In this document: positions 1 to 64,000 of the stretch, one piece after another
Position numbering within the stretch: position 1 is the first letter of the stretch
Layout: every line of letters begins with the position of its first letter
Source of the DNA: a virus
Lineage: Duplodnaviria; Caudoviricetes
DNA length: 64,000 nucleotides
Virus record (IMG/VR): IMGVR_UViG_3300024331_000152
Location: 32,001-96,000 of that record
Direction: 5' to 3' (one strand)
The notes under the pieces: model-generated
Databases searched by the model: none
What the model saw: the letters and a program-made list of their open reading frames with translations, nothing else
What the model was told of the DNA's origin: nothing
Program-made: the position numbers and the translations under genes

Positions 1-154
1 GCGATCCTGCGCGCCGCCGTGATGCTGTTTGCGCCGCAAGGTAACGATGGGATCTGGTGCCAGTAGAACGGAATTCCGGCCTCGGTTAGCTGCTTCTCGT
101 ACTCATCGATCATTCCCTCGCGATGAGTGATCTGGGCGACGACGATAATGTCTT

Positions 155-736
155 TCACTGGCAGAACCCCGAGCTTGGCATATTGATGATAGGGGGAACA
201 GTCGGGAAGGACATCCACTGGTACTCCTCAACGAGTCTCTCAATGAAGATCCCGTCAGAGGTGTAGTCGAGAATGTCTGGCCACTGTCCGATTTCTCTTT
301 TTACAACAAGATTCGCGGTGTCCACATGACACATTCGTGGTGTGCCCACAGGAAAAAAGAGACCGCCATGACGGAGAATTGGGAAGAAGGCAACTTGAGG
401 TAAATCATTGTCAACCAGCGCAGAATGAATTGTGGAGAGCGATTCATTATGAGCGAGAAAATTGTCGTCGTCAACTCCGATTAAGTAATCGGCATCAGTT
501 TCATACCATGCGTTGTGGCGACAGGTATTTCCGCCGTTGTGATGCTCAATAGGGCATTCAATAATCTTTCGCAGAGGGTGTTGGATTTTGTCGAGCAGTT
601 CTGCGCGCAGCGGCTTACTGTCTACCATAACGACGTGTTGCCAATTGCTGTGAGTTTGAAGATCGACAGACTCGCAACATCTCAAAAGAGAGTCGCGCTG
701 TATTGTAGGGGTCACAATTCCGAACTTAATTGACAC
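155..736 (-). CDS. Glycosyltransferase family 2 (GT-A fold)
   Basis: N-terminal IVTPT..R..L..C.ESV..QT..NWQHVVMVD and YLIGVDDDN (DxD) motifs typical of GT2. Confidence 0.8.
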   Translation of the reverse strand: MSIKFGIVTPTIQRDSLLRCCESVDLQTHSNWQHVVMVDSKPLRAELLDKIQHPLRKIIECPIEHHNGGNTCRHNAWYETDADYLIGVDDDNFLAHNESLSTIHSALVDNDLPQVAFFPILRHGGLFFPVGTPRMCHVDTANLVVKREIGQWPDILDYTSDGIFIERLVEEYQWMSFPTVPPIINMPSSGFCQ

Positions 737-1338
737 GACTCCCTCCGTTTCGCCCAGTATGCAACTCTCTTTTCTCTCATTTTGCGCTTAGTTTCATCAG
801 AGACCGAGTGGCCCATCTTTCCCGCGCTCAGACGTGCCCGCCATTGTTCGTCAAACACACGCTTTTTGCCAAACATAGGATTGCCCGAGCCGGTCATCTT
901 TTTTGAGTGTTCCGTAGGGTCGTACCCTTGTATCGGATTAGCCTTGCGATATTGGCTCAAAATATCTTTGAAGGACTGACCTCTATTTTTTCCAAGCCAG
1001 TATCCCTGCTTTCCTTTGTTGGCTATACTGATTTTCCTTTTATGATCTTCACTCCTGATAGATCCGCATGCTCCCTCACCGCCGTCTGTAAAATTACGGA
1101 GACAACCAGTGCCAAGATCTTCACGCCCATAAAATGAGATCAGAAAACATTCAGCAAATAGCGCTTGATCTTCAGATTCGTGATCTTGAACAATCACATA
1201 TTCTTCTGGTGGAGATCCCTTACGGTACGCGCGGCCCCTTCTTCTGCTCGTGCGGAAGCCCTTGCCAGCGTAAAAGGGAGTACCGTCAGGCCGAAGCCAA
1301 AGGTATGTGTAGTATGTTCGTATTGTTGCTTCTTTCAT
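712..1338 (-). CDS. GIY-YIG-like homing endonuclease with NUMOD3 repeats
   Basis: YYTYLWLRPDGTPFYAGKG N-terminus, NFTDGGEG, SEDHKRKIS / GNPMFGK / SDETKRKM NUMOD3 motifs. Confidence 0.8.
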   Translation of the reverse strand: MKEATIRTYYTYLWLRPDGTPFYAGKGFRTSRRRGRAYRKGSPPEEYVIVQDHESEDQALFAECFLISFYGREDLGTGCLRNFTDGGEGACGSIRSEDHKRKISIANKGKQGYWLGKNRGQSFKDILSQYRKANPIQGYDPTEHSKKMTGSGNPMFGKKRVFDEQWRARLSAGKMGHSVSDETKRKMREKRVAYWAKRRESCQLSSEL

Positions 1339-2762
1339 GACGCTCGCAGAATAGACGGCGGAAGATTCATGCCCATGCTGTGTTCAAAGTGTACTGCGGC
1401 GGCGGCGGCAGGAAACGGGATTTCAAGTTTCGACCGGACCTCGTTCTCTACTTCGTCTCTCAGCCTGACAATTTCTTGTGGGGACAGGTAGTCTGTCCAG
1501 ACATAGGACGTATACTCTCCGGGTTTGCCTTTATAGAACTGCATCTCGCGAGAAAAGTCTACATTTTTTGAATAAAGAACATCGCCATTAGTTTCGAACT
1601 TGTACGTGTCTCCTGCGACGTGGATCGCGGCGTCGTAATACTGCGTGCCCGGGTAGACTGTGATCACGGTACAGTCGAAGTCATCAGGCTTTTCCTGCAA
1701 CAACCAGTCGCGTGTTGCGAGGACTGTCTCTTCACTCTCTCCCGGGTGGCCAAAGCTCATTAGCGCCTTCACTTTTAGACCGTACTTGTGCGCTATCCGT
1801 AGCATGCGCGTGTTGTCGTCCACGGTCGCATTTTTGGCGATGTTTTTGAGGATCTTAGGATGAGCTGACTCGAATCCGCAGAGCAGCCAGCGGAATCCGG
1901 CTGCGTACATTACCTCAGCCTGTTCTTCCGTGAACAATTCGGCCTTAACAAATCCGCGTAGCCTCCAGTCGATCCCCATGCTGGCGATCTCGCGCATGAG
2001 CGGGACGATGTTACGGTTAACGTTAAGCTCATCATCGTACGCCATTATCGAGCTTAGTCCATATGTGTCATGGATGAAGCGCATCTCGGCAATGACATTT
2101 TCCGTATCTCGCGAGCGAATTCTACGGAGCATTGCAGAGTTTCTTCCGCCGCAAAAATTACAATGGAAAGGGCAACCGAGTTGAAAGATTGCTGATGTAG
2201 CGCGTTTTCCATCGACGTAATAATGATATGAATCCATGTCTATCAGGTGACGAGCGGGCCACGGCGCTTCCGTAAAATCCTTCGACGTATTCCAGAGTAC
2301 AGATTTTGGATCATCCGCATCCACGAGGCCCTTGGTAAATGGCGAGATCGCAGAGAAAATCGCTTTTTCTCCATCACCGGCAACTACCACATCGAAGTCT
2401 TTCAGGATCTCCACCAGAGCCGATTTAGCTCGTTCACTTGCTCGCTTCGCGGCGGCATGTACGAGTGTCGGATGCGGACCGCCAAGGACAGTTTTCGCAC
2501 TCGGATTGCTTGTCTGTAGTGCCTTGAGCACACGAAGGCAGGCGGGGTATTGAGGCGAGGTCGATGTGAAAGCGAATATGTTCGGGTTGCCGACATAATC
2601 AGTTGCTGCATCCTCATAGTTCTCAACTCCTGTGAGATCCAGATGCTCTACCTTATGTCCGGCCTGTTCAAGCACAGCCCCAACCTTCAGGATTCCGAGA
2701 CTGGCAAATACCCTCTCGTCAAGAAGAAATGGACTTGGCGGCGTCACGAGGCAAATATGCAT
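1335..2762 (-). CDS. B12-binding domain radical SAM enzyme
   Basis: GCPFHCNFC (CxxxCxxC), upstream LGGPHPT and VVAGDGE cobalamin-binding motifs, GFES. Confidence 0.9.
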   Translation of the reverse strand: MHICLVTPPSPFLLDERVFASLGILKVGAVLEQAGHKVEHLDLTGVENYEDAATDYVGNPNIFAFTSTSPQYPACLRVLKALQTSNPSAKTVLGGPHPTLVHAAAKRASERAKSALVEILKDFDVVVAGDGEKAIFSAISPFTKGLVDADDPKSVLWNTSKDFTEAPWPARHLIDMDSYHYYVDGKRATSAIFQLGCPFHCNFCGGRNSAMLRRIRSRDTENVIAEMRFIHDTYGLSSIMAYDDELNVNRNIVPLMREIASMGIDWRLRGFVKAELFTEEQAEVMYAAGFRWLLCGFESAHPKILKNIAKNATVDDNTRMLRIAHKYGLKVKALMSFGHPGESEETVLATRDWLLQEKPDDFDCTVITVYPGTQYYDAAIHVAGDTYKFETNGDVLYSKNVDFSREMQFYKGKPGEYTSYVWTDYLSPQEIVRLRDEVENEVRSKLEIPFPAAAAAVHFEHSMGMNLPPSILRAS

Positions 2763-2791
2763 GCCTCATACGGTAGCAGAAAATCGAGGAA

Positions 2792-3262
2792 TTATAATTC
2801 CTTCAGGCTGATCCTGCCACCATTTTTGTTGATAATTCCAGCCTTATTTAAGCGAGATATGACGTTGTAGACATGGGTTCTTGCACAGCGCAGGTGGATG
2901 CGGAGCTGTTCGGCATTCATCTCGCCGTGCAGCATGAGGACGTCGATAGCCTCTGCTGTTTGCCCACCGAGCTTCTGTTTCCACGAATCCCAGACGACCT
3001 TATTGCGTGGCTGTTCGCCGGTCTTTGCGCCCGCTCCGGTAACCGAATCCATCTGCTCGAAGAGATGAGTGAGACCACTATACAGTGGCTGCAAAAAAGT
3101 GCGGATCTGCGAGAGGGCCTGTTCTTCCTTGTCAATAAGGAGCTGGTTTTGTCGCAATTTTTCGCGAAGCTCGGCAACTTCAGCCCGAAGCTGGTCGTTT
3201 TCTTTTTTTATCTCGTAATCCCAGTTTCTAGGAGGAGGGATTGGACTATGCACTATGCTCAT
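2792..3262 (-). CDS. Coiled-coil plus C-terminal winged-HTH protein
   Basis: Heptad-rich N-terminus; C-terminal MNAEQLRIHLRCARTHVYNVISRLNKAGII resembles wHTH. Confidence 0.55.
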   Translation of the reverse strand: MSIVHSPIPPPRNWDYEIKKENDQLRAEVAELREKLRQNQLLIDKEEQALSQIRTFLQPLYSGLTHLFEQMDSVTGAGAKTGEQPRNKVVWDSWKQKLGGQTAEAIDVLMLHGEMNAEQLRIHLRCARTHVYNVISRLNKAGIINKNGGRISLKEL

Positions 3263-3863
3263 CAGAAGAGCCTCCTGTCAGCTTGGCGCGGAATGCGCCA
3301 AGAGTTTGTGTGAGGATGGCTGGCGCGCCGACGCGTTCAAGGCCGCGAATATACGAAAACGCTAGACGAAGCGCACACATATTCAGCCGGGGCTCGTTGT
3401 ATTGGTCGATGGCCATGACATATTCGTGGCGGTTGCTGTGCGTGCCGGTGATCCATGCCTTAGCCTGAATCCGGGCCTCGTTGAGCTTCTTGAAAAGCGC
3501 CGGATCGCCACCGCCAGCGGAGTCTGGATGGCATTTCCTTGCGCGGTCGCGAAAGACTTCATCGATCTCGGCCATCGTGGGTGCCGGATTGTCGAGGCCC
3601 AGCGTCTGTTGCCACGAGAAATCTTCTTTCTTGAGCGAGAACCACACGGCGACGCCGGGATCGAGACGTTCGTCAGGGCTTCGCGAAATCAGGATAGAGG
3701 TGGCATCCATTCGGGTCAGTTCATCGACGAGCGCTTTGAAATATTCAACCCGCGACTTCTTCCACGATGACTGAAGTTTACGTTCCTTGATGCGTGTTCG
3801 CTCTATACCGTCAGGCCATTTAAGCTTGTTCGCATCCTCCACTACGTCGAGTTTCTTCTTCAT
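3246..3863 (-). CDS. J-domain (DnaJ-like) phage protein
   Basis: LGL..PT..EI...FR..ARKCHPDSAGGGDPALFKKLNEA J-domain with HPD. Confidence 0.8.
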   Translation of the reverse strand: MKKKLDVVEDANKLKWPDGIERTRIKERKLQSSWKKSRVEYFKALVDELTRMDATSILISRSPDERLDPGVAVWFSLKKEDFSWQQTLGLDNPAPTMAEIDEVFRDRARKCHPDSAGGGDPALFKKLNEARIQAKAWITGTHSNRHEYVMAIDQYNEPRLNMCALRLAFSYIRGLERVGAPAILTQTLGAFRAKLTGGSSDEHSA

Positions 3864-3876
3864 TGTCTTCTCCCGG

Positions 3877-4602
3877 CTAGATCTTCTTGAAAGTCAGAGC
3901 CCATACCCACGGGTTTTCTTTGTGTGCGTGCACACCGTTGATGTCATCCCAAAGGTAAAAGTATGCCTGACGTCGCGGCGGCGCGAGATGGTTTTTTACG
4001 AGGTACGCATCGTCTATACCTTCGGCAAGAGCATCCTCTTCGCTGATGTCCTGCAAGCGCTCGACACGTACGTCTGTGATCTCCAGCAGTGTTCGCGAGC
4101 ACCAGCGGAACATGAAGCGCGCGTGCCGCCACTTGTCACCGTGCCGTCCATTGTCATGTGCGACGATCCACTTGTCGGCAGCTTCACGCGTGGGCTCGAT
4201 AGGCCGGAAAGAGTTGTCCGCTTTATATCGGACGCCGTCGATACCAGTCTTCGGATCTTCCCATGTGCGCCACGCCTCGCGGACCCAAAAACGGTCTCCG
4301 ACGATGCCGTGTGCTTTGGGACCATGTTTTTCGATGAATTGTTGGACACCCATACTATGGTAAGTCCCAACACTTTCACACTCTGTGATGACGTGCTTTA
4401 GAGGTCCCGGAGGAAGTTCGGTTGGAAACATGTCTGGGCAAATAAACAGGTCACCAATTTCTATTTTTGTAAATGACTGTGCGGGGCTAATAGTCCTGCA
4501 TGACCGAGGCTGAGGAGTAAGCACGCGCCGCGTTTGCCACTTCAGGCCGTCGCGAGACTTCTGAGCGTTCGCAGGTGTGAATAAGATACCGCGTTCTTTC
4601 AT
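3877..4602 (-). CDS. Conserved phage protein (ASCH/PUA-like, MKERGILF family)
   Basis: MKERGILF..K.QTRR, GDRFWVREAW, LEITDVRVERLQDISEEDALAEG, NPWVWALTF. Confidence 0.7.
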   Translation of the reverse strand: MKERGILFTPANAQKSRDGLKWQTRRVLTPQPRSCRTISPAQSFTKIEIGDLFICPDMFPTELPPGPLKHVITECESVGTYHSMGVQQFIEKHGPKAHGIVGDRFWVREAWRTWEDPKTGIDGVRYKADNSFRPIEPTREAADKWIVAHDNGRHGDKWRHARFMFRWCSRTLLEITDVRVERLQDISEEDALAEGIDDAYLVKNHLAPPRRQAYFYLWDDINGVHAHKENPWVWALTFKKI

Positions 4603-4940
4603 GGATTCACCTTCAGAAACTCCCGAAAGCTCCCGCCTGTTGCATCCGACCAGTCAAGGAATCGTTGATACCGCTGTTGGCTCTTCGTCAGCACAGGAGC
4701 CTTCGGCGACGCGCTGCGCATAGCCACAATACCGTTGCCTGTCACGCGATAACAGACGTCACCACCGGTCGCTGTATTTCCCGGAAACTTTTCCATAAAG
4801 CCCAACGTCACCAACTCATCAGCAACCGCACATTCACCGATGTAGTAGTCGCGGTAGTACCAGTCATGACCTTTCGGCCAGCGACCGTATTGATCCGACC
4901 CGAGAGCGTGTTGTAGGACTTCAAGCTGGCGCGGCGTCAT
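4599..4940 (-). CDS. Hypothetical phage protein
   Basis: ORF overlapping both neighbours in a - strand operon. Confidence 0.6.
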   Translation of the reverse strand: MTPRQLEVLQHALGSDQYGRWPKGHDWYYRDYYIGECAVADELVTLGFMEKFPGNTATGGDVCYRVTGNGIVAMRSASPKAPVLTKSQQRYQRFLDWSDATGGSFREFLKVNP

Positions 4941-5692
4941 TTGACCACCGGAAACTGATTTGCGATCAGATGTGCAGGGATCAGGTGTTTGCCTTCATCT
5001 GGGATGCGCGCCGACATCTGCTTCATAAAGAAGGCGACGCCATACTTTTCACACTCTTGTTTTATATCTTCTGCCCACTTCTGCTCCATTGGGCGAAAGC
5101 CAGCGCCGCTCTCACCACCGCAAATGATCCAGTCAGGAAGTCCTAACCCGCTATGACTGGCATCCATAGTTAATGGGCCGATAGCAGGCTCATAGCTTAT
5201 CCACGCAGGGAAGCCACGATCCTGACGGAGGACCGCGATTAAAGGCCAGCGGACGTCGTAGAATTCCTGATTCTCGCAAGTCGTTCCGATCCACACGTTG
5301 TCATGCACGAAATCATGCGGAAGGTAACGTTCGTACCGATGCGGTCTCTTCGTCAGGAGCTGCCAGATCAAGTACGGCGTGTGATCGATCAAAGACCAGA
5401 GCCGCTCGCGCGCACCTTCCGGCGCTTCGTCATCCATCACATCGCAGAGCGAGCCACAGAAGACTTTATGCTTCACGCCTGCCTTCTCAGCCTCACGGTT
5501 CCACTGAAGCGGCTTCTTCCAGTTTGAATCAGACGTCAGGCGGCGCGGCTTTCCTTTACCCCAGCTATCGTGTCCCCAGCGGTGGTCTTGTGATTCCGCA
5601 TAACAATGGTCACACCCGGGCGAGACCTTCGTGCAGCCAATCCAAGGATTCCAGCTACTGTCCGCCCATGCGATCTTAGTAACCTTTCCCAC
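4937..5692 (-). CDS. Gp37/Gp68-like (DUF5131) radical-SAM-like protein
   Basis: IAWADSSWNPWIGCTKVSPGCDHCYA, QLLTKRP, WIICGGESG; GTG start with AGGAGG RBS. Confidence 0.85.
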   Translation of the reverse strand: MGKVTKIAWADSSWNPWIGCTKVSPGCDHCYAESQDHRWGHDSWGKGKPRRLTSDSNWKKPLQWNREAEKAGVKHKVFCGSLCDVMDDEAPEGARERLWSLIDHTPYLIWQLLTKRPHRYERYLPHDFVHDNVWIGTTCENQEFYDVRWPLIAVLRQDRGFPAWISYEPAIGPLTMDASHSGLGLPDWIICGGESGAGFRPMEQKWAEDIKQECEKYGVAFFMKQMSARIPDEGKHLIPAHLIANQFPVVK

Positions 5693-6434
5693 GATGTACC
5701 TCCTTATGACACACATCGCAAAGCGTGATTCCATTAGCGAGCAAAAAGCGAACTAAAACGAAGGTCGCGAATGGAAGAATATGATGGGCGTGCAAGTTCC
5801 CTCCCGTTGCATCGCCACAGCGTTGGCAGGTAAATCGGTCCCGTGAGTAGACTTCGTACCGCCAGCGCTTATACTCGGCGCTGTAGCGTATACCCAGACG
5901 CTCAACGCCACGTCCATCAACATATCCATGGCATTGATTTCCACGCTTCGCTACAGCTCGAACAGACGCGCTTATTTTAGCTCGCTCTTGAAGGGTACGC
6001 GGCACACCGCGTTTTTCACTTACAAACCCCGGTTTCCGACCGCCATTAAAATTGGGTCCAAAATGTTTACCCTTCATCGGTGACGGTCGTCCTTTTGTAC
6101 ACTTGCGAACCTCGACACGTCGAACAGCTAGGCAGCGAGATGCCAGCCCGTCCGCGCGCCACGCATCGCGGCCAAAGTTTTCTACAGGTTCCATCTTTTT
6201 ACAATCAGAACACCAACGCAATCCAGACGCACAAAGACGCCGGTATTCGTCAATCGGAATACCGATTCGCTTCATGAACGTCTTCAACGCGCCGTCTCTC
6301 GTCTGTGCCATTATTGCGTTATTTCTTCCTCGCTTCCAGCATCGCGTCGGCCATTTGATAATATCGTTCAGCCGCCTTATCGAAATATTTGATTTGGAGA
6401 GCACTGTCCCCGTAATCTTGAGCAGCCCAATCAC
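5676..6434 (-). CDS. HNH endonuclease
   Basis: VYSRDRFTCQRCG..LHAHHI...NGITLCDVCH; true start probably downstream (MAQTRDG). Confidence 0.8.
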   Translation of the reverse strand: MIGLLKITGTVLSKSNISIRRLNDIIKWPTRCWKRGRNNAIMAQTRDGALKTFMKRIGIPIDEYRRLCASGLRWCSDCKKMEPVENFGRDAWRADGLASRCLAVRRVEVRKCTKGRPSPMKGKHFGPNFNGGRKPGFVSEKRGVPRTLQERAKISASVRAVAKRGNQCHGYVDGRGVERLGIRYSAEYKRWRYEVYSRDRFTCQRCGDATGGNLHAHHILPFATFVLVRFLLANGITLCDVCHKEVHRGKGY

Positions 6435-6657
6435 CTGTCAGCGCCGCCATCGCGAACTGATCGCGGATAGATAGTTTGTCAGGAAACAGAGCTTCGATGA
6501 GCTGCCCGTCTGCAAGCTTTTCGGTCTGCTTGAGCTTCGCCTCAAGCTCTTGCCACTGTTCCTTGTCGTACCCGGGTGTGCCGACAGCCTTTGTCCAGAG
6601 CGTGTGGAGTAGTTGATGATTATTCATAGTCCCCCCCAGTGTTTCAGTATTTGTCAT
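6319..6657 (-). CDS. Hypothetical phage protein
   Basis: SIRDQFAMAAL...YQMADAMLEARK, a common small phage protein motif. Confidence 0.6.
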   Translation of the reverse strand: MTNTETLGGTMNNHQLLHTLWTKAVGTPGYDKEQWQELEAKLKQTEKLADGQLIEALFPDKLSIRDQFAMAALTGDWAAQDYGDSALQIKYFDKAAERYYQMADAMLEARKK

Positions 6658-6850
6658 TCAGATCTCGAAGATAAAAAAGTTGCTTTGGACTCACGGAGCG
6701 CGCGTCGTCCATCTTGCCGATAAACTCCGCTTCTCTTTCGGTCATTTGGCTCACTGTGATGCGTTCCAGAAGTTGGCGCAGGATGCGATCCTTCTCTGCA
6801 ACGCGTTCATCTTCGGTCAGTGTTGATTGGCTTAGATCGTGGTATCCCAT
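6644..6850 (-). CDS. Hypothetical protein
   Basis: GGAGG RBS upstream, coupled to the next gene. Confidence 0.55.
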   Translation of the reverse strand: MGYHDLSQSTLTEDERVAEKDRILRQLLERITVSQMTEREAEFIGKMDDARSVSPKQLFYLRDLNDKY

Positions 6851-7046
6851 ATGCCTCCTATTTCACCTGTTTCAGACTGGCTTTTCTGGCCAAGCATTTG
6901 CTTCATTCTTCGTGAGCGCAGTGGTTGCAACGACGACGACGTTCTTTAGTCCAAACTTGCCTATCCTGTCATCGAGAAGCTTATGAATAGCCTCGACTGG
7001 ACAGCCGGTCAGGTGCGCGTACTTGCGCTCGCATACAGGGCATTGT

Positions 7047-8276
7047 CTATCGAGCGGCATGGATACCGTCCTTAATCCACTTCTGCCAGCGCGGCCAGAG
7101 CTGTTTCCAATCGAGGTGATCAGGCAGCACAGTACGCGTCTTTGTCTTGATGATGTCATCTGCTGCTGCTGCCCAAATATGAGGATCGTAAACGGGCCGC
7201 TTGCACCCATACAGCCCTTCGTAACGATAGGTCTGCGTGCCGACAAAATGCCCACCACCGTTCTCTGGCGCGCCGCCATAGTTCGCGGCAACACAAGGCG
7301 TGCCGCAAGCGACCGATTCGAAGATCGGGAATCCGAAACCTTCACCTAACCCGATTCCAAACGTGAGGTCGCATGCGCTGTAGGCGATTGCCAAATTTAC
7401 TTCACTTAGCTCGCCGGAAAGCAGCGTGTCTTTGTCGAGACCGTAATCGATCAGTAGTGAAGGGATCGACCAATAGCGTTCCAACGCGTCGGTGTGTATC
7501 CAGAGTCTGATTTTGTGGCCGTTGCGCTTTAAGATCGATGCTGTCTCCAACGCTAATGCGTAGTCTTTCCGATGCTGGTTCGTTGCGACGATGCCGATCA
7601 GCACCTCATCCTGCGCGATACTCTTCTGCACGCCGTAGATCGAGGTTGAGCCCGTCTTAGCAAGGAACTGCTTGCGACAGAGAGATTGATTCGTCGGGAA
7701 GAAGACGCTCGTATCGATGCCATGCGGCAGGTAATCGAGATCCCTGACGTTGTTCTCCAGTGAATTAGCACAGATATTTTGTGCCCACGACGAGTAGGCG
7801 AGTAGGCGATCAAAACCTGCAAGAGACTTCCGCAGAGGGAACGTCAGTTTGTCGTTCGGACCTGTTGCATCGATTGGAAGGTAGGCCCAGCGTTTGAAGG
7901 GCTTTTGAAGAAGAAATTTCTGGAGCTGTGGAAACACAGCGAGCTGCGGGGCTCTGTCTGGGATCGCGAGCCACATCAGGCGCGACAGATCCCAGACAGA
8001 CATCAAGATTCCGTGTTCACCTTGCGCGAAATCGTCCCATACTACCGGCAATGATGGCAGTATAAATTCGGTTGAAACAGGCTCCTTCTCCATCGTGTAT
8101 TGCTCGAAGCCGAGATGACGAGAGTGTGGTGCGCCCCATCCATACGTGCCGACGCGGATAATGTCGGACATGTGCTCGTGAATCCCTTTGGCGATTTGTA
8201 GTGTGATTCGTGCAAGCCCGGTCGGCGCAGTGATTGCATCGGACACGAGCAACATGGGTACTGTTTTGACGGCCAT
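7047..8276 (-). CDS. Glycosyltransferase family 4 (GT-B fold)
   Basis: PTGLAR, LPHGIDTSVF, NQHRKDY, EGFGFPIFESVACGTPCVA (ExxxxxxxE motif). Confidence 0.85.
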   Translation of the reverse strand: MAVKTVPMLLVSDAITAPTGLARITLQIAKGIHEHMSDIIRVGTYGWGAPHSRHLGFEQYTMEKEPVSTEFILPSLPVVWDDFAQGEHGILMSVWDLSRLMWLAIPDRAPQLAVFPQLQKFLLQKPFKRWAYLPIDATGPNDKLTFPLRKSLAGFDRLLAYSSWAQNICANSLENNVRDLDYLPHGIDTSVFFPTNQSLCRKQFLAKTGSTSIYGVQKSIAQDEVLIGIVATNQHRKDYALALETASILKRNGHKIRLWIHTDALERYWSIPSLLIDYGLDKDTLLSGELSEVNLAIAYSACDLTFGIGLGEGFGFPIFESVACGTPCVAANYGGAPENGGGHFVGTQTYRYEGLYGCKRPVYDPHIWAAAADDIIKTKTRTVLPDHLDWKQLWPRWQKWIKDGIHAAR

Positions 8277-8315
8277 GTCGCCGAGAATATCAGGAAGCGC
8301 AGAGTTTGGCGAGTG

Positions 8316-8747
8316 TTATTCTTGGCACTCTTCCACAGTGATCAGAGCATGTGGCGTCTCGTGATAATCCTTCGAAACCTGTGCGCGTACCACCTGACAA
8401 TCATCTGTCCAGAGAATACCTTTCAATGCATCGAGACATGATCGCATCAGCTTGTCTTCATCGGGCTTGACAACGGGGTATAGCCGGTCCTTCGGAGCGA
8501 ACTTCGGTCGTGCAAAATAGAAGCGCAGAGTTATCGATACCGGAGCTTCTTTAGGAAAAGGAATCGTATTAAATCCAGCATCAACGCGCGCACGAAGCGC
8601 AGCCCATCCGACCTCTTGGCGGAATGGCATTGTGTTAGTGTTGTCGGATTTGACGAAGGCTTTGCCCGTACGATTCGAGATAATTGCGCGCATGCTCCCT
8701 TGCGGAGCTGGTGTGCCGAGCACGGTAAATGATATCCGTGGTCCCAT
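8316..8747 (-). CDS. rusA: RusA-family Holliday junction resolvase
   Basis: GTPAPQGS and KPDEDKLMRSCLDALKGILWTDDCQVV catalytic motif. Confidence 0.85.
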   Translation of the reverse strand: MGPRISFTVLGTPAPQGSMRAIISNRTGKAFVKSDNTNTMPFRQEVGWAALRARVDAGFNTIPFPKEAPVSITLRFYFARPKFAPKDRLYPVVKPDEDKLMRSCLDALKGILWTDDCQVVRAQVSKDYHETPHALITVEECQE

Positions 8748-8883
8748 TGTCCAGAATCTGGATTATTTCACAAGAGAGGCTCCGACATCCCTGCGCTCCG
8801 GCTTCCCCAACCCAAGCGGGAGCCCCTCTTGCATGAGCGACAATATCAAATTGCATTCGTGAAATCTATATCAAAAAACATGC

Positions 8884-9048
8884 TTGACACTCTGCCGGAA
8901 TCATGGAATGATTCATTCCGTGATGAAGTTCTTAGCTCTCAGTTCGCTCTCTCTGTATTGCCTGTCATCGGCAGGCATGGGGGCGTCTATGTAAGCGCGA
9001 GCTTCAGTAGACTTGGCAACTGCCCCCGGCTAACCGCTGGGGGTTTTT
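8884..9048 (+). promoter_or_regulatory. Promoter, leader peptide and attenuator of tRNA operon 1
   Basis: TTGACA-17-AATGAT; uORF 8923-8994 MKFLALSSLSLYCLSSAGMGASM; terminator GCCCCCGGC/GCTGGGGGT+T4 (9022-9048); antiterminator GGGGGC 8979-8984. Confidence 0.8.
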
Positions 9049-9052
9049 ATTT

Positions 9053-9129
9053 GCGCGCGTACGCCAACGGAAGAGCGAATCGCCTTAAAAGCGATTGGTT
9101 GATGGGTTCGAATCCCTCGGCGCGCACCA
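9053..9129 (+). tRNA. tRNA-Leu(TAA), short variable loop
   Basis: Cloverleaf, ATCGC-CTTAAAA-GCGAT, CCA end. Confidence 0.85.
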
Positions 9130-9131
9130 AT

Positions 9132-9207
9132 GTACCGGAAGGTAAAGGCTGGAACCAGCGGTCCGCAAAACCGCTTTTAGCGAGTTGAACTCTCGCCCGG
9201 TACTCCA
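9132..9207 (+). tRNA. tRNA-Cys(GCA)
   Basis: GCGGT-CCGCAAA-ACCGC, U73, CCA. Confidence 0.85.
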
Positions 9208-9217
9208 ATTTTGAAGT

Positions 9218-9294
9218 GCTCCGGTAGCCCAAAGGCAGGAGGCGCACGGTTCAGGTTCGTGACAGTGTGGGTTCGAATCCCACCCGGAGTACCA
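9218..9294 (+). tRNA. tRNA-Leu(CAG), short variable loop
   Basis: CACGG-TTCAGGT-TCGTG, TTCGAAT T-loop, CCA. Confidence 0.85.
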
Positions 9295-9297
9295 AGT

Positions 9298-9376
9298 GCA
9301 CGAGTAGCCCAACTAGGTAGGAGGCACACGCTTGAGGGGCGTGGCAGTATGGGTTCGAATCCCATCTCGTGTACCA
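9298..9376 (+). tRNA. tRNA-Leu(GAG), short variable loop
   Basis: CACGC-TTGAGGG-GCGTG, CCA. Confidence 0.85.
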
Positions 9377-9387
9377 AATTTAAATGT

Positions 9388-9466
9388 GCCTGCGTAGCCC
9401 AATTAGGTAGGAGGCGTCTGGCTTAGAACCAGAACAGTATGGGTTCGAATCCCTTCGCAGGTACCA
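9388..9466 (+). tRNA. tRNA-Leu(TAG), short variable loop
   Basis: TCTGG-CTTAGAA-CCAGA, CCA. Confidence 0.85.
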
Positions 9467-9467
9467 T

Positions 9468-9546
9468 GCCCTCGTAGCCCAACTAGGCAGGAGGCACTTC
9501 ATTCAAAACGAAGTCAGTGTCGGTTCGAATCCGACCGAGGGCACCA
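9468..9546 (+). tRNA. tRNA-Leu(CAA), short variable loop
   Basis: CTTCA-TTCAAAA-CGAAG, CCA. Confidence 0.85.
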
Positions 9547-9555
9547 AGTTTTAAC

Positions 9556-9648
9556 GGAGCGTTGGCTGAGTCTGGTTTAAGGCACCTCACTGCTAACGAG
9601 GCGTGACTGTAAAAGGCACCGTGCGTTCGAATCGCACACGCTCCGCCA
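9556..9648 (+). tRNA. tRNA-Ser(GCT)
   Basis: CTGCTAA loop, long variable arm, G73 CCA. Confidence 0.85.
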
Positions 9649-9655
9649 TTTGAAC

Positions 9656-9743
9656 GGATGAGTGAGCGGAATGGTATCGCCCTGCGTTGGAAGCGCAGCT
9701 CACGTGAAAGCGTGTGCAGGTTCGAGTCCTGTCTCATCCGCCA
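9656..9743 (+). tRNA. tRNA-Ser(GGA)
   Basis: CTGCG-TTGGAAG-CGCAG, long variable arm. Confidence 0.85.
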
Positions 9744-9744
9744 T

Positions 9745-9832
9745 GGAAGCACTGGGCATGTGGAGAGCCCACCCGCCTCGAAAGCGGACGTACCGCAAGG
9801 TACTGAGTGTTCGACTCACTCTGCTTCCGCCA
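9745..9832 (+). tRNA. tRNA-Ser(CGA)
   Basis: CCGC-CTCGAAA-GCGG, long variable arm. Confidence 0.85.
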
Positions 9833-9836
9833 GTTT

Positions 9837-9924
9837 GGGTGTGTGGGCGAGCGCTTTAAGCCTCTGGCCTTGAAAGCCAGCGTACCGAAAGGTACCGTGG
9901 GTTGGAATCCCACCGCACCCGCCA
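9837..9924 (+). tRNA. tRNA-Ser(TGA)
   Basis: CTGGC-CTTGAAA-GCCAG, long variable arm. Confidence 0.85.
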
Positions 9925-9930
9925 TGTTGT

Positions 9931-10019
9931 GCAGGCGTCGTGTCTACTGGAAGACCAAGCGGGCTGTAAACTCGCTGCTCCTTCGAGCTATGGGGGTTCG
10001 ATTCCCTCCGCCTGCACCA
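9931..10019 (+). tRNA. tRNA-Tyr(GTA)
   Basis: GCGGG-CTGTAAA-CTCGC, long variable arm, CCA. Confidence 0.85.
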
Positions 10020-10467
10020 TTTACTTCACGTCTGAGTTGTACCAGCGGATCAGTTTCTTGAACAGGCTAAGCCTGAGAACGAGCAGGCAGTCGGCGCGTT
10101 GTTTCCATGGTCTCAGAACCACGGTGTAAGGCATCTTTCTGTAGACTGTTTTTCCGCCTTTTATTGAGCCGCAATGCCCAACAACTTCGACTGTCCACGT
10201 GCCTAGCCTAGCGCCCGAAGACTGTTTTGGATCTAGCGTGGATACGTCAAACGAATCGACGAACGTCACCGCTTTCCGAAAATCTTTGATCGGTATTGTG
10301 ATGTCGGCACGAGAGAGACCGGTAGACACCATAAATCCGATATTAGTTCCGCTGAACCATATTCTCGCCTCAAGCTCTGGCACTTCGAAGACGGCCACGT
10401 TTACATCCCAATTACCTTCATTTAAATCGCGAGGTTTCATGACGAGAGTATATGCTAAACTGCGCGC

Positions 10468-10731
10468 ATGCCGATCCAGCGCAAGCATGCTGTGTTCTAC
10501 ATCCCTCACACCGGGCTCTACTATACCGGAGCTGGGGAGTTCCTCGACGGCAAAGGCGAAAAAATCAAGTGGGATCGTTCGATCACGGTCTACAATACTC
10601 ATGCCAGAGCCGAGCGAGCCAGAAATAGAATCCTGCAACATAATCCGTTACAGTACGCTCGCGGCGAACTGGTGGTGATCAACGTCGAGATCATCGAAAA
10701 AGAGGATGAGGTAGGAGATGGCTTTCGATAA
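10468..10731 (+). CDS. Hypothetical protein (probably leaderless mRNA)
   Basis: Preceded by TGCTAAACT-GCGCGC-ATG promoter motif. Confidence 0.6.
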   Translation: MPIQRKHAVFYIPHTGLYYTGAGEFLDGKGEKIKWDRSITVYNTHARAERARNRILQHNPLQYARGELVVINVEIIEKEDEVGDGFR

Positions 10732-10933
10732 CGGCTGGCCGAAGCATGTAGTGAATGGCGTCAGATATTCTGTCCATAACGAAGGTGAGTTCAACGGCAC
10801 GACGACGTGGATGGTAAAGCGCTACAACAACCCGAACGATGACGGCAATTACGTTGAGTGTCTGTTCTCTAGCGTCACGAAGGATGAGCTGATAGCGATC
10901 CAGCAGGCGATCAATACCGGATCGTGGGGATGA
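10718..10933 (+). CDS. Hypothetical protein
   Basis: GAGGTAGGAG RBS, coupled to upstream ORF. Confidence 0.55.
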   Translation: MAFDNGWPKHVVNGVRYSVHNEGEFNGTTTWMVKRYNNPNDDGNYVECLFSSVTKDELIAIQQAINTGSWG

Positions 10934-10954
10934 CCGCAGAAGAACTGCGGGACT

Positions 10955-12310
10955 TTAGAACCCGCGCACTTGTGATGCAGGAGCAGCAATATCTCGCGCT
11001 GGCATTTGAGGCGGCAAAGGCGGGGCATTTGCGGCTTTGCGATGAACTCTATCGCTGGGCTGCTGACCGTCATCAGAATCTACAACTTTATCTCGGATTG
11101 GTTCCCGACCAAACAGAAGCGCCTGCGCATCGGCAATAGTCGCCTTTTCGGGAAGCTGGCTGCGAAAATCGTCGTAATTCGAAATAGAGAAAACTTCTTT
11201 TGCTCGCTGGTGAAACCGGCGCAACTCTTCCTCGCGCGCCCAAGTAATATGAAACTCGCGGTCGATTCTTCCCTTGCGCACAAGAGCTGAATCGAGTCTC
11301 TCGCGATGATTCGTAGTGATAATCAGCAATCGTCCCTCGGTTGCAACTACGCCGTCGATCACATTCAGCAGATCCGAAGCGACGATTCCTTTGGTTACCT
11401 CGTCGCCGTCTTTGTCGAATTTGCGCTCCCGGGCGGCAGGCACGCAGTCCACATCCTCGATGAGCAGGATCGACCGATTACAAACGGTATTGATGAGCCT
11501 CTGTAGATCTTCAGAACGTTCAACGCCAGCGACGTTGAGGTAATAAAGTGGAAGCTCTAAATGCGTGGCAAGCGCTTGCACTAAGGATGATTTTCCTGTT
11601 CCCGGAGGACCATAGAAGCAGAAGCCGCGCCGCCATGGGATACCGAGCATTCGGTACTTGTCTTTGATCGACAAAAATTGCTCAATGTCGGTGACAATGG
11701 ATTCTATTTCACCGGCAGGCAGATAGATCGTATCGAGAGAGCGCGGCGACAACTCGCGGCTATCCCACCAGCTCCCTTCGTTGCGGTAGATGAAGAGTTT
11801 CTTTTCGAGTTGGGCATAGAACTCGGCCCGGGCCTCGTCAAGTAAATCAGTGATGATTTGGCGATCCAGCGTTCCCCAGATCGACACTTGGATCGTGCGG
11901 CGCGGACGGAATAGAGACGTCGCACCTTCAGCTATCGCCCCCGGCGTTCCCGGGGCAGAGGCTTCCTTATCGGATGTAAAAATTAGGAGATACCGCTGCT
12001 TGAAGCGCAGATAATAGGTTCCGTAGCGCGGGATCGTTTGATAGTCCATGCCGTCGATGGTGCGCTTGCGCCGGAGCATGAGATCTGTGATGCGCTTCTC
12101 GCGAATACGCTTTTCGGCCCATAGAGCAATCCACATGTAGGCTTCTTCGGTCTCATGCTCTTCGACCGCAACGGCGACATGCAGCTTTCGGAGGAAGTAG
12201 CCAATCGAATAGTTGTAGACGAGAGACCAGAAGTTTCGGAGCCAGCCCAGAGCTACTCCGCCCACCACGAGCAGCCATGGCGAGTCTTTCATCAGTTTTT
12301 GCCAATCCAT
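10955..12310 (-). CDS. BCS1-like membrane-anchored AAA+ ATPase
   Basis: N-terminal TM, GIPWRRGFCFYGPPGTGKSS Walker A, ILLIEDVD Walker B, TTNHRERLDSALVRKGRID. Confidence 0.9.
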   Translation of the reverse strand: MDWQKLMKDSPWLLVVGGVALGWLRNFWSLVYNYSIGYFLRKLHVAVAVEEHETEEAYMWIALWAEKRIREKRITDLMLRRKRTIDGMDYQTIPRYGTYYLRFKQRYLLIFTSDKEASAPGTPGAIAEGATSLFRPRRTIQVSIWGTLDRQIITDLLDEARAEFYAQLEKKLFIYRNEGSWWDSRELSPRSLDTIYLPAGEIESIVTDIEQFLSIKDKYRMLGIPWRRGFCFYGPPGTGKSSLVQALATHLELPLYYLNVAGVERSEDLQRLINTVCNRSILLIEDVDCVPAARERKFDKDGDEVTKGIVASDLLNVIDGVVATEGRLLIITTNHRERLDSALVRKGRIDREFHITWAREEELRRFHQRAKEVFSISNYDDFRSQLPEKATIADAQALLFGREPIRDKVVDSDDGQQPSDRVHRKAANAPPLPPQMPARDIAAPASQVRGF

Positions 12311-12420
12311 TCCGAAATAATAGCGCAGATTTTCCAGAATCTGGAAACGATGCTAAAGTGGTGAGCATTCCGTGGTTCCGGCAACACGTTAAGCAACCGG
12401 AAAATCTGAAAGGTAATCTG

Positions 12421-12858
12421 ATGAATACAAAAGCTACGGCTGGTGTAGATATTTCCGCGTCATCTCCCTCTACAACATTCAGCACGAATGGCCCGGTATC
12501 GAGTTCGGCATCGTCTTTCGATGTTGCTGAAGACTTTCCAATGATCCCACTGCTTGCAAGACCAGAATATGTGCCAGTAGTAACGCACATCGTGAATGCA
12601 AATGTGATACCTAATCTGCGCGTCCTTCTCGCATCAGCGCTGGGTGCTATCGATGCAGCAATCCCAAACAAGGACCAAAATCGTGCGGTGCGGCATATTG
12701 TTCGTACTCAATTCGACGCCGCCTATGCTGATATCTTGCAACGCGCATACCCGACGTGCCAGTTCGGATGGGAAAGCTGTTATGCGGTCGAGCCGGAATT
12801 ATCTCGGTCGAAAGCTTTCAGCGGTCTGACAGTGAGTGCCGGGTCTCCTTCAAAATAA
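12421..12858 (+). CDS. Hypothetical protein
   Basis: Long ORF, start MNTKAT after AAAGGT. Confidence 0.5.
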   Translation: MNTKATAGVDISASSPSTTFSTNGPVSSSASSFDVAEDFPMIPLLARPEYVPVVTHIVNANVIPNLRVLLASALGAIDAAIPNKDQNRAVRHIVRTQFDAAYADILQRAYPTCQFGWESCYAVEPELSRSKAFSGLTVSAGSPSK

Positions 12859-12895
12859 TTTGCGAGCTTAGTGAAACCTGTGGTATTTTAGAGTT

Positions 12896-12970
12896 CGCGG
12901 TCGAGTGGATGGGTCCCACGATGCCCTCATAAGGCATAGATTGCAGGTTCGAACCCTGTGACCGCAACCA
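12896..12970 (+). tRNA. tRNA-Met(CAT), initiator-like
   Basis: ATGCC-CTCATAA-GGCAT, C1:A72 mismatch, CCA. Confidence 0.8.
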
Positions 12971-12980
12971 ATTGACTGGA

Positions 12981-13210
12981 ATCCTCGGGGCAGCGTTGAA
13001 GCGTTACTAGTACGTGGAGCTTGGTAGAGATTCGCCTTGCAGTATCGTCCCCGATAGGGCAAGGATGTGAGGCCGTCACAACTGGAGAGAGAACCGCCGA
13101 TCTCTGACAACGGCTCAGCGGTGACGCTCAGGAGAGACTGAGGATCTTCAAGGAGGACCCGGCATGACGCTTGATTACCGAGATTGCGAATCGCGAGAGT
13201 CGGTCCTCGA
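12981..13210 (+). ncRNA. Candidate structured ncRNA between tRNAs
   Basis: No credible ORF; ATCCTCGG(12981)/CTGAGGAT(13138) closing helix, CCTTGC/GCAAGG and GAGGACC/GGTCCTC helices. Confidence 0.45.
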
Positions 13211-13216
13211 ATCTTT

Positions 13217-13291
13217 GGCTGTGTAGCTCAACCAGAGCACCCGTCTTCAAAACGGTAGGTTGCAGGTATACAACCCCTGTCACAGCCACCA
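13217..13291 (+). tRNA. tRNA with UCA anticodon (UGA-reading; atypical T-loop)
   Basis: CCGT-CTTCAAA-ACGG, acceptor GGCTGTG/CACAGCC, ACCA. Confidence 0.65.
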
Positions 13292-13314
13292 ATTCTCTCG
13301 ACAAAATTTCAAAC

Positions 13315-13390
13315 GGGGTAGTAGCATAGCGGCTAATGCACTTGATTGTCGATCAAGCCATCGCGGGTTCGAGTCCCGTCTGCCCCGCCA
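13315..13390 (+). tRNA. tRNA-Asp(GTC)
   Basis: CTTGA-TTGTCGA-TCAAG, G73 CCA. Confidence 0.85.
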
Positions 13391-13408
13391 TAATTTTCAG
13401 GAGATTCT

Positions 13409-13621
13409 GTGAGCAAGTGGAGCCCAGTAGGTGAAAACGAAACCGGCTTCACTGAAGGTGGAGACCACGGAGAATTCAACTGTGGAAACTGTGTTCACAT
13501 GAAGGATGGCTGCACGCATCCGATCATGAAGGCGATCTCGCAGCGGCCTCGCAAAAAGAACGGAAACGTTGAGGTAGACGAAGATGACTGCTGCACGTTC
13601 GTACGCAGACCGGGAGACTAG
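13409..13621 (+). CDS. Small Cys-rich protein (HiPIP-like cysteine pattern)
   Basis: CGNCVHM..C...VDEDDCC; AGGAG RBS. Confidence 0.45.
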   Translation: MSKWSPVGENETGFTEGGDHGEFNCGNCVHMKDGCTHPIMKAISQRPRKKNGNVEVDEDDCCTFVRRPGD

Positions 13622-14140
13622 ATGATCTGTCCTGATTGCGACAAAGCGGAGATGGTCGAGACTGAAGTGACGCGCGACTTTAAAGTCGGTCGCAAGGAAC
13701 CTGTCACGTTGTCGGCTACGGCGGTAGTTGAGATCTGCCCAGCGTGTAAGTGTGAACTGCACGGCTGGCAGATGGAGAGAGCGAAGTCGCTCGCGATGTC
13801 TAAATGGATGAAGGAAAACCACAGGGTTGACATTAACCCGCCAGAAGATTTGCGGATCGCTCACGCGGCGTCATCGTTTCACCTCAAACAGCTTGAGCAT
13901 GAAGGTAAGGCAGCATGTTTCTATTGCCTACGTTTCTTCAACATCGAGGAGATTGAGGACTGGATCGACAATGAGCAGACGGCGCTCTGTCCGAAGTGTG
14001 GTATTGACTCCGTGATTCCAGAGACGGACAATGTAACACCAGAGTTCCTAAAGCGCATGCAGCAATATTGGTTTGATGCAGGCGCAGACCTTGCAAAGAA
14101 AGATTGTCAGGAGCCTGCTCCTGCAATGCCGGGAACGTAA
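13622..14140 (+). CDS. Double zinc-ribbon protein
   Basis: CPDC..CPAC N-terminal ribbon plus ACFYC...TALCPKCGIDSVI domain. Confidence 0.6.
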   Translation: MICPDCDKAEMVETEVTRDFKVGRKEPVTLSATAVVEICPACKCELHGWQMERAKSLAMSKWMKENHRVDINPPEDLRIAHAASSFHLKQLEHEGKAACFYCLRFFNIEEIEDWIDNEQTALCPKCGIDSVIPETDNVTPEFLKRMQQYWFDAGADLAKKDCQEPAPAMPGT

Positions 14141-14418
14141 TGATGGATAGCGTTCAGGACTGACCTTGCCATCCAACTAACCTTTGGAGATAAAACCCAA
14201 TGGAAGTCAAACGGAAAGAAATTGAAACGCTGATCGAAAAGTCAGCTAAAAGCACACGATTCTGGAGACGCTATGCGTTTTTCTCAGGCGGCATGTAATT
14301 GTGCAAATGCCATACGCTGCTTGCTCGACGCAGAACTCGAACAAGCTTGTTCCGGCCCGAAGTAGACCGGTGGTTGCACCCCGCCTCGCCGCGAGGCTAA
14401 GTCGCGGCAGAGATTTAA

Positions 14419-14735
14419 GCATGTAGAAGGCAACTAATCAGATTTCGGACGTGGGTTCGAATCCCACCGAGTCCACCAATCAGCTAACGCGCCGGGGCGA
14501 AACGCCTTGGTTCAACGAAAGTTCAGCTAAGAGTTAAAGCTGGTCCGTTGGCTGATTTGTGGGCTCGCCAAGGTTTCGACGGGATCAGAAGACGTTGTGC
14601 AGTTCATGCCGAGTGCTGTGGCCTGCGTTAAGGGACACGGAAAAAACAAATGCAGATGCTTCGGCACTGCCGATGGCAGCCTAAAAACTGACGTCTGAGG
14701 GTGGCCGCAATACTCATCAAAGAACCATGCGGCAC
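14419..14735 (+). ncRNA. ssrA: Permuted (two-piece) tmRNA, tag (A)ADASALPMAA
   Basis: 3' acceptor piece TTTCGGACGTGGGTTCGAATCCCACCGAGTCCACCA (ends 14478) precedes 5' piece GGGCTCGCCAAGGTTTCGAC (14561); G3-U70; tag ORF 14652-14684; outer boundaries approximate. Confidence 0.85.
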
Positions 14736-14745
14736 AAATACGCTA

Positions 14746-15150
14746 ATGCCTTACAAAGACAAAATTAAGCGTGCAGAGTATTGGAGGAATTATGTAATTG
14801 CCAACCCTCACGTCAAAACCAGAACTAAGACCGACAGGAAGCGCGAGAACGGCGAGGGCTGGGAGATTAAGAACCGCATCCCCTTCAAGATCTCGTGCTG
14901 CGATTGTGGTCTCGTCCATAATCTGGTTATCGTAGCTCCGAATACGAGAAAGGGCGCAGTCCTTGGCATCGCTGCGGAACGAAACGAGCGCGCAACCGGA
15001 CAGAAGCGCAGACATTTAGTGACGAACAAGCCAGAGACGCCTGAGGAGGCGGCGCGCAGACTAGGCGTGTCGAAGAAACGTCTCGAATCAATTCGCGAAA
15101 TTATGTCGCGCCCTGTGTTACGCTCAAAGCGAAAACACTTGAATCCCTAA
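14746..15150 (+). CDS. Hypothetical protein with CCDCGLVH zinc motif
   Basis: FKISCCDCGLVH motif common in phage proteins. Confidence 0.6.
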   Translation: MPYKDKIKRAEYWRNYVIANPHVKTRTKTDRKRENGEGWEIKNRIPFKISCCDCGLVHNLVIVAPNTRKGAVLGIAAERNERATGQKRRHLVTNKPETPEEAARRLGVSKKRLESIREIMSRPVLRSKRKHLNP

Positions 15151-15222
15151 GGCGTTCAGACCGCGAATCTGAGCGTCTCTTTTTTTCTTGACAACAGGCG
15201 CAGAGTTTCGTACCTTCTGTTC

Positions 15223-15711
15223 ATGCATTGAATCGCCAACACGCATTCATACGTTTTCGTCCGGTACGATCTCTCCCTCGCACAATCTGTAATCCAGTCG
15301 AGCCATGCTACCCATTCGATGGCTAATGGGCTCTCCCAGAGCCCTGAAGTTCCGCATATCGTTCTGATCGGCGTTCCAGACGTCAAGGCCCTTGAACGGG
15401 TCATTCAAAAACTCCGCGACAATCACATTGAATTTGCTGCCTTCGATGAGCCTGACGATAATCTCGGCTTGACGGCGGTCGCTACTGTTCCTCTCAACGA
15501 AGAGCAGAGACTTGTGTTCCAGAACTACAAGATCTGGACTGAAGAAGAATACTTTTACACGCGCGTAGCTCAGTGGTCAGAGCACTCCGGGAGGTTGACG
15601 GAGAGGTCGGCTGTTCGAATCGGTCCGCGCGTACCATGGGCGGTTCATTCGGTGATGTATCCGGTTCGAATCCGGTATCGCCCACCATGCGCGGTTAGCT
15701 CGACTATGTAG
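15223..15711 (+). CDS. PTH2-like peptidyl-tRNA hydrolase with in-frame UGA at codon 3
   Basis: ATG CAT TGA then in-frame YVFVRYDLSLAQSVIQSSHA...IVLIGV...FDEPDDNLGLTAVAT; leaderless promoter TTGACA-17-TACCTT. Confidence 0.7.
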
Positions 15712-15737
15712 AGGGGAAGATCCTCGCCCGCGCTCCA
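15559..15737 (+). ncRNA. Three tandem tRNA-like elements with CCA ends (15559-15636, 15638-15687, 15689-15737)
   Basis: Acceptor stems plus CCA; first has a 9-nt anticodon loop, second is essentially acceptor plus T-arm, third is truncated. Confidence 0.65.
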
Positions 15738-15743
15738 ATTCGA

Positions 15744-15819
15744 GCGCTCGTGGCTCAGCGGCAGAGCGCCGGTCTTCAAAACCGGGTCAGCGTGGGTTCG
15801 AACCTCACCGAGCGCTCCA
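15744..15819 (+). tRNA. tRNA with UCA anticodon (UGA-reading), Gly-like acceptor
   Basis: CCGGT-CTTCAAA-ACCGG; G1-C72, C2-G71, G3-C70, U73; short variable loop. Confidence 0.8.
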
Positions 15820-15926
15820 CTGAAATTTGAGGTAATATATTTCTGCGCGCCGAGCGCGAGACCTGATCAGATCCGTCTCAACGGGCTGGCACGATGTCCA
15901 GCGCATCTAGCAAAAGGAGAATCAAG

Positions 15927-16277
15927 ATGCGTACTCGTTGCAAGTTCCGTGTTGTTGGAATTGAAGATGTTGATCACCAGATCCAGAAAAGGATCTACAA
16001 AGATCAGGTAAGCGCTGAGGAATATGCGGCAATCGAGAGTTCGGAATGGCCAGACCGTAATGGATTTGGGGATATCAGAATGTACAAACTCGTTGGCCTC
16101 GGCCATGCCCAGAACATCCGGCTCGCCGCTCAGTATGATCCATCAATCCCCGAAGATCAGCGCTTTATGGAAGCAACGCCGACTGGAGAGTTGAAGTTTT
16201 ACGTCAGCAACCCAGCAGTGATCGGCGGCTTTCAGATCGGCAAAAATTACTACATTGATCTGATACCATGTGGCTAG
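15927..16277 (+). CDS. Conserved phage hypothetical protein
   Basis: MRTRCKF...EDQRFMEATPTGELKFYVSNPAV..FQIGKNYYID; AAGGAG RBS. Confidence 0.65.
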   Translation: MRTRCKFRVVGIEDVDHQIQKRIYKDQVSAEEYAAIESSEWPDRNGFGDIRMYKLVGLGHAQNIRLAAQYDPSIPEDQRFMEATPTGELKFYVSNPAVIGGFQIGKNYYIDLIPCG

Positions 16278-16305
16278 CAGACCAGTGCCCGACCCTACAC
16301 AGGTC

Positions 16306-16338
16306 AAAAGGCCCATCCAGTTTCTGGACGGGCCTTTT
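16306..16338. terminator. Bidirectional intrinsic terminator between convergent genes
   Basis: AAAAGGCCC-ATCCAGTTTCTGGAC-GGGCCTTTT. Confidence 0.65.
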
Positions 16339-16690
16339 ACTTTACTCGTATCTTCGCTAGCGGTCCGGACGCAATACTCGTGTTCATTTGTCCAGCGATC
16401 ATCTGCTTGGTCTGCACGATGTAGCAGGCCGAGGAATTCTTCGGAATCGCATCAACGTATGCCAGTAGCGTGGTAGGAGATTGCGCGTTGAGCGGGGCGT
16501 AGTTTTTTGCGCTCGTAGCCGGACAGGTTGTTCCTGAGATCATCACACGGCTTACGATGTAGCTGCAAGCTGGCCACCCCGTACCGCAAGTGACAGGCAG
16601 TTGCCATGAGATCGTAACCTTGACGTTGGGCGGCGCGGCTGACGCGTACGTAAAGACGAAAACACCGATGAGAATGATCTTTCGCAGCAT
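16337..16690 (-). CDS. Secreted FN3-like small protein
   Basis: Signal peptide then VTISW..SYIVSR..LNAQSPT..YVD..CYIVQT. Confidence 0.55.
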   Translation of the reverse strand: MLRKIILIGVFVFTYASAAPPNVKVTISWQLPVTCGTGWPACSYIVSRVMISGTTCPATSAKNYAPLNAQSPTTLLAYVDAIPKNSSACYIVQTKQMIAGQMNTSIASGPLAKIRVK

Positions 16691-16843
16691 CGGGAACCCT
16701 CAGAAAATCGTCCAGATTCTGGACCGTGAGCGCAGTATAATACGAAAAGCCAACGGGGCGTCTCTCTAAAGTGGAGACGAATAGTATCAGGTCTTGCCGT
16801 CCGTGACCTGTTTCAAGGCAAATCAAATTGAGACAGGTGAAAA

Positions 16844-17320
16844 ATGGCAGGATACGTGTACCTTATCGGTACGCCAACGTTTCGTTGGTATAAAATCGGC
16901 AAATCCCGCGTTCCTGAGATCAGGATTCAAGATCTCGGAATTCTTCTCCCTTTTAAAATTGAAATTGTTGGTATCTGGAAAGCGCACGACCATACCGCTC
17001 TTGAGTCTCTACTACACGAGCGATACGCCGAAAGAAGAATAAACGGTGAGTGGTTTCACTTCTATCGCGCTGAGGTTATGGGGATATTCGCGTCCCTTCC
17101 TGAAGAAGCGAGGATATTTCCGTCTGGAAATTCCGATTCGTTTTTCGCTAAATTTTCGAACATCGAGCGAGATTGCCCGGAAGGCAAGAGACTTCATTTG
17201 TCTACTAGGAGGGTGCGTGGAAACTTTACAGATGAGCAGAGAGCCTACTTGCGACAAAAAGCGATAGAGGAGCATAAAAAGAAAAAAGCGCTACGGGATG
17301 CAAATAAGAGTATGCTTTAA
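16844..17320 (+). CDS. GIY-YIG (T5orf172-like) nuclease
   Basis: GYVYLI..YKIGKS..RIQDL...LESLLHERYAERRINGEWF. Confidence 0.8.
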   Translation: MAGYVYLIGTPTFRWYKIGKSRVPEIRIQDLGILLPFKIEIVGIWKAHDHTALESLLHERYAERRINGEWFHFYRAEVMGIFASLPEEARIFPSGNSDSFFAKFSNIERDCPEGKRLHLSTRRVRGNFTDEQRAYLRQKAIEEHKKKKALRDANKSML

Positions 17321-17402
17321 GCGTCGGGAAACCGACTATCCAGCAGGCTTGCAACGCGATTGTATGGGGCTTTAGTCTGCGGCCCGTTTCAAGGAGAACC
17401 AA

Positions 17403-18266
17403 ATGATGTATATCAAGCATTTCGTCCTCGCCGTGCGCGTCAACGGTAAAATCCTCAAAGAACATGACCAAGTTGTCCACCTCCCTTTCGGAGCTGAGTA
17501 TGAGCTGTTGCTCAAGAACCTCAACTCGCGCCGCGCGATGGTCGGTGTCTCCATTGACGGCAAGCGTACCAGTGATTGTCGTTTCGTAATTCCAGCTAAC
17601 TCGGAGAGCGTTCTTGAGCGCTACGTCAAAAACGGCAACATGGACTCCGGGAACCGCTTCAAGTTCATCGAACGCACCTCGGCAGTTGAAGAACATCGCG
17701 GAGTGGGATCGGACGACGGTATCGTGCGCGCCGAGTTTTGGGCAGAGCGAGAAGTTGTCACGCTTCCTCGCACAATCATCAATGATTCATGGCTTCCTTC
17801 ATCTCCGTATGATCGCAGGCGTCGCACGCTTGGAAATTCTGGAGGCTTTAGAAGTTTCAGCGGCATCACAGGACAAAGTGTTCCATCTGATGATGTGTCG
17901 TGCATGTACGGTAGTGTTCAAGGTGGAGCTGAGGCCCCGGGATCGAGCTTTAACGTAGGCTCGCTCAATGCGCAGGTGACATACACGTCATCGTTGGGCG
18001 CGGACATGTCGAAGATCGCAGATAACGACGCGGGCATCACCGTCCCGGGCAGCGAGTCGTCGCAGCGCTTCCACTGGACAAACGGCTTCGAGCTGGAGAG
18101 CACAAGCACCGTAATCATACTTCAGCTTCGTGGCGAGATCGGCGGACAGGCTGTTGCTGCGCCGGTCACGGTGGAGTATAAGCCTGTCTGCATCACCTGT
18201 GGCAAGACCAACAAGGGTACCAGCCGTTTCTGTGACCAGTGCGGAACGGCATTGCAAATTCTTTAA
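17403..18266 (+). CDS. Hypothetical protein with C-terminal zinc ribbon
   Basis: AAGGAG RBS; CITCG..SRFCDQCG. Confidence 0.65.
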   Translation: MMYIKHFVLAVRVNGKILKEHDQVVHLPFGAEYELLLKNLNSRRAMVGVSIDGKRTSDCRFVIPANSESVLERYVKNGNMDSGNRFKFIERTSAVEEHRGVGSDDGIVRAEFWAEREVVTLPRTIINDSWLPSSPYDRRRRTLGNSGGFRSFSGITGQSVPSDDVSCMYGSVQGGAEAPGSSFNVGSLNAQVTYTSSLGADMSKIADNDAGITVPGSESSQRFHWTNGFELESTSTVIILQLRGEIGGQAVAAPVTVEYKPVCITCGKTNKGTSRFCDQCGTALQIL

Positions 18267-18274
18267 ATAACCTC

Positions 18275-18467
18275 TTGCAATTTGCGCGCATCATAGGTTA
18301 AGGTAGGAAGCGTTATGAAACTCAACCGAGCCAATTCGAACCATTCGTTTAATCCAGCGGCACAACCGCAGGGTACAACGCGTGTGCGTGGCTCGGCCTG
18401 AACAGCATCCTTTAGCAATGCGATGCAGTACAGACCCCCGAGCCTAGATAATAGACTCGGGGGTTTT
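18275..18467 (+). promoter_or_regulatory. Promoter, leader peptide and attenuator of tRNA operon 2
   Basis: TTGCAA-18-TAAGGT; uORF 18315-18401 MKLNRANSNHSFNPAAQPQGTTRVRGSA; terminator ACCCCCGAG/CTCGGGGGT-TTT; GGCTCGG(18390) pairs CCGAGCC at 18326 or 18438. Confidence 0.8.
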
Positions 18468-18474
18468 GATTGGC

Positions 18475-18999
18475 ATGGGAAAGTGGCTGCATCGTGTTTC
18501 GAATATCGATTTTGATTCTCTCACTGGTGATTGCTCTACTTGTGGGCGCGTGAGATTGAAAGTAAAGAAAGGCGGCAGGAGATTTGCATGCGCTGTATCT
18601 GAGCAACGCTGGTGCGATGGACAAAGCGTATCAAAGAGAAGGGCTGCTCGCCGTAGACAAACTAGAAAGTTGCTCGCAAAGCTTCTATCTAGTGGATGTC
18701 GGATATGTCGAGTAGCCAAGAAAGGAATTCATTGTCATCATCTCGATAGTTCCACAAAGAGTTTCAATATTTCGCAAGGGTATACAGACTGTTCCAGAGA
18801 GCTGTTAATTGCCGAGCTGAAAAAATGTATTGCCGTGTGTCAGCAATGCCATACAAAGATTCACTTCAGGCAGTTTGTAGTATCTGAGGATTTGATTTCT
18901 GAGTGGAATAGAGATGTAGATGTTTTATTCACGCGTAGCTCAATGGTAGAGCCCTGCACTGTTAATGCAGTCATTGGGGGTTCGATTCCCTCCGCGTGA
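18475..18999 (+). CDS. HNH endonuclease
   Basis: GCRIC..IHCHHLD..K.FNISQ..AELKKCIAVCQQCH; 3' end runs into tRNA-Asn. Confidence 0.75.
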   Translation: MGKWLHRVSNIDFDSLTGDCSTCGRVRLKVKKGGRRFACAVSEQRWCDGQSVSKRRAARRRQTRKLLAKLLSSGCRICRVAKKGIHCHHLDSSTKSFNISQGYTDCSRELLIAELKKCIAVCQQCHTKIHFRQFVVSEDLISEWNRDVDVLFTRSSMVEPCTVNAVIGGSIPSA

Positions 19000-19003
19000 G
19001 CCA
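18929..19003 (+). tRNA. tRNA-Asn(GTT)
   Basis: CTGCA-CTGTTAA-TGCAG, CCA. Confidence 0.85.
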
Positions 19004-19010
19004 AATTAGT

Positions 19011-19084
19011 TGCGTCTTCGTTCAGTGGCAGGACGGTTGACTCTGAATCAACACACGGGAGTTCGATTCTCTCAGACGCAGCCA
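19011..19084 (+). tRNA. tRNA-Gln(CTG)
   Basis: GTTGA-CTCTGAA-TCAAC, CCA. Confidence 0.85.
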
Positions 19085-19092
19085 AATTTTGT

Positions 19093-19168
19093 TGGGAGAT
19101 GGCCGAGCGGCGTAGGCACGAGCCTTTGGATCTCGTACAGGCTGGTTCAACTCCAGCTCTCCCAGCCA
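19093..19168 (+). tRNA. tRNA-Gln(TTG)
   Basis: CTTTGGA loop, U1-A72, CCA. Confidence 0.85.
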
Positions 19169-19169
19169 T

Positions 19170-19245
19170 GCGGATGTAGTTCAATTGGCAGAACGTTGGA
19201 GTGCCACTCCAAAGGTTGCCGGATCGTTGCCGGTCATCCGCTCCA
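19170..19245 (+). tRNA. tRNA-Gly(GCC)
   Basis: TTGGA-GTGCCAC-TCCAA, U73 CCA. Confidence 0.8.
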
Positions 19246-19282
19246 GTTTGAGGTGAGAGGAATGCATTGAATTGATGATGAC

Positions 19283-19358
19283 GCTGCCGTAGCTCAAGTG
19301 GTAGAGCACCTGTCTCGTAAACAGGAGGTTGGGACTTCGAGTGTCCCCGGTAGCTCCA
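19283..19358 (+). tRNA. tRNA-Thr(CGT)
   Basis: CCTGT-CTCGTAA-ACAGG, CCA. Confidence 0.85.
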
Positions 19359-19378
19359 GTTTTCCCTGAGGTGATCTT

Positions 19379-19915
19379 ATGATCCGTAGAACAGTTTTGA
19401 TGCTGAACGCGAGCTACGAACCGCTGCGGATCATCAGCGCAAAGAAGTCCCTGACACTCTTAACCAAGGGTGTTGCCGTGGTGGAGGTACCAACCAAGAT
19501 CCAAGTCCACGCGGGGATCTACTTGCCGAGTGTTATTCGGTTGCGTCATTTCCGCAACGTGCCGCACAAGAGGCCAGTGCCGTCGAGAAAGAACATCTTC
19601 ACCAGAGACGGTTTTCGCTGCTTGTATTGCGGTGCCAAGGCTCCGAAAGTAGTGCTCGAACTTGAGCACATCGTTCCGAGATCGAGAGGCGGAGCAAACG
19701 CTTGGGACAACCTTTGTGCATCTTGTCACGATTGCAACCAGAAGAAGCGTGACAGGACTCCGGAGGAAGCAGGCATGAAGTTGATTCACAGACCTCTGCC
19801 CGCGACCGTACACACCGGCAGGTTCGTCTTGAAGACGATGGGTAACGAAATTGCAGAGTGGGGTCCGTTTCTATGGAAGGACTCTAAGGGCGAACAGAAG
19901 TTGCAGTTCGCATAA
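19379..19915 (+). CDS. HNH endonuclease
   Basis: [56 protein letters not shown]. Confidence 0.9.
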
Positions 19916-19975
19916 CAAGAAATAGCGCCGGGTTATGGATTGACAATTAAGCTCCGTGTGAAATAAAACGGTCTA

Positions 19976-20368
19976 ATGCCATACAGTGACCCGGCGAAAC
20001 AAAAAGAAGCTCTTCGGCGATGGTATCGCAGAGTTGTTCGTAAAAGACGCACAGATTGGTTTAAAGGAAAGCAATGTGCGACTTGTGGAAGTACGCGAAG
20101 ACTTGAATTGGATCATGTTGATCCAGCGCTGAAGGTGGATCATAAAATTTGGTCATGGAGCGAGAAAAGACGCACTGAAGAGCTTAATAAATGTGTTCCA
20201 CGGTGTAGAACTTGTCACATCGAGAGATCGGCAGAGCAACAACGAAAGCCATTGGTTCACGGAACGCGCGATGGATATATGTGGCATCGTTGTCGCTGTA
20301 GGGAATGCGTTAAAGCTGCGTCGCTCTACCGTAATGAGCAGCGACGTTTGAAGGGACGAAAGAATTAA
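19976..20368 (+). CDS. HNH endonuclease
   Basis: CATCGS..LELDHVDP..EELNKCVPRCRTCH, HGT..Y..CRCREC. Confidence 0.8.
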   Translation: MPYSDPAKQKEALRRWYRRVVRKRRTDWFKGKQCATCGSTRRLELDHVDPALKVDHKIWSWSEKRRTEELNKCVPRCRTCHIERSAEQQRKPLVHGTRDGYMWHRCRCRECVKAASLYRNEQRRLKGRKN

Positions 20369-20369
20369 A

Positions 20370-20444
20370 GCACTCGAAGCATAGTCGGAGATGCCCTCGG
20401 CTTGTATCCGAGAGAACAGAGTTCGAATCTCTGCGAGTGCTCCA
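20370..20444 (+). tRNA. tRNA-Thr(TGT)
   Basis: CTCGG-CTTGTAT-CCGAG, CCA. Confidence 0.85.
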
Positions 20445-20510
20445 AAGATGTCGGATGTGGCCCCGAGTTCGAGGAGGAATAGGCGAGAGCTTATCGGGGC
20501 TCAGGTTTAT

Positions 20511-20586
20511 GGAGCTATTGGCCGAGCGGTTTAGGCGCGGGACTGTGACCCCCGACACGAGTGTTCAACTCACTCATAGCTCCCCA
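20511..20586 (+). tRNA. tRNA-His(GTG)
   Basis: CTGTGAC loop, G-1:C73. Confidence 0.85.
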
Positions 20587-20590
20587 ATTT

Positions 20591-20665
20591 GGGGCTGTAG
20601 TGCTAATGGGAACACACTGGTTTTGCACTCCAGAGTTGAGAGTTCGATTCTCTCCAGCTCCACCA
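20591..20665 (+). tRNA. tRNA-Ala(TGC)
   Basis: G3-U70, TTTGCAC loop, CCA. Confidence 0.85.
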
Positions 20666-20699
20666 AATTTACGCAGGCGCTGAGCCCTCTCTGTTCTAT

Positions 20700-20862
20700 A
20701 CGTGACACGCTCAGGGAAGAAGATCAAAGGTGTCGCGTATATGCTCGCTTTTGGTTACAACCTTGAAAGAATTAAGGCAGAAATCGCAAAATGCGTCGTA
20801 CGCTGCGCGAACTGTCACCGCCGCCGAACGGCGAAGGTTTTAGGAAATTGGAAGTTGCACCA
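20700..20862 (+). pseudogene. Remnant of an HNH endonuclease
   Basis: Frame reading LERIKAEIAKCVVRCANCHRRRTAK with no N-terminal half. Confidence 0.6.
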
Positions 20863-20863
20863 T

Positions 20864-20940
20864 CAGGGCGTAGCCTAGCGGCTTCAGGCACTCGCTTCGG
20901 GAGCGAGATGACGTGAGTTCGAATCTCACCGCCCCGACCA
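20864..20940 (+). tRNA. tRNA-Pro(CGG)
   Basis: CTCGC-TTCGGGA-GCGAG, CCA. Confidence 0.85.
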
Positions 20941-20986
20941 TTTTAACGAGCCGGTTTTCATTAAAGAAATCGGCTGAAAATTTTAA

Positions 20987-21064
20987 CCGGGTTTAGCCTA
21001 GTCTGGCTCAGGCACCTGCTTTGGGAGCAGGACGACGGGGGTTCAAATCCCTCAGCCCGGACCA
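20987..21064 (+). tRNA. tRNA-Pro(TGG)
   Basis: CCTGC-TTTGGGA-GCAGG, CCA. Confidence 0.85.
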
Positions 21065-21065
21065 T

Positions 21066-21154
21066 GCACCCGTAGCCTAGCGGATTCAGGTAACGGTCTA
21101 CGAAACCGTCGAGGGAAACCTCTTACGCAGGTTCGATTCCTGCCGGGTGCTCCA
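21066..21154 (+). tRNA. tRNA-Arg(ACG) with long variable arm
   Basis: ACGGT-CTACGAA-ACCGT, GAGG-GAAA-CCTC extra arm. Confidence 0.8.
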
Positions 21155-21169
21155 TAATTGTAAGTGTTC

Positions 21170-21224
21170 GGCGCGGTGAGGCTGGGCGTGGCACGGTGAG
21201 GTTTGGTTCGGTATGGTTTGGCAT
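21170..21224 (+). repeat. GGY-NN pentamer mini-array (11 perfect units), putative guide RNA
   Basis: GGCGC GGTGA GGCTG GGCGT GGCAC GGTGA GGTTT GGTTC GGTAT GGTTT GGCAT. Confidence 0.85.
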
Positions 21225-21250
21225 TCTTGCCATGAGGAGGGTTATGCGAA

Positions 21251-21655
21251 TTGAAAAGGACATTTGGTCAGCGAGCTGCTGACTGGGTTACTGAAGCAAG
21301 TGGTAGCTGGCCGTTCATTCTGTGGTCAGTTGTTCTTGGCGTACTCTGGGTCTTGTCGAATGTGAGCAAGGTCCTTGTCTTCGATCCGTATCCTTTCCTG
21401 TTTTTGAACTGGGTGCTGACTGTGATCAGCACGTTGCAATCCCCGCTCATCATGCTGTCGCAGAATCGGCAGAATGAAACTGATCGCGAGCGCGTAGATA
21501 TGATCGTCCAGAAGCTGGACGATCATATCCGGGAAATTAAATTGCGCGCATGGCGAAGTTGTGGTAGGGTAGTCAAGTTGGGCTCAGGCCCGAGATTGAT
21601 CTTTGAAATCAAGTTTCCGTGGGTTGTAAACATGGATGGCCTTAAAAGATCCTGA
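21251..21655 (+). CDS. DUF1003-family membrane protein
   Basis: TFGQRAADWV..GSWPFI, FDPYPFLFLN..LQSPLIMLSQNRQ..DR. Confidence 0.85.
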   Translation: MKRTFGQRAADWVTEASGSWPFILWSVVLGVLWVLSNVSKVLVFDPYPFLFLNWVLTVISTLQSPLIMLSQNRQNETDRERVDMIVQKLDDHIREIKLRAWRSCGRVVKLGSGPRLIFEIKFPWVVNMDGLKRS

Positions 21656-21830
21656 CGTTAGGTTAGGCTCCGAAGCGTCCGGTCCACGGGATCAAGTTTC
21701 CGCTGACAGTGTTGCTTACATGGCAGGGTAACCTGCATTTCACTACGAATGAAAAACCGGGGCAACCCGGGTGTACCCGAAAGGGTTGCAGCACGACACC
21801 AGCGGAGAAAGTTTGGGTTGACTTGTTTGC
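21550..21830 (+). ncRNA. Candidate structured ncRNA
   Basis: Follows TAAATT-GCGCGC promoter motif; nested helices AGTCAA/TTGACT, TTCCGTGG/CCACGGGA, TCCGCTG/CAGCGGA, GNRA hairpins. Confidence 0.45.
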
Positions 21831-21831
21831 A

Positions 21832-21900
21832 TACATGGTAGCTCATTTGGTAGAGCATTCGCCTCTTAAGCGAAGGGTAGTCGGTTCAATTCCGAGTCGC
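21832..21900 (+). pseudogene. tRNA-Lys(CTT) pseudogene
   Basis: D, anticodon (TTCGC-CTCTTAA-GCGAA) and T arms present; acceptor stem and CCA missing. Confidence 0.6.
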
Positions 21901-22118
21901 AGAACGTCTCTGTACCTGAGTACGTTGATGACAATCTTCGCGCCATCAAGCGTGAGATCGAGAGCCGTCAGGCTGACCGTCGTGCGGCTCGTGTACGCGA
22001 GTTGAAGTCGCAGCGCGCCGGTCTTGCAACCGCTCAGGAGAAGCGGGAGGCCATCGAGAAGGAGCTTGCCTCACTCGGCGAGCCTGTCTAGCCATCGTCC
22101 AGAAACTGGAAAGGCCCG

Positions 22119-22340
22119 CTATGTGCGGGCCTTCTTTTTGTTTGCCTGCTCCAGCTTCTTGCGGGCACGTTCCTTGCTGATAGCGAGGTTCAGTGCGCTG
22201 GTGTACGAGAGGCAGTAGATAGCACGCGTGCCCTTGGCGCGCAGTTCCATCCAGTCAGCCTTGAACTCGACTACGATGGAGCGGGTCTTACCCCGCTCCC
22301 ATACGCAGTTCTCAGTCTCGACGACATCTTGAGGGGGCAC
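22119..22340 (-). CDS. Small basic hypothetical protein
   Basis: IVVEFK..MELRAKGTR..Y.LSY phage motif. Confidence 0.5.
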   Translation of the reverse strand: MPPQDVVETENCVWERGKTRSIVVEFKADWMELRAKGTRAIYCLSYTSALNLAISKERARKKLEQANKKKART

Positions 22341-22468
22341 ACGCGGTACTCAACCGAACCCATCACAAACGTACAGCAAGCGCTTGAGAGATACGGCATC
22401 AAGAACGTGCACGCGGGTCATCTGGAGAAGCTTGCCGAGGTATTTGGGATTGCGGCGAAAAAAGAAGC

Positions 22469-22628
22469 TTGCAATTTGCGCGCATCCTGAGTTAAGCTCT
22501 ATTTCGTTATGCAGAGAACTATAGCCATGTCGATCACCAAAGGGACCAAGAGGGTCATTTGGGGAGGCGTGTCTTAGGGGTCTGCACGAGTAGGTTTCAT
22601 CAGACCCCGACTCAGGTCGGGGTTTTTT
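22469..22628 (+). promoter_or_regulatory. Promoter, leader peptide and attenuator of tRNA operon 3
   Basis: TTGCAA-18-TAAGCT; uORF 22509-22577 MQRTIAMSITKGTKRVIWGGVS; terminator ACCCCGAC-TCAG-GTCGGGGT-T5; antiterminator GGGGTCTG(22577)/CAGACCCC(22601). Confidence 0.8.
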
Positions 22629-22646
22629 GTTGTTTGACAAGTTTAT

Positions 22647-22716
22647 AGGGGATGATCTGGGATCGACGAGGTCTCCAAAACCTCACAGCGGAGTTCAATT
22701 CTCCGATCCCCTGCCA
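22647..22716 (+). tRNA. tRNA-Trp(CCA)
   Basis: GAGGT-CTCCAAA-ACCTC, G73 CCA. Confidence 0.85.
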
Positions 22717-22719
22717 TTT

Positions 22720-22796
22720 GCCAGCGAAGCAGAAGTGGATATTGCGCGCGTCTCATAAGCGCGTTGTAGTGGGTTCGAGTCCCACCGTTGGCACCA
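22720..22796 (+). tRNA. tRNA-Met/Ile2(CAT)
   Basis: CGCGT-CTCATAA-GCGCG, CCA. Confidence 0.8.
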
Positions 22797-22864
22797 AGTT
22801 CACAGCGGTGTTCGCCTTACTCTGACGGCGCAATACCGTCCCGCTGTGAATCCAGTTTCTGGAC

Positions 22865-22944
22865 GCACGTGTAGCTGCTAGTCGGTATGTAGCAGTCCCC
22901 TTATAAGGGACCGGTTGTGGGTTCGACACCCGCCACGTGCACCA
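22865..22944 (+). tRNA. tRNA-Ile(TAT)
   Basis: GTCCC-CTTATAA-GGGAC, CCA. Confidence 0.8.
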
Positions 22945-22995
22945 AAATTAGCATCAAACCTGTTACGTCACCGGGAGACTGACAGGAGGAGAGCT

Positions 22996-23202
22996 ATGCT
23001 CATTACCCTGTTTTGGATCATTGCAGTTCTCGTTGTGGCTGGTCTTCTGTTGTACCTGATCAACACGATCCCGGGAATCGATCCAACGATCCACGCACTG
23101 ATCAGGGCTGTTGTGATCATCGTCTGCGTGGTCTTTGTGCTGTACTTTGTGTTCTCGTTGTTTAGCGGAGTGGCAATTCCAAGTCCGCACTTTACGAGGT
23201 AG
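22996..23202 (+). CDS. Small two-TM membrane protein
   Basis: AGGAGGAG RBS; two hydrophobic helices around NTIPGIDP. Confidence 0.65.
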   Translation: MLITLFWIIAVLVVAGLLLYLINTIPGIDPTIHALIRAVVIIVCVVFVLYFVFSLFSGVAIPSPHFTR

Positions 23203-23207
23203 TTTTT

Positions 23208-23282
23208 GGGCTGTAAGCTTTGTCGGCGAAGCAATCGACTCTTAATCGATAGAGCAGGGTTCGATTCCCTGACGGCCCACCA
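23208..23282 (+). tRNA. tRNA-Lys(CTT)
   Basis: ATCGA-CTCTTAA-TCGAT, CCA. Confidence 0.85.
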
Positions 23283-23340
23283 AATTTTGCGAAGGAGAAG
23301 TGAGATGCGAAAACAGAAAGATGACCCAGATAAACGAATT

Positions 23341-23416
23341 GGGGTCGTCGCATAGAGGCAACTGCAACGGACTTTTAATCCGAATGACGTGAGTTCGAAT
23401 CTCACCGGCCCCACCA
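23341..23416 (+). tRNA. tRNA-Lys(TTT)
   Basis: CGGA-CTTTTAA-TCCG, CCA. Confidence 0.85.
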
Positions 23417-23425
23417 TAGTTTTTT

Positions 23426-23502
23426 GCTGGCGTAACTCAGACGGACAGAGTGCCTGTCTTCTAAACAGGAAGCCGCTGGTTCGACTCCAGCCGTCAGCAC
23501 CA
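23426..23502 (+). tRNA. tRNA-Arg(TCT)
   Basis: CCTGT-CTTCTAA-ACAGG, CCA. Confidence 0.85.
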
Positions 23503-23503
23503 T

Positions 23504-23579
23504 GGCCCCTTAGCTCAGTCGGAAGAGCGGATCGGTCCTAACGATAAGGTCGGGAGTTCGAATCTCTCAGGGGTCACCA
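23504..23579 (+). tRNA. tRNA-Arg(CCT)
   Basis: ATCG-GTCCTAA-CGAT, CCA. Confidence 0.8.
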
Positions 23580-23585
23580 AGTTTT

Positions 23586-23662
23586 GCTGCCGTATCGGCC
23601 TCGCCTCCGAAGCGAGATCCCGTAGGTGGATAAGGCTGGTTCGAATCCAGTCGGCAGCTCCA
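23586..23662 (+). tRNA. D-armless tRNA-Arg(CCG)-like RNA
   Basis: Acceptor, CTCGC-CTCCGAA-GCGAG, long variable region, T-arm, CCA; D-arm replaced by 7 nt. Confidence 0.6.
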
Positions 23663-23667
23663 GTTTT

Positions 23668-23742
23668 GCGGATGTAGATCAACGGTAGATCGGGTGTCTT
23701 ACAAGCACTTCGTCGTGGGTTCAACTCCTACCATCCGCACCA
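23668..23742 (+). tRNA. tRNA-Val(TAC)
   Basis: GGTGT-CTTACAA-GCACT, CCA. Confidence 0.85.
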
Positions 23743-24220
23743 ACTTGTCGTGATCGAGTTCCCAATGGTGATTACGGCACAAGCCGACAAGATTATTAGG
23801 GCGATTAACGATTCCTAATGTCGTAGATTCGGCGAACTCACAAACGGGAGTGAGATGACAACAATCAACGTAGAGGTTGTAGCCGCAGATGGCGCATTTC
23901 TTCAAGAGTCCCGCTCTTAAAGCAACGCTCCTTGCATGAGATCGCACTACAGTATCGTAGGCGTTTCGAGATCCGGACTTTTTAAGATCTGCTAGGGTGA
24001 CAGATTCAAAATCTCGGCGACGGCAATCGCGACAACTTTTAACCCGATAGCGGTCTAGTATTTTGCCGCATTTTGGGCATGAATATATCTTTCGCGCATA
24101 CCCTTTCCAAGGGGTTCTAATTCTTTCTTTATTGTTGTAGATGGCCGCACATGACGAATTACAAAAACGTGGATTATTTGTTGGAACGTCGCAGTTGGCG
24201 CAGGTACGACGAAAGTTCAT
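23699..24220 (-). CDS. HNH endonuclease inserted antisense in the tRNA operon
   Basis: FCNSSCAA, CAICGY..VDCCHL...NNLVGLCRNHHWELD. Confidence 0.85.
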   Translation of the reverse strand: MNFRRTCANCDVPTNNPRFCNSSCAAIYNNKERIRTPWKGYARKIYSCPKCGKILDRYRVKSCRDCRRRDFESVTLADLKKSGSRNAYDTVVRSHARSVALRAGLLKKCAICGYNLYVDCCHLTPVCEFAESTTLGIVNRPNNLVGLCRNHHWELDHDKLVRMVGVEPTTKCL

Positions 24221-24347
24221 AGAAAGATGGTACCGGAGCTGTAGACAACGGCACCACCTTTTTAAAGAAGTAGCACAGGTTATCGTGCGAAAGAGTCATT
24301 CCTTATTCTGGACAAGACAAGGACTGGCTGTATGTTCAAAATTGAAC

Positions 24348-24424
24348 GCTGCCGTAGCTCAGTTGGCCAGAGCACACCCTTGGTAAGGGTGAGGTCGTCA
24401 GTTCGAAACTGACCGGTAGCTCCA
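24348..24424 (+). tRNA. tRNA-Thr(GGT)
   Basis: CACCC-TTGGTAA-GGGTG, CCA. Confidence 0.9.
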
Positions 24425-24430
24425 TATTGT

Positions 24431-24506
24431 TGGCGGATAGCTCAGGTGGTCAGAGCACGCGACCGATAATCGCGAGGCCGGAGTTCAACTCTCCGTCCGC
24501 CAACCA
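24431..24506 (+). tRNA. tRNA-Ile(GAT)
   Basis: CGCGA-CCGATAA-TCGCG, CCA. Confidence 0.85.
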
Positions 24507-24512
24507 AAGTTA

Positions 24513-24596
24513 GCGGGGGTCGCTCAGTGGTAGAGCCGCTGCCTTCCAAGCAGCCGACCTTGTGTCATGCGGGTTCGAATCCCGTCCCCCGCTCCA
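24513..24596 (+). tRNA. tRNA-Gly(TCC) with extended variable region
   Basis: GCTGC-CTTCCAA-GCAGC, U73 CCA. Confidence 0.8.
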
Positions 24597-25335
24597 AAGC
24601 TTTCAAGATCGCTTGGGCGTCACTATTATAGAAGCCACTCGAATTGAGACAGTTGAATTCGAGGACGTAAATATCCTCTCCAACTAAACAGAGATCCATC
24701 ACTACGGTCGGGTGCGGAAGCCAATCTTTCGCGCAGTCTGCGGCGGCTTCGAATACCCACTCGTACACAGTCTCCCGGATGCGACGGACTCCGTTGTGCC
24801 GGTATTGCGATCCAGCTACTACAACACCATCGACAACAAAGAAACGCCACTCCTGAGTAATCTCCCTTACTGGGCTAATCAGCATCTCGTCTTCGCCGTT
24901 CGGCTCTGTCTGTTCAATAAGCCACCAGTTGCGGTCTGCGGGTTCAAGAACCATTCCCGTATGGAGCTTATCTTTTACCGACTTCACGAAGACTGGTTCG
25001 GCTATCCACTCACTGCGCAGCTCAGCAGCCGTAATGGTCTTGATTTCCTTGTTTAGCATGCGCGGGTGCTTCCATGTGCGGGGATCGAACATACCGGGCC
25101 TGTAGAAGGCTCCCGGGCTCATCAGAGACGGCGCAAGGGAAGCCAACAGCGTAGAACCATAGACAAGCGTCGGCTGCAAGAGATCGAAGCCAGCAGGGAT
25201 TATCAGCTCATGCGAAAAGGGTACTACCTTCACTGTCTCGTAAGACATGCCGAGCGCTTGTAGCGCATCGGTCATCTGTTGAGTATTCGTATCGAGGATG
25301 CCGAATCCTTCTGAGTGCTCGACTAGCCATTGCAT
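24565..25335 (-). CDS. ATP-grasp (DUF4343/R2K-like) protein
   Basis: PVFVKS..K..TG, EWRFFVVDG.VV..SQY, VMDLC..VLEFNCLNSSGFY. Confidence 0.8.
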   Translation of the reverse strand: MQWLVEHSEGFGILDTNTQQMTDALQALGMSYETVKVVPFSHELIIPAGFDLLQPTLVYGSTLLASLAPSLMSPGAFYRPGMFDPRTWKHPRMLNKEIKTITAAELRSEWIAEPVFVKSVKDKLHTGMVLEPADRNWWLIEQTEPNGEDEMLISPVREITQEWRFFVVDGVVVAGSQYRHNGVRRIRETVYEWVFEAAADCAKDWLPHPTVVMDLCLVGEDIYVLEFNCLNSSGFYNSDAQAILKALERGTGFEPA

Positions 25336-25358
25336 ACAACTAATGGTAAACTGCGCGC

Positions 25359-25613
25359 ATGGCCCTCCGTATAAACAATGAAAGCAAAGAAGAGCGCGAC
25401 GCCGAGCGTGCGCTATGGCGCAAACAGCAAATCGAAGATCGTGAGTTCGAGAAGACGCAGACGATGGAATATCAGCGTCGGGAAGACCTCATATCCGAAC
25501 GAGATCTCTGGGCCGGGACAGTACAAGGGTTGATGGATAACGGACGGACTCTCGATCAGGCAATCGGACTTGCAGATAAGCTACTCGTAGAGTACAAGGT
25601 TCGATTTTCATGA
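25359..25613 (+). CDS. Hypothetical protein (leaderless)
   Basis: TGGTAAACT-GCGCGC-ATG. Confidence 0.6.
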   Translation: MALRINNESKEERDAERALWRKQQIEDREFEKTQTMEYQRREDLISERDLWAGTVQGLMDNGRTLDQAIGLADKLLVEYKVRFS

Positions 25614-25816
25614 TCTTCATCGCTTATTTGACTATTGGAATTCTCTACGCTATCGCCCGGTATGGCAAAATACGCCGTGTTGCGAAAGTGGTGGTTGCTG
25701 AGCGCTGCTGGCGTTTCCTGAGCCCCGCTATGATCGAGATGGTTGGAGCCTCAAGCGTGTGTCTTCTCTGGCCAATTTTTGTCTACATCGACATCACCTC
25801 GTGATAAACTGCGCGC

Positions 25817-26149
25817 ATGCCGCTATATGCGAAACCCGGCGAACGTCAGTACGATGGAACACTTCCCTTTCCCGGAATCGTCTATTGCTCTGACTGCGGT
25901 GCGCCGATCATTGACACGCCAACACATCACTATACTCACCGCATTCGAGTTCATTCTGTAAAGATCCAACTTGAGCGTTTGCCGACAACAAAACCAGCGA
26001 TTCTTCCACATGAATATAAGCCTCGGATCAGTGAAGAGGATAGCTGTCTGTGTGGCGCGTGCTTAGAGGGCAATTGTCTAGCCTGTGACGGCGGAGAGTG
26101 TAGATGTGTGTGTGCGCTCGAAATGGACGAAATCAGAGTTCGCCGGTAG
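25817..26149 (+). CDS. Cys-rich hypothetical protein (leaderless)
   Basis: TGATAAACT-GCGCGC-ATG; multiple CxxC. Confidence 0.55.
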   Translation: MPLYAKPGERQYDGTLPFPGIVYCSDCGAPIIDTPTHHYTHRIRVHSVKIQLERLPTTKPAILPHEYKPRISEEDSCLCGACLEGNCLACDGGECRCVCALEMDEIRVRR

Positions 26150-26165
26150 ATGAGCAGGTGTGGTG

Positions 26166-26519
26166 ATGCCGATCCTCTGCTTCGATAAACCGAAGAAGCT
26201 CCGCTCAACTGAGGAACATAATGAGACCTACCAGTCCGATACGAATATCGCCGGTACCTACGTGCCGAACATGTCAGAAGAAGACAAGCTGAAGTGGAAG
26301 GCGAAGCTGATCAAGGGAGACGATCCGCGCGTCGAGATTCGCAAGACAGTAAGTGGCCACGAGCCTTACATCCGCTGGCCACACTCCGCGCAGATCCTGA
26401 TCATCGTTAGGCCTTCTTTGGTCGTGATGTCGGCAAACAGCCGGATGATCTTTGACAGCCAAACATGGATAGAGCTGGCGCAGGCGGTGGCCGAGGCACA
26501 GGAAAAATTGCGCGCTTGA
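26166..26519 (+). CDS. Conserved phage hypothetical protein
   Basis: IAGTYVPNMSEEDKLKWKAK..RVEIRK. Confidence 0.6.
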   Translation: MPILCFDKPKKLRSTEEHNETYQSDTNIAGTYVPNMSEEDKLKWKAKLIKGDDPRVEIRKTVSGHEPYIRWPHSAQILIIVRPSLVVMSANSRMIFDSQTWIELAQAVAEAQEKLRA

Positions 26520-26686
26520 CAAGATAAGCAGGTAAGGTCCAGAATTAGGACAATTTGCCAGCCCACCTTTGGATATGTTCGCAGTAAAAACCTCGCCGTA
26601 AGACCACTTCCTGATCTACTCAAAAAATCTTCCAATTTCTGGCAAAACAAAGTCGGAGGAATCCGACTTTTTGCTATAGTCTCCCC

Positions 26687-27301
26687 ATGGCCGCAAATTT
26701 AATTCCAATCCAGACGGTTATTACGCCTTCTCGGCGCGAGAAACTGTGGATAAAGGAAGGTAAGAAATGTCACTGGTGCGGCCAGCCGACTCGCCTTGGC
26801 AGTTACAAGCCGGACGGCACACTCGCGTGGAACAGCGCAACGACAGATCATGTTCTTCCGCGCTGGAGGGGCGGCAGCGACGACGAATCAAATCTTGTGT
26901 CCGCCTGTCATCTCTGCAACAACCGTCGTTCTCATGAAGATGCGTGCGGCATTCCTGATGGATCAATGCTTGGCAAATACGACCCAGATAAGGGGATGGT
27001 TTACAAAGGAAAGAAGGGTCCTATGGTTCGCGTAGCACTGACTGGCGACGAAAAGAAAGCCATCATGAACGGCAAGTCTGTAGCACCGATGGTATCGGTC
27101 GTGACGTTACAAGATCTTGAGGAAGTAAAGAAACAGCGCGACCATGCGTTTAAGGAGGTGGCGCAGGCTAAATTCACCTGCGAGAGCCACCGGCTCGCTC
27201 TTGAGGAAGTAAAGGCTGAGCTACAGGTATGGAAGTCGATGACGGTATGGATGCTGATCCGGCTCCGGATCGCGGAATGGATTGTGCCGAAAATTAAGTG
27301 A
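26687..27301 (+). CDS. HNH endonuclease with coiled-coil tail
   Basis: CHWCG..ATTDHVLPRWRGGSDDESNLVSACHLCNNRR. Confidence 0.85.
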   Translation: MAANLIPIQTVITPSRREKLWIKEGKKCHWCGQPTRLGSYKPDGTLAWNSATTDHVLPRWRGGSDDESNLVSACHLCNNRRSHEDACGIPDGSMLGKYDPDKGMVYKGKKGPMVRVALTGDEKKAIMNGKSVAPMVSVVTLQDLEEVKKQRDHAFKEVAQAKFTCESHRLALEEVKAELQVWKSMTVWMLIRLRIAEWIVPKIK

Positions 27302-27911
27302 TCATGATCTGCGCTGTGTGCAATAATTGCGAGCATGAGTCCGGGAGGACATATGCCAGAAGTTGTTGTGAAAGAAAGCAACGGACACGAGTCCACGTTT
27401 AAGGGGATCGACAAAATCCTTGTTGAGTCCGACCACAGCCTGATCTTGAAGCGCTGCGGAGCAGAACAAAAGCGCGTTGTTCCTGTGAAGATCTTCTGGG
27501 GATTGCTGGAATTCGAACGCGTCGTAGACGAGACCGTTGATGTTCCAGTCGCGCGCTTTATGTCATGGCACGCCTACTGGGTCGATGGCGTCAAACACAC
27601 TGCATGATCTGGTCGTTTCATACGTCGATGGATCTCGTACCGAAGCGCGGAGATATTGTTCAGACTTTTGTAGGCGACCGGCGTGAGCGCACGTGGATGG
27701 TCATCAAGGCGCGTCGGATAAACCGGTCGCAATCTCCATTTCCTCGCTATGAGCTTTGGACGGTGCGCTGGTGGGAAATAGAGCCAGAGCTAAGAGTCAG
27801 ACTATGGCGTAGCGCTGAGCGTAACGGCGGTCAGAACGTTCTCCGCTACAAAGTGGAACCTCTCAAACAGAAACCACAAAAGAAGCGATCCTTTGAGGAG
27901 TACATGCAACG

Positions 27912-28664
27912 ATGATCGAACACGAGATTGCCACGAAGACAGTAAGTCCGAACGCATTCTTTTGGATGGTGATAGATGCGTTGTCTAACAGCAGGAGGTT
28001 GTCCTGTGTTCGTATGGCCGATGGCGAGAAGGCAATTTGGAATCAGGCGATCAGGCAGAAGCGATCCGATCCACTACAGACGCCGTTCAAAGATATTCCA
28101 GACTGGGCCAAGACCTACGGCGTAGACAGCATCACGGCTGAAGAGATCATGCACCGGCTGAGCTATGCGGCCACCTTCTGCACGCACTTTGCACCATCTG
28201 TCAGCGGCCTGCGACATGAAGCGTACAACCTGTACGACATTTGGAAGTCTCGGACCTTCTATATCGACAACTTCTTTGTGGATCAATGGAGCGACGATCA
28301 GAAAACCGAGCTATTCAAGACTGCCGGTCATGTTCTCTTCATCCATCGCAACGCGAACACCGCCGACTCGATGCAGATCCGCGTGCAGGCCAACCTTGGC
28401 GTCAAAGTTCATTTTATTAAGCTCGACAACTGGCGGGAGTGCTCTGAGGTAGCAGAGAAAGCGCTCGTCAACACAGCACCGCTGGTTCTTTTTAGTGGCG
28501 GTCCGGCAGGCAAGTACCTTGCACCGGACATTATGCGACGATCAGCGCTGCCTAAAGTTGTGATCGATCTCGGGCATGGTGCCGACAAATTCACTTTCTC
28601 GCACCTGCCGATGGACCGGAAGGCTGCGGAAGCATTTCATGCGGAATGGAGCAAGAGACAATGA
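27912..28664 (+). CDS. GT-D-fold-like glycosyltransferase
   Basis: LSCVRMADGE, LVLFSGGPAGK, VVIDLGH motifs. Confidence 0.6.
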   Translation: MIEHEIATKTVSPNAFFWMVIDALSNSRRLSCVRMADGEKAIWNQAIRQKRSDPLQTPFKDIPDWAKTYGVDSITAEEIMHRLSYAATFCTHFAPSVSGLRHEAYNLYDIWKSRTFYIDNFFVDQWSDDQKTELFKTAGHVLFIHRNANTADSMQIRVQANLGVKVHFIKLDNWRECSEVAEKALVNTAPLVLFSGGPAGKYLAPDIMRRSALPKVVIDLGHGADKFTFSHLPMDRKAAEAFHAEWSKRQ

Positions 28665-28987
28665 CTGGTATTCAGATGATCGAAGCCGAGCGCGTTCGGC
28701 AGATACAGGTTGAAGGCTGGTCGCCAGAACACGATGACCTTCATGACAGCGGCGAGCTGGCGGCAGCGGCTGAGTGCTACGTGGGGCTGGCAGCAGATCA
28801 GGAAGCTGGCCTACCTCAGGTGACAGTGGTGCCGTTGCAATGGCCCTTTGAAGAGAAGTGGTGGAAGCCACGGGACCAGCTCAGGAATCTTGCCCGGGCG
28901 GGGGCCTTGATCGCGGCAGAGATTGACCGCATCATACGAGTGGAGGAGAAAACCCATGGAGATCGCTCGCAGCCAAGTGAACGATGA
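28661..28987 (+). CDS. Conserved phage protein (ERxRQ..EGW..EHDD family)
   Basis: AERVRQIQVEGWSPEHDD..GELAAAA..WP..WWKP..RNLARAGALIAAEIDR. Confidence 0.75.
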   Translation: MTGIQMIEAERVRQIQVEGWSPEHDDLHDSGELAAAAECYVGLAADQEAGLPQVTVVPLQWPFEEKWWKPRDQLRNLARAGALIAAEIDRIIRVEEKTHGDRSQPSER

Positions 28988-29137
28988 GATCTGTCGGTTA
29001 ACCTGTGCGGCCTATGACAACCTTCATAGCTCTGACTGTCCCTACACACAAGAGAGGTGGAAGCAGCAGGGATGGGCTCGTAATGACCAATTTAGGGTAG
29101 CAACGCCAAAGGAAATTCGGGAGTCGAAGGCGGCATA

Positions 29138-29401
29138 ATGGTTGGCGGCAAAGTCATCAACATCGTGAAAGTCGAAGACGGCGTCTGGGTCCAGTGTCTG
29201 GACAGAACCTACTCAGAGCAGACGTGCGCGATCCGCGTGAAGGATGCTAAAGAGATGAAGGTCGGCGACTCGCTCTGGTGGCAAGGTCGGCATGCCTACT
29301 GGACGCCGAAGCCGGATGATGGTCGTGAGGATGTCAGGTTGGAGAGGATCGGCTACAGCCATTCATCGATCCCGGAAGATGCGATTAAGGCTTCTTTTTA
29401 G
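29138..29401 (+). CDS. Hypothetical phage protein
   Basis: MVGG..GDSLWWQG..AYWTP..RIGYS. Confidence 0.6.
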   Translation: MVGGKVINIVKVEDGVWVQCLDRTYSEQTCAIRVKDAKEMKVGDSLWWQGRHAYWTPKPDDGREDVRLERIGYSHSSIPEDAIKASF

Positions 29402-29661
29402 AGGCGTCTTTCTTCGGCCTGCCACCGTTGTAATGTTCACGAGGGTGTGATTTTTTGGCCAGCTCGGAGAAGTATTTCTTCCCTCTCTTCTTCTTGAGCT
29501 TTTGCGCTGCTTTCCGGGCAATGATCGAATAGAAATCTGGATTATCCTTTGTTAGTTTTTCTTCTGGTTCTTTCTTCTTTTTAGATGTGGAATTTGCGCG
29601 CGTCATGGGCGTAGTATAGGCGAAGATCGATTGCGAGTCTATCGGTTTCCGGGAGAGAGAA

Positions 29662-30690
29662 GTGAATAACCCCATCGTCCCATCTCTGGACAAGATCCTG
29701 CCGAAACGTCGTAAGCAACTTCACCAATCTGGCATCGAGATGTTGTCGAAATGCGGCATCCAGTTTGAGTTTCGCTACCTCCAAGGGTTGAAGCGTAAAC
29801 CAAACGCCTTCCTGATCTGCGGCACCGCGACCGACAAAGCTGTTGGTACGGATCTCGATCACAAGATCGACACTGGGGAGCTGGAAAACGAGAATGTCCT
29901 CCTCGATGTGGCTCGCGACACCGTCGAAAACTACCCCGACAAAGATATCGAGCTTGACGAAGACGAAAAAGGCAAGTCGGTAAACGACGTTCTCGGAGAG
30001 ACAAAAGATAAAGCTGTCCGTCTTGTAAGAGCCCATCATGCCGAACTTGCCCCGACGATACGGCCTGTGGCCACCGCAAAACGATTCGCAATTGATCTCG
30101 ATCCTTTTCTTAGGATGAGGGCCAAAAAGCTGCGAGAAAGAGCTGAACAAGTTTCAAAGCCACTTGCGCGCGTGCTGAACCAGCAGGCGCGGTACCTCAA
30201 TATCGCCGCGCGCAACGGGCTCGATTTTGTTGGCGAGTTCGATATTGTCGAGAAGTGGAATGAGGGGCCTGATGGGACCGAAACCGTAGTCAGTGTTATT
30301 AGAGATACTAAGACTTCAAGGAAATCCCCTAATCAGGATACGGCGGATTCCAGTCATCAGTTGTCGGCCTATGCCGCTGCTCACAATGTTCTATATGGAA
30401 ATAATCCTGATGCGGTGAAGCTGGACTACCTTGTCGATCTTAAAACAGGAACAAAAACAATGACGTTGGTTAGTCAGCGCGACGATACTGATGTACAGAG
30501 ATATTTAAACCGCATCGTTGCCGGAGTGATCCAGATGGAAAGCGGAAATTTTGTTCCTGCTCCAGACGTTGCTTGGTACTGCGATTCCAAGTGGTGTTCG
30601 TATTATCACATGTGTGAGTTTGTAAAACATAAGGACATTTCAACTCCTCAGCTCGTGACAATCAAGGGGACGACCGGCGATGCAGCCTAA
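29662..30690 (+). CDS. PD-(D/E)XK RecB/Cas4-like exonuclease
   Basis: LHQSGI..C..QFEFRY, GEFDIVE..IRDTKT, QLSAY, C-terminal CDSKWCSYYHMC. Confidence 0.8.
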   Translation: MNNPIVPSLDKILPKRRKQLHQSGIEMLSKCGIQFEFRYLQGLKRKPNAFLICGTATDKAVGTDLDHKIDTGELENENVLLDVARDTVENYPDKDIELDEDEKGKSVNDVLGETKDKAVRLVRAHHAELAPTIRPVATAKRFAIDLDPFLRMRAKKLRERAEQVSKPLARVLNQQARYLNIAARNGLDFVGEFDIVEKWNEGPDGTETVVSVIRDTKTSRKSPNQDTADSSHQLSAYAAAHNVLYGNNPDAVKLDYLVDLKTGTKTMTLVSQRDDTDVQRYLNRIVAGVIQMESGNFVPAPDVAWYCDSKWCSYYHMCEFVKHKDISTPQLVTIKGTTGDAA

Positions 30691-31417
30691 GTGCGATAAT
30701 CCGTCAGACTACGAGATGGAAGAATATAAAGCATGGCGTCGGCGCGTGTTTTGGACGCGTGTCAGTAAGGAACCCGGACTTGGTCCGCAAGGTGATTGCT
30801 GGGAATGGATTGCTGGAGGCACGCGGGCTGGCTACGGAACGATGTATTTTGCAGGCAGGAACCACTACGTTCATAGAATTTCGTGGTTTATATTTCATGG
30901 TTTATGGCCGACTTTGCACGTGTGTCACCGTTGTGATAATCCACCTTGCGTGAATCCAGATCATCTCTTTGAAGGCGACGATTCCGTCAATATAGCCGAT
31001 GCTATAGCGAAAGGACGAGCACGCCAAATGATAGATGGTCCCGGGCTTCGTGGTGAGACTCACGGAATGGTCAAGCTGACCAGCCAAGAAGTAATGGAGA
31101 TTCGTCGCCGGTACGCGATGCGTGAAAAAGTGCAGGTCCTCATGCAGAAGTATCATGTTACAGAGAGCTGTATTCGTATGATAGTGTGTGGCGAATCTTG
31201 GGCTCATCTTCCACTGATAAAGCGACCAAATAGCATAATGAAACTTCTGCCAGAACAAGTGCTCGCAATTCGTGCAAGTTCTCTATCTGCTCCTGAGCTT
31301 GCAAAACAATACGGCGTCCACCGCCAGACGATCTATAAAGTTAAATCCGGTCGGCCTTACGGAGACGAAGCCACTCAAATCTTGGAGGGAAAATGCCTGA
31401 ATCAAATCTCGCAGTAA
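30680..31417 (+). CDS. HNH homing endonuclease with HTH repeats
   Basis: CWEWI..GYG..VHRISW..VCHRCDNPPCVNPDHLFEG..N..D..KGR. Confidence 0.9.
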   Translation: MQPKCDNPSDYEMEEYKAWRRRVFWTRVSKEPGLGPQGDCWEWIAGGTRAGYGTMYFAGRNHYVHRISWFIFHGLWPTLHVCHRCDNPPCVNPDHLFEGDDSVNIADAIAKGRARQMIDGPGLRGETHGMVKLTSQEVMEIRRRYAMREKVQVLMQKYHVTESCIRMIVCGESWAHLPLIKRPNSIMKLLPEQVLAIRASSLSAPELAKQYGVHRQTIYKVKSGRPYGDEATQILEGKCLNQISQ

Positions 31418-32559
31418 TGTCGGCTGGCTCATCTGCAATGCAGGTAAGCCGTGAGTGGGAAAACCAAAAAGAGCTGATTATGCGGACGGTCGCCATAGGA
31501 CTCGACGAGGATCAGTTCCGCCTCTTCCTGTACGTTGCCCATGTACGTGGTCTCGATCCGCTCCAACGTCAGATCCACGCTGTCGTACGTAATACAAAGG
31601 AAGGCGACAAGTGGGTTCCAAAGATGACGATCCAGACCGGCATCGATGGCTATCGCGCCATCGCGAACCGGACCGGAACGTACATGCCGTCCGACAAGGA
31701 GCCGCGCGTCGAAGGTGCTGGAGGGGCAGACCTTCGTATCACGGTCTATGTGAAGAAGTTTCACGAAAAGTCTGGACAGTGGATGGAGTTCAACGCGACC
31801 GCTTACTACCGCGAGTACGTGCAGACCTATAAAGATCAGAGCGGCAAACAGGTACCCAACTCGATGTGGGCCAAAATGCCCATAAACCAACTCACGAAAT
31901 GCGCCGAGGCTCTAGCGCTCCGCAAGGGCTGGCCTGAAGAGCTTGGTCAGATCTACACCGACGAGGAAATGGGACAGGCAGACAGCTTTGCGCCGCCAGC
32001 GGACACGCGCCCCTCACAGCAAAACAAGACACAGCGAGAGGTTGGTACGCTCAAGCAGTCGAAAGAGCAGAATCGTGGACACGGCAACGAGGGCACCGAG
32101 AGACAAGCTCAACCAGACAAGACGATGTGTGCAGAGTGCCGACAGGTCGATGGGCACACTGCCGACTGCCCGCAGGGAAAGAAGGCCGCAGCCGCTAAGA
32201 AACCATCGTCCCGCGAGCGCTGGGAAAAGTCTGAAGGGCACGATCCGAAGATCCATATCAGCTTCGACGATGGCCTGCAACTCTTCGGCGTACAGAAGGA
32301 CTTGAAGATCTCGGATGAGGATATCAAGGCATTCCTCGACCGCGAGTTTAAGGTCCAGCACCGCTACCTCATCCGGCAGGATCAGTTCCAGAACGTCCTC
32401 AGTAAGCTGGCGGAAGTGTACGGCGAGAATCTTGATGCGGAACTAGAGGAAGAGCCCGAATCCGCCGAGGACGCGCCGCGCAATACCACAGCAGATGGCC
32501 TGTTTGATGAACCATCTGGCAACAAGCTGTCAGGAAAGCGGCACAAAGACCCGGCGTAG
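31393..32559 (+). CDS. bet: Single-strand annealing recombinase, Bet/RecT family
   Basis: FLYVAHVRGLDPLQRQIHAV, TIQTGIDGYRAIANRTG, WAKMPINQLTKCAEALALRKGWP. Confidence 0.85.
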   Translation: MPESNLAVMSAGSSAMQVSREWENQKELIMRTVAIGLDEDQFRLFLYVAHVRGLDPLQRQIHAVVRNTKEGDKWVPKMTIQTGIDGYRAIANRTGTYMPSDKEPRVEGAGGADLRITVYVKKFHEKSGQWMEFNATAYYREYVQTYKDQSGKQVPNSMWAKMPINQLTKCAEALALRKGWPEELGQIYTDEEMGQADSFAPPADTRPSQQNKTQREVGTLKQSKEQNRGHGNEGTERQAQPDKTMCAECRQVDGHTADCPQGKKAAAAKKPSSRERWEKSEGHDPKIHISFDDGLQLFGVQKDLKISDEDIKAFLDREFKVQHRYLIRQDQFQNVLSKLAEVYGENLDAELEEEPESAEDAPRNTTADGLFDEPSGNKLSGKRHKDPA

Positions 32560-32566
32560 GAGAAGT

Positions 32567-33382
32567 ATGACGAACAAAGAGCGAGCGGTCCGCTACCAAC
32601 GGGCCGCTGAAGCATGCAAGAAGGCGCGAGAGAATCTGCCGCCATACCCAACGGCGCTACTAGATTCTCTTGGCGCTTGTCCGCTGGACAACAAGTATGC
32701 GAAGTCGCCTCAACCGCAATTCCGAGGATGGACATGGTTTGTTGGTGGCTGTCCTGACGGGATGATTCCAAACAACGTCAGTGTGAGCCTTGAGAAAAGC
32801 GAAGATTGGGATCAATATGTCCCCGACGACATCGATCTTGACGATATTCATTACATGGGGATGTGGCGCGGTCGTACGTCATCGAAAGATCGAATCATCT
32901 ATTGCGTAATTCCGTCCTTCACACACGGTGAAGTCAGCCCGGGCGGCATAGTGGACGTCGGTGAAGAGAAGATCCGCATCGGGCAGTACACGCAGCAGGA
33001 GCTTGATGATCTAGTCCGTAAGGGTTGGGACATCATGCAGCAAATGATCAAAGAAAAGGGACGTTACGTTCCGGGAGGAATAAAAATGGGAAAGTCAGAA
33101 GTAGAAGAGATGCCATCGCCTAAACCAGCCGCATTTGTCGGCGCAAACAATCCCGCAATCGATGTGGATCATTTGTTCACCTACCACGCGCCGACGCCGG
33201 AACAGTTACCACGCTTCGCCTCGATCCGTGAAGGTGCCCGCATTTTTGCGCACATCATCCTAAACAACACGAAGCCGGGGCCGGATCAGACTTTTGCTAT
33301 TCGGCAGTTGGGCGACTGCGTGATGACCGCGAACAAGTCAATCGCACTGGAGCGCCCGCAACAAACACAGATAGTGAAATAA
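32567..33382 (+). CDS. Two-domain protein with C-terminal Acb2/Tad1-like helical hairpin (internal start at 33086)
   Basis: FTYHAPTPEQ..F.SIRE.A..FA..I..P..DQTFAIRQL..CVMTANKSIA; internal GGGAGG RBS. Confidence 0.55.
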   Translation: MTNKERAVRYQRAAEACKKARENLPPYPTALLDSLGACPLDNKYAKSPQPQFRGWTWFVGGCPDGMIPNNVSVSLEKSEDWDQYVPDDIDLDDIHYMGMWRGRTSSKDRIIYCVIPSFTHGEVSPGGIVDVGEEKIRIGQYTQQELDDLVRKGWDIMQQMIKEKGRYVPGGIKMGKSEVEEMPSPKPAAFVGANNPAIDVDHLFTYHAPTPEQLPRFASIREGARIFAHIILNNTKPGPDQTFAIRQLGDCVMTANKSIALERPQQTQIVK

Positions 33383-33405
33383 TCCAGATTCTGGATCAAT
33401 ATTGA

Positions 33406-33507
33406 GGCGAGGCCCGGAAGGTGTGATGGGGAGAGGTGTGGCACTGTTACGCTAGGTCGGGATAGGCGCGGTGTGGTAAGTGGGCGGAGTCCTCAATCTC
33501 CGCCCAC
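33406..33507 (+). repeat. GGY-NN pentamer mini-array (15 units) plus terminal hairpin
   Basis: GGCGA GGCCC GGAA GGTGT GATGG GGAGA GGTGT GGCAC TGTTA CGCTA GGTCG GGATA GGCGC GGTGT GGTAA, then GTGGGCGGAG/CTCCGCCCAC hairpin. Confidence 0.8.
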
Positions 33508-33523
33508 AAATTCGGGAGGGAAA

Positions 33524-34187
33524 AATGGCAAGACCGATGATAGAAGCGGTGTCGATGCGCTATGAGTTTACAAAAGAAGAGCGCGGCGATTTGGGGGCTG
33601 AACTTGCTCAGGTATATCAGGAGCGAGCGAAGCTCGATGAAGATAGAAAATCTATGGCCGCTCAGTTGAAGGAGCGCGAAGCGGGGATGGAAAACCGCAT
33701 CGGCACTCTCTCTCGGCAGATTACCGCTGGACACGAAATGCGGACATACGACTGCACGTTGCGCTGGGACTCGCCAAACGTTGGCGAGGTTTCGTATTAC
33801 AACAGCGTAACCGGAGAATTTGTCAAAGCTAGGCCAATGACCGTGGCCGAGCGCCAGCTCGATCTCCCGCTCCAGACCGAGGAACAGACAAAGCAGAATG
33901 TCGTCTCGTTCTTCAAGAAGGGTGGCGAGGTTGTAGAGGGAGGCGCAAAGGAGGGCGAAGAGACGCCGGGAGGCTCCGATGCTCCACCGGAGACGCCGCA
34001 GCCGCAGGGTGAAGCTGTAGCGACGCAGAGCGGCCCACCAGAGCCGCCTGCCGACTGGCACGGAAGTCTTGAGGAATATTACGCGCATGTCGGATATAAA
34101 CCGGAGCCACCGAAGCCAGTTCTCCCGGCGCGCGGGAAGCGCCCGAAGAAAGGTGTTGACACGCCGCCAGAAACTACGGTTCAATGA
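33524..34187 (+). CDS. Conserved phage hypothetical protein
   Basis: GGGAGG RBS; YEFTKEE..coiled coil..TGEFVKARPMT..ERQL. Confidence 0.7.
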
Positions 34188-34638
34188 AAGCTGCTCTGGT
34201 GAGTTAATCCCTCCAAGGTACCTCGCCCGCTAAGCGCCCGAAGGCCCCGTTCTCCTGTAACCTCGTCCCCCCGACAGGCTAAACAGAACGGGGCTTTCGC
34301 CTTTCCGGGTCTTCCACAATCAGGTACCTGTTTTGCAAACAATCCACAACAATTTTTGCTGTGGAAAACACTTGCGCGCAATTCTTGAATGCGTATGATG
34401 GCTGAGTCAGGCCGTACAACCTGATGCCTCAAACAGCGAAGTCAGCATCCGCGCCGGTCGGGGTCGGCTCCAATCGACCCCACCACCTCGCACTGAATCC
34501 TGCGTGAGGACACTGGCGTGTGGATTAAGGCTGAACTTTGCTGGATAGCTTCCAGCGGAAAATTGAGGCAATCCTATGCTTGACGCTCACAGAGCGCCAC
34601 AGGCACGCGCTAGTTTTTTGTCTTTTGAGGGATCGAAA

Positions 34639-35469
34639 GTGAATGAACTAAAAAAGCTACTTGATCGTCCCATTGCTTTTCATCGACCTTTCGTAAAAAT
34701 CACTGGCAGCGTTAATGGCGCGCTGATGCTTTCACAGGCTTTCTATTGGGCTAATCGCACCAACGATCCCGATGGTTGGTTTTACAAAACACAACAGGAA
34801 TGGGAAGAAGAGACCGGCCTCACCCGGCGAGAGCAGGATGGAGCAAGAGCGAAACTCCGCTCTGTTGGCGTCATCGAAGAAAAGCTCGTTGGGGTACCTG
34901 CGCGCCTCTATTACCGCGTGAATATGAAAGCTTTGGTTGAGGCTATGCACGAAACCGCCAAACTAGATGCACCGGACCCCCAGCCAGATGCACCAAACAG
35001 CCAAACTGTAGGCACCGAACCGCCAAACTCTATGCACGAAACCGCCAAACTATTAAAGAACAGAGACTACACAGAGACTACACAGAGACTACCTGACGCG
35101 GCAACTCCCGTGGAAAACCCAAAAAGCCCTCAGGTGCCTATCAAGTCTGAAATTACTTCGCATATGGTTGCGAAAGGCGTAATCGAAGAGCTAATGCTCG
35201 CAGGGAAAGATCTTGCAGTAAACCTTGAGGCAATTGCTCAGGCAGAACTAAAACGCGGCGGTAATCCAGACGACATCCGCGACCGTATGATCGCGGCGTG
35301 GCGGCTGTACGAACAGGAAAAGTCAAAGCTGGAGTACGTCAAGGGACCGGCAAAATTTTTCGGCGACGGCGACTGGCGAGATCCAAAGTCGTGGCCATAC
35401 CCGAAGGGATCGCGAAAAAAAGATCCTTTTGAAAATATGAAATTCATTAACTCTGGGGGGAAGAAGTGA
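34639..35469 (+). CDS. Phage replication initiator (wHTH)
   Basis: DRPIAFHR..TGSVNGALMLSQAFYW..GWFYKTQQEWEEETGLTRREQ; lies shortly upstream of dnaB. Confidence 0.75.
   Translation: MNELKKLLDRPIAFHRPFVKITGSVNGALMLSQAFYWANRTNDPDGWFYKTQQEWEEETGLTRREQDGARAKLRSVGVIEEKLVGVPARLYYRVNMKALVEAMHETAKLDAPDPQPDAPNSQTVGTEPPNSMHETAKLLKNRDYTETTQRLPDAATPVENPKSPQVPIKSEITSHMVAKGVIEELMLAGKDLAVNLEAIAQAELKRGGNPDDIRDRMIAAWRLYEQEKSKLEYVKGPAKFFGDGDWRDPKSWPYPKGSRKKDPFENMKFINSGGKK
34943..35092 (+). repeat. Iteron-like repeats (probable replication origin)
   Basis: CTATGCACGAAACCGCCAAACTA at 34943 and 35030 with degenerate copies between at about 22-bp spacing; ACAGAGACTAC x3 at 35060-35092. Confidence 0.7.
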
Positions 35470-35682
35470 AATCGCGAGAGCCAATTAAGACGGCGATGAT
35501 TCGGCATAACGAAGGCATGATCCGGGATCTGATTCTGATGCCGGATACGCAAGATGCAACAAAACACGTACTGCTTGTCAGGCAGACAAAATTCAATGGC
35601 GATGACGGTTCTGTTTCATCGAAACGTATGACATTCACCGAAGAAGAGATGCTCATGATCGCCAACTTCTGGAGTACGCGGC

Positions 35683-38370
35683 ATGAGTAGGGACGACTAC
35701 GCCGTTCCAGATAAAGCGCCAGAGAAGCCGCCATCGCGGCGCAAGCGGCCTGCGCTGACAGATGGTGATGTATTGCACAACATCACGCTTCCGGCCAACA
35801 TCGATGCCGAGAAAACGATTCTTGGCGCGGTCTTCATGGACGAGGATTACATCTTCGAAGCCATCGAGAGGCTTCAACCTGAAGACTTTTCTCTTGACTC
35901 ACATAAGCGGATTTTTGCCTGCATGCTTAGCTTGTCGCGTGAGCGCGAGGCAATCGACATCGTCACAGTAAGTAACGATCTCTCAAAGAAAAAAGAGATC
36001 GAGTACATCGGCGGTGTGGCGTATCTTGCGTCTCTGTCGGAAGGTCTGCCAATGAGGCCACAGATCGACGACTATATCCGGATTGTGAAAGACAAGGCAA
36101 TGGCGCGCCGGTTGATTCACGTGTGTTCTAAAACAATCACGCAAGCCTCAGATCAATCAGAGCCATCATTGATCACAGCAAGCGCCCTAAGCGCTGGCCT
36201 TGAGGAAGTGATTTCAGGCAGCGTTCATCGCCGTCTCGTTCCTGTCGATGAAGCGACTATCGAAGTTCTCAACGACTTTGAGAAGCAAGCTCAGCTTACA
36301 GAGACTCCGGGGTTTAGTTGGGGCGTTGAGGGCCTTGACGAGGCGACAGGGGGCATCCAGCCCGGAGAACAAGCCGTTGTCGGCTGCTACTCTGGAGTCG
36401 GTAAGACGACGCTCCTCGCGCAGATCGTGGCCGCAAATTGTCTCAAGGGCCGCAAGATCGCGCTGTTTTTGATCGAGCCAACCAAGAAGACATTTCTTCG
36501 TCAGCTCTACGCTGTGCTTCATGGCATCCGCTACACGGCGTGTACGAAGCCATGGCTCGCTACATCACACGAGAAACAGCAGTTCCGCGACGCCGCGCGC
36601 TTCGTGGCGAATGAGTGGGCTAAGAGCCTATTCCTATTCGACGAACGCAACCTGACGCTTGACGAGGAGATTGCGCACGGTCGTCTGGCAATGCATCGCC
36701 ATGGCGTGGAGTTGATCGGGATCGACTACATCCAACGCATGCAGGTTCCCGCGACCGACAAGAATGAAGACATGCGGCTCCGAATGGGGCGCGCCAGTAT
36801 CGCGAATGCGGAACTAGTGAAGGATACTGGAGCCCGAACATTAGTCTTGTCGCAGTTGAATCGCGGGGGTAATCTTGAATCCGTTCCAACCATGAACATG
36901 CTGCGCGAGTGCGTACATGGCGATACGCGCGTAATTGACGCGGTGAGCGGCAGGCTATGGAAAGTGGCTGATCTTGAGGCTGGCGCGATGATTATGGCAG
37001 TAGATGATTGCCAACACGTTCGGCCTGCCAAAGTGAGTAAAGTGTGGAGTACCGGCGTAAAGCCAGTTTGGAAAGTTAAAACATCGACCGGAAAAACAAT
37101 CACATGCACAGCAAATCATCCACTTCGTTCAGCTACGGGGTGGAAAACTGTAAAAGAACTGCAAACAGGAGACTGCATTGCTTCTGCGATGTATATACCA
37201 GAGGCAAAGGAACCAGAAGATAATCACTATGACCTATGCAGGCTTCTCGGATATTTGACAGGAGATGGGAGCTACCTGCGCAGCAGATCAGTATCATTTA
37301 TTTCCAATGACACAGAGACGTTCGATGATGTGGAAGAAATTATGCTGAATTACTGGCCAAGCATTTCAGTGCATCGCAAAAAAAGTTCCCGATACCACGA
37401 GGCCAGCTTCACAATGGCGGGGAATGTGTCGAAAAATAACGGCAATCCTGTGCGAGTATTTCTTCAGGAAATTGGCGTATATGGGCAGCGTGACAGTGAA
37501 AAACATATTCCGGAGTACGTCTGGGCTCGCGGTAGAGAAGGTGCGCGGCAATTTTTAGCCGGTTATCTCGCCACGGACGGGTGCGTTAAAAAAGAAAAAT
37601 ACAACTCCGGGCTGACAGGATGGCGAGTTCACTTCGATAGCACCAGCTATCGGCTAGCGAGAGATATACAAACGCTCCTCCAAAGACTTGGAATAGTGTC
37701 TTCAATTTCAAACGGATACACTTCCAAGAAAGCAACAAAGCCACTCTATCGTGTGTACCTCAGTTCCTATAAACCAAATCTTTTATGGTTTGCCTCAACG
37801 ATTCCAGTGAGAGGTCGCAAAGCGGAGTTGTTGGCGTCAGCAGCGGCGTGGTGCGACAACACGAAGACAATAACCAATTCAGGCCCGTTCGGTCTTCCTC
37901 GTGAGATTAGCCGCTACGCGTCTATTCGTTACGCTGGCCTGTGGAAAGATCAAGGGAAAATGATGGACAGGGAAAGGGCCGCTGCGCTGGCATGTAAATT
38001 TTCAGATCAATGGCTATTGTCTTACGCCAAGAGCGATTTGTTATGGGAAAAAGTTGTTGCTATTGAACCGGCTGGAGAGGCTGAGGTGTACGATCTTACA
38101 GTGCCAGAAACGGGAGCGTTTTTAGCAGACGGTCTAGTTGCGCATAATAGTGGTCAGCTTGAGAATGACGCTACAACGATCTGCCTATTGCACCTCAAGT
38201 GGGATTCTGATCTCGGCCACTTCACAGATGAGGGAGCTGGGATCATCTGCAAGCAGCGCTTCGGGGTTCCGTGTAACGTGAAACTTTTCAAGGATTCAAA
38301 GACTGCAAAGTGGTGTTCCGGCGACAGGCCGGAAGGTGAAGTGGCGTACGAGCAGCCAAAGCTTTACTAG
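35683..38370 (+). CDS. dnaB: Replicative DnaB-like helicase with intein
   Basis: PANIDAEKTILGA N-domain, GCYSGVGKT Walker A, IDYIQ, LSQLNR, LRE|..|SGQLENDA. Confidence 0.92.
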   Translation: MSRDDYAVPDKAPEKPPSRRKRPALTDGDVLHNITLPANIDAEKTILGAVFMDEDYIFEAIERLQPEDFSLDSHKRIFACMLSLSREREAIDIVTVSNDLSKKKEIEYIGGVAYLASLSEGLPMRPQIDDYIRIVKDKAMARRLIHVCSKTITQASDQSEPSLITASALSAGLEEVISGSVHRRLVPVDEATIEVLNDFEKQAQLTETPGFSWGVEGLDEATGGIQPGEQAVVGCYSGVGKTTLLAQIVAANCLKGRKIALFLIEPTKKTFLRQLYAVLHGIRYTACTKPWLATSHEKQQFRDAARFVANEWAKSLFLFDERNLTLDEEIAHGRLAMHRHGVELIGIDYIQRMQVPATDKNEDMRLRMGRASIANAELVKDTGARTLVLSQLNRGGNLESVPTMNMLRECVHGDTRVIDAVSGRLWKVADLEAGAMIMAVDDCQHVRPAKVSKVWSTGVKPVWKVKTSTGKTITCTANHPLRSATGWKTVKELQTGDCIASAMYIPEAKEPEDNHYDLCRLLGYLTGDGSYLRSRSVSFISNDTETFDDVEEIMLNYWPSISVHRKKSSRYHEASFTMAGNVSKNNGNPVRVFLQEIGVYGQRDSEKHIPEYVWARGREGARQFLAGYLATDGCVKKEKYNSGLTGWRVHFDSTSYRLARDIQTLLQRLGIVSSISNGYTSKKATKPLYRVYLSSYKPNLLWFASTIPVRGRKAELLASAAAWCDNTKTITNSGPFGLPREISRYASIRYAGLWKDQGKMMDRERAAALACKFSDQWLLSYAKSDLLWEKVVAIEPAGEAEVYDLTVPETGAFLADGLVAHNSGQLENDATTICLLHLKWDSDLGHFTDEGAGIICKQRFGVPCNVKLFKDSKTAKWCSGDRPEGEVAYEQPKLY
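36910..38148 (+). mobile_element. Intein with LAGLIDADG endonuclease (413 aa)
   Basis: Starts CVHGDT after LRE, TANHPL block B, LLGYLTGDG and FLAGYLATDG, ends GLVAHN|S. Confidence 0.92.
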
Positions 38371-38400
38371 CTTAGTCCGGGAGAAGACGAGGAGGGTACG

Positions 38401-39138
38401 ATGGAAATTGTCCACGTCTTGGACGAGAAACAACGTGCACTGGTACTCGAAAGCGGACGAGTGCTTGTGGAGAGCAATGTCACACTCCGTAACGTTTCAA
38501 AGCTGATCGCATGGCATGGTGGGTTCATTGAGCACCTCGCCGATCAAGGTGCTTGGGGAGTTCTCGGATTTGCCAATCAGCACGAGTTCCGGATCGCCAA
38601 AGGCTTCAGCCGGTCAAACTGGTATAGGTTGGTCGCTATAGGTCTGCGATTCCAGAAACTGGACTGTGACAGCTACCTCGCGATGTCAACAGAAAATGCG
38701 GAACGGTTAGGTTTGGAGCGGGAAGATGTTCGCCTCGATCCGGAAAATTTGCGCGCCGCTGCTGAAATGAAAACTTCCGACTTCGCCGACTACCTTGTTA
38801 CCAAGGGAGCCCACGCGGAAGGAAAGTCAAAATCTGAGAAGTGGGCGGAATGGAATTTCAAACTTCGAGCTGAGCAGAAGAAAGTCATGCAAGATGGGCT
38901 GCGCGGTTGGATGGTTGAGCATGAACTCGAAGATGAAACGTTCGCTCTTGAACTTCTAATTGCAGAATACCGCGACCGCCCAGCAATGACGACATTTATG
39001 CTTGATGCGAAAGATAAGCTCACGCAGGCGATTAAAGAAACTTCGGATCTCAGCAGTTTAAAACTGACCGTAGCAAATCACGTTTTAGAAATGGGTCATA
39101 TAATTGAAGTGTGCTGCGGTGAAGTAGACGCAGCATAG
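38401..39138 (+). CDS. Hypothetical protein
   Basis: GGAGGG RBS, long ORF. Confidence 0.7.
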   Translation: MEIVHVLDEKQRALVLESGRVLVESNVTLRNVSKLIAWHGGFIEHLADQGAWGVLGFANQHEFRIAKGFSRSNWYRLVAIGLRFQKLDCDSYLAMSTENAERLGLEREDVRLDPENLRAAAEMKTSDFADYLVTKGAHAEGKSKSEKWAEWNFKLRAEQKKVMQDGLRGWMVEHELEDETFALELLIAEYRDRPAMTTFMLDAKDKLTQAIKETSDLSSLKLTVANHVLEMGHIIEVCCGEVDAA

Positions 39139-39140
39139 CC

Positions 39141-39205
39141 GCCGAGGTCAGGTGAGGTATGTCGTCGTGAGTTGACGCGAGGCGCGGCTGGGTGCGGTAT
39201 GGTTA
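39141..39205 (+). repeat. GGY-NN pentamer mini-array (13 units)
   Basis: GCCGA GGTCA GGTGA GGTAT GTCGT CGTGA GTTGA CGCGA GGCGC GGCTG GGTGC GGTAT GGTTA. Confidence 0.8.
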
Positions 39206-39207
39206 AA

Positions 39208-39235
39208 GAAAAGGGTGGCTTCGGCTACCCTTTTC
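39208..39235 (+). terminator. Intrinsic terminator closing the mini-array
   Basis: GAAAAGGGTGGC-TTCG-GCTACCCTTTTC. Confidence 0.75.
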
Positions 39236-39267
39236 GGTTTAGATGGTTCGAGAGAGGAGACAGCGTA

Positions 39268-39549
39268 ATGCAATCAGTATCGCCTGTTCTAACGGAAAAG
39301 GAAGTAGAAACAGAGCAAGTCATTGCTCTGGACCAGAAGAGATACTACCCCATCATTGTCTGCCGATACGTATACCACGACAAAGATGGAAACCCGGATG
39401 GAGCCGCGAGTCTTACCCGGTATCGCTTCACTGATGAAGATCGCGCGCTGATTGCAAAAGGTGCCGACTTGATTCTCTCGCAGCCGCATCATGCGCAGAT
39501 GATGCCGGTAGGTTTGCAGCTAGCAATGCCAGATGAGTACCCAGTTTAG
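39268..39549 (+). CDS. Hypothetical phage protein
   Basis: GAGGAG RBS; IALDQ..Y.P..RYRFTDEDRALIAKGADL. Confidence 0.65.
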   Translation: MQSVSPVLTEKEVETEQVIALDQKRYYPIIVCRYVYHDKDGNPDGAASLTRYRFTDEDRALIAKGADLILSQPHHAQMMPVGLQLAMPDEYPV

Positions 39550-39589
39550 TTCTTGACAAGTAATTACTGCCAGTATAGTGTCTTCGGTA

Positions 39590-39753
39590 TGCCTCAGCGA
39601 GTCGTAAGGGTTACGATCTGGATTTGTCTGCGATGCGGTCACGAGTGGAGTAGTAAGGATGGTAGTAAGCCAGTCTGCTGTGGGAGCTGCAAATCGCCGT
39701 ATTGGGATCGTCCTAGACAATCCGCAAAACAAAAGGCTACCGGGGGGAAATAA
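39590..39753 (+). CDS. Small zinc-ribbon protein, first gene of RAMP operon 1
   Basis: CLRCGHEW..PVCCGSCKSPYWD; promoter TTGACA(39553)..TATAGT; TAATG coupling to the next gene. Confidence 0.7.
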
Positions 39754-40421
39754 TGGCAACAAAGAAAGCGGCACCTGCGCCAACGCAGGATAGCAAGAGC
39801 GCTGTCGTACAAATCAAACCACCAAAGTTTCAGATTGGTGTTTTTAAAATCACTGGCACAGCACCGTTGGTGATGAACAAGTTTCCGCAAAAAGCCCTTG
39901 AGCAGATGGAAGACAAGCAGCGCGCAGGCAGTCAGGCGCGCAAGGGGCAAAAGAGAGAGTCGAAAGATTTCGAATCTCTCTATGAGGGCGCAAAACATAT
40001 CGCGCGGCAAGGCTGGTGTGGTATCCCAGCGTCGGCGTTCCGAAATGCAATGATCTCCGCCTGCCGTCTCGTTAATTTTAAAATGACACTCGCGAAGCTG
40101 ACGATCTTCATCGAAGCGGATGGTTTCGATAAAGACGAAGGCACGCCGCTGGTGCGGATCACATCCGGCAATCCGAAGCCAGTAAAGATGGCTGTCAGAA
40201 ATGCAACTGGCGTCTGTGATGTTCGTATCCGCCCGATGTGGGACGAATGGTCGGCTGTCCTGCGCATTCGTTTCGACAACGACCAATTCTCACTTACTGA
40301 CGTCGCCAACTTGCTGGACCGAGTTGGCCAGCAGGTCGGACTCTTGGAAGGCAGGCCCGACTCGAAGGCGTCGGCTGGCATGGGTTGGGGACTATTCAGA
40401 ATTGAGGAGGCTAAGAAATAA
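39753..40421 (+). CDS. Stand-alone RAMP/Cas7-like RNA-binding protein 1
   Basis: FKITGTAPLVMN first strand, GIPASAFRNAM helix, VRIRPMW thumb, C-terminal Gly-loop VGLLEGRPDSKASAGMGWGLF. Confidence 0.7.
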   Translation: MATKKAAPAPTQDSKSAVVQIKPPKFQIGVFKITGTAPLVMNKFPQKALEQMEDKQRAGSQARKGQKRESKDFESLYEGAKHIARQGWCGIPASAFRNAMISACRLVNFKMTLAKLTIFIEADGFDKDEGTPLVRITSGNPKPVKMAVRNATGVCDVRIRPMWDEWSAVLRIRFDNDQFSLTDVANLLDRVGQQVGLLEGRPDSKASAGMGWGLFRIEEAKK

Positions 40422-40873
40422 TGGGCACACTCTCGGCGAGTACACCAATCATTGACGAACTTCGTGCAATCGCGGCAAAGCACGAAGGTCGTCTTCACGC
40501 AGAAGAAGTTGTCAAAGCCGCCCGTTCTCAGAATTCTCCTTTACATGACAAGTTCATGTGGGACGATACTGAAGCGGCTCATCAGTATCGCCTAGAGCAG
40601 GCGCGCCACTTAATCCGTACGACGATTCAGTACATCGATGTCGGCGGATCGCCGCGCCCCGTGAATGTATTTGTGAGTCTCAGTAGCGACCGTGAAGATG
40701 GCGGCGGCTACAGAGAGCTACAAACGGTTCTCAAAAAGAAAGAGCATCGAGAGGTTCTTCTCGCCGACGCTCTCAAAGAGATGCGGTCGTTTGTGGATCG
40801 GTATGAGACGATCAAGCGGCTCAGTAAGGTCGTCGGTGAAATGAAAAGAATCTTGAAGACAGTGGCAGCATAA
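40421..40873 (+). CDS. Accessory protein coupled to the RAMP gene
   Basis: TAATG coupling; SPLHDKFMWDDTEAAHQYRLEQARHLIR; immediately followed by the pentamer array. Confidence 0.7.
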   Translation: MGTLSASTPIIDELRAIAAKHEGRLHAEEVVKAARSQNSPLHDKFMWDDTEAAHQYRLEQARHLIRTTIQYIDVGGSPRPVNVFVSLSSDREDGGGYRELQTVLKKKEHREVLLADALKEMRSFVDRYETIKRLSKVVGEMKRILKTVAA

Positions 40874-41404
40874 GTACGTTCGGGTGCGGCAGGTATGGTA
40901 AGGACGGGGATGCTTTGGAAGGGTTCGTTGTGGTGCGCTTAGGTGAGGCATCGCATTGCAGGCGCGGATAGGTTGGGTTTCGTTCGCAGTGATGTGGCTT
41001 GCAATGGAGATTTGAGCTACGGAGTTGCAGGCATGGTAAGGTTCGCAAGGTTTGTCTGGGTAAGCTGAGCTACGGAGTTGCAGGTGTGGTTAGGCCCGGT
41101 TGGTTAGGAAGTGAGTGGCAAGCCGAGGCATTGCAGGTACGGTTGGGTGAGTCTAGTTCGGGCTCGTCAGGGCGTGGCAAGGTGCGGAGTTGCAGGTTAG
41201 GAATGGTCCGGTAAGGCGCAGTACGGATGCGCCGGGAAGGGCAACGCTTTGCAGGCGAGGAGAGGACTGGTTAGGTTTGCTGTGGTCCGCTCGGGTATTG
41301 CAGGTGTGGAACGGGCGGCTAGGTCCGGCTGTGTTCGCTAAGGCTGCGCGGGGTTGGGCTGAGTGAGGTAAATAAGCAGAGTGTCGGGTAACCGACACTC
41401 TGCT
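40874..41404 (+). repeat. Multi-unit GGY-NN array: 8 units separated by TGCA, closed by a 13-bp hairpin
   Basis: CGGCAGG at 40887 and TTGCAGG at 40956, 41025, 41078, 41131, 41190, 41249, 41298 (spacing 69,69,53,53,59,59,49); AGCAGAGTGTCGG-GTAA-CCGACACTCTGCT at 41375-41404. Confidence 0.9.
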
Positions 41405-41422
41405 AAAAACTTGGAGGTTTTG

Positions 41423-41857
41423 ATGGGTAAGACGGTCAATAAAGTTTTTCTGCTTGGCAATGTTGGAAAAGATCCTGACATGAAGTCAACAGGCGGCGGC
41501 ACGCTCGTAGCGAGCTTCTCTCTCGCTACAGCAGATCGAACAAAAGACGCTCAAGGTAATTGGAGTGAGCGCGCCGAATGGCACAACCTTAAAGCCTTCG
41601 GTCGTACTGCCGAGATCATCCGCGACTATGTCGTGAAGGGCTCAAAGATCTTCGTCGAGGGCAAGCTTCAGACCAGTAGCTGGGACGACAAGCAGAGCGG
41701 CAAGAAAGTCTACCGCACTGAGATTATTGTCAACGACATCTCACTACTCGGCGGGCGCGAGGATTCAGGATCTGGTGGCGGTCAGTCGTATGGCAAGCAG
41801 TCGCGTGATGATTCGTACGACGCGGACCCGATCACAGACGAGGATATACCCTTTTAG
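41423..41857 (+). CDS. ssb: Single-stranded DNA-binding protein
   Basis: VNKVFLLGNVGKDP, EWH, KGSKIFVEGKLQT, C-terminal DEDIPF. Confidence 0.95.
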   Translation: MGKTVNKVFLLGNVGKDPDMKSTGGGTLVASFSLATADRTKDAQGNWSERAEWHNLKAFGRTAEIIRDYVVKGSKIFVEGKLQTSSWDDKQSGKKVYRTEIIVNDISLLGGREDSGSGGGQSYGKQSRDDSYDADPITDEDIPF

Positions 41858-41895
41858 AAAACCCTTTCTGAAGAAAACTGTGATACAGTCTATTC

Positions 41896-42333
41896 ATGAA
41901 GAAGACGTGTTTTCGATGCGGGAAAGAATTGGATATCGAGATGTTTTATCGGCATCCACGAATGGCCGATGGGCGTCTCGGAAAATGCAAGGACTGTACT
42001 CGTGAAGATGTCACAACAAACCGTAACGCAAAAATCGATAAAGTGCGCGCATATGACAGATTGCGAGGCGTAACGCAAAAGAGAATCAAAAGCAACACTC
42101 GAAACACGAAGAGGTGGCGCGCGAAAAGTCCTCGTAAGTACGCAGCTCACAATCTTCTTAACAATGCGATCCGCGACGGGAAGTTGAAAAGCAAACCGTG
42201 CGAGCGCTGCGGAGCAGAAAAAGTTCATGCTCACCACGAAAACTACGACAAGCCGCTGGAGGTTGTTTGGCTGTGTACGGTACACCATCACCAGCGGCAT
42301 AAGGAAATGAAGGCAGCAGGAATCGTACCGTAA
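41896..42333 (+). CDS. HNH-like protein
   Basis: KTCFRC..FY..DG..KCKDC, PCERCG..HAHHENYDKPLEVVWLCTVHH. Confidence 0.75.
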   Translation: MKKTCFRCGKELDIEMFYRHPRMADGRLGKCKDCTREDVTTNRNAKIDKVRAYDRLRGVTQKRIKSNTRNTKRWRAKSPRKYAAHNLLNNAIRDGKLKSKPCERCGAEKVHAHHENYDKPLEVVWLCTVHHHQRHKEMKAAGIVP

Positions 42334-42344
42334 TCCTTGGAGGG

Positions 42345-42614
42345 ATGATGAGTAAAAAGCGGCTATGGATTGTGTTGAGTGTTGCTGGTTTCGCGGTAGG
42401 GTGTGGAAAGAGTTACTCAGATTTACAAGATGAGAGACTTGAGAACCTTTCTGCAAACATTTCCTATCACAAAGATGACCGTACTGGCTTATGTTTTGCC
42501 GCGATATCTTCGCGCACATATGGAGCCGATACGGTTGTGAGCATCGCTAACGTCCCATGCGCTAACGTCGAGAAGTATATCGTGAAAGGAAAAACATATG
42601 GAATGGAACCATAA
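42345..42614 (+). CDS. Small lipoprotein
   Basis: Lipobox FAVGC; YHKDDRTGLCFA. Confidence 0.65.
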   Translation: MMSKKRLWIVLSVAGFAVGCGKSYSDLQDERLENLSANISYHKDDRTGLCFAAISSRTYGADTVVSIANVPCANVEKYIVKGKTYGMEP

Positions 42615-43116
42615 AGGGGTCATGATCGAGGCGACAGCGGCAGGCACGTTCAGGGCTGTTTTTGACGGCACCCACATCAGCAAAGGGTCGCTCTCAGCCG
42701 TTAAGAAAGACATCGACAAACGTCTGGAAGAGAAAGCCAAAGAAGTGACGCTGAGTTTACCTGTAGTGGTGCTGAGAGCCTCCGATAGGTTTTCTGGTAC
42801 CAAACGGGAAATCGATTCAGCGGTCATCACTGGTATTGACCGAAACTCTCTGAAAGCCATTGGTCATAATATTGAAGCGAAGGCCGGTTGGAAAAACGAC
42901 GAGATCCTTCCGGAGTCAAAAGAAAACAAGAAGTTACTTCATGACTACGTGCAGGCTGAAGCGGAATTTAATCGGCTGAAAGAACTCGTAGACAGACGTT
43001 CCGTGGACACTTACTTCGGCAGTGCTTTTAGTGTCCGGAACAAAATTCAGTACCATGAGGCCGTCAAAAAGCTTGAAGAGAGCTACGCTAAGGCGAAGAA
43101 GAGTGAAGCGGATTAA
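42598..43116 (+). CDS. Hypothetical protein
   Basis: AAGGA RBS, operon context. Confidence 0.6.
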   Translation: MEWNHKGVMIEATAAGTFRAVFDGTHISKGSLSAVKKDIDKRLEEKAKEVTLSLPVVVLRASDRFSGTKREIDSAVITGIDRNSLKAIGHNIEAKAGWKNDEILPESKENKKLLHDYVQAEAEFNRLKELVDRRSVDTYFGSAFSVRNKIQYHEAVKKLEESYAKAKKSEAD

Positions 43117-43563
43117 GGGCTGGCCAGTGATGAAAGAGAAGTGCGCGTCGTGCCCGTTTGGGCCGAACGGCGACCGCGAACTGCGCGCGAAAGTCATAGA
43201 ACGCACCGGATTCAACGCGAGCCAAATCTGCCATCACCCAGCGATACATGGCAAGAAACAGACACATCTCTGCCGGGGAGCCCGCGACGAGCAGTTGACA
43301 ATCTTGCACCGCATGGGCTGGATATCAGAGCCGACCGACGCGGCATTCGCGGAAACATCGAGGAGGATACTTGGCACATGATGCGCAGAAAACTTATCTA
43401 GGCGACGGCGTCTACGCTCAGCATCGCGAGGATGATGCGATTTTACTGACCGTCGAAGATGGCCTTGGACATAACGAACAAATTGTTCTCGAATTCGAGG
43501 TCTATACGGCTCTTGTCCAGTATGCCTGCCGCGTGTGGCCGGGAGGCGACGGTGGATAAGCCG

Positions 43564-43950
43564 ATGTTCCCTAAGCCCGGGCAGATCAAAAAGCAGCCGG
43601 AAGCTGTGAAGGTTCTCAAGGACGGTAGGGAAATTTGTAACATGAACACCACAGCCGGACGTAAGGAATACTTCCGTCGTATCCGGGTCATGTGGGAACG
43701 ACAAGACAAGGTATGCTGCCTGTACGGCAAAGTGGAAGGGTGCCCGGGCAGGCTCAGTATTGTCGATGCCACCTTCGAACATCAGGATGGCAGAGGGCAC
43801 GGCGGAGGTCATCACGATGACAGAATCGAGAAGCCAGATCCTGTTACAGGAGAGATTAAGCCATACAACGGAGCGGCGCACAACCTTTGCAATATGAGAA
43901 AGGGCTCAGTCAGAATGGACTACAACTCTGACATCTTGGAGGCGATATGA
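43564..43950 (+). CDS. HNH-like protein
   Basis: WERQ..CC..ATFEHQDGRG..NGAAHNLCN. Confidence 0.55.
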   Translation: MFPKPGQIKKQPEAVKVLKDGREICNMNTTAGRKEYFRRIRVMWERQDKVCCLYGKVEGCPGRLSIVDATFEHQDGRGHGGGHHDDRIEKPDPVTGEIKPYNGAAHNLCNMRKGSVRMDYNSDILEAI

Positions 43951-44372
43951 GATCAATTGGAGAACACTTCGTATGTCTCACGCATCCCGCTTTCAAAGAG
44001 CTGGACGATGCGATAGAAGTAAGGCATGTTATGAGGTGTCACGGCGTGCAGGGCTGGACGATAGAGAGCTGCTTGATATGTGGAGGTTTTCATCTTCGCA
44101 AGCCGAGCATGTCGCGTGATAAGCGGCGGCTGCTCTGGTTCTTAGCCTGCGTGATTGTAATAGTGCTCGCAGCAGTGGGAGCATCAGTATTTAATAGCTT
44201 GTTCTGGTTTGGCGCATGGGAACTGATCGGGTTCATGGTTGCGGTAGTTGGCGTTTATTGGCAGTATGGCAAACTGTGATGCGCGCAATTTACTTGACAC
44301 CCGAAATCCGGTAGCGCAGAGTAATAGATAACCCAGTCCAGATACTGGAATGTTTTCCGGGAGAAAACATCA

Positions 44373-44957
44373 ATGTCATGGAAAGATATTGTCTGGAAAG
44401 AGCACGATGTGCCTGTTCCTGACGCTCAGCCTCATCACTCATCTCCTGCGCCGCCAGCTCCGGTCGATACTCCAGTTGTCACTGAGAGTTCTCCAGTGAG
44501 CCCCGAAACGCCCGATGCAGACATCTACCAGCGCTTAGTGGGAAAGACCGACTGGGAGAGTACACCGGTCTTTCTCGCGATCAAGAAGCACCTTGCGCCG
44601 ATGAAAGATGTAGCAATCGATCCCAAGACGAAGTTCACTATCGCGCTCAAACAGGCAATGGAGATGGATGGGATAAACCCTGCCGACGTCACTGCCGCCT
44701 TTGAATCTGCCAAGGCAAATCTCCAGAGTCAACTGAGCAACTTTAAGCAGATAGTAATGAATAAGACGGCGACTGATGTCGATGCGAAGAAAAAGAAGGC
44801 CGAAGAGCTTCAACAACAGGTACAACAGCTCACCAAAGAAGCCTTCGATGCGCAATCTAGACTTCAGACTCGCGAGCATGCCTTTGAGTTTGCTGCCCAG
44901 CAACGTCTTGCTGAGATCACCACAAAACAGGCCGAATACAGCAGCCTATTATCCTAA
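44373..44957 (+). CDS. Coiled-coil protein, first gene of the ABC/OmpA operon
   Basis: Promoter TTGACA(44295), CCGGGAG RBS, helical C-terminus. Confidence 0.65.
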   Translation: MSWKDIVWKEHDVPVPDAQPHHSSPAPPAPVDTPVVTESSPVSPETPDADIYQRLVGKTDWESTPVFLAIKKHLAPMKDVAIDPKTKFTIALKQAMEMDGINPADVTAAFESAKANLQSQLSNFKQIVMNKTATDVDAKKKKAEELQQQVQQLTKEAFDAQSRLQTREHAFEFAAQQRLAEITTKQAEYSSLLS

Positions 44958-44965
44958 GGAGACCC

Positions 44966-46021
44966 ATGCCAAACAATCAACTTGCGCTACCAGACAATTT
45001 CAATCCGATGTCATGGCGCGGTCCAGACGGTAAGCTTAACCGCGAATTCTGGGGCGCGTTACTGGTGGGCGGTTCCATTATTGGGCTCGTCTTGTACTTC
45101 TGGAGCATCTTGCTGCCGTGGCTCCTGAGCATGATGGTGGATACGCTCCACCTGACATTCCTTATCGGCCTGTTTATCAGCATCCTGTATCTCGTGCTTG
45201 GCAAGCGCCCTCGCATGATGTTTCACGTGCTGATCCGCCGAATGACCAGCGTCTTTATCGCGACCTATCCAATTCAGATCATCCAAGAGCAGTTGTCGAA
45301 GATGAAGAAGAAGCGCGCAAAGTTTAACGGGCACATGACCCGCCTCAGCGCAGCTATTCGCCAAGTCAAAGATGTGATGGCTCAGAATGCCAAAGAGGCT
45401 CAGGAAGGTATGGGGCAGGCGCTTCAGGCGAAAAAGATGGCCAGCGCTGCCAAAGATCAGGACGAGCAGTTGCGCATGGAGCTTCAGATGAAGCGCAATG
45501 CGCGCAGGGCTGAGCGGCGCAATCAATCCAATATTGGCTTTTCTGAGCTTCTCAAGAAGTTGCAGAAAATATACAGCACTCTGAGTCGATACGCCACCAA
45601 CCTCGATTTCTTCATCGAGGATACAGAGGACGATATCAAGCAGAAGCGGATCGAGTACGAAACCTCGCAGAATGCAGGCGGCGCAATTAAGGCCGCGATC
45701 TCGATGTTGTCTGGAGACAGCGCGGTCGAGGAGGAGATGTACAGCGAGGCGTACTACCAGATTCAGAAACAAGTCAGCGAGCAGCTCGGATACATGGACG
45801 ACTTCCAGCGCCTATCGCAGAACTTCATGGATGGTATGGATGTCAAGACAGGCGCTGTCGATGATGCTGCCCTGAAGCAGATGGAAGAGTTTGAACATAA
45901 GCTCCTTACGTCTGGTGACAAGAGCCTTGAGATGTTCACGATGGACAAATCTTCAAAACAGGAACCGGTCCTGATTCCCCGCGTGGCGAGCGGCAGCAAT
46001 GATCTCAGTGACCTTCTGTAA
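44966..46021 (+). CDS. Two-TM plus long coiled-coil (PspA-like) protein
   Basis: Two N-terminal TM helices then about 250 aa of heptad repeats. Confidence 0.6.
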   Translation: MPNNQLALPDNFNPMSWRGPDGKLNREFWGALLVGGSIIGLVLYFWSILLPWLLSMMVDTLHLTFLIGLFISILYLVLGKRPRMMFHVLIRRMTSVFIATYPIQIIQEQLSKMKKKRAKFNGHMTRLSAAIRQVKDVMAQNAKEAQEGMGQALQAKKMASAAKDQDEQLRMELQMKRNARRAERRNQSNIGFSELLKKLQKIYSTLSRYATNLDFFIEDTEDDIKQKRIEYETSQNAGGAIKAAISMLSGDSAVEEEMYSEAYYQIQKQVSEQLGYMDDFQRLSQNFMDGMDVKTGAVDDAALKQMEEFEHKLLTSGDKSLEMFTMDKSSKQEPVLIPRVASGSNDLSDLL

Positions 46022-46045
46022 ATCAACAGCCGGGAGAAAGAACCT

Positions 46046-47923
46046 ATGTTTAGCTGGTGGGAAAATTTAACAGGCATCGCCAAGGCTGGGGTCCTCGCCT
46101 TGCTCGGTGTCATTCTCTTCTGGGTACTGCGGCAACCAGCAGTGCTCGCGCATCTACCATCATCCTTTGCCAAAGCGGTCAGCGTCGGCAAAGTCAACAT
46201 GCCCAAGATTGAAGACGCGGCAATCCCCGACGTCAAACCACTCCCATATCCAAGCGATTCGGACGCATCAGTAGGGGCGACTCTGGTTCGCGGCGGGATC
46301 TGGGAGTGGAACGCGCAGCTCGGATTACTCCTCGCGAATGGCGGTAAGACAACCAAGCGCGGATCACAGACGGAGAAGTTTGGCGTCAACCTCTCTCTTG
46401 AGCGGCAGGACGATACTGGCAAGATGCAGGACGGACTCGTAGCCTGCGCTAAAGAGTTAAAGGACGGCGCAAAACAGTGTTCTAACGGCTACAACTTTGT
46501 CGTGATTATGGGTGGTGGTTCACCACAATTCGTTGCCGTAGGAAACAGCAAGCTTCGGGCGGCTGGCCTTGGTCCAGAATGGAACTTCAAAACATTCGGC
46601 GCGGTGGGAAGGTCGAATGGTGAGGATGGTTGCTGGGCTCCAGAGAGCTACAAATCCAGTCCGCATTCGATTGCTAACACTGAGATGAAGGATGCAAACG
46701 GCAATGTATTACCGCAGCATGGCCTTCTGATTGAGGCTGTTGTTCGCGATGACGACTATAACATTTGTGTGAAGCACGCAGGCGACAATGGCGTGCTGAT
46801 CAACCCTGACGAAAAGACGTTTGATCCAAATGCTTTGAATTTTTTGAACTCACAGGACTATATCACCGCTGCGACAGATTACGTGTCGGGGAGTAAATGT
46901 GAGGATCGTAAACTCGTTCAGGACGGTCATCCAACCGGCAAAGACGTGCATGTTTGTGTGAATGGCGTGGCCACATGGTTCCCGGGTGATGAGATTCTTG
47001 CGACCAAGCGCGGCGGACTTGTTCCGATTGCAACGTCACATGACTATCTGATGTCCGCAGTTCTTGTTGGTCCTGCCAAATTTTTGTCGGATAACCATGA
47101 CGAAATCGTCAACTTTCTTTCCGCTGTAGGGACCGCTGGCGATCAAGTCCGCGCCTTCCCTGAGGCCAAGCGGCGGGCGTGCAAGATCTCGGTTGACGTC
47201 TACGATGACAAAGGCGATGGTGGCGACGCTAACGGCAGCTACTGGTGCAAAGGCTTCGACGGCTACACGGCACGCGATGCCACTGGTACCTCTGTACGTC
47301 TAGGCGGCAGCGCTGTGTACGGCATGGCCGATATGCTGAAAGTCTTCGGGATCAAAGAAGGCGCGAACGACGATTACCGCAGCGTATACAACGCGTTTGC
47401 GACCTTCGACAACACCTACTTCCCGACGATATTCAAGAAGACCGTGATCCCGCCAGTGAGCGAGGTTGAGATCAAGAGCTACATGAACGATGCCCGGGAT
47501 CGTCTGAGCGATACAGGTACCTCGTTTGCTGCGGCTCAGACGGTCGATTACAGCTCACAAGCGAACGGTCGGCAGCTTGGAGATGCGAACTACCACATCA
47601 ACTTCGCCACAGGCTCCGCAATGCCGTTACCAGACGGTGTAGCAGAGCTTCAGCAACTTCGCGATTCGCTTGCGATCACGAGTGCGGCGATTGAGGTGTC
47701 TGGCCACACCGACAATACCGGCAACTCTGCGGCGAACGAAGATCTGTCGCGTCGTCGCGCACAGGCCGTAGCAGACTTTCTGCATCGTGCTGCTCCATCC
47801 AGCTTTCCAATGAACCGTTTCCGGATCTCCGGTTATGGCGATCAGAGGCCGGTGGCGAGCAATACGACCACAGATGGACGCGCGCAGAATAGGCGCGTCG
47901 AAATACTACTCCGCAGTAACTAA
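46046..47923 (+). CDS. Substrate-binding-protein-like domain fused to OmpA C-terminal domain
   Basis: N-terminal TM; C-terminal INFATGSA..IEVSGHTDNTG..NEDLSRRRAQAV..GYGDQRP..NRRVEI. Confidence 0.8.
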   Translation: MFSWWENLTGIAKAGVLALLGVILFWVLRQPAVLAHLPSSFAKAVSVGKVNMPKIEDAAIPDVKPLPYPSDSDASVGATLVRGGIWEWNAQLGLLLANGGKTTKRGSQTEKFGVNLSLERQDDTGKMQDGLVACAKELKDGAKQCSNGYNFVVIMGGGSPQFVAVGNSKLRAAGLGPEWNFKTFGAVGRSNGEDGCWAPESYKSSPHSIANTEMKDANGNVLPQHGLLIEAVVRDDDYNICVKHAGDNGVLINPDEKTFDPNALNFLNSQDYITAATDYVSGSKCEDRKLVQDGHPTGKDVHVCVNGVATWFPGDEILATKRGGLVPIATSHDYLMSAVLVGPAKFLSDNHDEIVNFLSAVGTAGDQVRAFPEAKRRACKISVDVYDDKGDGGDANGSYWCKGFDGYTARDATGTSVRLGGSAVYGMADMLKVFGIKEGANDDYRSVYNAFATFDNTYFPTIFKKTVIPPVSEVEIKSYMNDARDRLSDTGTSFAAAQTVDYSSQANGRQLGDANYHINFATGSAMPLPDGVAELQQLRDSLAITSAAIEVSGHTDNTGNSAANEDLSRRRAQAVADFLHRAAPSSFPMNRFRISGYGDQRPVASNTTTDGRAQNRRVEILLRSN

Positions 47924-47936
47924 CCTTGGAGGAAAC

Positions 47937-48245
47937 ATGGCAAAAACCACAGTAGAACAGTTGCAACAAGATTTACAGGCCGCGTGGGAAACAGCATCCA
48001 TCCGCCTAGGCGAGTCTATTATGGCTACCGCAAAAATCGTAGCCGCAGGCTCCGCTCTGACGGGGGAAATAATGTCCCTCACAAAGAAACCCCTTAACCT
48101 GCCAAAGAGGAAGGCAGCAGCAGTGAAAGCTGTACGGAAGCCTCGTCGCAAGCTGTCGGCGGCTGCACGCAAGCGGATCAGCGACGCGCAGAAGAAGCGC
48201 TGGGCAGTATCAAAGAAAATCGCTAAGGCAGCAGCAGCGAAGTAG
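47937..48245 (+). CDS. Histone-like basic DNA-binding protein
   Basis: KPRRKLSAAARKRISDAQKKRWA. Confidence 0.6.
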   Translation: MAKTTVEQLQQDLQAAWETASIRLGESIMATAKIVAAGSALTGEIMSLTKKPLNLPKRKAAAVKAVRKPRRKLSAAARKRISDAQKKRWAVSKKIAKAAAAK

Positions 48246-48531
48246 CAAGGAGAAAAAGAACAATGACGTGGCCGGAAGCAATCTACAAGATCATCGTTGA
48301 AGGTGGTGGCGGGCTGCTTACGGCCATTGTTCTCGTCGCAATGTTTACCGACTTTTTTGAAGGTTTATTTGGATCAAAAACAGTCTACGAAATCCCAGAA
48401 GAGACTCTCGAAATACTGCGAGATCTCGCGAACGAGATGAAGGAATTTATCCCAGACAGTAAACCTCATGTGTACCGCTCCACAATCTGTTCATGGGCGG
48501 CAGCGTTAGACCGGATCATCGACGAGGATCA

Positions 48532-49311
48532 ATGATCAGTAAAATCTTCATTCCGAATGCGAAGATCGACCGCCAGTCATTCGTGATCATAGTGACCGTA
48601 GAGATTTTTATCGCGCTGTGCGCTTGGTGGCAGTCTCCTGTCGCGTTCATTCCGAAGCCGCTGGAAGTATGGCAGGCATTCGGAGATCTCTGGGATCAAG
48701 GGCTCGCTATAAATCTGCTCACGTCGTTGTGGCTGAATATAGAAGCGGTCCTGATAGCGACTGCGATTTCTTTGTTGATTGCGTGGGCGGGAACATTGCC
48801 TGTCTTCCGCGCGCCGGTCATGCTGATCGGAAAACTGCGTTACGTGAGTATGGCTGGACTTCTATTCGCATTCACTCTTGTGACAAACAATGGCCACCAG
48901 TTGAAACTGACAGTGCTGGTCTGGGCAGTGACCGTATTCTTTGTGGTCTCGATGGTTGACGTACTCAGTAGCACGCCGAAGGAGTTCCTAGATCTCGCAC
49001 GTGTGATGCATATGGGACCATGGCGCACACTCCTAGAGGTTCAGGTGCTTGGAGCGGCAGATAAAGCGTTTGATGTCATGCGGCAGAACATTGCGATGGC
49101 GTGGTTAACACTTGCTTTCGCTGAGGCAATCAGCCGCTCAGAGGGTGGCGTTGGGGCTATGCTGGCGACGAGCGCAAAGTATTTTCATCTTTCAGAGATT
49201 GCGGCGTTGCAGATCGTAATTTTCTCAATGGGCCTTGCGCAGGACTATGCGCTGGGATGGTTGAAGCGGGTGTGCTGCCCGTACGCGTTTTTGGTTGTGG
49301 AGGCAAGATAA
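48532..49311 (+). CDS. ABC transporter permease (NitT/TauT type)
   Basis: Multiple TMs, FIPKPLEV, EAA-like EFLDLARVMHMG, AWLTLAFAE..GGVG. Confidence 0.8.
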   Translation: MISKIFIPNAKIDRQSFVIIVTVEIFIALCAWWQSPVAFIPKPLEVWQAFGDLWDQGLAINLLTSLWLNIEAVLIATAISLLIAWAGTLPVFRAPVMLIGKLRYVSMAGLLFAFTLVTNNGHQLKLTVLVWAVTVFFVVSMVDVLSSTPKEFLDLARVMHMGPWRTLLEVQVLGAADKAFDVMRQNIAMAWLTLAFAEAISRSEGGVGAMLATSAKYFHLSEIAALQIVIFSMGLAQDYALGWLKRVCCPYAFLVVEAR

Positions 49312-49577
49312 ATGGCAGAGGTTGTCGGCAGTGGAGATTGGTTCGATCCTTTTGACTCAGCGCTCGACGGATGGAAAAGTGACGCAGGAATCAAAGTAAT
49401 TGGACGAAACACAAGCAACGGCAGATTAAACGTATGGCATTACGACAACGAGGAGACGGCACATAAATTCGCAGAAAATCTTGCGAGGTGGACCGGCGAT
49501 AGTGTTGTCGTGGTTCACATGATTGCGCGTTACAGATCAGAACCACCGAAACCAACAAAATATCCAGCGACGACAAA

Positions 49578-50402
49578 ATGATCGTTCCCTACACATACCG
49601 CGACACAATCCTCAAGCTCGACAACGTCTGTGTCTCGTACGACGGTCGTCCGATCTTGAAGAACGTGTGCGCGGAGATTAGGGACATTTATGTACCCGGA
49701 AAAGTAACAGGGCAAATCGTCGCCTTCCTTGGACCTTCAGGTGTTGGCAAGACGACCCTCTTCCGAAACCTTGCAGGGCTCGAACGTCCAACATTTGGAC
49801 AGATTCTGCTGGCGACGCAGAACGAGTTGGCTCCAGTCAAGGTCGGGCAGGTTGGCGTTGTCGCGCAGAGTTACCCTCTATTCGCGCACAGGACCGTGTT
49901 GGGGAACCTGATGCAGCCACTACGGCAGCATGGCGACAAGAACGCCAAGCAAGTCGCTATGGAGGCGCTGCGGCAGTTTGAGATCGAGGATAAAGCTCAC
50001 CTCTATCCCTGCCAGCTCTCCGGGGGCCAGAAACAGCGTGTAGCGATCTTGCAGATGATTCTCTGTAAAGAGCGGTTAATTCTCATGGACGAGCCGTTCT
50101 CAGGTCTCGATCTGATCAAACTGGAGAAGGCGTGCGAGCTGATCCAGCAAGCAGCAGATCTCGACGAGTTGAACACGATCATCGTGGTGACACATGACGT
50201 GACGGCGGCAGTCTCTATCGCTGATCACATCTGGTTGTTAGGACGTGACCGCGACACGCATGGTGACATCATCCCGGGCGCACGGATCGTCGATACGATT
50301 GATCTTCTGGAGCGTGGGCTCTGTTACGAGAAGGGAGCCATAACAGATCCGAAATTTACCGAAACTATACGCGAAATCAAAGAGAGGTTCAGGACCTTAT
50401 GA
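49578..50402 (+). CDS. ABC transporter ATP-binding protein
   Basis: GPSGVGKT, LSGGQKQRVA, LMDEPFSGLD, VTHD. Confidence 0.93.
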   Translation: MIVPYTYRDTILKLDNVCVSYDGRPILKNVCAEIRDIYVPGKVTGQIVAFLGPSGVGKTTLFRNLAGLERPTFGQILLATQNELAPVKVGQVGVVAQSYPLFAHRTVLGNLMQPLRQHGDKNAKQVAMEALRQFEIEDKAHLYPCQLSGGQKQRVAILQMILCKERLILMDEPFSGLDLIKLEKACELIQQAADLDELNTIIVVTHDVTAAVSIADHIWLLGRDRDTHGDIIPGARIVDTIDLLERGLCYEKGAITDPKFTETIREIKERFRTL

Positions 50403-50705
50403 GCGACGACAACGTTTATACCCTCACTCAGCTCCAACACGCTGAGACCGGCGATGGCCCATGGCGGCTGTACCTCTACGGCAAGAACGGATATCACAGC
50501 CGTGGAACGTGGTTTCGCAAAGGCGAGATGAAGTATCCAGACGAGGAGATCTCGTTTGATGAAGCGCGGGACCGCGAGCACTTTGCGACAAAGGCTGGGA
50601 TGGAGGTTCGCATCACGGACGGCGGTGACATGCTCGTCTTTCACTCTCAGGGCGGCAAGGTTGTATACGGCGAGAATTTCTGGAAAGAAGCGGAGGGACA
50701 CTCTG

Positions 50706-51077
50706 ATGGGATATCGTGACGATTTTCGAGAAGTAGAACGCGACGGCTGGTGGACTCTGCCACGCGTTGCGCTGGCATTCCTCGCGTTGATGTGCGTCAG
50801 CTTCGTACTGACGTTTGTGTCAGATTCGTTCAATCTGATTAGTTACAAATTCTGGGCACCCAAGCAAGAAGCTGCACGCCGGAAGGTCTACGAGCAAACG
50901 AAGTCTTACCGGCAGGGATCTATCCAGAGGCTCAACACACTTTGTACTCAAGTGTCGCAGGCCGACGCAGAACACAGGCCAATGCTCAACGACGTGATTG
51001 ATCACGAATTCGCTGAATGGAACATGGACGACGTACCAGACTACTTGCAGTCATGCCTTGCGAATGCAAGGCGGTAA
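50706..51077 (+). CDS. Membrane protein
   Basis: TM helix then FWAPKQEAARRKVYEQTKSY. Confidence 0.6.
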   Translation: MGYRDDFREVERDGWWTLPRVALAFLALMCVSFVLTFVSDSFNLISYKFWAPKQEAARRKVYEQTKSYRQGSIQRLNTLCTQVSQADAEHRPMLNDVIDHEFAEWNMDDVPDYLQSCLANARR

Positions 51078-51086
51078 AAGGGGATC

Positions 51087-51698
51087 ATGAAAAGAATAGT
51101 GCTACTCACCGTCGCGCTGTTGATTGCGATCTGTATATCCGGATGCTACTCAACCGCCAATCAAAGCAATGACTCCAAGATCGCTCAGCAGCAGGAACGC
51201 AACCTTGCCGAAGGAGATGCGCAGGTACCTCCGCCGTCAATTGTTAATTGGAATGAAAAGCGGATGGTAAAGCTGATTCAGGAGAAGCGGGATACGCCGA
51301 ATCTCGCGACGTGGACATACACCAAAAATATGGATGGGAAGTACACGTTTGTTTGCGAATCAATCGGCTATGGCGTGCCATACAACACGCGTTCGAATAA
51401 CCCTCAACACTACGAGTTCATGACGACGCGAACGGGGGCGTACTATAACGGCAGCGGCGGGTCGGGATTTTTCACTGACGGTCAAGGCAATCGACTCTGG
51501 GGCGAGCACGCCATAGTCGCACAACCAGAGCCGAATGGACTTTTCATTCCAGACTCAGCGAAGGGAACTTGGAACCTCTGTAAAGATCCCAAAACTGGCA
51601 AGCCGGACGTGACGTATCAGGAAGAGGACATTGCGGTCTTTCCGTACAAGCTTCCGGCAGAGATGGTCGAGGGTTATCACGGCGAGCCGATAAAATAA
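51087..51698 (+). CDS. Lipoprotein
   Basis: Lipobox ISGC; SIGYGVPY..QPEPNGLF..GTW..C. Confidence 0.7.
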   Translation: MKRIVLLTVALLIAICISGCYSTANQSNDSKIAQQQERNLAEGDAQVPPPSIVNWNEKRMVKLIQEKRDTPNLATWTYTKNMDGKYTFVCESIGYGVPYNTRSNNPQHYEFMTTRTGAYYNGSGGSGFFTDGQGNRLWGEHAIVAQPEPNGLFIPDSAKGTWNLCKDPKTGKPDVTYQEEDIAVFPYKLPAEMVEGYHGEPIK

Positions 51699-51901
51699 TG
51701 TCTCACGCCGACAGCGCTCTTCTCTGCCTGATGGCGTTCCTGACAATATTCGGTGGTGTGGTGATCGTAATTTTGCGCAGGAGGAGACGATGATTCCACC
51801 GATGTGGGAAAGAGATCCTGAACCTGAACCAGTTTTAACCGCCCTCTTTGCGCTGTGGATTTTGATCCTACTGGTTCTAGCGATACGCGCTTGGTAATTC
51901 C

Positions 51902-52957
51902 TTGGAGGGATCATTGAGTCTGCAAATCATCATAGAGAAGCTGGATACAGCGTGTTGTCCTGAGGATGTCTTTACCGACATCACAAAGGACTACCGCAAT
52001 CTAGCCAAGATCTGTCATCCAGACAGAAACAACGGCGATCCTCTCGCAGAGCAGGCTTTTCAGAAACTGAATGCGATGAAAGAGGAGGCAGACAAGCGTG
52101 CCGACAATAAGACGTGGGGCAAACGCTTGCCGTTGGCGCACTGCGTCCCGCTGGAGATTGGCGCTTATAAAGTAAAGCGCTCGCCTTACATTGGCGACAT
52201 TGCGGATCTCTACCGAGTAGAGAATAAGACGCACATCGTGAAGGTGGCGCGCAGTGCGGATGATAACGATCTACTGCGAGCAGAGCAGCGCGCGCTGGAG
52301 TTGATGAGCACGATTACAACGCCAGTACGTGACGGTGTGCCGCGCCTTCATGACAAATTCCAGATCGACGGAACGTGGAAGCGTGAAGTGAATGTGATCA
52401 CACAGTTTTCCGGATTCTGGACTGCCGCCGAGATCCATTCGGTAACTCATATCGACGACCGCACAATGGTCTGGATGTTCAAACGCATCCTTGCTGTGCT
52501 CACATGGGCTCATCATTACAAGATCATTCATGGCGCGATCTTGCCGCCACATGTGATGTTCTATCCGGATAACGATGGTAGCAATGTTGATCCCCGCAAA
52601 CACACAGTGCGACTTATTGACTGGTGTTACTCAGTAGACTATGAGAAGCGTACGCGGCTGTCTGCGTGGGTACCGGCATGGAAGGATTATTATGCGCCGG
52701 AACTTCTTGACAAGTCGTACGTCGGGCCTGAATCTGACATCTACATGGCAGCGCAGCTCATGATCTACCTGCTGCAAAAAACGCTGTTCATGCCAGAACT
52801 GCAAAAGGTGATTTTGAAGTGCCTTGAGAAAGATCCAAAGAAGCGCTACCGGAAGGCCGGAGATGCTTTGAAGGATTGGACTGAGGCGGCTGTGAAGGCG
52901 TTCGGCCCGCCTAAGTGGCATGAGTTTAATTTGCCGACAACCCCATCCGGGAGGTAG
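51902..52957 (+). CDS. J-domain plus protein-kinase-like protein
   Basis: YRNLAKICHPDRN; GDIADLY, IVKVA, IIHGAILPPHVM, RLIDWCYS, YYAPE, SDIYM. Confidence 0.8.
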   Translation: MEGSLSLQIIIEKLDTACCPEDVFTDITKDYRNLAKICHPDRNNGDPLAEQAFQKLNAMKEEADKRADNKTWGKRLPLAHCVPLEIGAYKVKRSPYIGDIADLYRVENKTHIVKVARSADDNDLLRAEQRALELMSTITTPVRDGVPRLHDKFQIDGTWKREVNVITQFSGFWTAAEIHSVTHIDDRTMVWMFKRILAVLTWAHHYKIIHGAILPPHVMFYPDNDGSNVDPRKHTVRLIDWCYSVDYEKRTRLSAWVPAWKDYYAPELLDKSYVGPESDIYMAAQLMIYLLQKTLFMPELQKVILKCLEKDPKKRYRKAGDALKDWTEAAVKAFGPPKWHEFNLPTTPSGR

Positions 52958-52961
52958 GAAA

Positions 52962-53906
52962 ATGGGCGCTGGTAGTTGGGATAGCGGAGCGTATTCAAGC
53001 TCCAAGTCAACACGTGCTGCAACAGGAACATCGGCATTTGCCTACAGTTCCAGAGCATCGTCTGTGCATGCGGATCTCGATCCCATGCGAATCAACAAGA
53101 AGCCATTCGGCAAGCTGGAGTCACGCGACTCTGCCGATCATCCTGAGTCCAATGCCGTCTTCGTCTGCTTTGATGTGACGGGATCGAATAAGGCCCGGGC
53201 GGTGGATGCGCAGGACCGGCTACCAAATCTGATGGACCTCCTGAACAAGTATCTGGTCGATCCTCAGGTGGCTGTTGCTGCCAACGACGATTACAAAGTC
53301 GAAGGAAAGAATGCGGTCCAGATATCGGAATTCGAGACCGACAATCGCATTGACGATCACATTCAGAAGATCTGGCTGGTCGGCGACGGCGGCGGCAATG
53401 ATGGCGAGAGCTATGATCTACTGCTCTACGCCGCTGCGCGCAAGATGGTGCTTGACTGCGTGGAGAAGCGCGGCAAAAAGGGGTACATGTTCATGTACGC
53501 CGATGAGCCGATCTTCGCCTCAGTCAGTAAGCATGAAGTGAAGGATATCTTCGGCGACGATCTGGAGAAGGATATTCCGATTGCCGAGATCATCGAAGAA
53601 GCACGCCGGAACTTCAACATCTTCATGATCTGGCCAGATCGCGGGTACGATCATGCGCGCAAGCAGTACATCAATCTGTTCGGTGCTGAGTTTGTTCTCG
53701 ATCTACAGCATCCGAATCTTATCTGCGAGCTGATTGCCTCCACAGTCGGCCTTTACGAGGCCAAGGTGACGCCGGACGATGCTGTTACAGATCTCGTAGC
53801 GGTTGGTGTTGGCGATGCTGAGGCTCGGGCTCTGGTGAAACATGTTGGGGCAGCAGTATCCTCTCAGCTTGCAACCTCAGGGGCAGGAAAGGCAGCACGT
53901 CTCTAG
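52962..53906 (+). CDS. vWA-like protein
   Basis: MGAGSW, ESRDSADHP, FDVTGS MIDAS-like, GGGNDGESY, KKGYMF..DE. Confidence 0.75.
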   Translation: MGAGSWDSGAYSSSKSTRAATGTSAFAYSSRASSVHADLDPMRINKKPFGKLESRDSADHPESNAVFVCFDVTGSNKARAVDAQDRLPNLMDLLNKYLVDPQVAVAANDDYKVEGKNAVQISEFETDNRIDDHIQKIWLVGDGGGNDGESYDLLLYAAARKMVLDCVEKRGKKGYMFMYADEPIFASVSKHEVKDIFGDDLEKDIPIAEIIEEARRNFNIFMIWPDRGYDHARKQYINLFGAEFVLDLQHPNLICELIASTVGLYEAKVTPDDAVTDLVAVGVGDAEARALVKHVGAAVSSQLATSGAGKAARL

Positions 53907-54562
53907 GCTCTCTTTCGGGATACCCAAGCGGCAGCACGGCGCAGCCGCTTGGGATCATCTTGAAATTGACCCAGACCCATATTACAAGGCCCACAGAGAA
54001 TACCTCTGACACACTTGCGACAGTATTTACCGTTAGGACAGCAAAGATGAGAATGATCGATAACCCAACCTTTAGCTCCCGGGTCGTGGGTATGGCATAT
54101 ACCGCAACCCTTTTTTACCTGTTTTTCGTACCATTCGACACTCAATCCATGGCGACGAATTCGCTCATGTCTGCGCCCAGCTCTATCTGCGCAATATTCT
54201 GCTTTGCAGCGTGCGCGCGTCTCTGCCAGCGAACGTTGATGAGCGCGTCTGCACCGCGCTCTATGACAAACAGCTTTCTTCATGCCTTTCAGGTAAATAT
54301 CTGGAGAGATCTTGCTTTCACAGTAGAAGCACTGATATTGCTTATTCAATCTTTCATAGCGTATGCCGCGCTTGTTGTAGTGAGAAAGCCTCAGGCCGCG
54401 CTTGCGCGCTGTAGTGGCGCGCTGATTGCGACCCTCTCGGTTTTGCGCTTTACATTTGTCACACGTAGGCATTGTGCCTACTCTGCTAATTCGGCGCACA
54501 GCAGTAATTTTGCATTGTGGACAAAAACCACGATTGCCGATTACGTTCTTGGAATAGGGCAT
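53903..54562 (-). CDS. Endonuclease VII-like homing nuclease
   Basis: CGIC..WVIDHSH.CC..C..CVRGILCGPCNMGLGQFQDD. Confidence 0.85.
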   Translation of the reverse strand: MPYSKNVIGNRGFCPQCKITAVRRISRVGTMPTCDKCKAQNREGRNQRATTARKRGLRLSHYNKRGIRYERLNKQYQCFYCESKISPDIYLKGMKKAVCHRARCRRAHQRSLAETRARCKAEYCADRAGRRHERIRRHGLSVEWYEKQVKKGCGICHTHDPGAKGWVIDHSHLCCPNGKYCRKCVRGILCGPCNMGLGQFQDDPKRLRRAAAWVSRKRA

Positions 54563-54576
54563 GAAAGGAGCTTACC

Positions 54577-55842
54577 ATGCAAGCTTTCTGCCTAGCAGGC
54601 ATGGGTTTTGGGGATGAAGCTAAAGGAGCCGCGACCGACAGTTTGGCCCGCCAATTTCCCGGCGAAGACGTCCTGATTGTCCGTTACAATGGCGGCTGTC
54701 AAAGTGCCCACAACGTGGTCACGCCGGAAGGCAGACACCACACGTTTTCTCAGTTCGGCGCAGGCATGCTGGCGAGCGACAAAGCGCGGACGCATCTGTC
54801 TCGCTTTATGCTGGTTGAACCGTTCTCAATGATCAATGAGTCCCGGGCTCTGAACGCGCTTACACCGTTCGTCTGGGGCCGCACCACGGTAGATGCTCGC
54901 GCGCCGATCATCACGCCGTTCTGTAAATATCTCAACCAGCTTCGCGAGCGATCACGTGGCAAGAACCGGCACGGTAGTTGTGGTCGTGGTATTGGCGTCA
55001 CGCGCGAGCTTCAGATCCGATTCAACGACGACGAGCGAGTCCTGCGTGCAGGCGATCTCCGGGATGAGAAGCTGACGTTCGAAAAACTCATGATCCAGCT
55101 CAAGGCAATCTTCGATGAGATGCAGGATCTTGAACAGCAAGTCGGCGAAGATCCGTCGTCAGAGCGTGAGCACCGCAGGGCGATCCTCGAATGGGTAACC
55201 CGCTACGGCGTATGGCCAGCCAAGATTGTGGACGAGATGCCGAAGTTTACAATCGCAATCTTCGAGGGCGCGCAGGGTGTCATGCTGGATGAGACGTACG
55301 GCACGGCACCGCACAACACGTGGACGAATACCACGTTCGAGAATGCGGACACGCTTTTAGATGAGGCTGGGGTTGACAAATACAGCCGCTACAACATTGG
55401 CTGCTTCCGTACCTACTACACGCGCCATGGGCATGGTCCGTTTCCGACCGAAGATCCCGCACTGGATCTACCAGAAGAGCACAATAACGACAGTGGATTT
55501 CAGGGAGTATTTCGTCGCGGCCACTTCGACTTCACGCTTGCGAATAGCGCGTATCAGGTTGTCGGAGGACTAGACGGAATTGCTCTGAGTCATCTTGACT
55601 ATTTACCTCGGATGGGATGGGATGAGAATGATTTCATCGCGTCGATCAAAGCAAATCTGGGCACGCCGATCTGCATGACAGGCAGAGGGCCAACCGCAGC
55701 AGAACGAGTGTGGAATAAAAAATTCGAGGTGAGCAATGGACGTCCTGCATCAAGTTCTGAAGGAACTCAAGCCGGGGGAGGAGATCCTGTGCTCACTCCA
55801 AACATTCCAGCGGATCAAAGAGAGGTTGAACGACTTCCGTAA
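54577..55842 (+). CDS. Adenylosuccinate synthetase (PurA)-like protein
   Basis: GMGFGDEAKG, RYNGGCQSAHNV, HGSCGRGIG, FEGAQGVMLD, RTYYTRHGHGPFPTE. Confidence 0.8.
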   Translation: MQAFCLAGMGFGDEAKGAATDSLARQFPGEDVLIVRYNGGCQSAHNVVTPEGRHHTFSQFGAGMLASDKARTHLSRFMLVEPFSMINESRALNALTPFVWGRTTVDARAPIITPFCKYLNQLRERSRGKNRHGSCGRGIGVTRELQIRFNDDERVLRAGDLRDEKLTFEKLMIQLKAIFDEMQDLEQQVGEDPSSEREHRRAILEWVTRYGVWPAKIVDEMPKFTIAIFEGAQGVMLDETYGTAPHNTWTNTTFENADTLLDEAGVDKYSRYNIGCFRTYYTRHGHGPFPTEDPALDLPEEHNNDSGFQGVFRRGHFDFTLANSAYQVVGGLDGIALSHLDYLPRMGWDENDFIASIKANLGTPICMTGRGPTAAERVWNKKFEVSNGRPASSSEGTQAGGGDPVLTPNIPADQREVERLP

Positions 55843-55921
55843 AAGAAACAGTCAGATCTTGTTGATCGTTCGTCCAGATACTGGATTTCAACGAATCAAA
55901 CGAAAGGAATAAGTTTTTTGG

Positions 55922-56131
55922 GGCGAGGTATGGCCGGGTCAGGTAAGGTCGGCTGGGGTGAGGTACGGTCTGGTGTGGCGAGCTTATGCTCGGTTGGTTG
56001 TGGTGAGGCTAGGTCTGGCAGGCCACGGCGAGGTGCGGTGAGTCGGGGCGAGGTCGGGTCCGGCAAGGTAAGTTGTGGTGCGGTAAGGCTGGCTCTGGCG
56101 CGGTAAGGTTAGGCGAGATGTGGTTAGGCAA
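55922..56131 (+). repeat. GGY-NN array: 42 pentamers in unbroken phase upstream of RAMP gene 2
   Basis: 33 of 42 pentamers begin GGY; ends at hairpin TCAATTC-CGGGA-GAATTGA over the RBS. Confidence 0.9.
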
Positions 56132-56155
56132 TTTCAATTCCGGGAGAATTGAGAC

Positions 56156-56797
56156 ATGGCAAGAGGAACGGCAACAATGGTAAACGAGCCGACCAATGGG
56201 GCGGCTGAGGCGATTGCGACTGGACTTCCTTACATCGTCAACGTGACGATTGAAGGCACAGCAGATCTTCTTCTTCATAGCTGGAGTTGCGAAGCCGTAG
56301 AAGAGAAGGCGACAGCAAAGAAGGGATCAGCAGCGAAGAAGACAGATAATTTGGAAAGTTACGTACGTCGCAACGACGATGGCGTAATCTGTCTGCCAAG
56401 CGAATATCTTCGCATGAGTGTCGTAAACGCCGCGAAGTATCGGCAGGACCCGCGATCTCCTCGAAAGTCCGCGATGGATTTATTTAAGGCCGCGCTTATT
56501 AGCCTTGAGCCCCTCTGCCCGATTACTACGGCGGCTGGAGATCTTCCGAGGGTTTGGGAATACGAACATAAGTGTCGCGTGCAAGTGCAGCGCAACGGCA
56601 TCACGCGCGTGCGGCCTGCGTTCCGTGAAGGATGGCGAGTAGATGTACCACTGATGGTAAACTTGCCGGAATATATTCCGACAAAAGACCTGAGCGACAC
56701 GATCACGCAAGCCGGTAAGTTGATAGGTGTGGGAGATTTTCGTCCGTCATATGGACGCTTCCATATTTTAAGTTTTGAAGTTCAGAAAGCGGAATAA
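56156..56797 (+). CDS. Stand-alone RAMP/Cas7-like RNA-binding protein 2
   Basis: VTIEGTADLLLH, CLPSEYLRMSV, RVQVQRNGITRVRPAF thumb, Gly-loop AGKLIGVGDFRPSYGRF. Confidence 0.72.
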   Translation: MARGTATMVNEPTNGAAEAIATGLPYIVNVTIEGTADLLLHSWSCEAVEEKATAKKGSAAKKTDNLESYVRRNDDGVICLPSEYLRMSVVNAAKYRQDPRSPRKSAMDLFKAALISLEPLCPITTAAGDLPRVWEYEHKCRVQVQRNGITRVRPAFREGWRVDVPLMVNLPEYIPTKDLSDTITQAGKLIGVGDFRPSYGRFHILSFEVQKAE

Positions 56798-56798
56798 T

Positions 56799-56890
56799 GG
56801 TTATGCTTTGGCATGCTGAGGTCAGGCGAGCCGAGGTCTGGTCAGGCCCGGTTTAGGCACGGTTTGGCTGGGTGTGGTTTGGTATGGGCA
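56799..56890 (+). repeat. GGY-NN array (about 18 units) downstream of RAMP gene 2
   Basis: GGCAT GCTGA GGTCA GGCGA GCCGA GGTCT GGTCA GGCCC GGTTTA GGCAC GGTTT GGCTG GGTGT GGTTT GGTAT. Confidence 0.85.
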
Positions 56891-56913
56891 GTAAAAAGAT
56901 GGAGGAATTTAAT

Positions 56914-57171
56914 ATGCTGATGGAAACAGAAGTTTTCCCGGAAACCGGAAGCGTGTTGTGTGTTTTAGACGAGAGCGGTGATTCGCGGTTTATGTGGGAT
57001 AAGGATGACCCGGCGCAGATCGCGAAGGCTCAGGCGAAGTTTAACGAGATGAAGGGGAAGGGCTACGTCGCATACCGCGTCAACAAGAAGGGCGGCATGG
57101 GCGAGGTGATCGCGGCGTTCGATCCGAACGATGAGCGAGTTATTATGCACCGCGCTCTTGTCGGTGGATAG
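56914..57171 (+). CDS. Small protein ending in Gly-Gly
   Basis: GGAGG RBS; DESGDSRFMWD..ALVGG*. Confidence 0.65.
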   Translation: MLMETEVFPETGSVLCVLDESGDSRFMWDKDDPAQIAKAQAKFNEMKGKGYVAYRVNKKGGMGEVIAAFDPNDERVIMHRALVGG

Positions 57172-57336
57172 CGTCTGGTGTATCCGGTGCGGATGGAGAG
57201 TGCATAAAATCCGCGCAGATGAGGTTGTGCATAAAGTTCTTGTCGGGAAGAAGTGCTACGACGGGGATGCTCAGCCTTCGCTGGTTATCTGGAAGTGGGT
57301 TAACGCGCGTGGTTGCTATGGCTACGCATCGGGAGA

Positions 57337-57840
57337 ATGACAATGTGTCTGAGCAGAATCACAGAGAGCTATGAGCCGCCGTGCCCGATGATCACGGACG
57401 GCTGGAAGCAGTTCAGTGGAAGCGAATCGAAGCCTACGTTCCAAAGCTTTGCCCTTAACGGAAAGAGTGAAGTCCCTCTCGATAAGTGGCTGAGAGCTTC
57501 AAACGACAGGGCTCCGAATGGTGTCAAGGCAAACGACGGGAAACTCTATGATCCCGGCTTCCACGTCTACGCGAACGAGCCAAAATCTACCAAGGGATAT
57601 CGGCGCGTATTTGTGCGGAACATCTCATGTCGTGGCGATGACTCGGGACAAGAAGTCATTATCGCGCAGGAGATCTACGTCTCGTCAGATCCGAATGGCT
57701 GGCCTCCGAAGGGGAACGAACCAAAGTCTGGCGGCGGTGACGGCGGTCCTGACAAGCCGCGCCCGAACCCAATCAAAAAGATGATCGACAAGACCATTGC
57801 CGACATGAAGGGTCTAGGCGTTACGCCGGGTCAAGCCTGA
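57337..57840 (+). CDS. Hypothetical protein
   Basis: GGGAG RBS; MCL..YDPGFHVY. Confidence 0.6.
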   Translation: MTMCLSRITESYEPPCPMITDGWKQFSGSESKPTFQSFALNGKSEVPLDKWLRASNDRAPNGVKANDGKLYDPGFHVYANEPKSTKGYRRVFVRNISCRGDDSGQEVIIAQEIYVSSDPNGWPPKGNEPKSGGGDGGPDKPRPNPIKKMIDKTIADMKGLGVTPGQA

Positions 57841-58388
57841 TGCCTCCAATCTTCGATTTCGGTGCAGCTCTACAAGGGCCGGTGACGACCAGTTCGAATG
57901 CAAACTTCTACAACGTGAGTATCGATCAAGCTTACGGGTTAGACAGCACCGCATTCCAGACGCTCTATGCTGCGCTCGGGAATGTCATATACGGAAATTA
58001 TGTGACAACAGCTCCCGCGCAAACACCAGAGCAGCGCGAGGCATGGGTTAAGGCTGAAGCGGAACGCGCGGCAAAGATAAACGCAGCAACAAAACGTGCT
58101 GAGAATCTCATGTTCTCGATCCTCAAGCCGGAGCAAGTTCGTCAGTATCAAGACACCGGCTATTTTGAAACCGAGATCGATGACCGCGTGTACCGGATTC
58201 ACAAGCGCTCGCACTCGGCAAATGTCGAGCTGATCGTTGGCGGCAAGCCGATTGCGAAATATTGCGTGCACCCATCAAACTGCTACTCGACGCCGGTTCA
58301 AGACACGATGATCTCGCAACTTCTGAAGCTGCACTCCGATGAGGCTGGCTTCTTGAAAACGGCTAATAAAACGGTTTTGTACGGGTAA
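57840..58388 (+). CDS. Hypothetical protein with CxHP motif
   Basis: Q..QY..TGYF..VYRI..YCVHP..PVQD..LL.L.SDEAGFLKTAN. Confidence 0.65.
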   Translation: MPPIFDFGAALQGPVTTSSNANFYNVSIDQAYGLDSTAFQTLYAALGNVIYGNYVTTAPAQTPEQREAWVKAEAERAAKINAATKRAENLMFSILKPEQVRQYQDTGYFETEIDDRVYRIHKRSHSANVELIVGGKPIAKYCVHPSNCYSTPVQDTMISQLLKLHSDEAGFLKTANKTVLYG

Positions 58389-58404
58389 GAGAAAGGAGAT
58401 TGGC

Positions 58405-58854
58405 ATGACACAAGTAGCTCTAAATCTTGTTCAGAAAATGTTCCCGTCAGTTACGAAGGTTATTGATGGGAAATCAGATATTCACGTTGAAGTCAACAAG
58501 CGAGATGCCTCGTCAAAGGCAGTACGGGATCATAAAGAGTGTGCGCTCGCGCAAGCATGCAGGCGTACTTTAGATCTCGACGGCGCGATCATCTCTCGAA
58601 GCGTAGCCTACCTCATCAAAGGACGAACTGCCACACGCTATCGCGTACCCAGCTCCGCGACCAGAGAGATCATTGCCTTTGACCGAGGGGCAGCTTTCGT
58701 ACCGGGCGATTACATGCTAAAGAGGGTTCCCAAACCGATGCGTTTTGGTGAGAAAAGAAGTGGCGGAAAAACGAAACCACCAAAGCGTAAGAATCGCCGT
58801 CCCGTATTTCGTCACGTTACCGAGGGTATAAGAAGCTCTTTATTGGAGAGCTGA
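58405..58854 (+). CDS. Hypothetical basic protein
   Basis: AAGGAG RBS; CALAQAC..ATRY..FD. Confidence 0.65.
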   Translation: MTQVALNLVQKMFPSVTKVIDGKSDIHVEVNKRDASSKAVRDHKECALAQACRRTLDLDGAIISRSVAYLIKGRTATRYRVPSSATREIIAFDRGAAFVPGDYMLKRVPKPMRFGEKRSGGKTKPPKRKNRRPVFRHVTEGIRSSLLES

Positions 58855-58886
58855 TGTTTGACAGGCTGTAATGTCTAAGGGGGGCG

Positions 58887-59252
58887 ATGCAGATAGAAAT
58901 TCTAAACTCATTAACAGGCGACGACAAAGAAGAGATCGACACTTCACAAGCGGAGGGCCGCGCGCAGGCCGCAAAGCTTGTGCATGAGCTGATCCGCTCT
59001 GGGTCCGCCGTCTTCCTTGAAAAGAAAATTGGCGAGCAAACCTACACTTACAGGGTCACGAATTATAGCCCTGACACCAACAAGTTGACGATTCGCCTCG
59101 ACAATCAGGTCGAAGATTCAGACATCGAGCACGAGCCGCACAAGAAGAATTCTGGCCGCAAGGGTCGTCCTCTCGGTCCGTACCGGACACGCGGCTACGT
59201 GAGTCCAGAGACTGGACGTACGGTTGCGGTTGCTCCACGGTCAGGTGGTTAG
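58887..59252 (+). CDS. Small protein ending in Gly-Gly
   Basis: NSLTGDD..APRSGG*. Confidence 0.6.
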   Translation: MQIEILNSLTGDDKEEIDTSQAEGRAQAAKLVHELIRSGSAVFLEKKIGEQTYTYRVTNYSPDTNKLTIRLDNQVEDSDIEHEPHKKNSGRKGRPLGPYRTRGYVSPETGRTVAVAPRSGG

Positions 59253-59254
59253 CA

Positions 59255-60013
59255 ATGGCCACACAGCAAGAAATGCCTACATGGGAGCAGCTCCGCGCGA
59301 ACATTCACGCGCTCGCTAAGGAGCGGGGCTGGCATCATGGTGTTCCGATCATGAGCGCCACTGATCCAACGCGAAAGGTTGTGCTGGCAAAGGGATGCCC
59401 ATTGTCAGACGTGCACGGTCACGGCAAACCAGTCTCGATCAACGCTCCTCCGGGATCTTTCGTCTGCAATCACGAAGACATCAGTGAGACCGACTACAAA
59501 GAAACTGTCAGCTCGTGGTTGATGCCTGCACGGGGTGTTGAGATCTACAAGCGCGGCACGAAGTATTATGCCGAGAAGTACAATCTCAGCAAGTGGCGCT
59601 TGGATATCTTCATTAAGTCGATGATGTGCGGAGCTGGAGCCGTAGATGCAGAAGCGGAATTCCGCGCCATGATTTCACTCTTCAAGCGCATCAATCAAAA
59701 CCAGCGCGATGCGTACATGATCACGGGAGCGTTTCCTGAGTCGAGTCCAAAATCTGGTGTGACGTACATCCTTCGCAAGGGCCTGCCTACGATTGCGATA
59801 AAATGCACGCCGCGACCGGAAGGCGGCGAGAATCAGAAGTTCCTCGCGGCGCTATGCATTCATCCCCTTGGCTGGTACCACGGAACACATGTTGGCGTGT
59901 GTCCTCCATCCGACGAAGTCCTCGGAGTCTTGCTCCAGATCCGGGCCGATGAACACGGCCTCTGGAAGCGGGCTCACCATCTCCCAATAGATGATCCAAT
60001 GGCGGGAATATGA
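59255..60013 (+). CDS. Hypothetical protein with CxHP motif (apparent paralog of 57840-58388)
   Basis: Q..AY..TGAF..VTYIL..LCIHP..PPSD..LLQIRADEHGLWKRAH. Confidence 0.65.
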   Translation: MATQQEMPTWEQLRANIHALAKERGWHHGVPIMSATDPTRKVVLAKGCPLSDVHGHGKPVSINAPPGSFVCNHEDISETDYKETVSSWLMPARGVEIYKRGTKYYAEKYNLSKWRLDIFIKSMMCGAGAVDAEAEFRAMISLFKRINQNQRDAYMITGAFPESSPKSGVTYILRKGLPTIAIKCTPRPEGGENQKFLAALCIHPLGWYHGTHVGVCPPSDEVLGVLLQIRADEHGLWKRAHHLPIDDPMAGI

Positions 60014-60197
60014 AACCAGACAAACCGTGGCATCCGATTGCGGAGCCACTCCGTCCTGAATTTCTTGCATGGCGAGAAGCAGAACAAGGCATCGAGGTTC
60101 TCGCCTATAACTACGCACTCTGGCAGACAGCCGATCCGGTGTGGAGTCAGTTCTATATCGAACGCGCTCCGTCGCTATCGGCGGTTTCGGGGGCAAT

Positions 60198-60446
60198 ATG
60201 AGCGGAGTCAACAACTTCGATGTACTCAAGAAGATGTCGGCGGACAACCTCGACATTCGTTTAGGCACGGACGTTCTGGAGCTGAAGAAGGTAAAGTCCG
60301 GAACCAAAGTCACCATGGGCGCGCCGGGGGATGTCGTAACCGGAGTCTTTACAGGAGAGCTTGTAGCGTGTTTGCTAATCTTCAACAAGAAGCAGTTCGA
60401 CGAGACGAAGAAGGCGCTGGAATCAACGACCACAATCCCCGGGTAG
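60198..60446 (+). CDS. Hypothetical protein
   Basis: NNFDVLKKMS..KSGTKVTMG. Confidence 0.55.
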   Translation: MSGVNNFDVLKKMSADNLDIRLGTDVLELKKVKSGTKVTMGAPGDVVTGVFTGELVACLLIFNKKQFDETKKALESTTTIPG

Positions 60447-61523
60447 ACTTTAATCTCCTGCCGCCCGAGATCCGGGATCGAGTAGACCGCGTCCGCAACC
60501 GGCTGAATCGCTCAATCGGTCGCATCCCGTTCGATCCGATCCTCTACGACACTATGAAGCCGGGTGTTGTCGTCGATGCGCCTCGACGCTGCGGTAAGAC
60601 AGAAGCGATCTTATGGATGGTCGATCAGTACCATGGCGGCAACGCGATTATCATCGCGATGAATGACATAAATATTTGCGATATGCGCTATCGGTATCGT
60701 ACGAGCAACTATCGCGGCGAGCCGAAATTCATCGCCCCAGCGTTGCTGGGCTTTCTCGACGGCCACAGTATGCCAGTCTTTTGTGACGAGTTCTTTCTGC
60801 ACGATGAGCGTGTCCAGAACGAGATCTCCCGGTACAGCCAATCCAACAGAAATGTTATCGCGGTTGGCTCCTCGCACTCTCAACATCCAGACTATCCGAC
60901 CTTCCAATGCATGCCTCTTTAGCTGGTCTCTCCCGGGAAGAATACGGCCAGTACATCCGTGTGCGCCGCCGTCTCGAAGCGTCTGTCGGCAGGCTTCCTT
61001 ACCCGGAAGAATGGGACAAGATCGTGCACTCAACCTGCCCGATGGCCCTCCATACATCGAACCCAAAATGCCTTGAATTCCTGATCTGGAGAGCAGGCGA
61101 ATTTTACGATCCAATCATCGTTTCCTCGACAGATCCTGACTCGCATCGGCTCCGCGAAAAGTTTGAAAAACAGTTCTCAGACGCGACGATTTTTTGCTCA
61201 GCTCAGGCAATATGCGAACAGTCAAACTTTGCGCCGCCAGAACAGAAGTACTTTTGCTTCGGCTGGTGGCGCTTCGAAGAGAGCAAAAAAAGGATAATTT
61301 CAGCCTCAAAACGACTTTGGCTCGGAGTCGGCCATTCTCCAGATATGGGACAAGGCGACGCGGCCTTCCAGTTGTGACTTAAATTACCGAAAAATAAATC
61401 ACTTGACTTCTTGTCACGACATACTGTCAGGAATAAGCAAAACAGCCAAAAATGGTCGAAAGCGCGCAGCCTTAGCGCAGGTATTCTGCGGACGCACACC
61501 CTTGTTTGCCCTATAAACAGGCA

Positions 61524-61549
61524 CAAAAAAGCCCCGCTCTAGGCGGGGC
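61524..61549 (-). terminator. Intrinsic terminator for the - strand operon
   Basis: AAAAAAA-GCCCCGC-TCTAG-GCGGGGC between convergent gene blocks. Confidence 0.65.
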
Positions 61550-61575
61550 GATTTGGTCTTCAAAGTGCCTGAGAT

Positions 61576-62259
61576 TTAGGCGGTAATTCTGCGCCGCTTT
61601 TCGCGGCTCAGGATCTTAGCTACGGTGCCCGGATGCCAGATGCCTCCGAAGCGTGTGGGAATGTTCTGTAGGTTGAGCCAATTTGCGATGTAGCGGGTCC
61701 GGCAATTCTTCTCGTGCATGGCGATCATTGTCTCGACGACGGCCTTCTCGGAAGCGTTGTCTTCCCCGTAGAAACGCTGTCCTTCGCCCTTTCCGGTTCT
61801 GGCTTTCTTCCGGGCTCTGGCATCCCGGAGTTTGAGGACGATCACGCAGCGGTCAAACTCGCTGACTGCCGCCAAGATCTGGCGGATGAGTTTGGCGGTT
61901 GGGTTGGCGTCGGAGCCCTCGGTCAGGTCGATCCCGGCCCCGGCTGCGATTACCTTGACTCCGATCTTCTGAAACTCCCGGATGATCACCTCGGCAACGA
62001 TCATGTCGCGGGCGAGACGGTCCGAGGACTCACAGAGAACGATCCCGATCTGGTGATCCCGGACGTACTCGATGCAGGCGGAAAGGCCGGACCGTCCCTC
62101 CAGCTCCATCTTGCCGGTGACGCCTTCGTCGCGAAACTCCTCGACGATGTCCAGACTCTGGACTTTGGCGTAACGCGCGCAGGCGTCGCGTTGCCGGGGG
62201 AATCCTTCTCCGGAGATCTGACCTTCTCCAGAGACGCGTAGGTATGTGACGGCCCTCAT
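61576..62259 (-). CDS. Serine recombinase (resolvase family)
   Basis: YLRVS..Q..GFPRQ, FRDEGVTG..RSGL, DRLARD, C-terminal IA..LN..PTR.GGIW. Confidence 0.9.
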   Translation of the reverse strand: MRAVTYLRVSGEGQISGEGFPRQRDACARYAKVQSLDIVEEFRDEGVTGKMELEGRSGLSACIEYVRDHQIGIVLCESSDRLARDMIVAEVIIREFQKIGVKVIAAGAGIDLTEGSDANPTAKLIRQILAAVSEFDRCVIVLKLRDARARKKARTGKGEGQRFYGEDNASEKAVVETMIAMHEKNCRTRYIANWLNLQNIPTRFGGIWHPGTVAKILSREKRRRITA

Positions 62260-63392
62260 ATGTGACAATCCACAACGCTGAGAAGCGTATTGTCAGGAAG
62301 AGAGTCGAGGAGCTTCGCGAATTCGTCATCCCAAAGGTCCTCATCCTTCTCGTCGTGTACGGCTCCCCACCACCCCATCCGGCCCTTGCTGTACCACTGG
62401 CTTTCGTGGACGATGGCGAAGGTACGGAAGGCACGTTTAGCAGCACGGTCGAGATAGACTTCGCGATCACATAGAAACTCATCAGCTTCGATCCAGATAG
62501 TTTCCTCGTTGGAGCGAAGAGCTTTTGGGCCAGCCTGTTCCCAGTAGAAATCGCGAGCCTTCTCAATGTCGTCGCTAAACTTCTCGCGCGTCTTCTCCCA
62601 ACTCAACCAGAGAGGAAGATCCTTGACGATACCGTGGACAAGGTCATATTTCGCAGCGGCCTCGTCGCGGGCTTCGGCGCGCATACCGTCGAAGTCGATA
62701 TCATGCTTGATCGCTTGATCTGCGCGGTCGCCCTTCGGTGCCTCGTAATCTTTGTCCATTGTCTGGATTCCGGGCTTTCCGAGTAGCCCTAGACCGTTGG
62801 TTTTGATCTTGAAGAATCCATTCCAACGTCCGCCGATCTGATACCAGTCCCACTTCGCGTTAGGGTTTGTGCGGTCAACAGTCTTCACAACATTGCCGTC
62901 TTTGTCTACCACGGTGTAGCCGTACTTATGTTTCCCAGCAAGATCCGGATTGGTTCCCTCGACGATAGACTGGCGGCTGTGCCAATATTCGATGAATTCG
63001 GCGAATGACTTTGCCTCGATCCCCTTCAGCCGAACTTCCTTCCAGCCGTCTGGCATGAAGTGAATCTTGGTTCTATAGCCGCGCCCATCTTCCCAGTCCT
63101 TGCTTGTCCAGCTCAGACCGTTGCCTCCCCCAGTTCCCGCGATAGGCCCGATCTTCTTCGATTCCTCAGGCGTTGGCTCGCGATAGAAGCGGTCCTCGTA
63201 TGGGTCGTGCAGGTTGCCTTCTGGGTCCATATAGCGTGGCTCGGTGTGCTCTTCGTATTCCTTCCGAGTCGTCTCTGTTTGATCGATCTCCTGAACGTAC
63301 TGGTTATCCTCACCAGTGCATTCAAACTCGTGGTATGGAGCAAGCTGTTCCTCCACGTTGTCGCCAATTACTAAAACTGTGAAATGGCTCAT
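62256..63392 (-). CDS. Conserved phage hypothetical protein
   Basis: MSHFTVLVIG..QLAPY, NPNAKWDWYQIGGRW, GRMGWWG, VVDCHI. Confidence 0.75.
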   Translation of the reverse strand: MSHFTVLVIGDNVEEQLAPYHEFECTGEDNQYVQEIDQTETTRKEYEEHTEPRYMDPEGNLHDPYEDRFYREPTPEESKKIGPIAGTGGGNGLSWTSKDWEDGRGYRTKIHFMPDGWKEVRLKGIEAKSFAEFIEYWHSRQSIVEGTNPDLAGKHKYGYTVVDKDGNVVKTVDRTNPNAKWDWYQIGGRWNGFFKIKTNGLGLLGKPGIQTMDKDYEAPKGDRADQAIKHDIDFDGMRAEARDEAAAKYDLVHGIVKDLPLWLSWEKTREKFSDDIEKARDFYWEQAGPKALRSNEETIWIEADEFLCDREVYLDRAAKRAFRTFAIVHESQWYSKGRMGWWGAVHDEKDEDLWDDEFAKLLDSLPDNTLLSVVDCHI

Positions 63393-63409
63393 AGATTTCC
63401 TCCAAGGAT

Positions 63410-63616
63410 TTACTTCGCTTTGTATCGTTTCTCGGACAGGTTGTACTCTGCTTTGCCCGGGTAGAGTTTCTGAAAGTCGTTGAGGTCTTTGCTGGCTTGC
63501 GGTGTTGAGAGGCCGAACTTGCGTTCGATGTGCTCGCGGTTGATGTAGCCGAAAATCCGCAAAGTCTCTGCGATCCAGTCCATGCGGTGTTGTCGGAACC
63601 AGTTAAGCTCTGCCAT
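63410..63616 (-). CDS. Small HTH protein
   Basis: INREHIERKFGLSTPQASKDL. Confidence 0.6.
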   Translation of the reverse strand: MAELNWFRQHRMDWIAETLRIFGYINREHIERKFGLSTPQASKDLNDFQKLYPGKAEYNLSEKRYKAK

Positions 63617-64000
63617 CTTCGTGCCCCACAATCTCTTTGCACTGCCAGCAGATCACTGCGCAGTACGGTTTACGGAACAGCTTGCGCCACCAGCTATGCA
63701 CTATGCCGCGCAGGAAAGGTTCGAACGGTTCATGACCACAGTTCGGACAGCGGTCGAACGGGGCCGGTTTGTCTTTGAGACGAGCGAATTCAATGGGCAT
63801 CAGTCTGCTCCAAGAAGCGATTAAGCTTCTCCATCTTGCGGTCGATCTCCAGAATCTCAGCAGTCTTGAATGATGGGCTATGGAGTTTTCCAATCTCCAC
63901 CATCAGCTCAGCCTCTAATGTGTTGAGGTAGCCGCGTACGCGGGAGCGAAGAGCGGTCAAGTCTGACTGACCTTTGGCGAGGTGCATTGCACAGGACGGC

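Follow-up and report, generated by a model that had tools for sequence, protein, structure and literature searches.

A probable leader-peptide attenuator preceding a phage tRNA operon

Organization of the locus

The window analyzed here is a 64,000-nucleotide stretch (positions 32,001 to 96,000) of the IMG/VR record IMGVR_UViG_3300024331_000152, a soil-phage genome of 142.8 kb. Between positions 22469 and 24596 of the window lie, in order, a promoter-like box, a short upstream open reading frame (uORF), the two arms of an antiterminator, a terminator with its U-tract, and 12 tRNA genes (Table 1). The initial annotation had listed the promoter box, uORF, antiterminator pair and tRNAs, and every part was found in place; its position and codon list for the uORF and its list of downstream tRNAs were likewise reproduced. 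The genome has three such tRNA operons with leaders (operons 1, 2 and 3); the locus considered here is operon 3.

The tRNA genes were called with ARAGORN, which at default settings returns CAT, Ile TAT, Lys CTT, Lys TTT, Arg TCT, Arg CCT, Val TAC, Thr GGT, Ile GAT and Gly TCC. Trp(CCA) is called only at a lowered threshold; relatives carry a canonical tRNA-Trp at the position of this short-D-arm gene.

Table 1. Features of the operon-3 locus, in window coordinates
Feature	Position	Strand	Remarks
Promoter-like region	22469..22498	+	putative activity
-35-like TTGCAA	22469-22474	+	18-nt spacer to -10-like box
-10-like TAAGCT	22493-22498	+	
Leader uORF, candidate sensor	22509..22577	+	ATG at 22509; 22 codons plus TAG (22575-22577); translation predicted
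Hairpin in 3' half of uORF	22526..22573	+	ΔG about -15.7 kcal/mol
Antiterminator 5' arm GGGGTCTG	22577..22584	+	begins at last base of stop codon (G of TAG)
Antiterminator 3' arm CAGACCCC	22601..22608	+	6 nt in common with terminator 5' arm
Intrinsic terminator	22603..22629	+	9-bp stem, TCAG loop, T-run (22623-22628); arms GACCCCGAC (22603-22611) and GTCGGGGTT (22616-22624); ΔG -16.2 kcal/mol
Box TTTGACAA between terminator and tRNA-Trp	22633..22640	+	conserved
tRNA-Trp(CCA)	22647..22716	+	very short D-arm; weak tRNA-like hit in one search
tRNA(CAT)	22720-22796	+	structured spacer downstream
tRNA-Ile(TAT)	22865-22944	+	
tRNA-Lys(CTT), tRNA-Lys(TTT), tRNA-Arg(TCT), tRNA-Arg(CCT)	23208..23579	+	
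tRNA-Arg(CCG)-like gene	about 23586..23662	+	non-canonical, D-armless, long variable region
tRNA-Val(TAC)	23668..23742	+	
HNH endonuclease gene	23699..24220	-	opposite orientation, inserted within array
Promoter-like site upstream of tRNA-Thr	24309-24336		
tRNA-Thr(GGT), tRNA-Ile(GAT), tRNA-Gly(TCC)	24348..24596	+	array end

The first 18 nt of the promoter-like region, TTGCAATTTGCGCGCATC, occur exactly twice, at 22469 and at 18275, where they precede the operon-2 leader; the promoter sequence is thus common to the two operons, as had been noticed. At least three matches to this 18-mer with at most three mismatches were seen in 0 of 100 shuffles; an exact search of IMG/VR gave no matches. Operon 2 (with TAAGGT) and operon 1 (TTGACA-17-AATGAT) have the same promoter geometry. 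In all three the -10 box stands only 10 nt upstream of the ATG, so that the 5' untranslated region would be very short or absent. No Shine-Dalgarno sequence precedes the uORF; therefore, its translation would need to be leaderless or nearly so. The -10 box of operon 3 is weak, which counts against reading the locus as an attenuator.

Codon content of the leader

The uORF encodes the peptide MQRTIAMSITKGTKRVIWGGVS. Its codons include AGA, AGG, ATA, ATC, ATT, ATG, AAA and AAG, and further ACT, ACC (twice), GGA, GGG, GTG and TGG. The tRNAs of its own operon read 15 of the 21 post-start codons, leaving 6 non-cognate under strict wobble; those of the other two operons read 2 and 2. The leaders of operons 1 and 2 behave similarly, with own-operon matches of 13/22 and 18/27. 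The whole genome contains 582 ORFs that begin with ATG and span 18-35 codons; among them, the uORF ranks first both by the fraction of matching codons and by coverage of the tRNAs. Against a null of coding windows, the match fraction has P = 6e-5, and none of 200,000 such windows reached both its fraction and its coverage.

A permutation test of leaders against operons, suggested as a check on the original observation, came out clearly: the identity assignment gives 46 matches and the five other permutations at most 24; with codons re-dealt among the leaders, P < 5e-6. The identity assignment is also the best in Tunturiibacter phage Tunturi_5 and in two IMG/VR phages. The match extends to synonymous codons. 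Those for Arg, Thr and Gly had been described as partitioned by isoacceptor between the operons, and 14 of 15 are indeed found in the right leader (7.5 expected, P = 3e-4), a distribution that argues for sensing of tRNA species rather than of amino acid. The leader covers about 11 isoacceptors, belonging to 8 amino acids, and most are represented by one or two codons; in this window, sampling of every tRNA goes only modestly, and not significantly, beyond what codon enrichment gives (P = 0.10).

Alternative RNA structures

The antiterminator adjoins the stop codon and pairs with a downstream complement, as first annotated: GGGGTCTG, at the TAG, lies within the footprint of a ribosome terminating there, and its partner is CAGACCCC. 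The helix (ΔG -15.8 kcal/mol) sequesters 6 of the 9 nucleotides in the terminator's 5' arm, and these shared 6 nt make the two helices mutually exclusive. A separate terminator scan also recovered the terminator.

No convincing anti-antiterminator (region 1:2) was found in this window (-10.9 versus -16.5 kcal/mol); therefore, an untranslated leader would read through. Some relatives do have a good complement to the antiterminator arm; in L124 it is a perfect 9-mer. The hairpin in the 3' half of the uORF may act as an RNA polymerase pause hairpin. It is conserved, with ΔG of -15 to -21 kcal/mol in most homologues, and relatives show GAAUGACC...GGUCAUUU at its position, the 3' strand being fixed by the search pattern.

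Searches against Rfam leader and riboswitch families (Thr, His, Leu and Trp leaders, T-box) gave no match at gathering score. Only tRNA and tmRNA families pass that score; among leader-type families the best at the locus, rnk_pseudo, reaches 23.5 bits (E = 3.1), well short of its gathering score of 55.

Conservation among relatives

The module is carried by Tunturi_5, by three IMG/VR phages and by about 17 metagenome contigs. Homologues were gathered with DNA patterns (15 nt for leader C), and conservation inside a pattern is imposed by the search. Most matches to the two patterns were due to chance: no tRNAs lay near 20 of the 23 for leader A, nor near about 100 of the 142 for leader C (23 in IMG/VR, 119 in metagenomes). 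A search for relatives through the flanking R2K ATP-grasp and zinc-ribbon proteins found none, and blastn of the operon against INPHARED phages gave only tRNA-sized matches, Tunturi_5 excepted.

The geometry of the switch is retained. The distance from the first base of the stop codon to the start of the antiterminator is 0-3 nt in all but one of 19 homologues. Most antiterminators sequester 4-7 terminator nucleotides, and their ΔG ranges from -14 to -20 kcal/mol; that of most terminators falls between -14 and -17. Among 13 leaders of types A, B and C from five genomes, 11 have the partner of the terminator arm within -24 to +12 of the stop. Farther along, CTTTGACAA or CTTTGAAAA occurs 5-22 nt upstream of tRNA-Trp in all relatives, Tunturi_5 included.

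Both helices also persist through sequence change in 19-21 homologues. For the antiterminator, pairing is kept in 94.2% of cells over 19 distinct homologues and 4 pairs have changed on both sides; shuffles did as well in 0 of 500 cases for covariation score and for double changes, and in 1 of 500 for percentage paired. For the terminator, 91.3% of cells are paired and 12 cells have changed on both sides; none of 500 shuffles was as high, save in the number of pairs with double changes, where 50 were. These shuffle statistics overstate independence, the homologues being related, and covariance-model alignments lean towards the modeled structure. Slid-partner controls gave 31-70% pairing.

Codon columns behave differently according to whether they are cognate. 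Cognate ones are kept (AAA 17/19, ATA 16/19, AGA 16/19, ATG 17/19, AAG 19/19, GTG 19/19), and where they change they usually remain cognate (95-100% in most columns); most non-cognate columns outside the 15-nt pattern drift (for example CTT 8/19, CGC 8/19, GTC 7/19). Leader content tracks the content of the downstream operon across phages. Operon C of Tunturi_5 additionally has Asp, Glu (twice), Val(GAC), Arg(ACG) and Arg(CCG), and its 49-codon leader contains GAY six times, GAR twice, GTY four times, CGC six times and CGG, codons nearly absent from other leader-C versions. What is observed here comprises the individual elements, the match of codons to tRNAs and the two mutually exclusive helices, together with the way these features are conserved and co-vary.

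Proposed mechanism and alternatives

One way to account for this arrangement, and probably the correct one, is a ribosome-mediated leader-peptide attenuator giving feedback control of the phage tRNA supply. All of its computational predictions open to testing were borne out: codon match, isoacceptor partition, geometry and compensatory changes. That the promoter is used, that the uORF is translated, and which way and how fast the switch works we infer from the sequence as follows. Transcription would begin at the promoter-like box, and ribosomes would start on the uORF close to the RNA's 5' end; with fast decoding, the ribosome would reach the TAG and cover GGGGTCTG, CAGACCCC would be left free, and the terminator would form, halting RNA polymerase upstream of tRNA-Trp; if the ribosome lagged at any cognate codon (AGA, AGG, ATA, AAA, AAG, TGG, GGA and others), GGGGTCTG would pair with CAGACCCC, take 6 of the 9 nt of the terminator 5' arm and permit readthrough into the twelve tRNA genes. 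Stalling within the final two or three codons (GTG, for example) would leave that arm of the antiterminator covered all the same. The outcome would be negative feedback: the tRNA block would be made while its codons are decoded slowly and turned off once supply suffices.

A second perspective keeps the same RNA switch and supposes another signal: general translation speed, aminoacylation (amino-acid starvation or host shut-off), or the timing of early-to-late expression, with no feedback on tRNA supply. To a stalled ribosome, the absence of a tRNA and the lack of its charging look alike; with at least 8 amino acids in the leader, the switch would open on any broad slowdown; and the evenness of tRNA sampling is only modest. 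However, if only amino acids or global speed counted, neither the isoacceptor partition nor a leader content that follows the downstream tRNAs from phage to phage would be expected, and this account seems unlikely.

Two further possibilities, both very improbable, dispense with the switch. The small ORF could encode a functional micropeptide and be flanked by a promoter and terminator of its own, with independent transcription of the tRNAs. Its C-terminal KRVIWGVVS is conserved in many relatives, but this conservation is imposed by the 15-nt search pattern; the peptide of the Tunturi_5 leader C is unrelated, while its codon logic is the same, and amino acids change freely at non-cognate positions. 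A promoter for the tRNAs might be sought in the TTGACA-like box after the terminator; it was considered as a second promoter and rejected, since at 7-22 nt from tRNA-Trp it is too close to be a -35 element. Alternatively, the hairpins could be constitutive terminators, or could serve RNA processing or stability between transcription units, the uORF being incidental. Intrinsic terminators are common between phage genes, and terminator-like sites in the region are not more numerous than shuffling leads one to expect. Yet a fixed terminator between promoter and tRNA array would silence the array, the alternative helix that overlaps the terminator is conserved and, in all but one of 19 homologues, anchored to the stop codon, and the uORF ranks first in the genome by codon match. 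Chance resemblance of a short ORF to the tRNA set, a concern in that the uORF was picked out only after being noticed, is effectively refuted by the statistics: genome ranking, permutation, column conservation and isoacceptor partition all stand against it, and the pattern recurs three times in this genome and at more than 20 related loci.

Relation to known systems

The nearest kin of the proposed attenuator are the multivalent attenuators of enterobacteria (thrL, with Thr and Ile; ilvL of ilvGMEDA, with Ile, Leu and Val) and the trpL, hisL, leuL and pheL class. Judged from the DNA, the locus shares with them regulatory codons in a short leader ORF, an intrinsic terminator and an exclusive antiterminator; as proposed, it would also share translation of that leader, masking of the antiterminator 5' arm by the ribosome at the stop codon, and readthrough upon slow decoding. 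The enterobacterial systems regulate biosynthetic enzymes and carry runs of codons for one to three amino acids, whereas the phage locus would regulate tRNA genes and samples its 11 or so isoacceptors of 8 amino acids with synonymous codons picked by isoacceptor. It also lacks a clear 1:2 anti-antiterminator in this window, is phage-encoded, and probably yields a near-leaderless transcript.

Other systems resemble it in part. The E. coli pheM leader attenuates pheST (phenylalanyl-tRNA synthetase), a translation component, and so provides feedback on decoding capacity; it senses one amino acid by a run of Phe codons, acts on a protein gene and belongs to a cell, not a virus. T-box riboswitches likewise convert the status of a specific tRNA into a choice between terminator and antiterminator upstream of translation-related genes, but they bind uncharged tRNA directly via a specifier codon and need no ribosome. 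Mycobacterial polycysteine uORF attenuators (bioRxiv 10.1101/834739) are described as leaderless short ORFs acting as codon-specific sensors for a downstream operon; they sense Cys only, serve biosynthetic genes and do not depend on such a terminator/antiterminator pair. Full-text searches of open-access papers found none describing leader-peptide control of tRNA genes, and the Tunturi phage paper makes no mention of such control.

The role of phage tRNA genes has long been debated: compensation for codon usage, host tRNA shut-off and evasion of anticodon nucleases have been considered. To our knowledge, their regulation has hardly been considered so far. If the attenuator operates as proposed, the phage gauges decoding capacity and supplies tRNAs on demand; classical attenuation extends from amino-acid biosynthesis to tRNA genes; and the leader is a compact natural sensor of isoacceptor-specific decoding speed, usable as a reporter. 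A broader and more doubtful suggestion, offered tentatively, is that the three attenuators together conduct surveillance of tRNA supply isoacceptor by isoacceptor, with nearly the whole repertoire placed in feedback modules conserved in a widespread lineage of soil phages. Each module would be on when any of its own codons is slow, as in a host without those tRNAs; host anticodon nucleases or other tRNA-depleting defenses could be the trigger. The lineage of soil phages carrying this design probably infects Acidobacteriota. The question is open to experiment because Tunturi_5, a relative with the same modules, is in culture together with its host, Tunturiibacter psychrotolerans (PMC11924767).

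Variation within the tRNA array

CGG is the only cognate codon family missing from the leader, and the Arg(CCG)-like gene is the only tRNA of the operon left unsampled. The initial annotation was right that this sole unsampled tRNA is D-armless; the gene is not a decayed one, since the odd architecture is kept in a relative. The idea that a sensor codon was lost along with a decayed tRNA (AGG in the window, CGG in 18 of 19 relatives) was rejected as evidence because one relative, G001, has the same D-armless tRNA-Arg shape, yet its leader keeps CGG.

Compact arrays show the modules clearly. One contig of 3.65 kb carries 27 tRNAs and has four spacers that exceed 100 nt; two of these, of 230 and 192 nt, coincide exactly with the leader modules, and the other two are an HNH gene and a 115-nt gap without such an ORF. 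The HNH gene of the window is not at the corresponding place in compact relatives. The promoter-like site upstream of tRNA-Thr might drive the last three tRNAs separately in this phage, and antisense gene and site together may uncouple those tRNAs from the leader.

Codon content of the leaders

The case for control of operon 3 (the Trp/Ile/Lys/Arg/Val/Thr/Gly tRNA operon) by attenuation begins with the uORF ahead of it, leader 3, whose codons the initial annotation had matched to the tRNAs downstream. Scored by strict wobble rules, 15 of its 21 codons are cognate (read by tRNAs of its own operon), and each of the other two operons reads 2 of them. For leaders 1 and 2 the own-operon scores are 13/22 and 18/27, with 2–4 for any other operon. 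The permutation test proposed in the initial annotation bears out the match: the three leaders score 46 when correctly assigned and at most 24 in any of the other five arrangements. Re-dealing the 70 codons among the leaders never reached 46 in 200,000 trials. In a blind ranking of 582 ATG ORFs of 18–35 codons (both strands, whole genome), leader 3 comes first by fraction and by tRNA coverage, and leader 2 is likewise first for its own tRNA set.

The proposed partition of Arg, Thr and Gly isoacceptors between operons 2 and 3 holds: 14 of 15 leader codons belong to those read by their own operon, against 7.5 expected from synonymous usage (P = 3e-4). Leader 3 covers 11 of 12 tRNAs, which is not unusual given 15 cognate codons (P = 0.10); the main codon signal is enrichment and partition, not evenness.

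Conservation in relatives

A search with the leader-1 pattern found three IMG/VR phages (G001, G002 and G003), with the match directly before the Leu/Cys/Ser/Tyr array in each. A 15-nt leader-3 pattern found at least 19 loci (at least 17 distinct) across IMG/VR and metagenomes; at each, a uORF ending ...KRVIWGVVS is followed by hairpins and then by the same tRNA series starting with Trp. The closest isolate at the DNA level, Tunturiibacter phage Tunturi_5 (308.7 kb), whose host is an acidobacterium of tundra soil (PMC11924767), has all three modules, with largely different leader peptides. In 4/4 genomes with three leaders, matching each leader to its own operon scores highest of the six possible assignments. 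In compact relatives the three tRNA arrays abut; one 3.65-kb contig with 27 tRNAs has four spacers longer than 100 nt, of which two (230 and 192 nt) are exactly leaders B and C (the types of leaders 2 and 3), the others being an HNH gene and a 115-nt gap without such an ORF.

Selection appears to act on the codons, not the peptide. Outside the 15 nt fixed by the search pattern, cognate columns are conserved among the 19 homologues (AAA 17/19, ATA 16/19, AGA 16/19, ATG 17/19, AAG 19/19, GTG 19/19), and changes in them are usually to another cognate codon (95–100% in most columns); most non-cognate columns drift across amino acids (CTT 8/19, CGC 8/19, GTC 7/19, for example). Leader content co-varies with operon content, with exceptions. 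The third operon of Tunturi_5 additionally encodes Asp, two Glu, Val(GAC), Arg(ACG) and Arg(CCG) tRNAs; in its leader C (annotated gp308, 49 codons), six codons are for Asp, two for Glu, four are GTY, six CGC and one CGG, and other versions of leader C have almost none of these. The exceptions are a TTT codon in leader 2 of the window, for which no Phe tRNA was found, and an ACC codon in leader C of Tunturi_5, whose Thr(GGT) lies in operon B.

Architecture of the proposed attenuator

All the elements listed for operon 3 in the initial annotation are found in the sequence: the promoter-like box shared exactly with operon 2, the antiterminator arm at the stop codon, its complement, and the tRNAs in order downstream.

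Features of the operon 3 region and neighbouring genes (window positions)
Feature	Position	Sequence or remarks
18-mer box	22469	TTGCAATTTGCGCGCATC; exact second copy at 18275, ahead of the operon-2 leader
Putative -10 box	22493-22498	TAAGCT
Leader 3 uORF	22509-22577	MQRTIAMSITKGTKRVIWGGVS
Antiterminator 5' arm	22577-22584	GGGGTCTG; overlaps G of the TAG stop
Antiterminator 3' arm	22601-22608	CAGACCCC; overlaps terminator 5' arm
Terminator	22603-22611 (5' arm)	5' arm GACCCCGAC, loop TCAG, 3' arm GTCGGGGTT, then T-run
Conserved box	22633-22640	CTTTGACAA or CTTTGAAAA; between terminator and tRNA-Trp
tRNA-Trp(CCA)	22647-22716	short D-arm; ARAGORN call only at lowered threshold
Operon 3, first part		Trp(CCA), CAT tRNA, Ile(TAT), Lys(CTT), Lys(TTT), Arg(TCT), Arg(CCT), D-armless Arg(CCG), Val(TAC)
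Operon 3, remainder		after Val(TAC): antisense HNH gene, then Thr(GGT), Ile(GAT), Gly(TCC)
Small hydrophobic ORF	22997-23203	about 68 aa; GGAGGAG before ATG; between Ile(TAT) and Lys(CTT)
16-codon ORF	23306-23356	MRKQKDDPDKRIGVVA; strong Shine-Dalgarno GAAGGAG
tRNA-Arg(CCG)	23586-23662	GTATCGG in place of D-arm
HNH-type genes	18466-18999, 19379-19915, 23699-24220	within or beside tRNA arrays
tRNA-Cys(GCA)	9132-9208	between Leu(TAA) and Leu(CAG)
Partial tRNA-like sequence	21838-21898	Rfam model positions 7-64; anticodon loop CTT
TCA-anticodon tRNAs	13217-13291, 15744-15819	read TGA
DnaB-like helicase	35683-38370	interrupted by an intein with a LAGLIDADG domain

We read TTGCAA as a putative -35 box, separated by 18 nt from a weak -10 box. 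The distance from -10 box to ATG is 10 nt at all three leaders, so the uORFs would lie on nearly leaderless RNAs.

Separate folding of the 19 homologues puts the start of the antiterminator 0–3 nt from the stop codon's first base in 18; at the exception, locus L080, the ORF is longer and its last codons contain the equivalent arm. Antiterminator free energies range from -14 to -20 kcal/mol (most terminators, -14 to -17), and in most homologues 4–7 nucleotides of the terminator 5' arm are sequestered. In covariance-model alignments, 94.2% of antiterminator cells stay paired and 4 pairs are changed on both sides; none of 500 shuffles is as high in covariation score or double changes, and 1/500 in percentage paired. 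Of the terminator cells, 91.3% are paired and 12 carry changes on both sides; none of 500 shuffles is as high in its measures, except for pairs with double changes (50/500). With a slid partner, pairing falls to 31–70%. Because such alignments lean toward the model and the homologues are related, these covariation figures are support, not proof. Leader types A and B have the same layout, and in 11/13 leaders the terminator arm has a potential pairing partner positioned from -24 to +12 relative to the stop codon.

The 3' half of the uORF contains a conserved hairpin, which may be a pause site coupling ribosome and polymerase. Some relatives have a region-1-like complement of the antiterminator arm, which is weak in the window; a leader left untranslated would probably read through. 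Rfam leader families gave no match to the attenuator locus. The box between terminator and tRNA-Trp is conserved at the same place in all relatives (about 11044-11052 in locus L001, for example); at 5–22 nt from the tRNA it is too near to serve as a -35 box for tRNA-Trp.

Proposed mechanism and known systems

The element is best read as attenuation of the classical kind, with the tRNA genes themselves as its target. A ribosome that reaches the stop codon quickly would mask the antiterminator arm, and the terminator would form; a ribosome lagging at any cognate codon would leave the arm free, the antiterminator would form first, and polymerase would enter the tRNAs. The outcome would be negative feedback on the total decoding capacity, host plus phage, for the codons of that block. 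We infer this mechanism, including the feedback and the pause-hairpin coupling, from sequence; the attenuator interpretation is supported in that it agrees with every computational test available.

Among the closest known systems are thrL and ilvL, multivalent leader-peptide attenuators; the pheST leader resembles the phage element in controlling a translation component. Unlike these, the phage element is viral, its target is tRNA genes, and it samples about 11 isoacceptors of 8 amino acids by isoacceptor-specific synonymous codons. A full-text search of open-access papers found no description of such control of tRNA genes, nor is it described in the Tunturi_5 paper (PMC11924767).

The tRNA genes and their setting

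The window belongs to a single-contig record of 142,794 bp (52.9% G+C) and carries 36 tRNA or tmRNA genes by ARAGORN and several non-canonical ones, together with a permuted tmRNA, genes for HNH endonucleases and a DnaB that bears an intein. Most of the HNH-type insertions in and beside the tRNA arrays are missing from compact relatives. The gene at 18466-18999 has no Pfam match, and its Cys and His motifs are the basis for reading it as HNH-like.

In the window only Arg(CCG) is D-armless: its acceptor stem leads into GTATCGG, and beyond this the anticodon arm and T-arm are normal, separated by a long variable stretch (..CCGTAG.TGGAT..). The architecture is conserved (locus L056, reverse strand: three tRNA-like genes flanked by Lys(TTT) and Val(TAC)); in G001, Arg(TCT), Arg(CCT) and Arg(CCG) all have it. 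The tRNA-Cys(GCA) gene, missed by ARAGORN and Rfam, matches a TGC codon in leader 1, and in relatives a canonical Cys tRNA occupies this position. The partial tRNA-like sequence, possibly the remnant of a tRNA, lies in a small ORF between operons 2 and 3. The 16-codon ORF, with three AAA codons, runs into the 5' end of tRNA-Lys(TTT) and may be due to chance or be a second, local sensor.

The two TCA-anticodon tRNAs may be opal suppressors; TGA ends 34 of 118 long ORFs. TGA is also the stop codon of leader 2 in the window and of most leader-C homologues; late in infection, suppression could therefore affect attenuation.

Follow-up and report, generated by a model that had tools for sequence, protein, structure and literature searches.

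What is encoded by a run of GG-headed pentamers in the 5' leader of a phage gene, and against what is it directed? We addressed this question for an array that begins at position 33406 of a 64,000-nt stretch of viral DNA (the window), which covers positions 32,001 to 96,000 of the IMG/VR record IMGVR_UViG_3300024331_000152, a genome of 142,794 bp that is rated complete. An earlier interpretation made without database searches (the sequence-only reading) had taken the two variable bases of each pentamer as a code for the adjacent gene, read with every third base skipped. It had proposed that the guide recognises a gapped target and is aimed at the homologous allele of a related phage, with tuned self-repression as an alternative.

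The 1-nt-skip code, the structure behind it and its inter-phage role are already known from preprints of April to October 2026. These describe VIPR, a CRISPR-related DNA-silencing system composed of the RAMP protein Vipr and a vrRNA of GGY/NN repeats (bioRxiv 10.64898/2026.04.26.720920, 10.64898/2026.04.26.720927, 10.64898/2026.10.15.759431). Vipr, a minimal RAMP protein with an RRM core, a thumb and a G-loop, polymerises with one protomer per repeat, sequesters GGY and presents NN (bioRxiv 10.64898/2026.04.26.720920, 10.64898/2026.04.26.720927). According to the VIPR preprints, the NN bases base-pair with the DNA and leave out every third base of the target; a gapped R-loop triplex results, and transcription is silenced. 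The skips coincide with wobble positions, targets may be on either strand and no PAM is required. Natural targets are competing phages and satellites, and self matches are lower than non-self matches: with an 80% NN-match cut-off, no self match of at least 80% was present in the authors' own sets. Characterised vrRNA clades have 9-16 units, the vrRNA being an RNA of ∼100 nt whose repeats are capped by a conserved, structured 3' tail.

The array lies in a 142-nt leader that extends from the stop codon of an Acb2/Tad1-like gene (32495-33382) to the ATG at 33525. The leader and the gene behind it contain the following features:

33383..33395, + strand: small hairpin just 3' of the stop codon of the Acb2/Tad1-like gene, the 5' edge of the guide module, kept in the related loci L001, L002 and L004
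33406..33459, + strand: guide part of the putative solo vrRNA, 11 GGY/NN repeats with NN = GA CC AA GT GG GA GT AC TA TA CG
33460..33479, + strand: four further repeats with NN = TA GC GT AA, which score 0-1 against all sampled alleles and are largely conserved in L001
33480..33507, + strand: 3' tail hairpin given by RNA fold prediction, with a 10-bp stem and an 8-nt loop
33525..34187, + strand: gene of the phrog_12688 family in the replication module (protein P0003, 220 aa, function unknown), the self allele of the guide's proposed target
33771..33803, + strand: self footprint of 11 codons (SPNVGEVSYYN), matched at 17/22 overall and at 17/18 in the core at 33774-33800

The tract 33406-33479 consists of 15 pentamers in phase, built of a GG(Y) head followed by two variable bases; position 3 is mostly C or T. 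The head is GG in 12 of the 15 units and degenerate in the other three (GAT, TGT and CGC), and a single 4-nt unit, GGAA, is without the Y base. Two extra in-phase units after 33479 form the 5' arm of the tail hairpin, and the repeats at 33460-33479 may serve as a 3' handle or as non-pairing units. In L002, the ribosome-binding site comes immediately after the hairpin of the 33383 type and there is no array, so the array and its tail constitute an insertion of ∼110 nt. The whole-leader fold reached a z-score of only -2.1, and tails vary among the arrays of the window. The ribosome-binding site of the gene at 33525 comes after the tail hairpin. A search of 33200-33600 gave no promoter-like or terminator-like site, so the guide RNA is probably cut from the operon transcript.

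Rfam at gathering thresholds assigned no family to any array and returned only tRNAs and a permuted tmRNA (14386-14775); the 36 tRNA genes lie in several clusters (window positions 8900-24600), and one of them is called SeC, with anticodon TCA. At its C-terminal end, the gene upstream of the guide encodes an Acb2/Tad1 hairpin domain (PF24729, E=2.5e-6). Members of this family are signal sponges against CBASS/Thoeris, and the domain is also found upstream of the target gene in L001, L002 and two further contigs. On the other side, the replication-initiator gene 34576-35469 (O-like, phrog_9773) contains five 22-nt tandem repeats and three 11-nt repeats at 34945-35092, which look like origin iterons inside an initiator gene, as in lambda. 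The 895-aa DnaB-type helicase ORF at 35683-38370 appears, by eye, to carry an intein-like insert, a block that starts with Cys, ends with His-Asn and has a homing-endonuclease-like middle.

Does the array spell the downstream gene? When every third target base was skipped, the NN bases of units 2-10 (CC AA GT GG GA GT AC TA TA) matched 33774-33800 at 17 of 18 positions, exactly as the sequence-only reading had it: the gene reads CCa AAc GTt GGc GAg GTt TCg TAt TAc, and eight of the nine dinucleotides are exact. Its statement that the skipped base is the wobble base holds throughout, since the ATG at 33525 makes 33774 a first codon position. For every sub-guide of 6-12 units, 33774-33800 was the best gapped match in the window on both strands. 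The control with shuffled arrays that had been suggested at the outset gave window-wide best scores of 13-16, and never 17, in 600 shuffles of unit order or letters. Across the whole 142.8-kb genome, only the 33406 array beat all 100 shuffles. Assuming uniform base composition, we estimated the probability of such a match anywhere in the window at about 7e-4, and at about 1e-6 if the adjacent gene and the codon frame are also required. The match of the 33406 array is real and beyond chance.

The skip of one base proved specific. Scores with a 1-nt skip reached 20-22 out of 22 to 24; those with skips of 0 and 2 were 15-17 out of 22 to 24, at the level of the shuffled null (maximum, 18-19), and a skip of 3 recovered only the arrays themselves. 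Guide and best in-genome match share a strand, the guide being 260 nt upstream, and its NN string equals the coding strand of the target gene; by the published pairing geometry, the guide RNA would pair with the template strand. The footprint falls on the most conserved columns of the protein, with D82, P84, N85, G87, E88, V89 and S90 invariant in 10 relatives. When IMG/VR was scanned with a single protein for relatives of the target gene, nothing was found, and a nucleotide search of the phage collection yielded replication-initiator fragments only.

Is the protein partner of such a guide present? The genome encodes two Vipr homologues, and no further phrog_4652 gene was found in it:

39753..40421, + strand: Vipr protein 1, a RAMP protein of 222 aa (phrog_4652, E=4.5e-17)
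40421..40873, + strand: candidate vipr-accessory gene of 150 aa, translationally coupled, its start overlapping the vipr 1 stop (phrog_15946, of unknown function)
56156..56797, + strand: Vipr protein 2, a RAMP protein of 213 aa (phrog_4652, E=2.3e-17; direct match to the SUSP1 Vipr, PDB 36pp, at E=2.1e-6)

A profile of five sequences (both Viprs and three phage homologues) matched the SUSP1 Vipr of PDB 36pp at E=3.3e-12 and over nearly the full length (profile positions 25-215, chain residues 3-190). In Vipr 2, the residues corresponding to H17, R138, D177 and R179 are retained and W178 is replaced by F; the thumb Arg (R138) and the G-loop Arg (R179), which contact GGY, are conserved in both proteins. 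The candidate accessory gene at 40421-40873 had no Pfam or NCBIfam match, and Vipr 2 has no coupled gene. The gapped recognition insensitive to the third base, as initially proposed, is the same 1-nt-skip rule that has been shown experimentally for published VIPR, and there are two Vipr genes here. Homologues of Vipr 1 also occur in cultured phages, annotated as hypothetical and located near the immunity/excise region: g34 of Cyanophage Cy-LDV1 (L027), gp39 of Gordonia phage UmaThurman (L028) and gp49 of Mycobacterium phage Donkeykong (L029). The identity is 55% in Cy-LDV1 and 32-34% in 32 actinophage records.

The 142,794-bp genome contains seven GGY/NN arrays, all of them inside the window and all on the + strand. 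Long vrRNA arrays follow Vipr 1 (40873-41372) and surround Vipr 2 (55922-56131 and 56800-56896); the former are split by TGCA linkers about every 12 units and are followed by an SSB gene (41381-41857), and the latter run uninterrupted for 42 and about 19 units. The two vipr genes are 6 kb and 22 kb away from the guide at 33406. Another solo vrRNA, the third of the genome, has 12 units (39146-39205) and is located just 3' of the stop codon of 38401-39138. For this array and the long ones (40873-41372, 55922-56131 and 56800-56896), no match in the phage's own genome or the compared loci rose above the null, and the 39146 array had no exact gapped match in IMG/VR. Five one-strand GGCNN tracts of 6-14 units each in an unrelated record (IMGVR_UViG_3300033463_001190, L039:12364-14343) are probably another VIPR array.

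If the guide is directed against other phages, it should be their alleles that it fits. We compared the contigs of nine relatives of P0003 (46-77% identity) and further loci, so that the sample for guides and alleles comprised 4 guide-bearing and about 20 guide-less loci. The matching contigs belong to syntenic sibling phages. The closest, L001, has the gene order of the window, 77% protein identity and a homologous array. Over the 11-unit footprint, the arrays of the window and L001 differ in 1 of 22 NN bases and in 9 of 32 head bases, the head differences being mostly Y-to-Y (C/T) changes at position 3. Constraint thus acts on the nominally variable NN bases, which is what a role of these bases in specificity would predict. 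In the tail hairpin (33480-33507), L001 shows one compensatory change (G-C to A-U) and one change from G-C to G-U.

The 33406 guide of the window matched L002 and L004 at 21/22 and L007 at 20/22, and its own gene at 17/22; the L001 guide matched L002 and L004 at 22/22 and self at 16/22, the worst score among the close alleles. L002 is without any array, and L004 bears a different array at the same leader site; an array of the L004 type is also present at this leader position in the more distant L013 (38% identity). The L004 and L013 guides spell the N-terminal MTEAVSxRYEF of the phrog_12688 family, and they scored 20/24 and 21/24 on their best non-self alleles and 17/24 and 16/24 on self. Frame 0 gave the best match for every guide-allele pair among true homologues, and in the matched alleles third positions vary while positions 1-2 are fixed. 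Expressed in percent, non-self scores were 95-100% over 11 units, and self scores were 77% over 11 units and 60% over 15 units; for the guides overall, the values were 95-100% on relatives versus 73-77% on self. The suggestion that the guide is aimed at the allele of a related phage and mismatches self is thus supported by siblings at 21/22 versus self at 17/22, and by 22/22 versus 16/22 for L001.

What makes the own allele a poorer match? The guide spells D-P-N-V-G-E-V-(T/S)-Y-Y-R, and the own allele, which is of the S...N type, mismatches at units 1, 8 and 11. Unit 8 is AC in the guide of the window and TC in that of L001, and the 4-nt unit is in the target register in both. The AC variant weakens the match to self, and against either family of serine codons it gets one base of the two right. 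Exact gapped-pattern scans returned no perfect target for the AC variant of the window in IMG/VR, and none for the TC variant in the GTDB species genomes and IMG/VR; the known targets come from metagenome assemblies only. The self allele of the window equals that of the array-less L003 at codon positions 1-2 of the footprint and so has not been specifically recoded. The sparing of self by the 33406 guide thus appears to rest on allele class and the AC change rather than on private recoding. Fisher tests for an excess of position 1-2 differences in the footprints were not significant for any single pair (p = 0.06-0.7).

These comparisons also bear on whether the resemblance to the gene could be fortuitous, the leader being a periodic protein-binding site with TRAP-like triplets spaced by 5 nt and NN bases free of information. 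Such a site would fit a 5' leader with GG-rich 5-nt periodicity and a terminal hairpin ahead of the ribosome-binding site. We nevertheless give this possibility practically no weight: 17/18 was never reached in the shuffles, the L001 guide fits two relatives at 22/22, three further guides stand in the same in-frame relation and the NN bases are conserved. Together, the shuffles, the sibling scores, the skip controls and the guide at 21170 described below refute it. The idea that position 3 of the pentamer tells whether the wobble base is a purine or a pyrimidine failed in the L001 and 21170 guides. We likewise dropped a TRAP/CsrA-like leader, G-quadruplexes, tRNA mimicry, quintuplet decoding and a DGR-like template, as the conservation of NN and the VIPR literature explain the data.

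A second solo guide in the same genome provided an independent case. Its insertion site has a tRNA-Arg gene on one side and, on the other, the ribosome-binding site that serves a DUF1003 gene:

21170..21231, + strand: second solo vrRNA, 10 GGY/NN repeats and a short hairpin (guide repeats, 21170-21209)
21251-21655, ORF: DUF1003 gene (PF06210 protein), the self allele of the target family
21278..21301, + strand: self footprint of the 21170 guide (ADWVTEAS), in frame with ORF 21251-21655

The first six NN of this guide match the own codons 10-15 at 12/12 and in frame. Its first eight NN match the array-less L030-L032 at 16/16 and self at 12/16, the worst score of the close alleles. Third positions vary freely in the footprints of L030-L032, and relative to the ADWVTEFS of these siblings, two adjacent codons are recoded in self (Phe to Ala, and Ser TCN to AGT). 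The 16-base pattern of the guide has 16 matches in IMG/VR, none of them in a DUF1003 gene; by a rough estimate, this number is about the chance expectation, and we do not count it as evidence. Mismatch to self, which had been proposed for the 33406 guide, thus recurs in three further guides (L004, L013 and 21170), and in all five guides examined the self score is below that of the best non-self allele.

This last result weighs against tuned self-repression, in which the Vipr-vrRNA complex would bind its own downstream gene and throttle its transcription as a cis-linked autoregulator in the 5' leader, and the matches to relatives would follow from common descent. If guide and own gene co-evolved, self should be the best match. 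Instead, besides scoring below the best non-self allele in all five cases, self is the worst of the close alleles for the L001 and DUF1003 guides, and its 60-77% stays below the published 80% cut-off, with no self match of at least 80% in print. We consider self-repression unlikely as the main function, although the proximity of guide and own gene on the same strand (260 nt) would suit it, as would the six perfect units that the 21170 guide keeps on self. In addition, the 9-unit core at the self site of the 33406 guide, at 17/18, is longer than the 6-unit footprint of the functional SUSP1 vrRNA4, and some self-binding or partial self-repression is for this reason possible.

Could the array instead be a decaying relic, a once-working guide that persists in the leader without function? 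Three of its 15 heads are without GG, one unit is without Y, and units 12-15 match nothing. Decay would hardly leave the footprint NN more conserved than the heads between phages that are 77% identical in the neighbouring protein, nor would it keep the tail hairpin through a compensatory change and the 4-nt unit in register in both phages. Internal degeneracy is, moreover, frequent in real vrRNAs according to a VIPR preprint. We therefore regard a relic as improbable.

We are still more sceptical of a guide that is made for loading by the Vipr of a rival phage. Solo vrRNAs of satellites and VIPR-null phages have been described to redirect or turn a rival's machinery (bioRxiv 10.64898/2026.10.15.759431), and the distance of the guide from both vipr genes is in line with such a role. 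Against this decoy or hijack function, which is quite improbable here, stand the two Vipr genes that the phage has of its own and the nature of the target, an ordinary conserved phage gene rather than vipr, vrRNA or host-repeat sequence.

The explanation we favour is that 33406-33507 is a solo vrRNA gene of the phage's own VIPR system. We consider it likely that this gene serves to silence the allele of sibling phages, and the guide, judged by its allele matches, most likely silences the relatives' gene while it largely spares the phage itself. By analogy with published VIPRs, one of the two Viprs would polymerise along the 33406 RNA with one protomer per pentamer, bury the GGY heads and present the NN dinucleotides. 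These would pair with the template strand of the target and skip each third base, and the resulting gapped R-loop would block transcription. With the skip placed on the codon wobble base, synonymous changes at third positions would not help a target to escape. The guide would thereby silence the phrog_12688-family gene in co-infecting or resident relatives with an allele of the D...R type, and the own S...N allele, with its mismatches at units 1, 8 and 11, would be largely spared. The filament, the 1-nt skip and the silencing in this scheme come from published work on other VIPRs; the array, the match statistics, the allele matrix and the Vipr homology were observed here. We infer that the RNA is made and loaded, and likewise which Vipr loads it and that 17/22 is too weak for self-silencing.

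Two features of the array sit less easily with this explanation. It has three non-GG heads and one 4-nt unit, though perturbation of the GGY motif abolished silencing in a VIPR preprint. Furthermore, its four tail-proximal repeats match no sampled allele, though R-loop growth begins at the tail end in the SUSP1 structures (bioRxiv 10.64898/2026.04.26.720927).

What is new here is a large uncultivated phage with two Viprs and seven arrays, and a locus that shows cleanly, in nature, sibling phages at war through allele-specific guides. Guides have been inserted into the leader of the spared self allele three times (for two footprints in the phrog_12688 family and for one DUF1003 gene), and different guides sit at the same leader in different relatives. 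We tentatively suggest, while leaning slightly towards doubt, that a solo vrRNA and a mismatched self allele form a tightly linked cassette of killer and immunity that recombination during co-infection does not separate: as the guide sits in the 5' leader of the targeted gene, recombination cannot part the weapon from the resistant allele. In such a cassette, escape would include the switch between serine codon families (TCN to AGY), among the few synonymous routes against a wobble-blind guide. A bolder variant of this idea would be that the proximity of guide and target reflects new guides arising from the adjacent gene. Should this linkage prove adaptive, VIPR guides would act as poison-antidote elements; this, if true, helps to explain both the spread of guides and the splitting of phage populations into lineages that exclude one another. 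From the sampled alleles, there is also a ready panel for measuring the number and positions of mismatches that VIPR tolerates.

How does this locus compare with known systems? In TRAP-bound leaders of Bacillus, conserved triplets about 2 variable bases apart are bound by an oligomeric protein. The spacers of TRAP sites are information-free, whereas the two variable bases are here conserved and spell the target. Class 1 CRISPR systems, with Cas7 on crRNA, share the polymerisation of RAMP protomers on a guide and the thumbs that break the duplex periodically. They differ in their 6-nt period with five paired bases and symmetric flipping, in their repeat-spacer arrays and adaptation genes, and in the PAM of most types, features that do not apply to this locus. 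We found no CRISPR-type repeats among the tandem and direct repeats and no Cas Pfam match in the neighbouring genes; contiguous (skip 0) matches reached only background, and a CRISPR-Cas reading was rejected.

The type II exemplar among the VIPR types I-VII, the VIPR of Escherichia phage SUSP1, is much closer. Both have GGY/NN repeats within the range of 9-16 units, a 1-nt skip on the wobble base, a conserved coding target in a competing phage and a small homologous Vipr; the 3' tail, which is structured in SUSP1, is here a predicted hairpin, and the short coupled gene is here a candidate accessory gene. Unlike the SUSP1 clade with its pseudoknot, however, the guide described here would end in a plain 10-bp tail hairpin; it contains one 4-nt repeat and three degenerate heads, it leaves four tail-proximal repeats unmatched, and two divergent vipr genes reside in one 143-kb phage. 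As in published solo vrRNAs, the guide stands alone and far from vipr, is aligned to the wobble positions and matches self less well than relatives. A term search of the main texts of the three VIPR preprints did not find the arrangement of a guide beside its own allele. In contrast to published solo vrRNAs, the phage is VIPR-positive, and the target is not a vipr gene, a vrRNA, a satellite or a host repeat but the sibling allele of the gene directly downstream of the guide.

Follow-up and report, generated by a model that had tools for sequence, protein, structure and literature searches.

The window analysed here is a stretch of 64,000 nt of one strand (positions 32,001 to 96,000 of the IMG/VR virus record IMGVR_UViG_3300024331_000152, Caudoviricetes). 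One of its loci consists of a single RAMP-like gene with arrays of GGY-containing pentamers on both sides. Along the strand its features are the following:

55873-55885, strand not assigned: palindrome TCCAGATACTGGA, 35 nt upstream of the array
55920-56129, plus strand: upstream vrRNA array of 42 consecutive in-phase NN-GGY pentamers, without linkers
55920-55979, plus strand: guide 1 (units 1-12), with the NN pairs GG GA AT CG CA AA CG GG GA AC CT GT
55980-56009, plus strand: units 13-18, partly degenerate, with a small terminator-like hairpin, CGAGC-TTAT-GCTCG, at 55979-55992
56010-56074, plus strand: candidate guide 2 (units 19-31), read as Y-L-S/R-T-D/E-A-D/E-G-D/E-R-P-N/K-N/K
56132-56154, plus strand: hairpin of 9 bp between the upstream array and the start codon
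56156-56797, plus strand: vipr, an ORF encoding a Vipr-family protein (RAMP/Cas7-like, 213 aa)
56798-56852, plus strand: downstream array A, 11 pentamers directly after the stop codon
56854-56888, plus strand: downstream array B, 7 units that follow a phase slip of 1 nt

In the upstream array 33 of the 42 pentamers follow the canonical form NN-GG[CT]. We count units in the NN-GGY phase, which begins at 55920; the GGY-NN phase of the earlier note begins at 55922. Shuffling the 210 nt (2000 mononucleotide shuffles) gave on average 6.1 and at most 12 in-phase GGY, compared to the 33 observed, and the 99.9th percentile for the whole window is 14. Neither TGCA nor TTGCAGG linkers occur within 55920-56129, in contrast to the array at 40880-41380. 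Downstream of the gene 7 of the 11 units in array A and 6 of the 7 units in array B are canonical (13 of 18 together), and the 3' end of array B, GGTTTGGTATGGGCAGT, resembles the junction between repeat and tail in the vrRNAs of phage SUSP1. Our recount agrees with the earlier note, made from the letters of the DNA, on the 42 in-phase pentamers with 33 GGY and no TGCA linkers, the palindrome just upstream, the RAMP-like gene of 213 aa without a coupled accessory gene, and the approximately 18 pentamers that follow from the stop codon onward. Counting the palindrome, the window holds 14 copies of TCCAG-N3-CTGGA, where 0.04 would be expected; it represents a phage-wide motif, putatively linked to operators or promoters. 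A PurZ-like gene lies on one side of the locus and a run of small ORFs on the other. The only Rfam matches within the window at gathering thresholds were tRNAs and a permuted tmRNA; there were no hammerhead ribozymes in or near the arrays.

The 213-aa protein ends with GVGDFRPSYGRF; the public gene call begins at Met8 and yields 206 aa. It has no Pfam family and is assigned to phrog_4652, and none of its more than 6,000 homologues carries a name. A profile built from 69 homologues matched the PDB entry 36pp, 'SUSP1 Vipr protein', with an E-value of 8.9e-18 over positions 32-205. BLASTP of the single protein against SUSP1 Vipr gave an E-value of 2e-11, and tblastn matched the vipr coding sequence of phiSUSP1 (KT454805.2). 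A single-sequence AF2 prediction reached a pLDDT of only 32, and an alignment-based model was used instead. The SUSP1 residues R138, D177, W178 and R179, which according to cryo-EM and mutagenesis bind GGY (both guanines as well as the pyrimidine), align with R153, D194, F195 and R196 of our protein, and conservation within the set of 69 homologues reaches at least 90% for R153, D194 and R196. Before the VIPR preprint and the 36pp match, a TRAP-like or coat-protein-like binder with 5 nt per subunit had been considered; it was then dropped.

The system itself is not new, as it has been published as VIPR in three preprints of 2026, including bioRxiv 10.64898/2026.04.26.720920 and 10.64898/2026.04.26.720927. 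VIPR comprises the Vipr RAMP protein, which has been called an ancestral RAMP, and vrRNAs of 9-16 GGY/NN repeats each, whose NN pairs recognise double-stranded DNA and pass over every third base (NNx), usually a wobble position; binding represses transcription (bioRxiv 10.64898/2026.04.26.720920). Seven types and six families of accessory genes (vap) were distinguished there, and the architectures named include vipr genes that stand alone, systems with a single vrRNA and a linker-less 'staggered' kind of array (bioRxiv 10.64898/2026.04.26.720920). Judged by the kinship of the protein and the pentamer grammar, our locus is a clear member of this family, and probably belongs to the kind that lacks both vap and linkers; the continuous arrays and the 1-nt slip fit the description of stand-alone, 'staggered' loci. 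For loci of this kind the text of the preprint names no natural targets (bioRxiv 10.64898/2026.04.26.720920). Published VIPR systems do not target their own source genome (VIPR preprint), and over the 142,794 bp of this phage the best NNx matches of the guides equal those of shuffled controls.

Relatives of the gene at 51-76% identity show the same organisation. In 26 of 29 IMG/VR loci period-5 GGY arrays adjoin the gene on the same strand, and only 3 of the 29 have arrays on the opposite strand. The neighbouring ORFs of 31 homologous loci have no common cluster except Vipr itself, and they include no conserved accessory gene. In the arrays of the relatives the GGY frame is kept and the NN strings differ. 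Two relatives used below (L001 and L002, 76% identical) carry guides separated by linkers of approximately 30 nt that contain GGCATTGCG; array architecture is therefore not strictly tied to the clade of the Vipr protein.

The window contains another VIPR locus, consisting of these elements:

39753-40421: second vipr gene of the window, phrog_4652, the same PHROG as the gene at 56156-56797
40421-40873: accessory gene, phrog_15946, translationally coupled
40880-41380: array whose guides are separated by TTGCAGG linkers

The other Vipr aligned with the profile of the focal family by hhalign with a probability of 95.3% (E 2e-8, 160 columns, 23% identity), while pairwise BLASTP of the two proteins gave no match; in the focal protein the G-loop is 8 residues shorter. 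Both loci belong to the same phage and follow the same pentamer grammar and strand logic, yet the coupled accessory gene and the linker-separated guides of the other locus have no counterpart in the focal one. Because the loci differ in array architecture and in the presence of an accessory gene, the two Viprs, by sequence comparison distant homologues, can be assigned to two subtypes of one system that coexist in this phage. The earlier note had proposed just this, together with a shorter Gly-loop in the second RAMP, and both points were borne out. None of the guides at 40880-41380 is seeded on the defence-leader loci described below.

Read as NNx, the first twelve units of the upstream array spell the codons G-E-I-R-Q/H-K-R-G-D-T-L-V. 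We scanned 596 Gb of bacterial DNA, one genome per species, for units 2-10 (a 9-unit pattern with 18 fixed bases) and obtained 66 matches, with approximately 17 expected by chance. 49 of them lie in homologues of one single gene of about 70 aa, in frame and with the skipped bases on wobble positions, and the other 17 are scattered outside this family. In 28 genomes the match is complete, 24 of 24 bases, across exactly units 1-12. It stops at unit 13, which is the first degenerate unit and the site of the small hairpin, and for this reason we define guide 1 as units 1-12; twelve units are also the length of the vrRNA in the SUSP1 structures (VIPR preprint). The control with the pattern read backwards had 0 matches in 806 genomes, and shuffled seeds gave 7 matches compared to 411 for the real seeds. 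The guide-1 site falls into the most conserved part of the small gene. Perfect sites are rare: approximately 185,000 species genomes yielded 28, and 800 sampled genomes added 1 match. The sense of guide 1 is that of the mRNA, so it would pair with the template strand of the DNA and not with the transcript.

The two relatives L001 and L002 carry a different 12-unit guide, D-T-L-V-G-T-L-R-x-x-Y-G, which matches the same gene 8 codons further downstream. This points to the small gene as a target independently of guide 1. An exact scan of IMG/VR with units 2-10 gave 1 match, which corresponds to the chance level; it lies, wobble-aligned, at a gene start in a provirus (G001, L032) of 45.9 kb that is unrelated to the phage, and no other guide maps to this element.

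The ~70-aa protein belongs to no Pfam or NCBIfam family and has only 'hypothetical' names or clusters, the Atlas included. We call the gene the leader gene, as it heads diverse anti-phage operons. Cargo genes on the same strand lie directly downstream of it, often at a distance of 10-110 bp. They include a CBASS CD-NTase (PADLOC, E 1e-124) together with HORMA, the Pycsar cyclase PycC (E 1e-214) and PycTM, a patatin effector (E 4e-159) or a 2TM effector, Multi_ubiq with a DUF6791-ThiF E1, AbiEi, and DUF3892 modules. Among 132 neighbouring ORFs of the target loci the commonest families are Peptidase_M78 (19) and HTH_3/XRE HTH (17). In approximately 24 of the 49 target loci the M78 gene is divergent and located at -430 to -520 bp, a spacing that leaves room for an HTH gene between it and the leader gene. 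In the definition of Lau et al., capH and capP (PF06114) precede an immune operon in the opposite orientation, and DNA damage derepresses the operon. The target loci fit this CapH/CapP layout, as their HTH and PF06114 genes likewise precede the immune operon and face the other way. A phmmer search with the M78 protein of one locus (L081) found no match in the PDB, and the HTH protein matched generic XRE entries only; since the M78 protein had no sequence match among solved structures, which include CapP, 'CapH/CapP-like' refers here to Pfam family and layout. No leader gene is mentioned in the parts of the CapH/CapP papers covered by a keyword search.

A second part of the upstream array leads to the same kind of operon. 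Seven DUF3892 genes adjoin a guide-1 target, and in 4 of them units 19-27 match the C-terminal motif YLRT.ADGD at 16 of 18 bases; guide 2 as a whole (units 19-31) matches 22 of 26 bases of the C-terminus of a metagenomic DUF3892 gene (L108). Guide 2 therefore probably targets the DUF3892 cargo gene, and guides 1 and 2 appear to converge on one operon type, where the link for guide 2 consists of imperfect matches in homologous genes. The scans that were run gave no perfect site for guide 2 and no genome with perfect sites for both guides. In a metagenome scan units 19-27 had 18 matches, 17 of them chance-like, and approximately half of these 17 lie in acidic repeats of the DxDxDG type. Neither the leader gene nor DUF3892 is present in the phage itself.

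For the remaining units and both downstream arrays the scans gave no target. Units 13-18 do not match the DNA flanking the target of guide 1 or guide 2 and may represent a tail or a boundary between the guides. Exact 9-unit scans of IMG/VR yielded 0 matches each for units 26-34, 19-27 and 33-41, and 1 match each, the chance level, for units 15-23 and downstream array A; these two were rejected, being non-coding or not in frame. When units 28-42 and the downstream arrays A and B were compared with loci bearing DUF3892 under relaxed criteria, the matches were not above shuffles.

Among the closest known systems is the type II VIPR of SUSP1 (vipr, vap1 and four vrRNAs; PDB 36pp). Both have homologous Vipr proteins with aligned GGY-contact residues, GGY-NN guides on both sides of the gene, a guide of 12 units, no self-targets and a similar 3' end motif (GGTTTGGTATGGG), and NNx reading with wobble-aligned skips works on guide 1. 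The differences are a protein identity of approximately 33%, pairwise only over the C-terminal 76 residues, the lack of vap, individual guides that are not flanked by a conserved leader or a pseudoknot tail, the continuous, linker-less run of 42 units, and the inferred target, a leader gene of defence operons on bacterial chromosomes instead of a phage satellite.

Taking up the observed pentamer grammar, the protein kinship, the identity between guide and gene, its independent recurrence in a relative and the defence context, we lean slightly towards a stand-alone VIPR locus without vap that silences host defence operons in an RNA-guided manner via their leader gene. By homology to SUSP1, for which the preprints demonstrated this mechanism, the 213-aa Vipr would polymerise on the flanking GGY-NN transcripts with one protomer per pentamer, and the filament would hide each GGY, present each NN and bind double-stranded DNA reading NNxNNx. 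During infection a filament on the leader gene would block transcription of the defence genes downstream, just when DNA damage would derepress them, and the second guide would act on the DUF3892 cargo gene. As only codon positions 1 and 2 are read, a single guide could serve against numerous alleles and a variety of defence cargo.

The earlier note had offered another model for the upstream array, as a leader of the vipr mRNA in which protein binding and a hairpin over the ribosome binding site autoregulate translation. The array does follow the palindrome at 55873, a likely promoter region, and precede the start codon, and in the absence of a strong terminator it is probably co-transcribed with vipr, so that binding of Vipr to it is to be expected. 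The hairpin exists at 56132-56154, but it leaves the GGGAG Shine-Dalgarno mostly within its loop, its fold (dG -9.2 kcal/mol, z -0.93) is no better than that of shuffles, and it is weak or absent in the relative L001. Several other relatives have a strong GC hairpin between array and gene, or arrays downstream only. The NN content of the array encodes a foreign gene: units 1-12 are a perfect NNx image of it, which argues that the array acts as guide RNA genes and not as a leader. We regard autoregulation as highly improbable. Also unlikely, if less so, is that the match between guide and gene has no present function (a relic of host range or of guide-writing), or that the leader gene itself is the relevant target, for instance through a toxic product or as a phage sensor. 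The rarity of perfect guide-1 sites and the hypothetical names of the leader protein would suit such readings; against them stand the different guides by which two related phages match one conserved block, the intact guide 1 (24 of 24 against 28 genomes), and the second guide, whose match lies in a cargo gene of this operon type.

The main rival to silencing of host immunity is a role of VIPR in the conflict between mobile elements, where the islands with the leader gene would reside on rival integrative elements, satellites or plasmids. XRE/M78 switches (ImmR/ImmA-type) are typical of ICEs and prophages, and the target islands may for this reason be mobile themselves. Several Hyphomicrobiales species, and 62 contigs, encode one identical leader protein, and the gene shows a scattered distribution over phyla and is rare in each of them, as would be expected for horizontally transferred islands. 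An integrase-like ORF, Fic or AbiE genes were noted near some of the target loci. All published natural VIPR targets, namely satellites, prophages and other VIPR loci, are competing mobile elements (VIPR preprints). On the other hand, a search of 2.9 million IMG/VR viral contigs with degenerate peptide patterns detected no leader-gene relative, nor did the exact 9-unit scan, which speaks against a viral competitor, and the target is followed directly by defence genes and not by genes for replication, lysis or structural proteins. We consider this rival possible and the less probable of the two; as defence islands are often mobile, both readings overlap in part.

Class 1 CRISPR effectors likewise contain RAMPs (Csm3, Cmr4 and Cas7, including the nuclease-free type IV), but the register of our locus is 5 nt instead of the 6 nt of CRISPR, and its pairing is noncontiguous, covering 2 of every 3 target bases. 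Tandem Repeats Finder detected no CRISPR-like array of repeats and spacers, and no other cas gene was noticed among the immediate neighbours of the locus. A parallel in purpose is the Vibrio phage ICP1, whose CRISPR-Cas system reportedly targets the anti-phage island PLE of its host; this system, a complete type I-F, is said to destroy the DNA of PLE and to acquire spacers. Both would be RNA-guided systems that are carried by a phage and aimed at an anti-phage element residing in the host. The minimal binder described here, in contrast, would only repress, and it would aim at a conserved regulatory cassette common to unrelated defences. Two of the VIPR preprints analyse natural targets, and a keyword search of these two met with neither anti-defence use nor CBASS or immune genes of the host. 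What is new here is the natural target class of guide 1, which is absent from the VIPR preprints as far as these were covered, and it suggests an anti-defence use.

In its widest form this reading holds that a lytic soil phage employs VIPR as an anti-defence weapon, that one guide shuts off immune operons behind an XRE/M78 damage switch in several phyla, and that the leader gene is an undescribed common component of CapH/CapP-type cassettes; we judge the chances of this as evenly balanced. If true, this would be the first phage found to turn RNA-guided silencing on the innate immunity of its host. It would give a functional reason for the wobble-skipping code, by which one guide reaches many alleles and many types of cargo, and would provide a handle on an unannotated leader gene common to many damage-inducible defence operons.

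The array downstream of the stand-alone vipr gene terminates in GGTTTGGTATGGGCAGT (window 56873-56892), nearly the same as the junctions between vrRNA repeat and tail in Escherichia phage SUSP1, GGTTTGGTATGGGTAGT and GGTTCGGTATGGGTAGT (L030:3316-3335 and 3463-3482), despite the two Vipr proteins sharing only about 33% identity, over the C-terminal 76 residues. In the viral relatives L001 (2311-2440) and L002 the guides are spaced by linkers of about 30 nt with GGCATTGCG, similar to those of TTGCAGG type at the first VIPR locus in the window. The array of the stand-alone gene is linker-less, unlike these relatives, whose Vipr is 76% identical to its own. A Vipr with 50.7% identity, annotated as 'helix-turn-helix transcriptional regulator', is encoded by Phage DSL-LC04 (OR003939.1; L031:2501-3558), a cultured-lake phage, and the end of its gene is overlapped by a 147-aa gene, which could be an accessory gene of this Vipr clade.

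Further features of the window are as follows.

14419-14684: permuted tmRNA
21150-21249 and 39146-39205, same strand: short GGY-NN tracts, distant from both vipr genes
54577-55842, + strand: PurZ-like adenylosuccinate-synthetase homologue (PF00709, E 5e-45; phrog_1211 '2-aminooxy adenylosuccinate synthetase', E 1.5e-55)

The two short GGY-NN tracts resemble 'solo vrRNAs' (bioRxiv 10.64898/2026.10.15.759431), and no seeds of theirs were found on the defence-leader loci, the bacterial loci with a gene matched by guide 1 of the stand-alone locus. This unannotated gene of about 70 aa recurs across the loci from the guide-target searches (L037-L102, e.g. L081:2279-2497 and L051:2289-2495), its protein following the pattern GLDxRxRDxxGEIRxKRGDTLVxTLR..YG. 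Bacteria of several phyla carry it as the gene that comes first after an XRE/M78 regulator pair, with CBASS, Pycsar, ubiquitin-like or DUF3892 genes following; a keyword search of CapH/CapP papers found no mention of it.

The 143-kb phage genome carries 35 tRNA genes in several blocks (window 9053-24596). Within the ORF at 34576-35469 lie five direct repeats of 22 bp and, after them, three exact ones of 11 bp (34945-35092); they have the appearance of iterons, as if an origin of replication were nested in the gene. The PurZ-like gene suggests that 2-aminoadenine may replace adenine in the phage DNA. The palindrome TCCAG-N3-CTGGA occurs 14 times in the window (sites 8750 to 62150) against 0.04 expected, with one copy 35 nt upstream of the stand-alone locus's array, and is likely a phage-wide operator.
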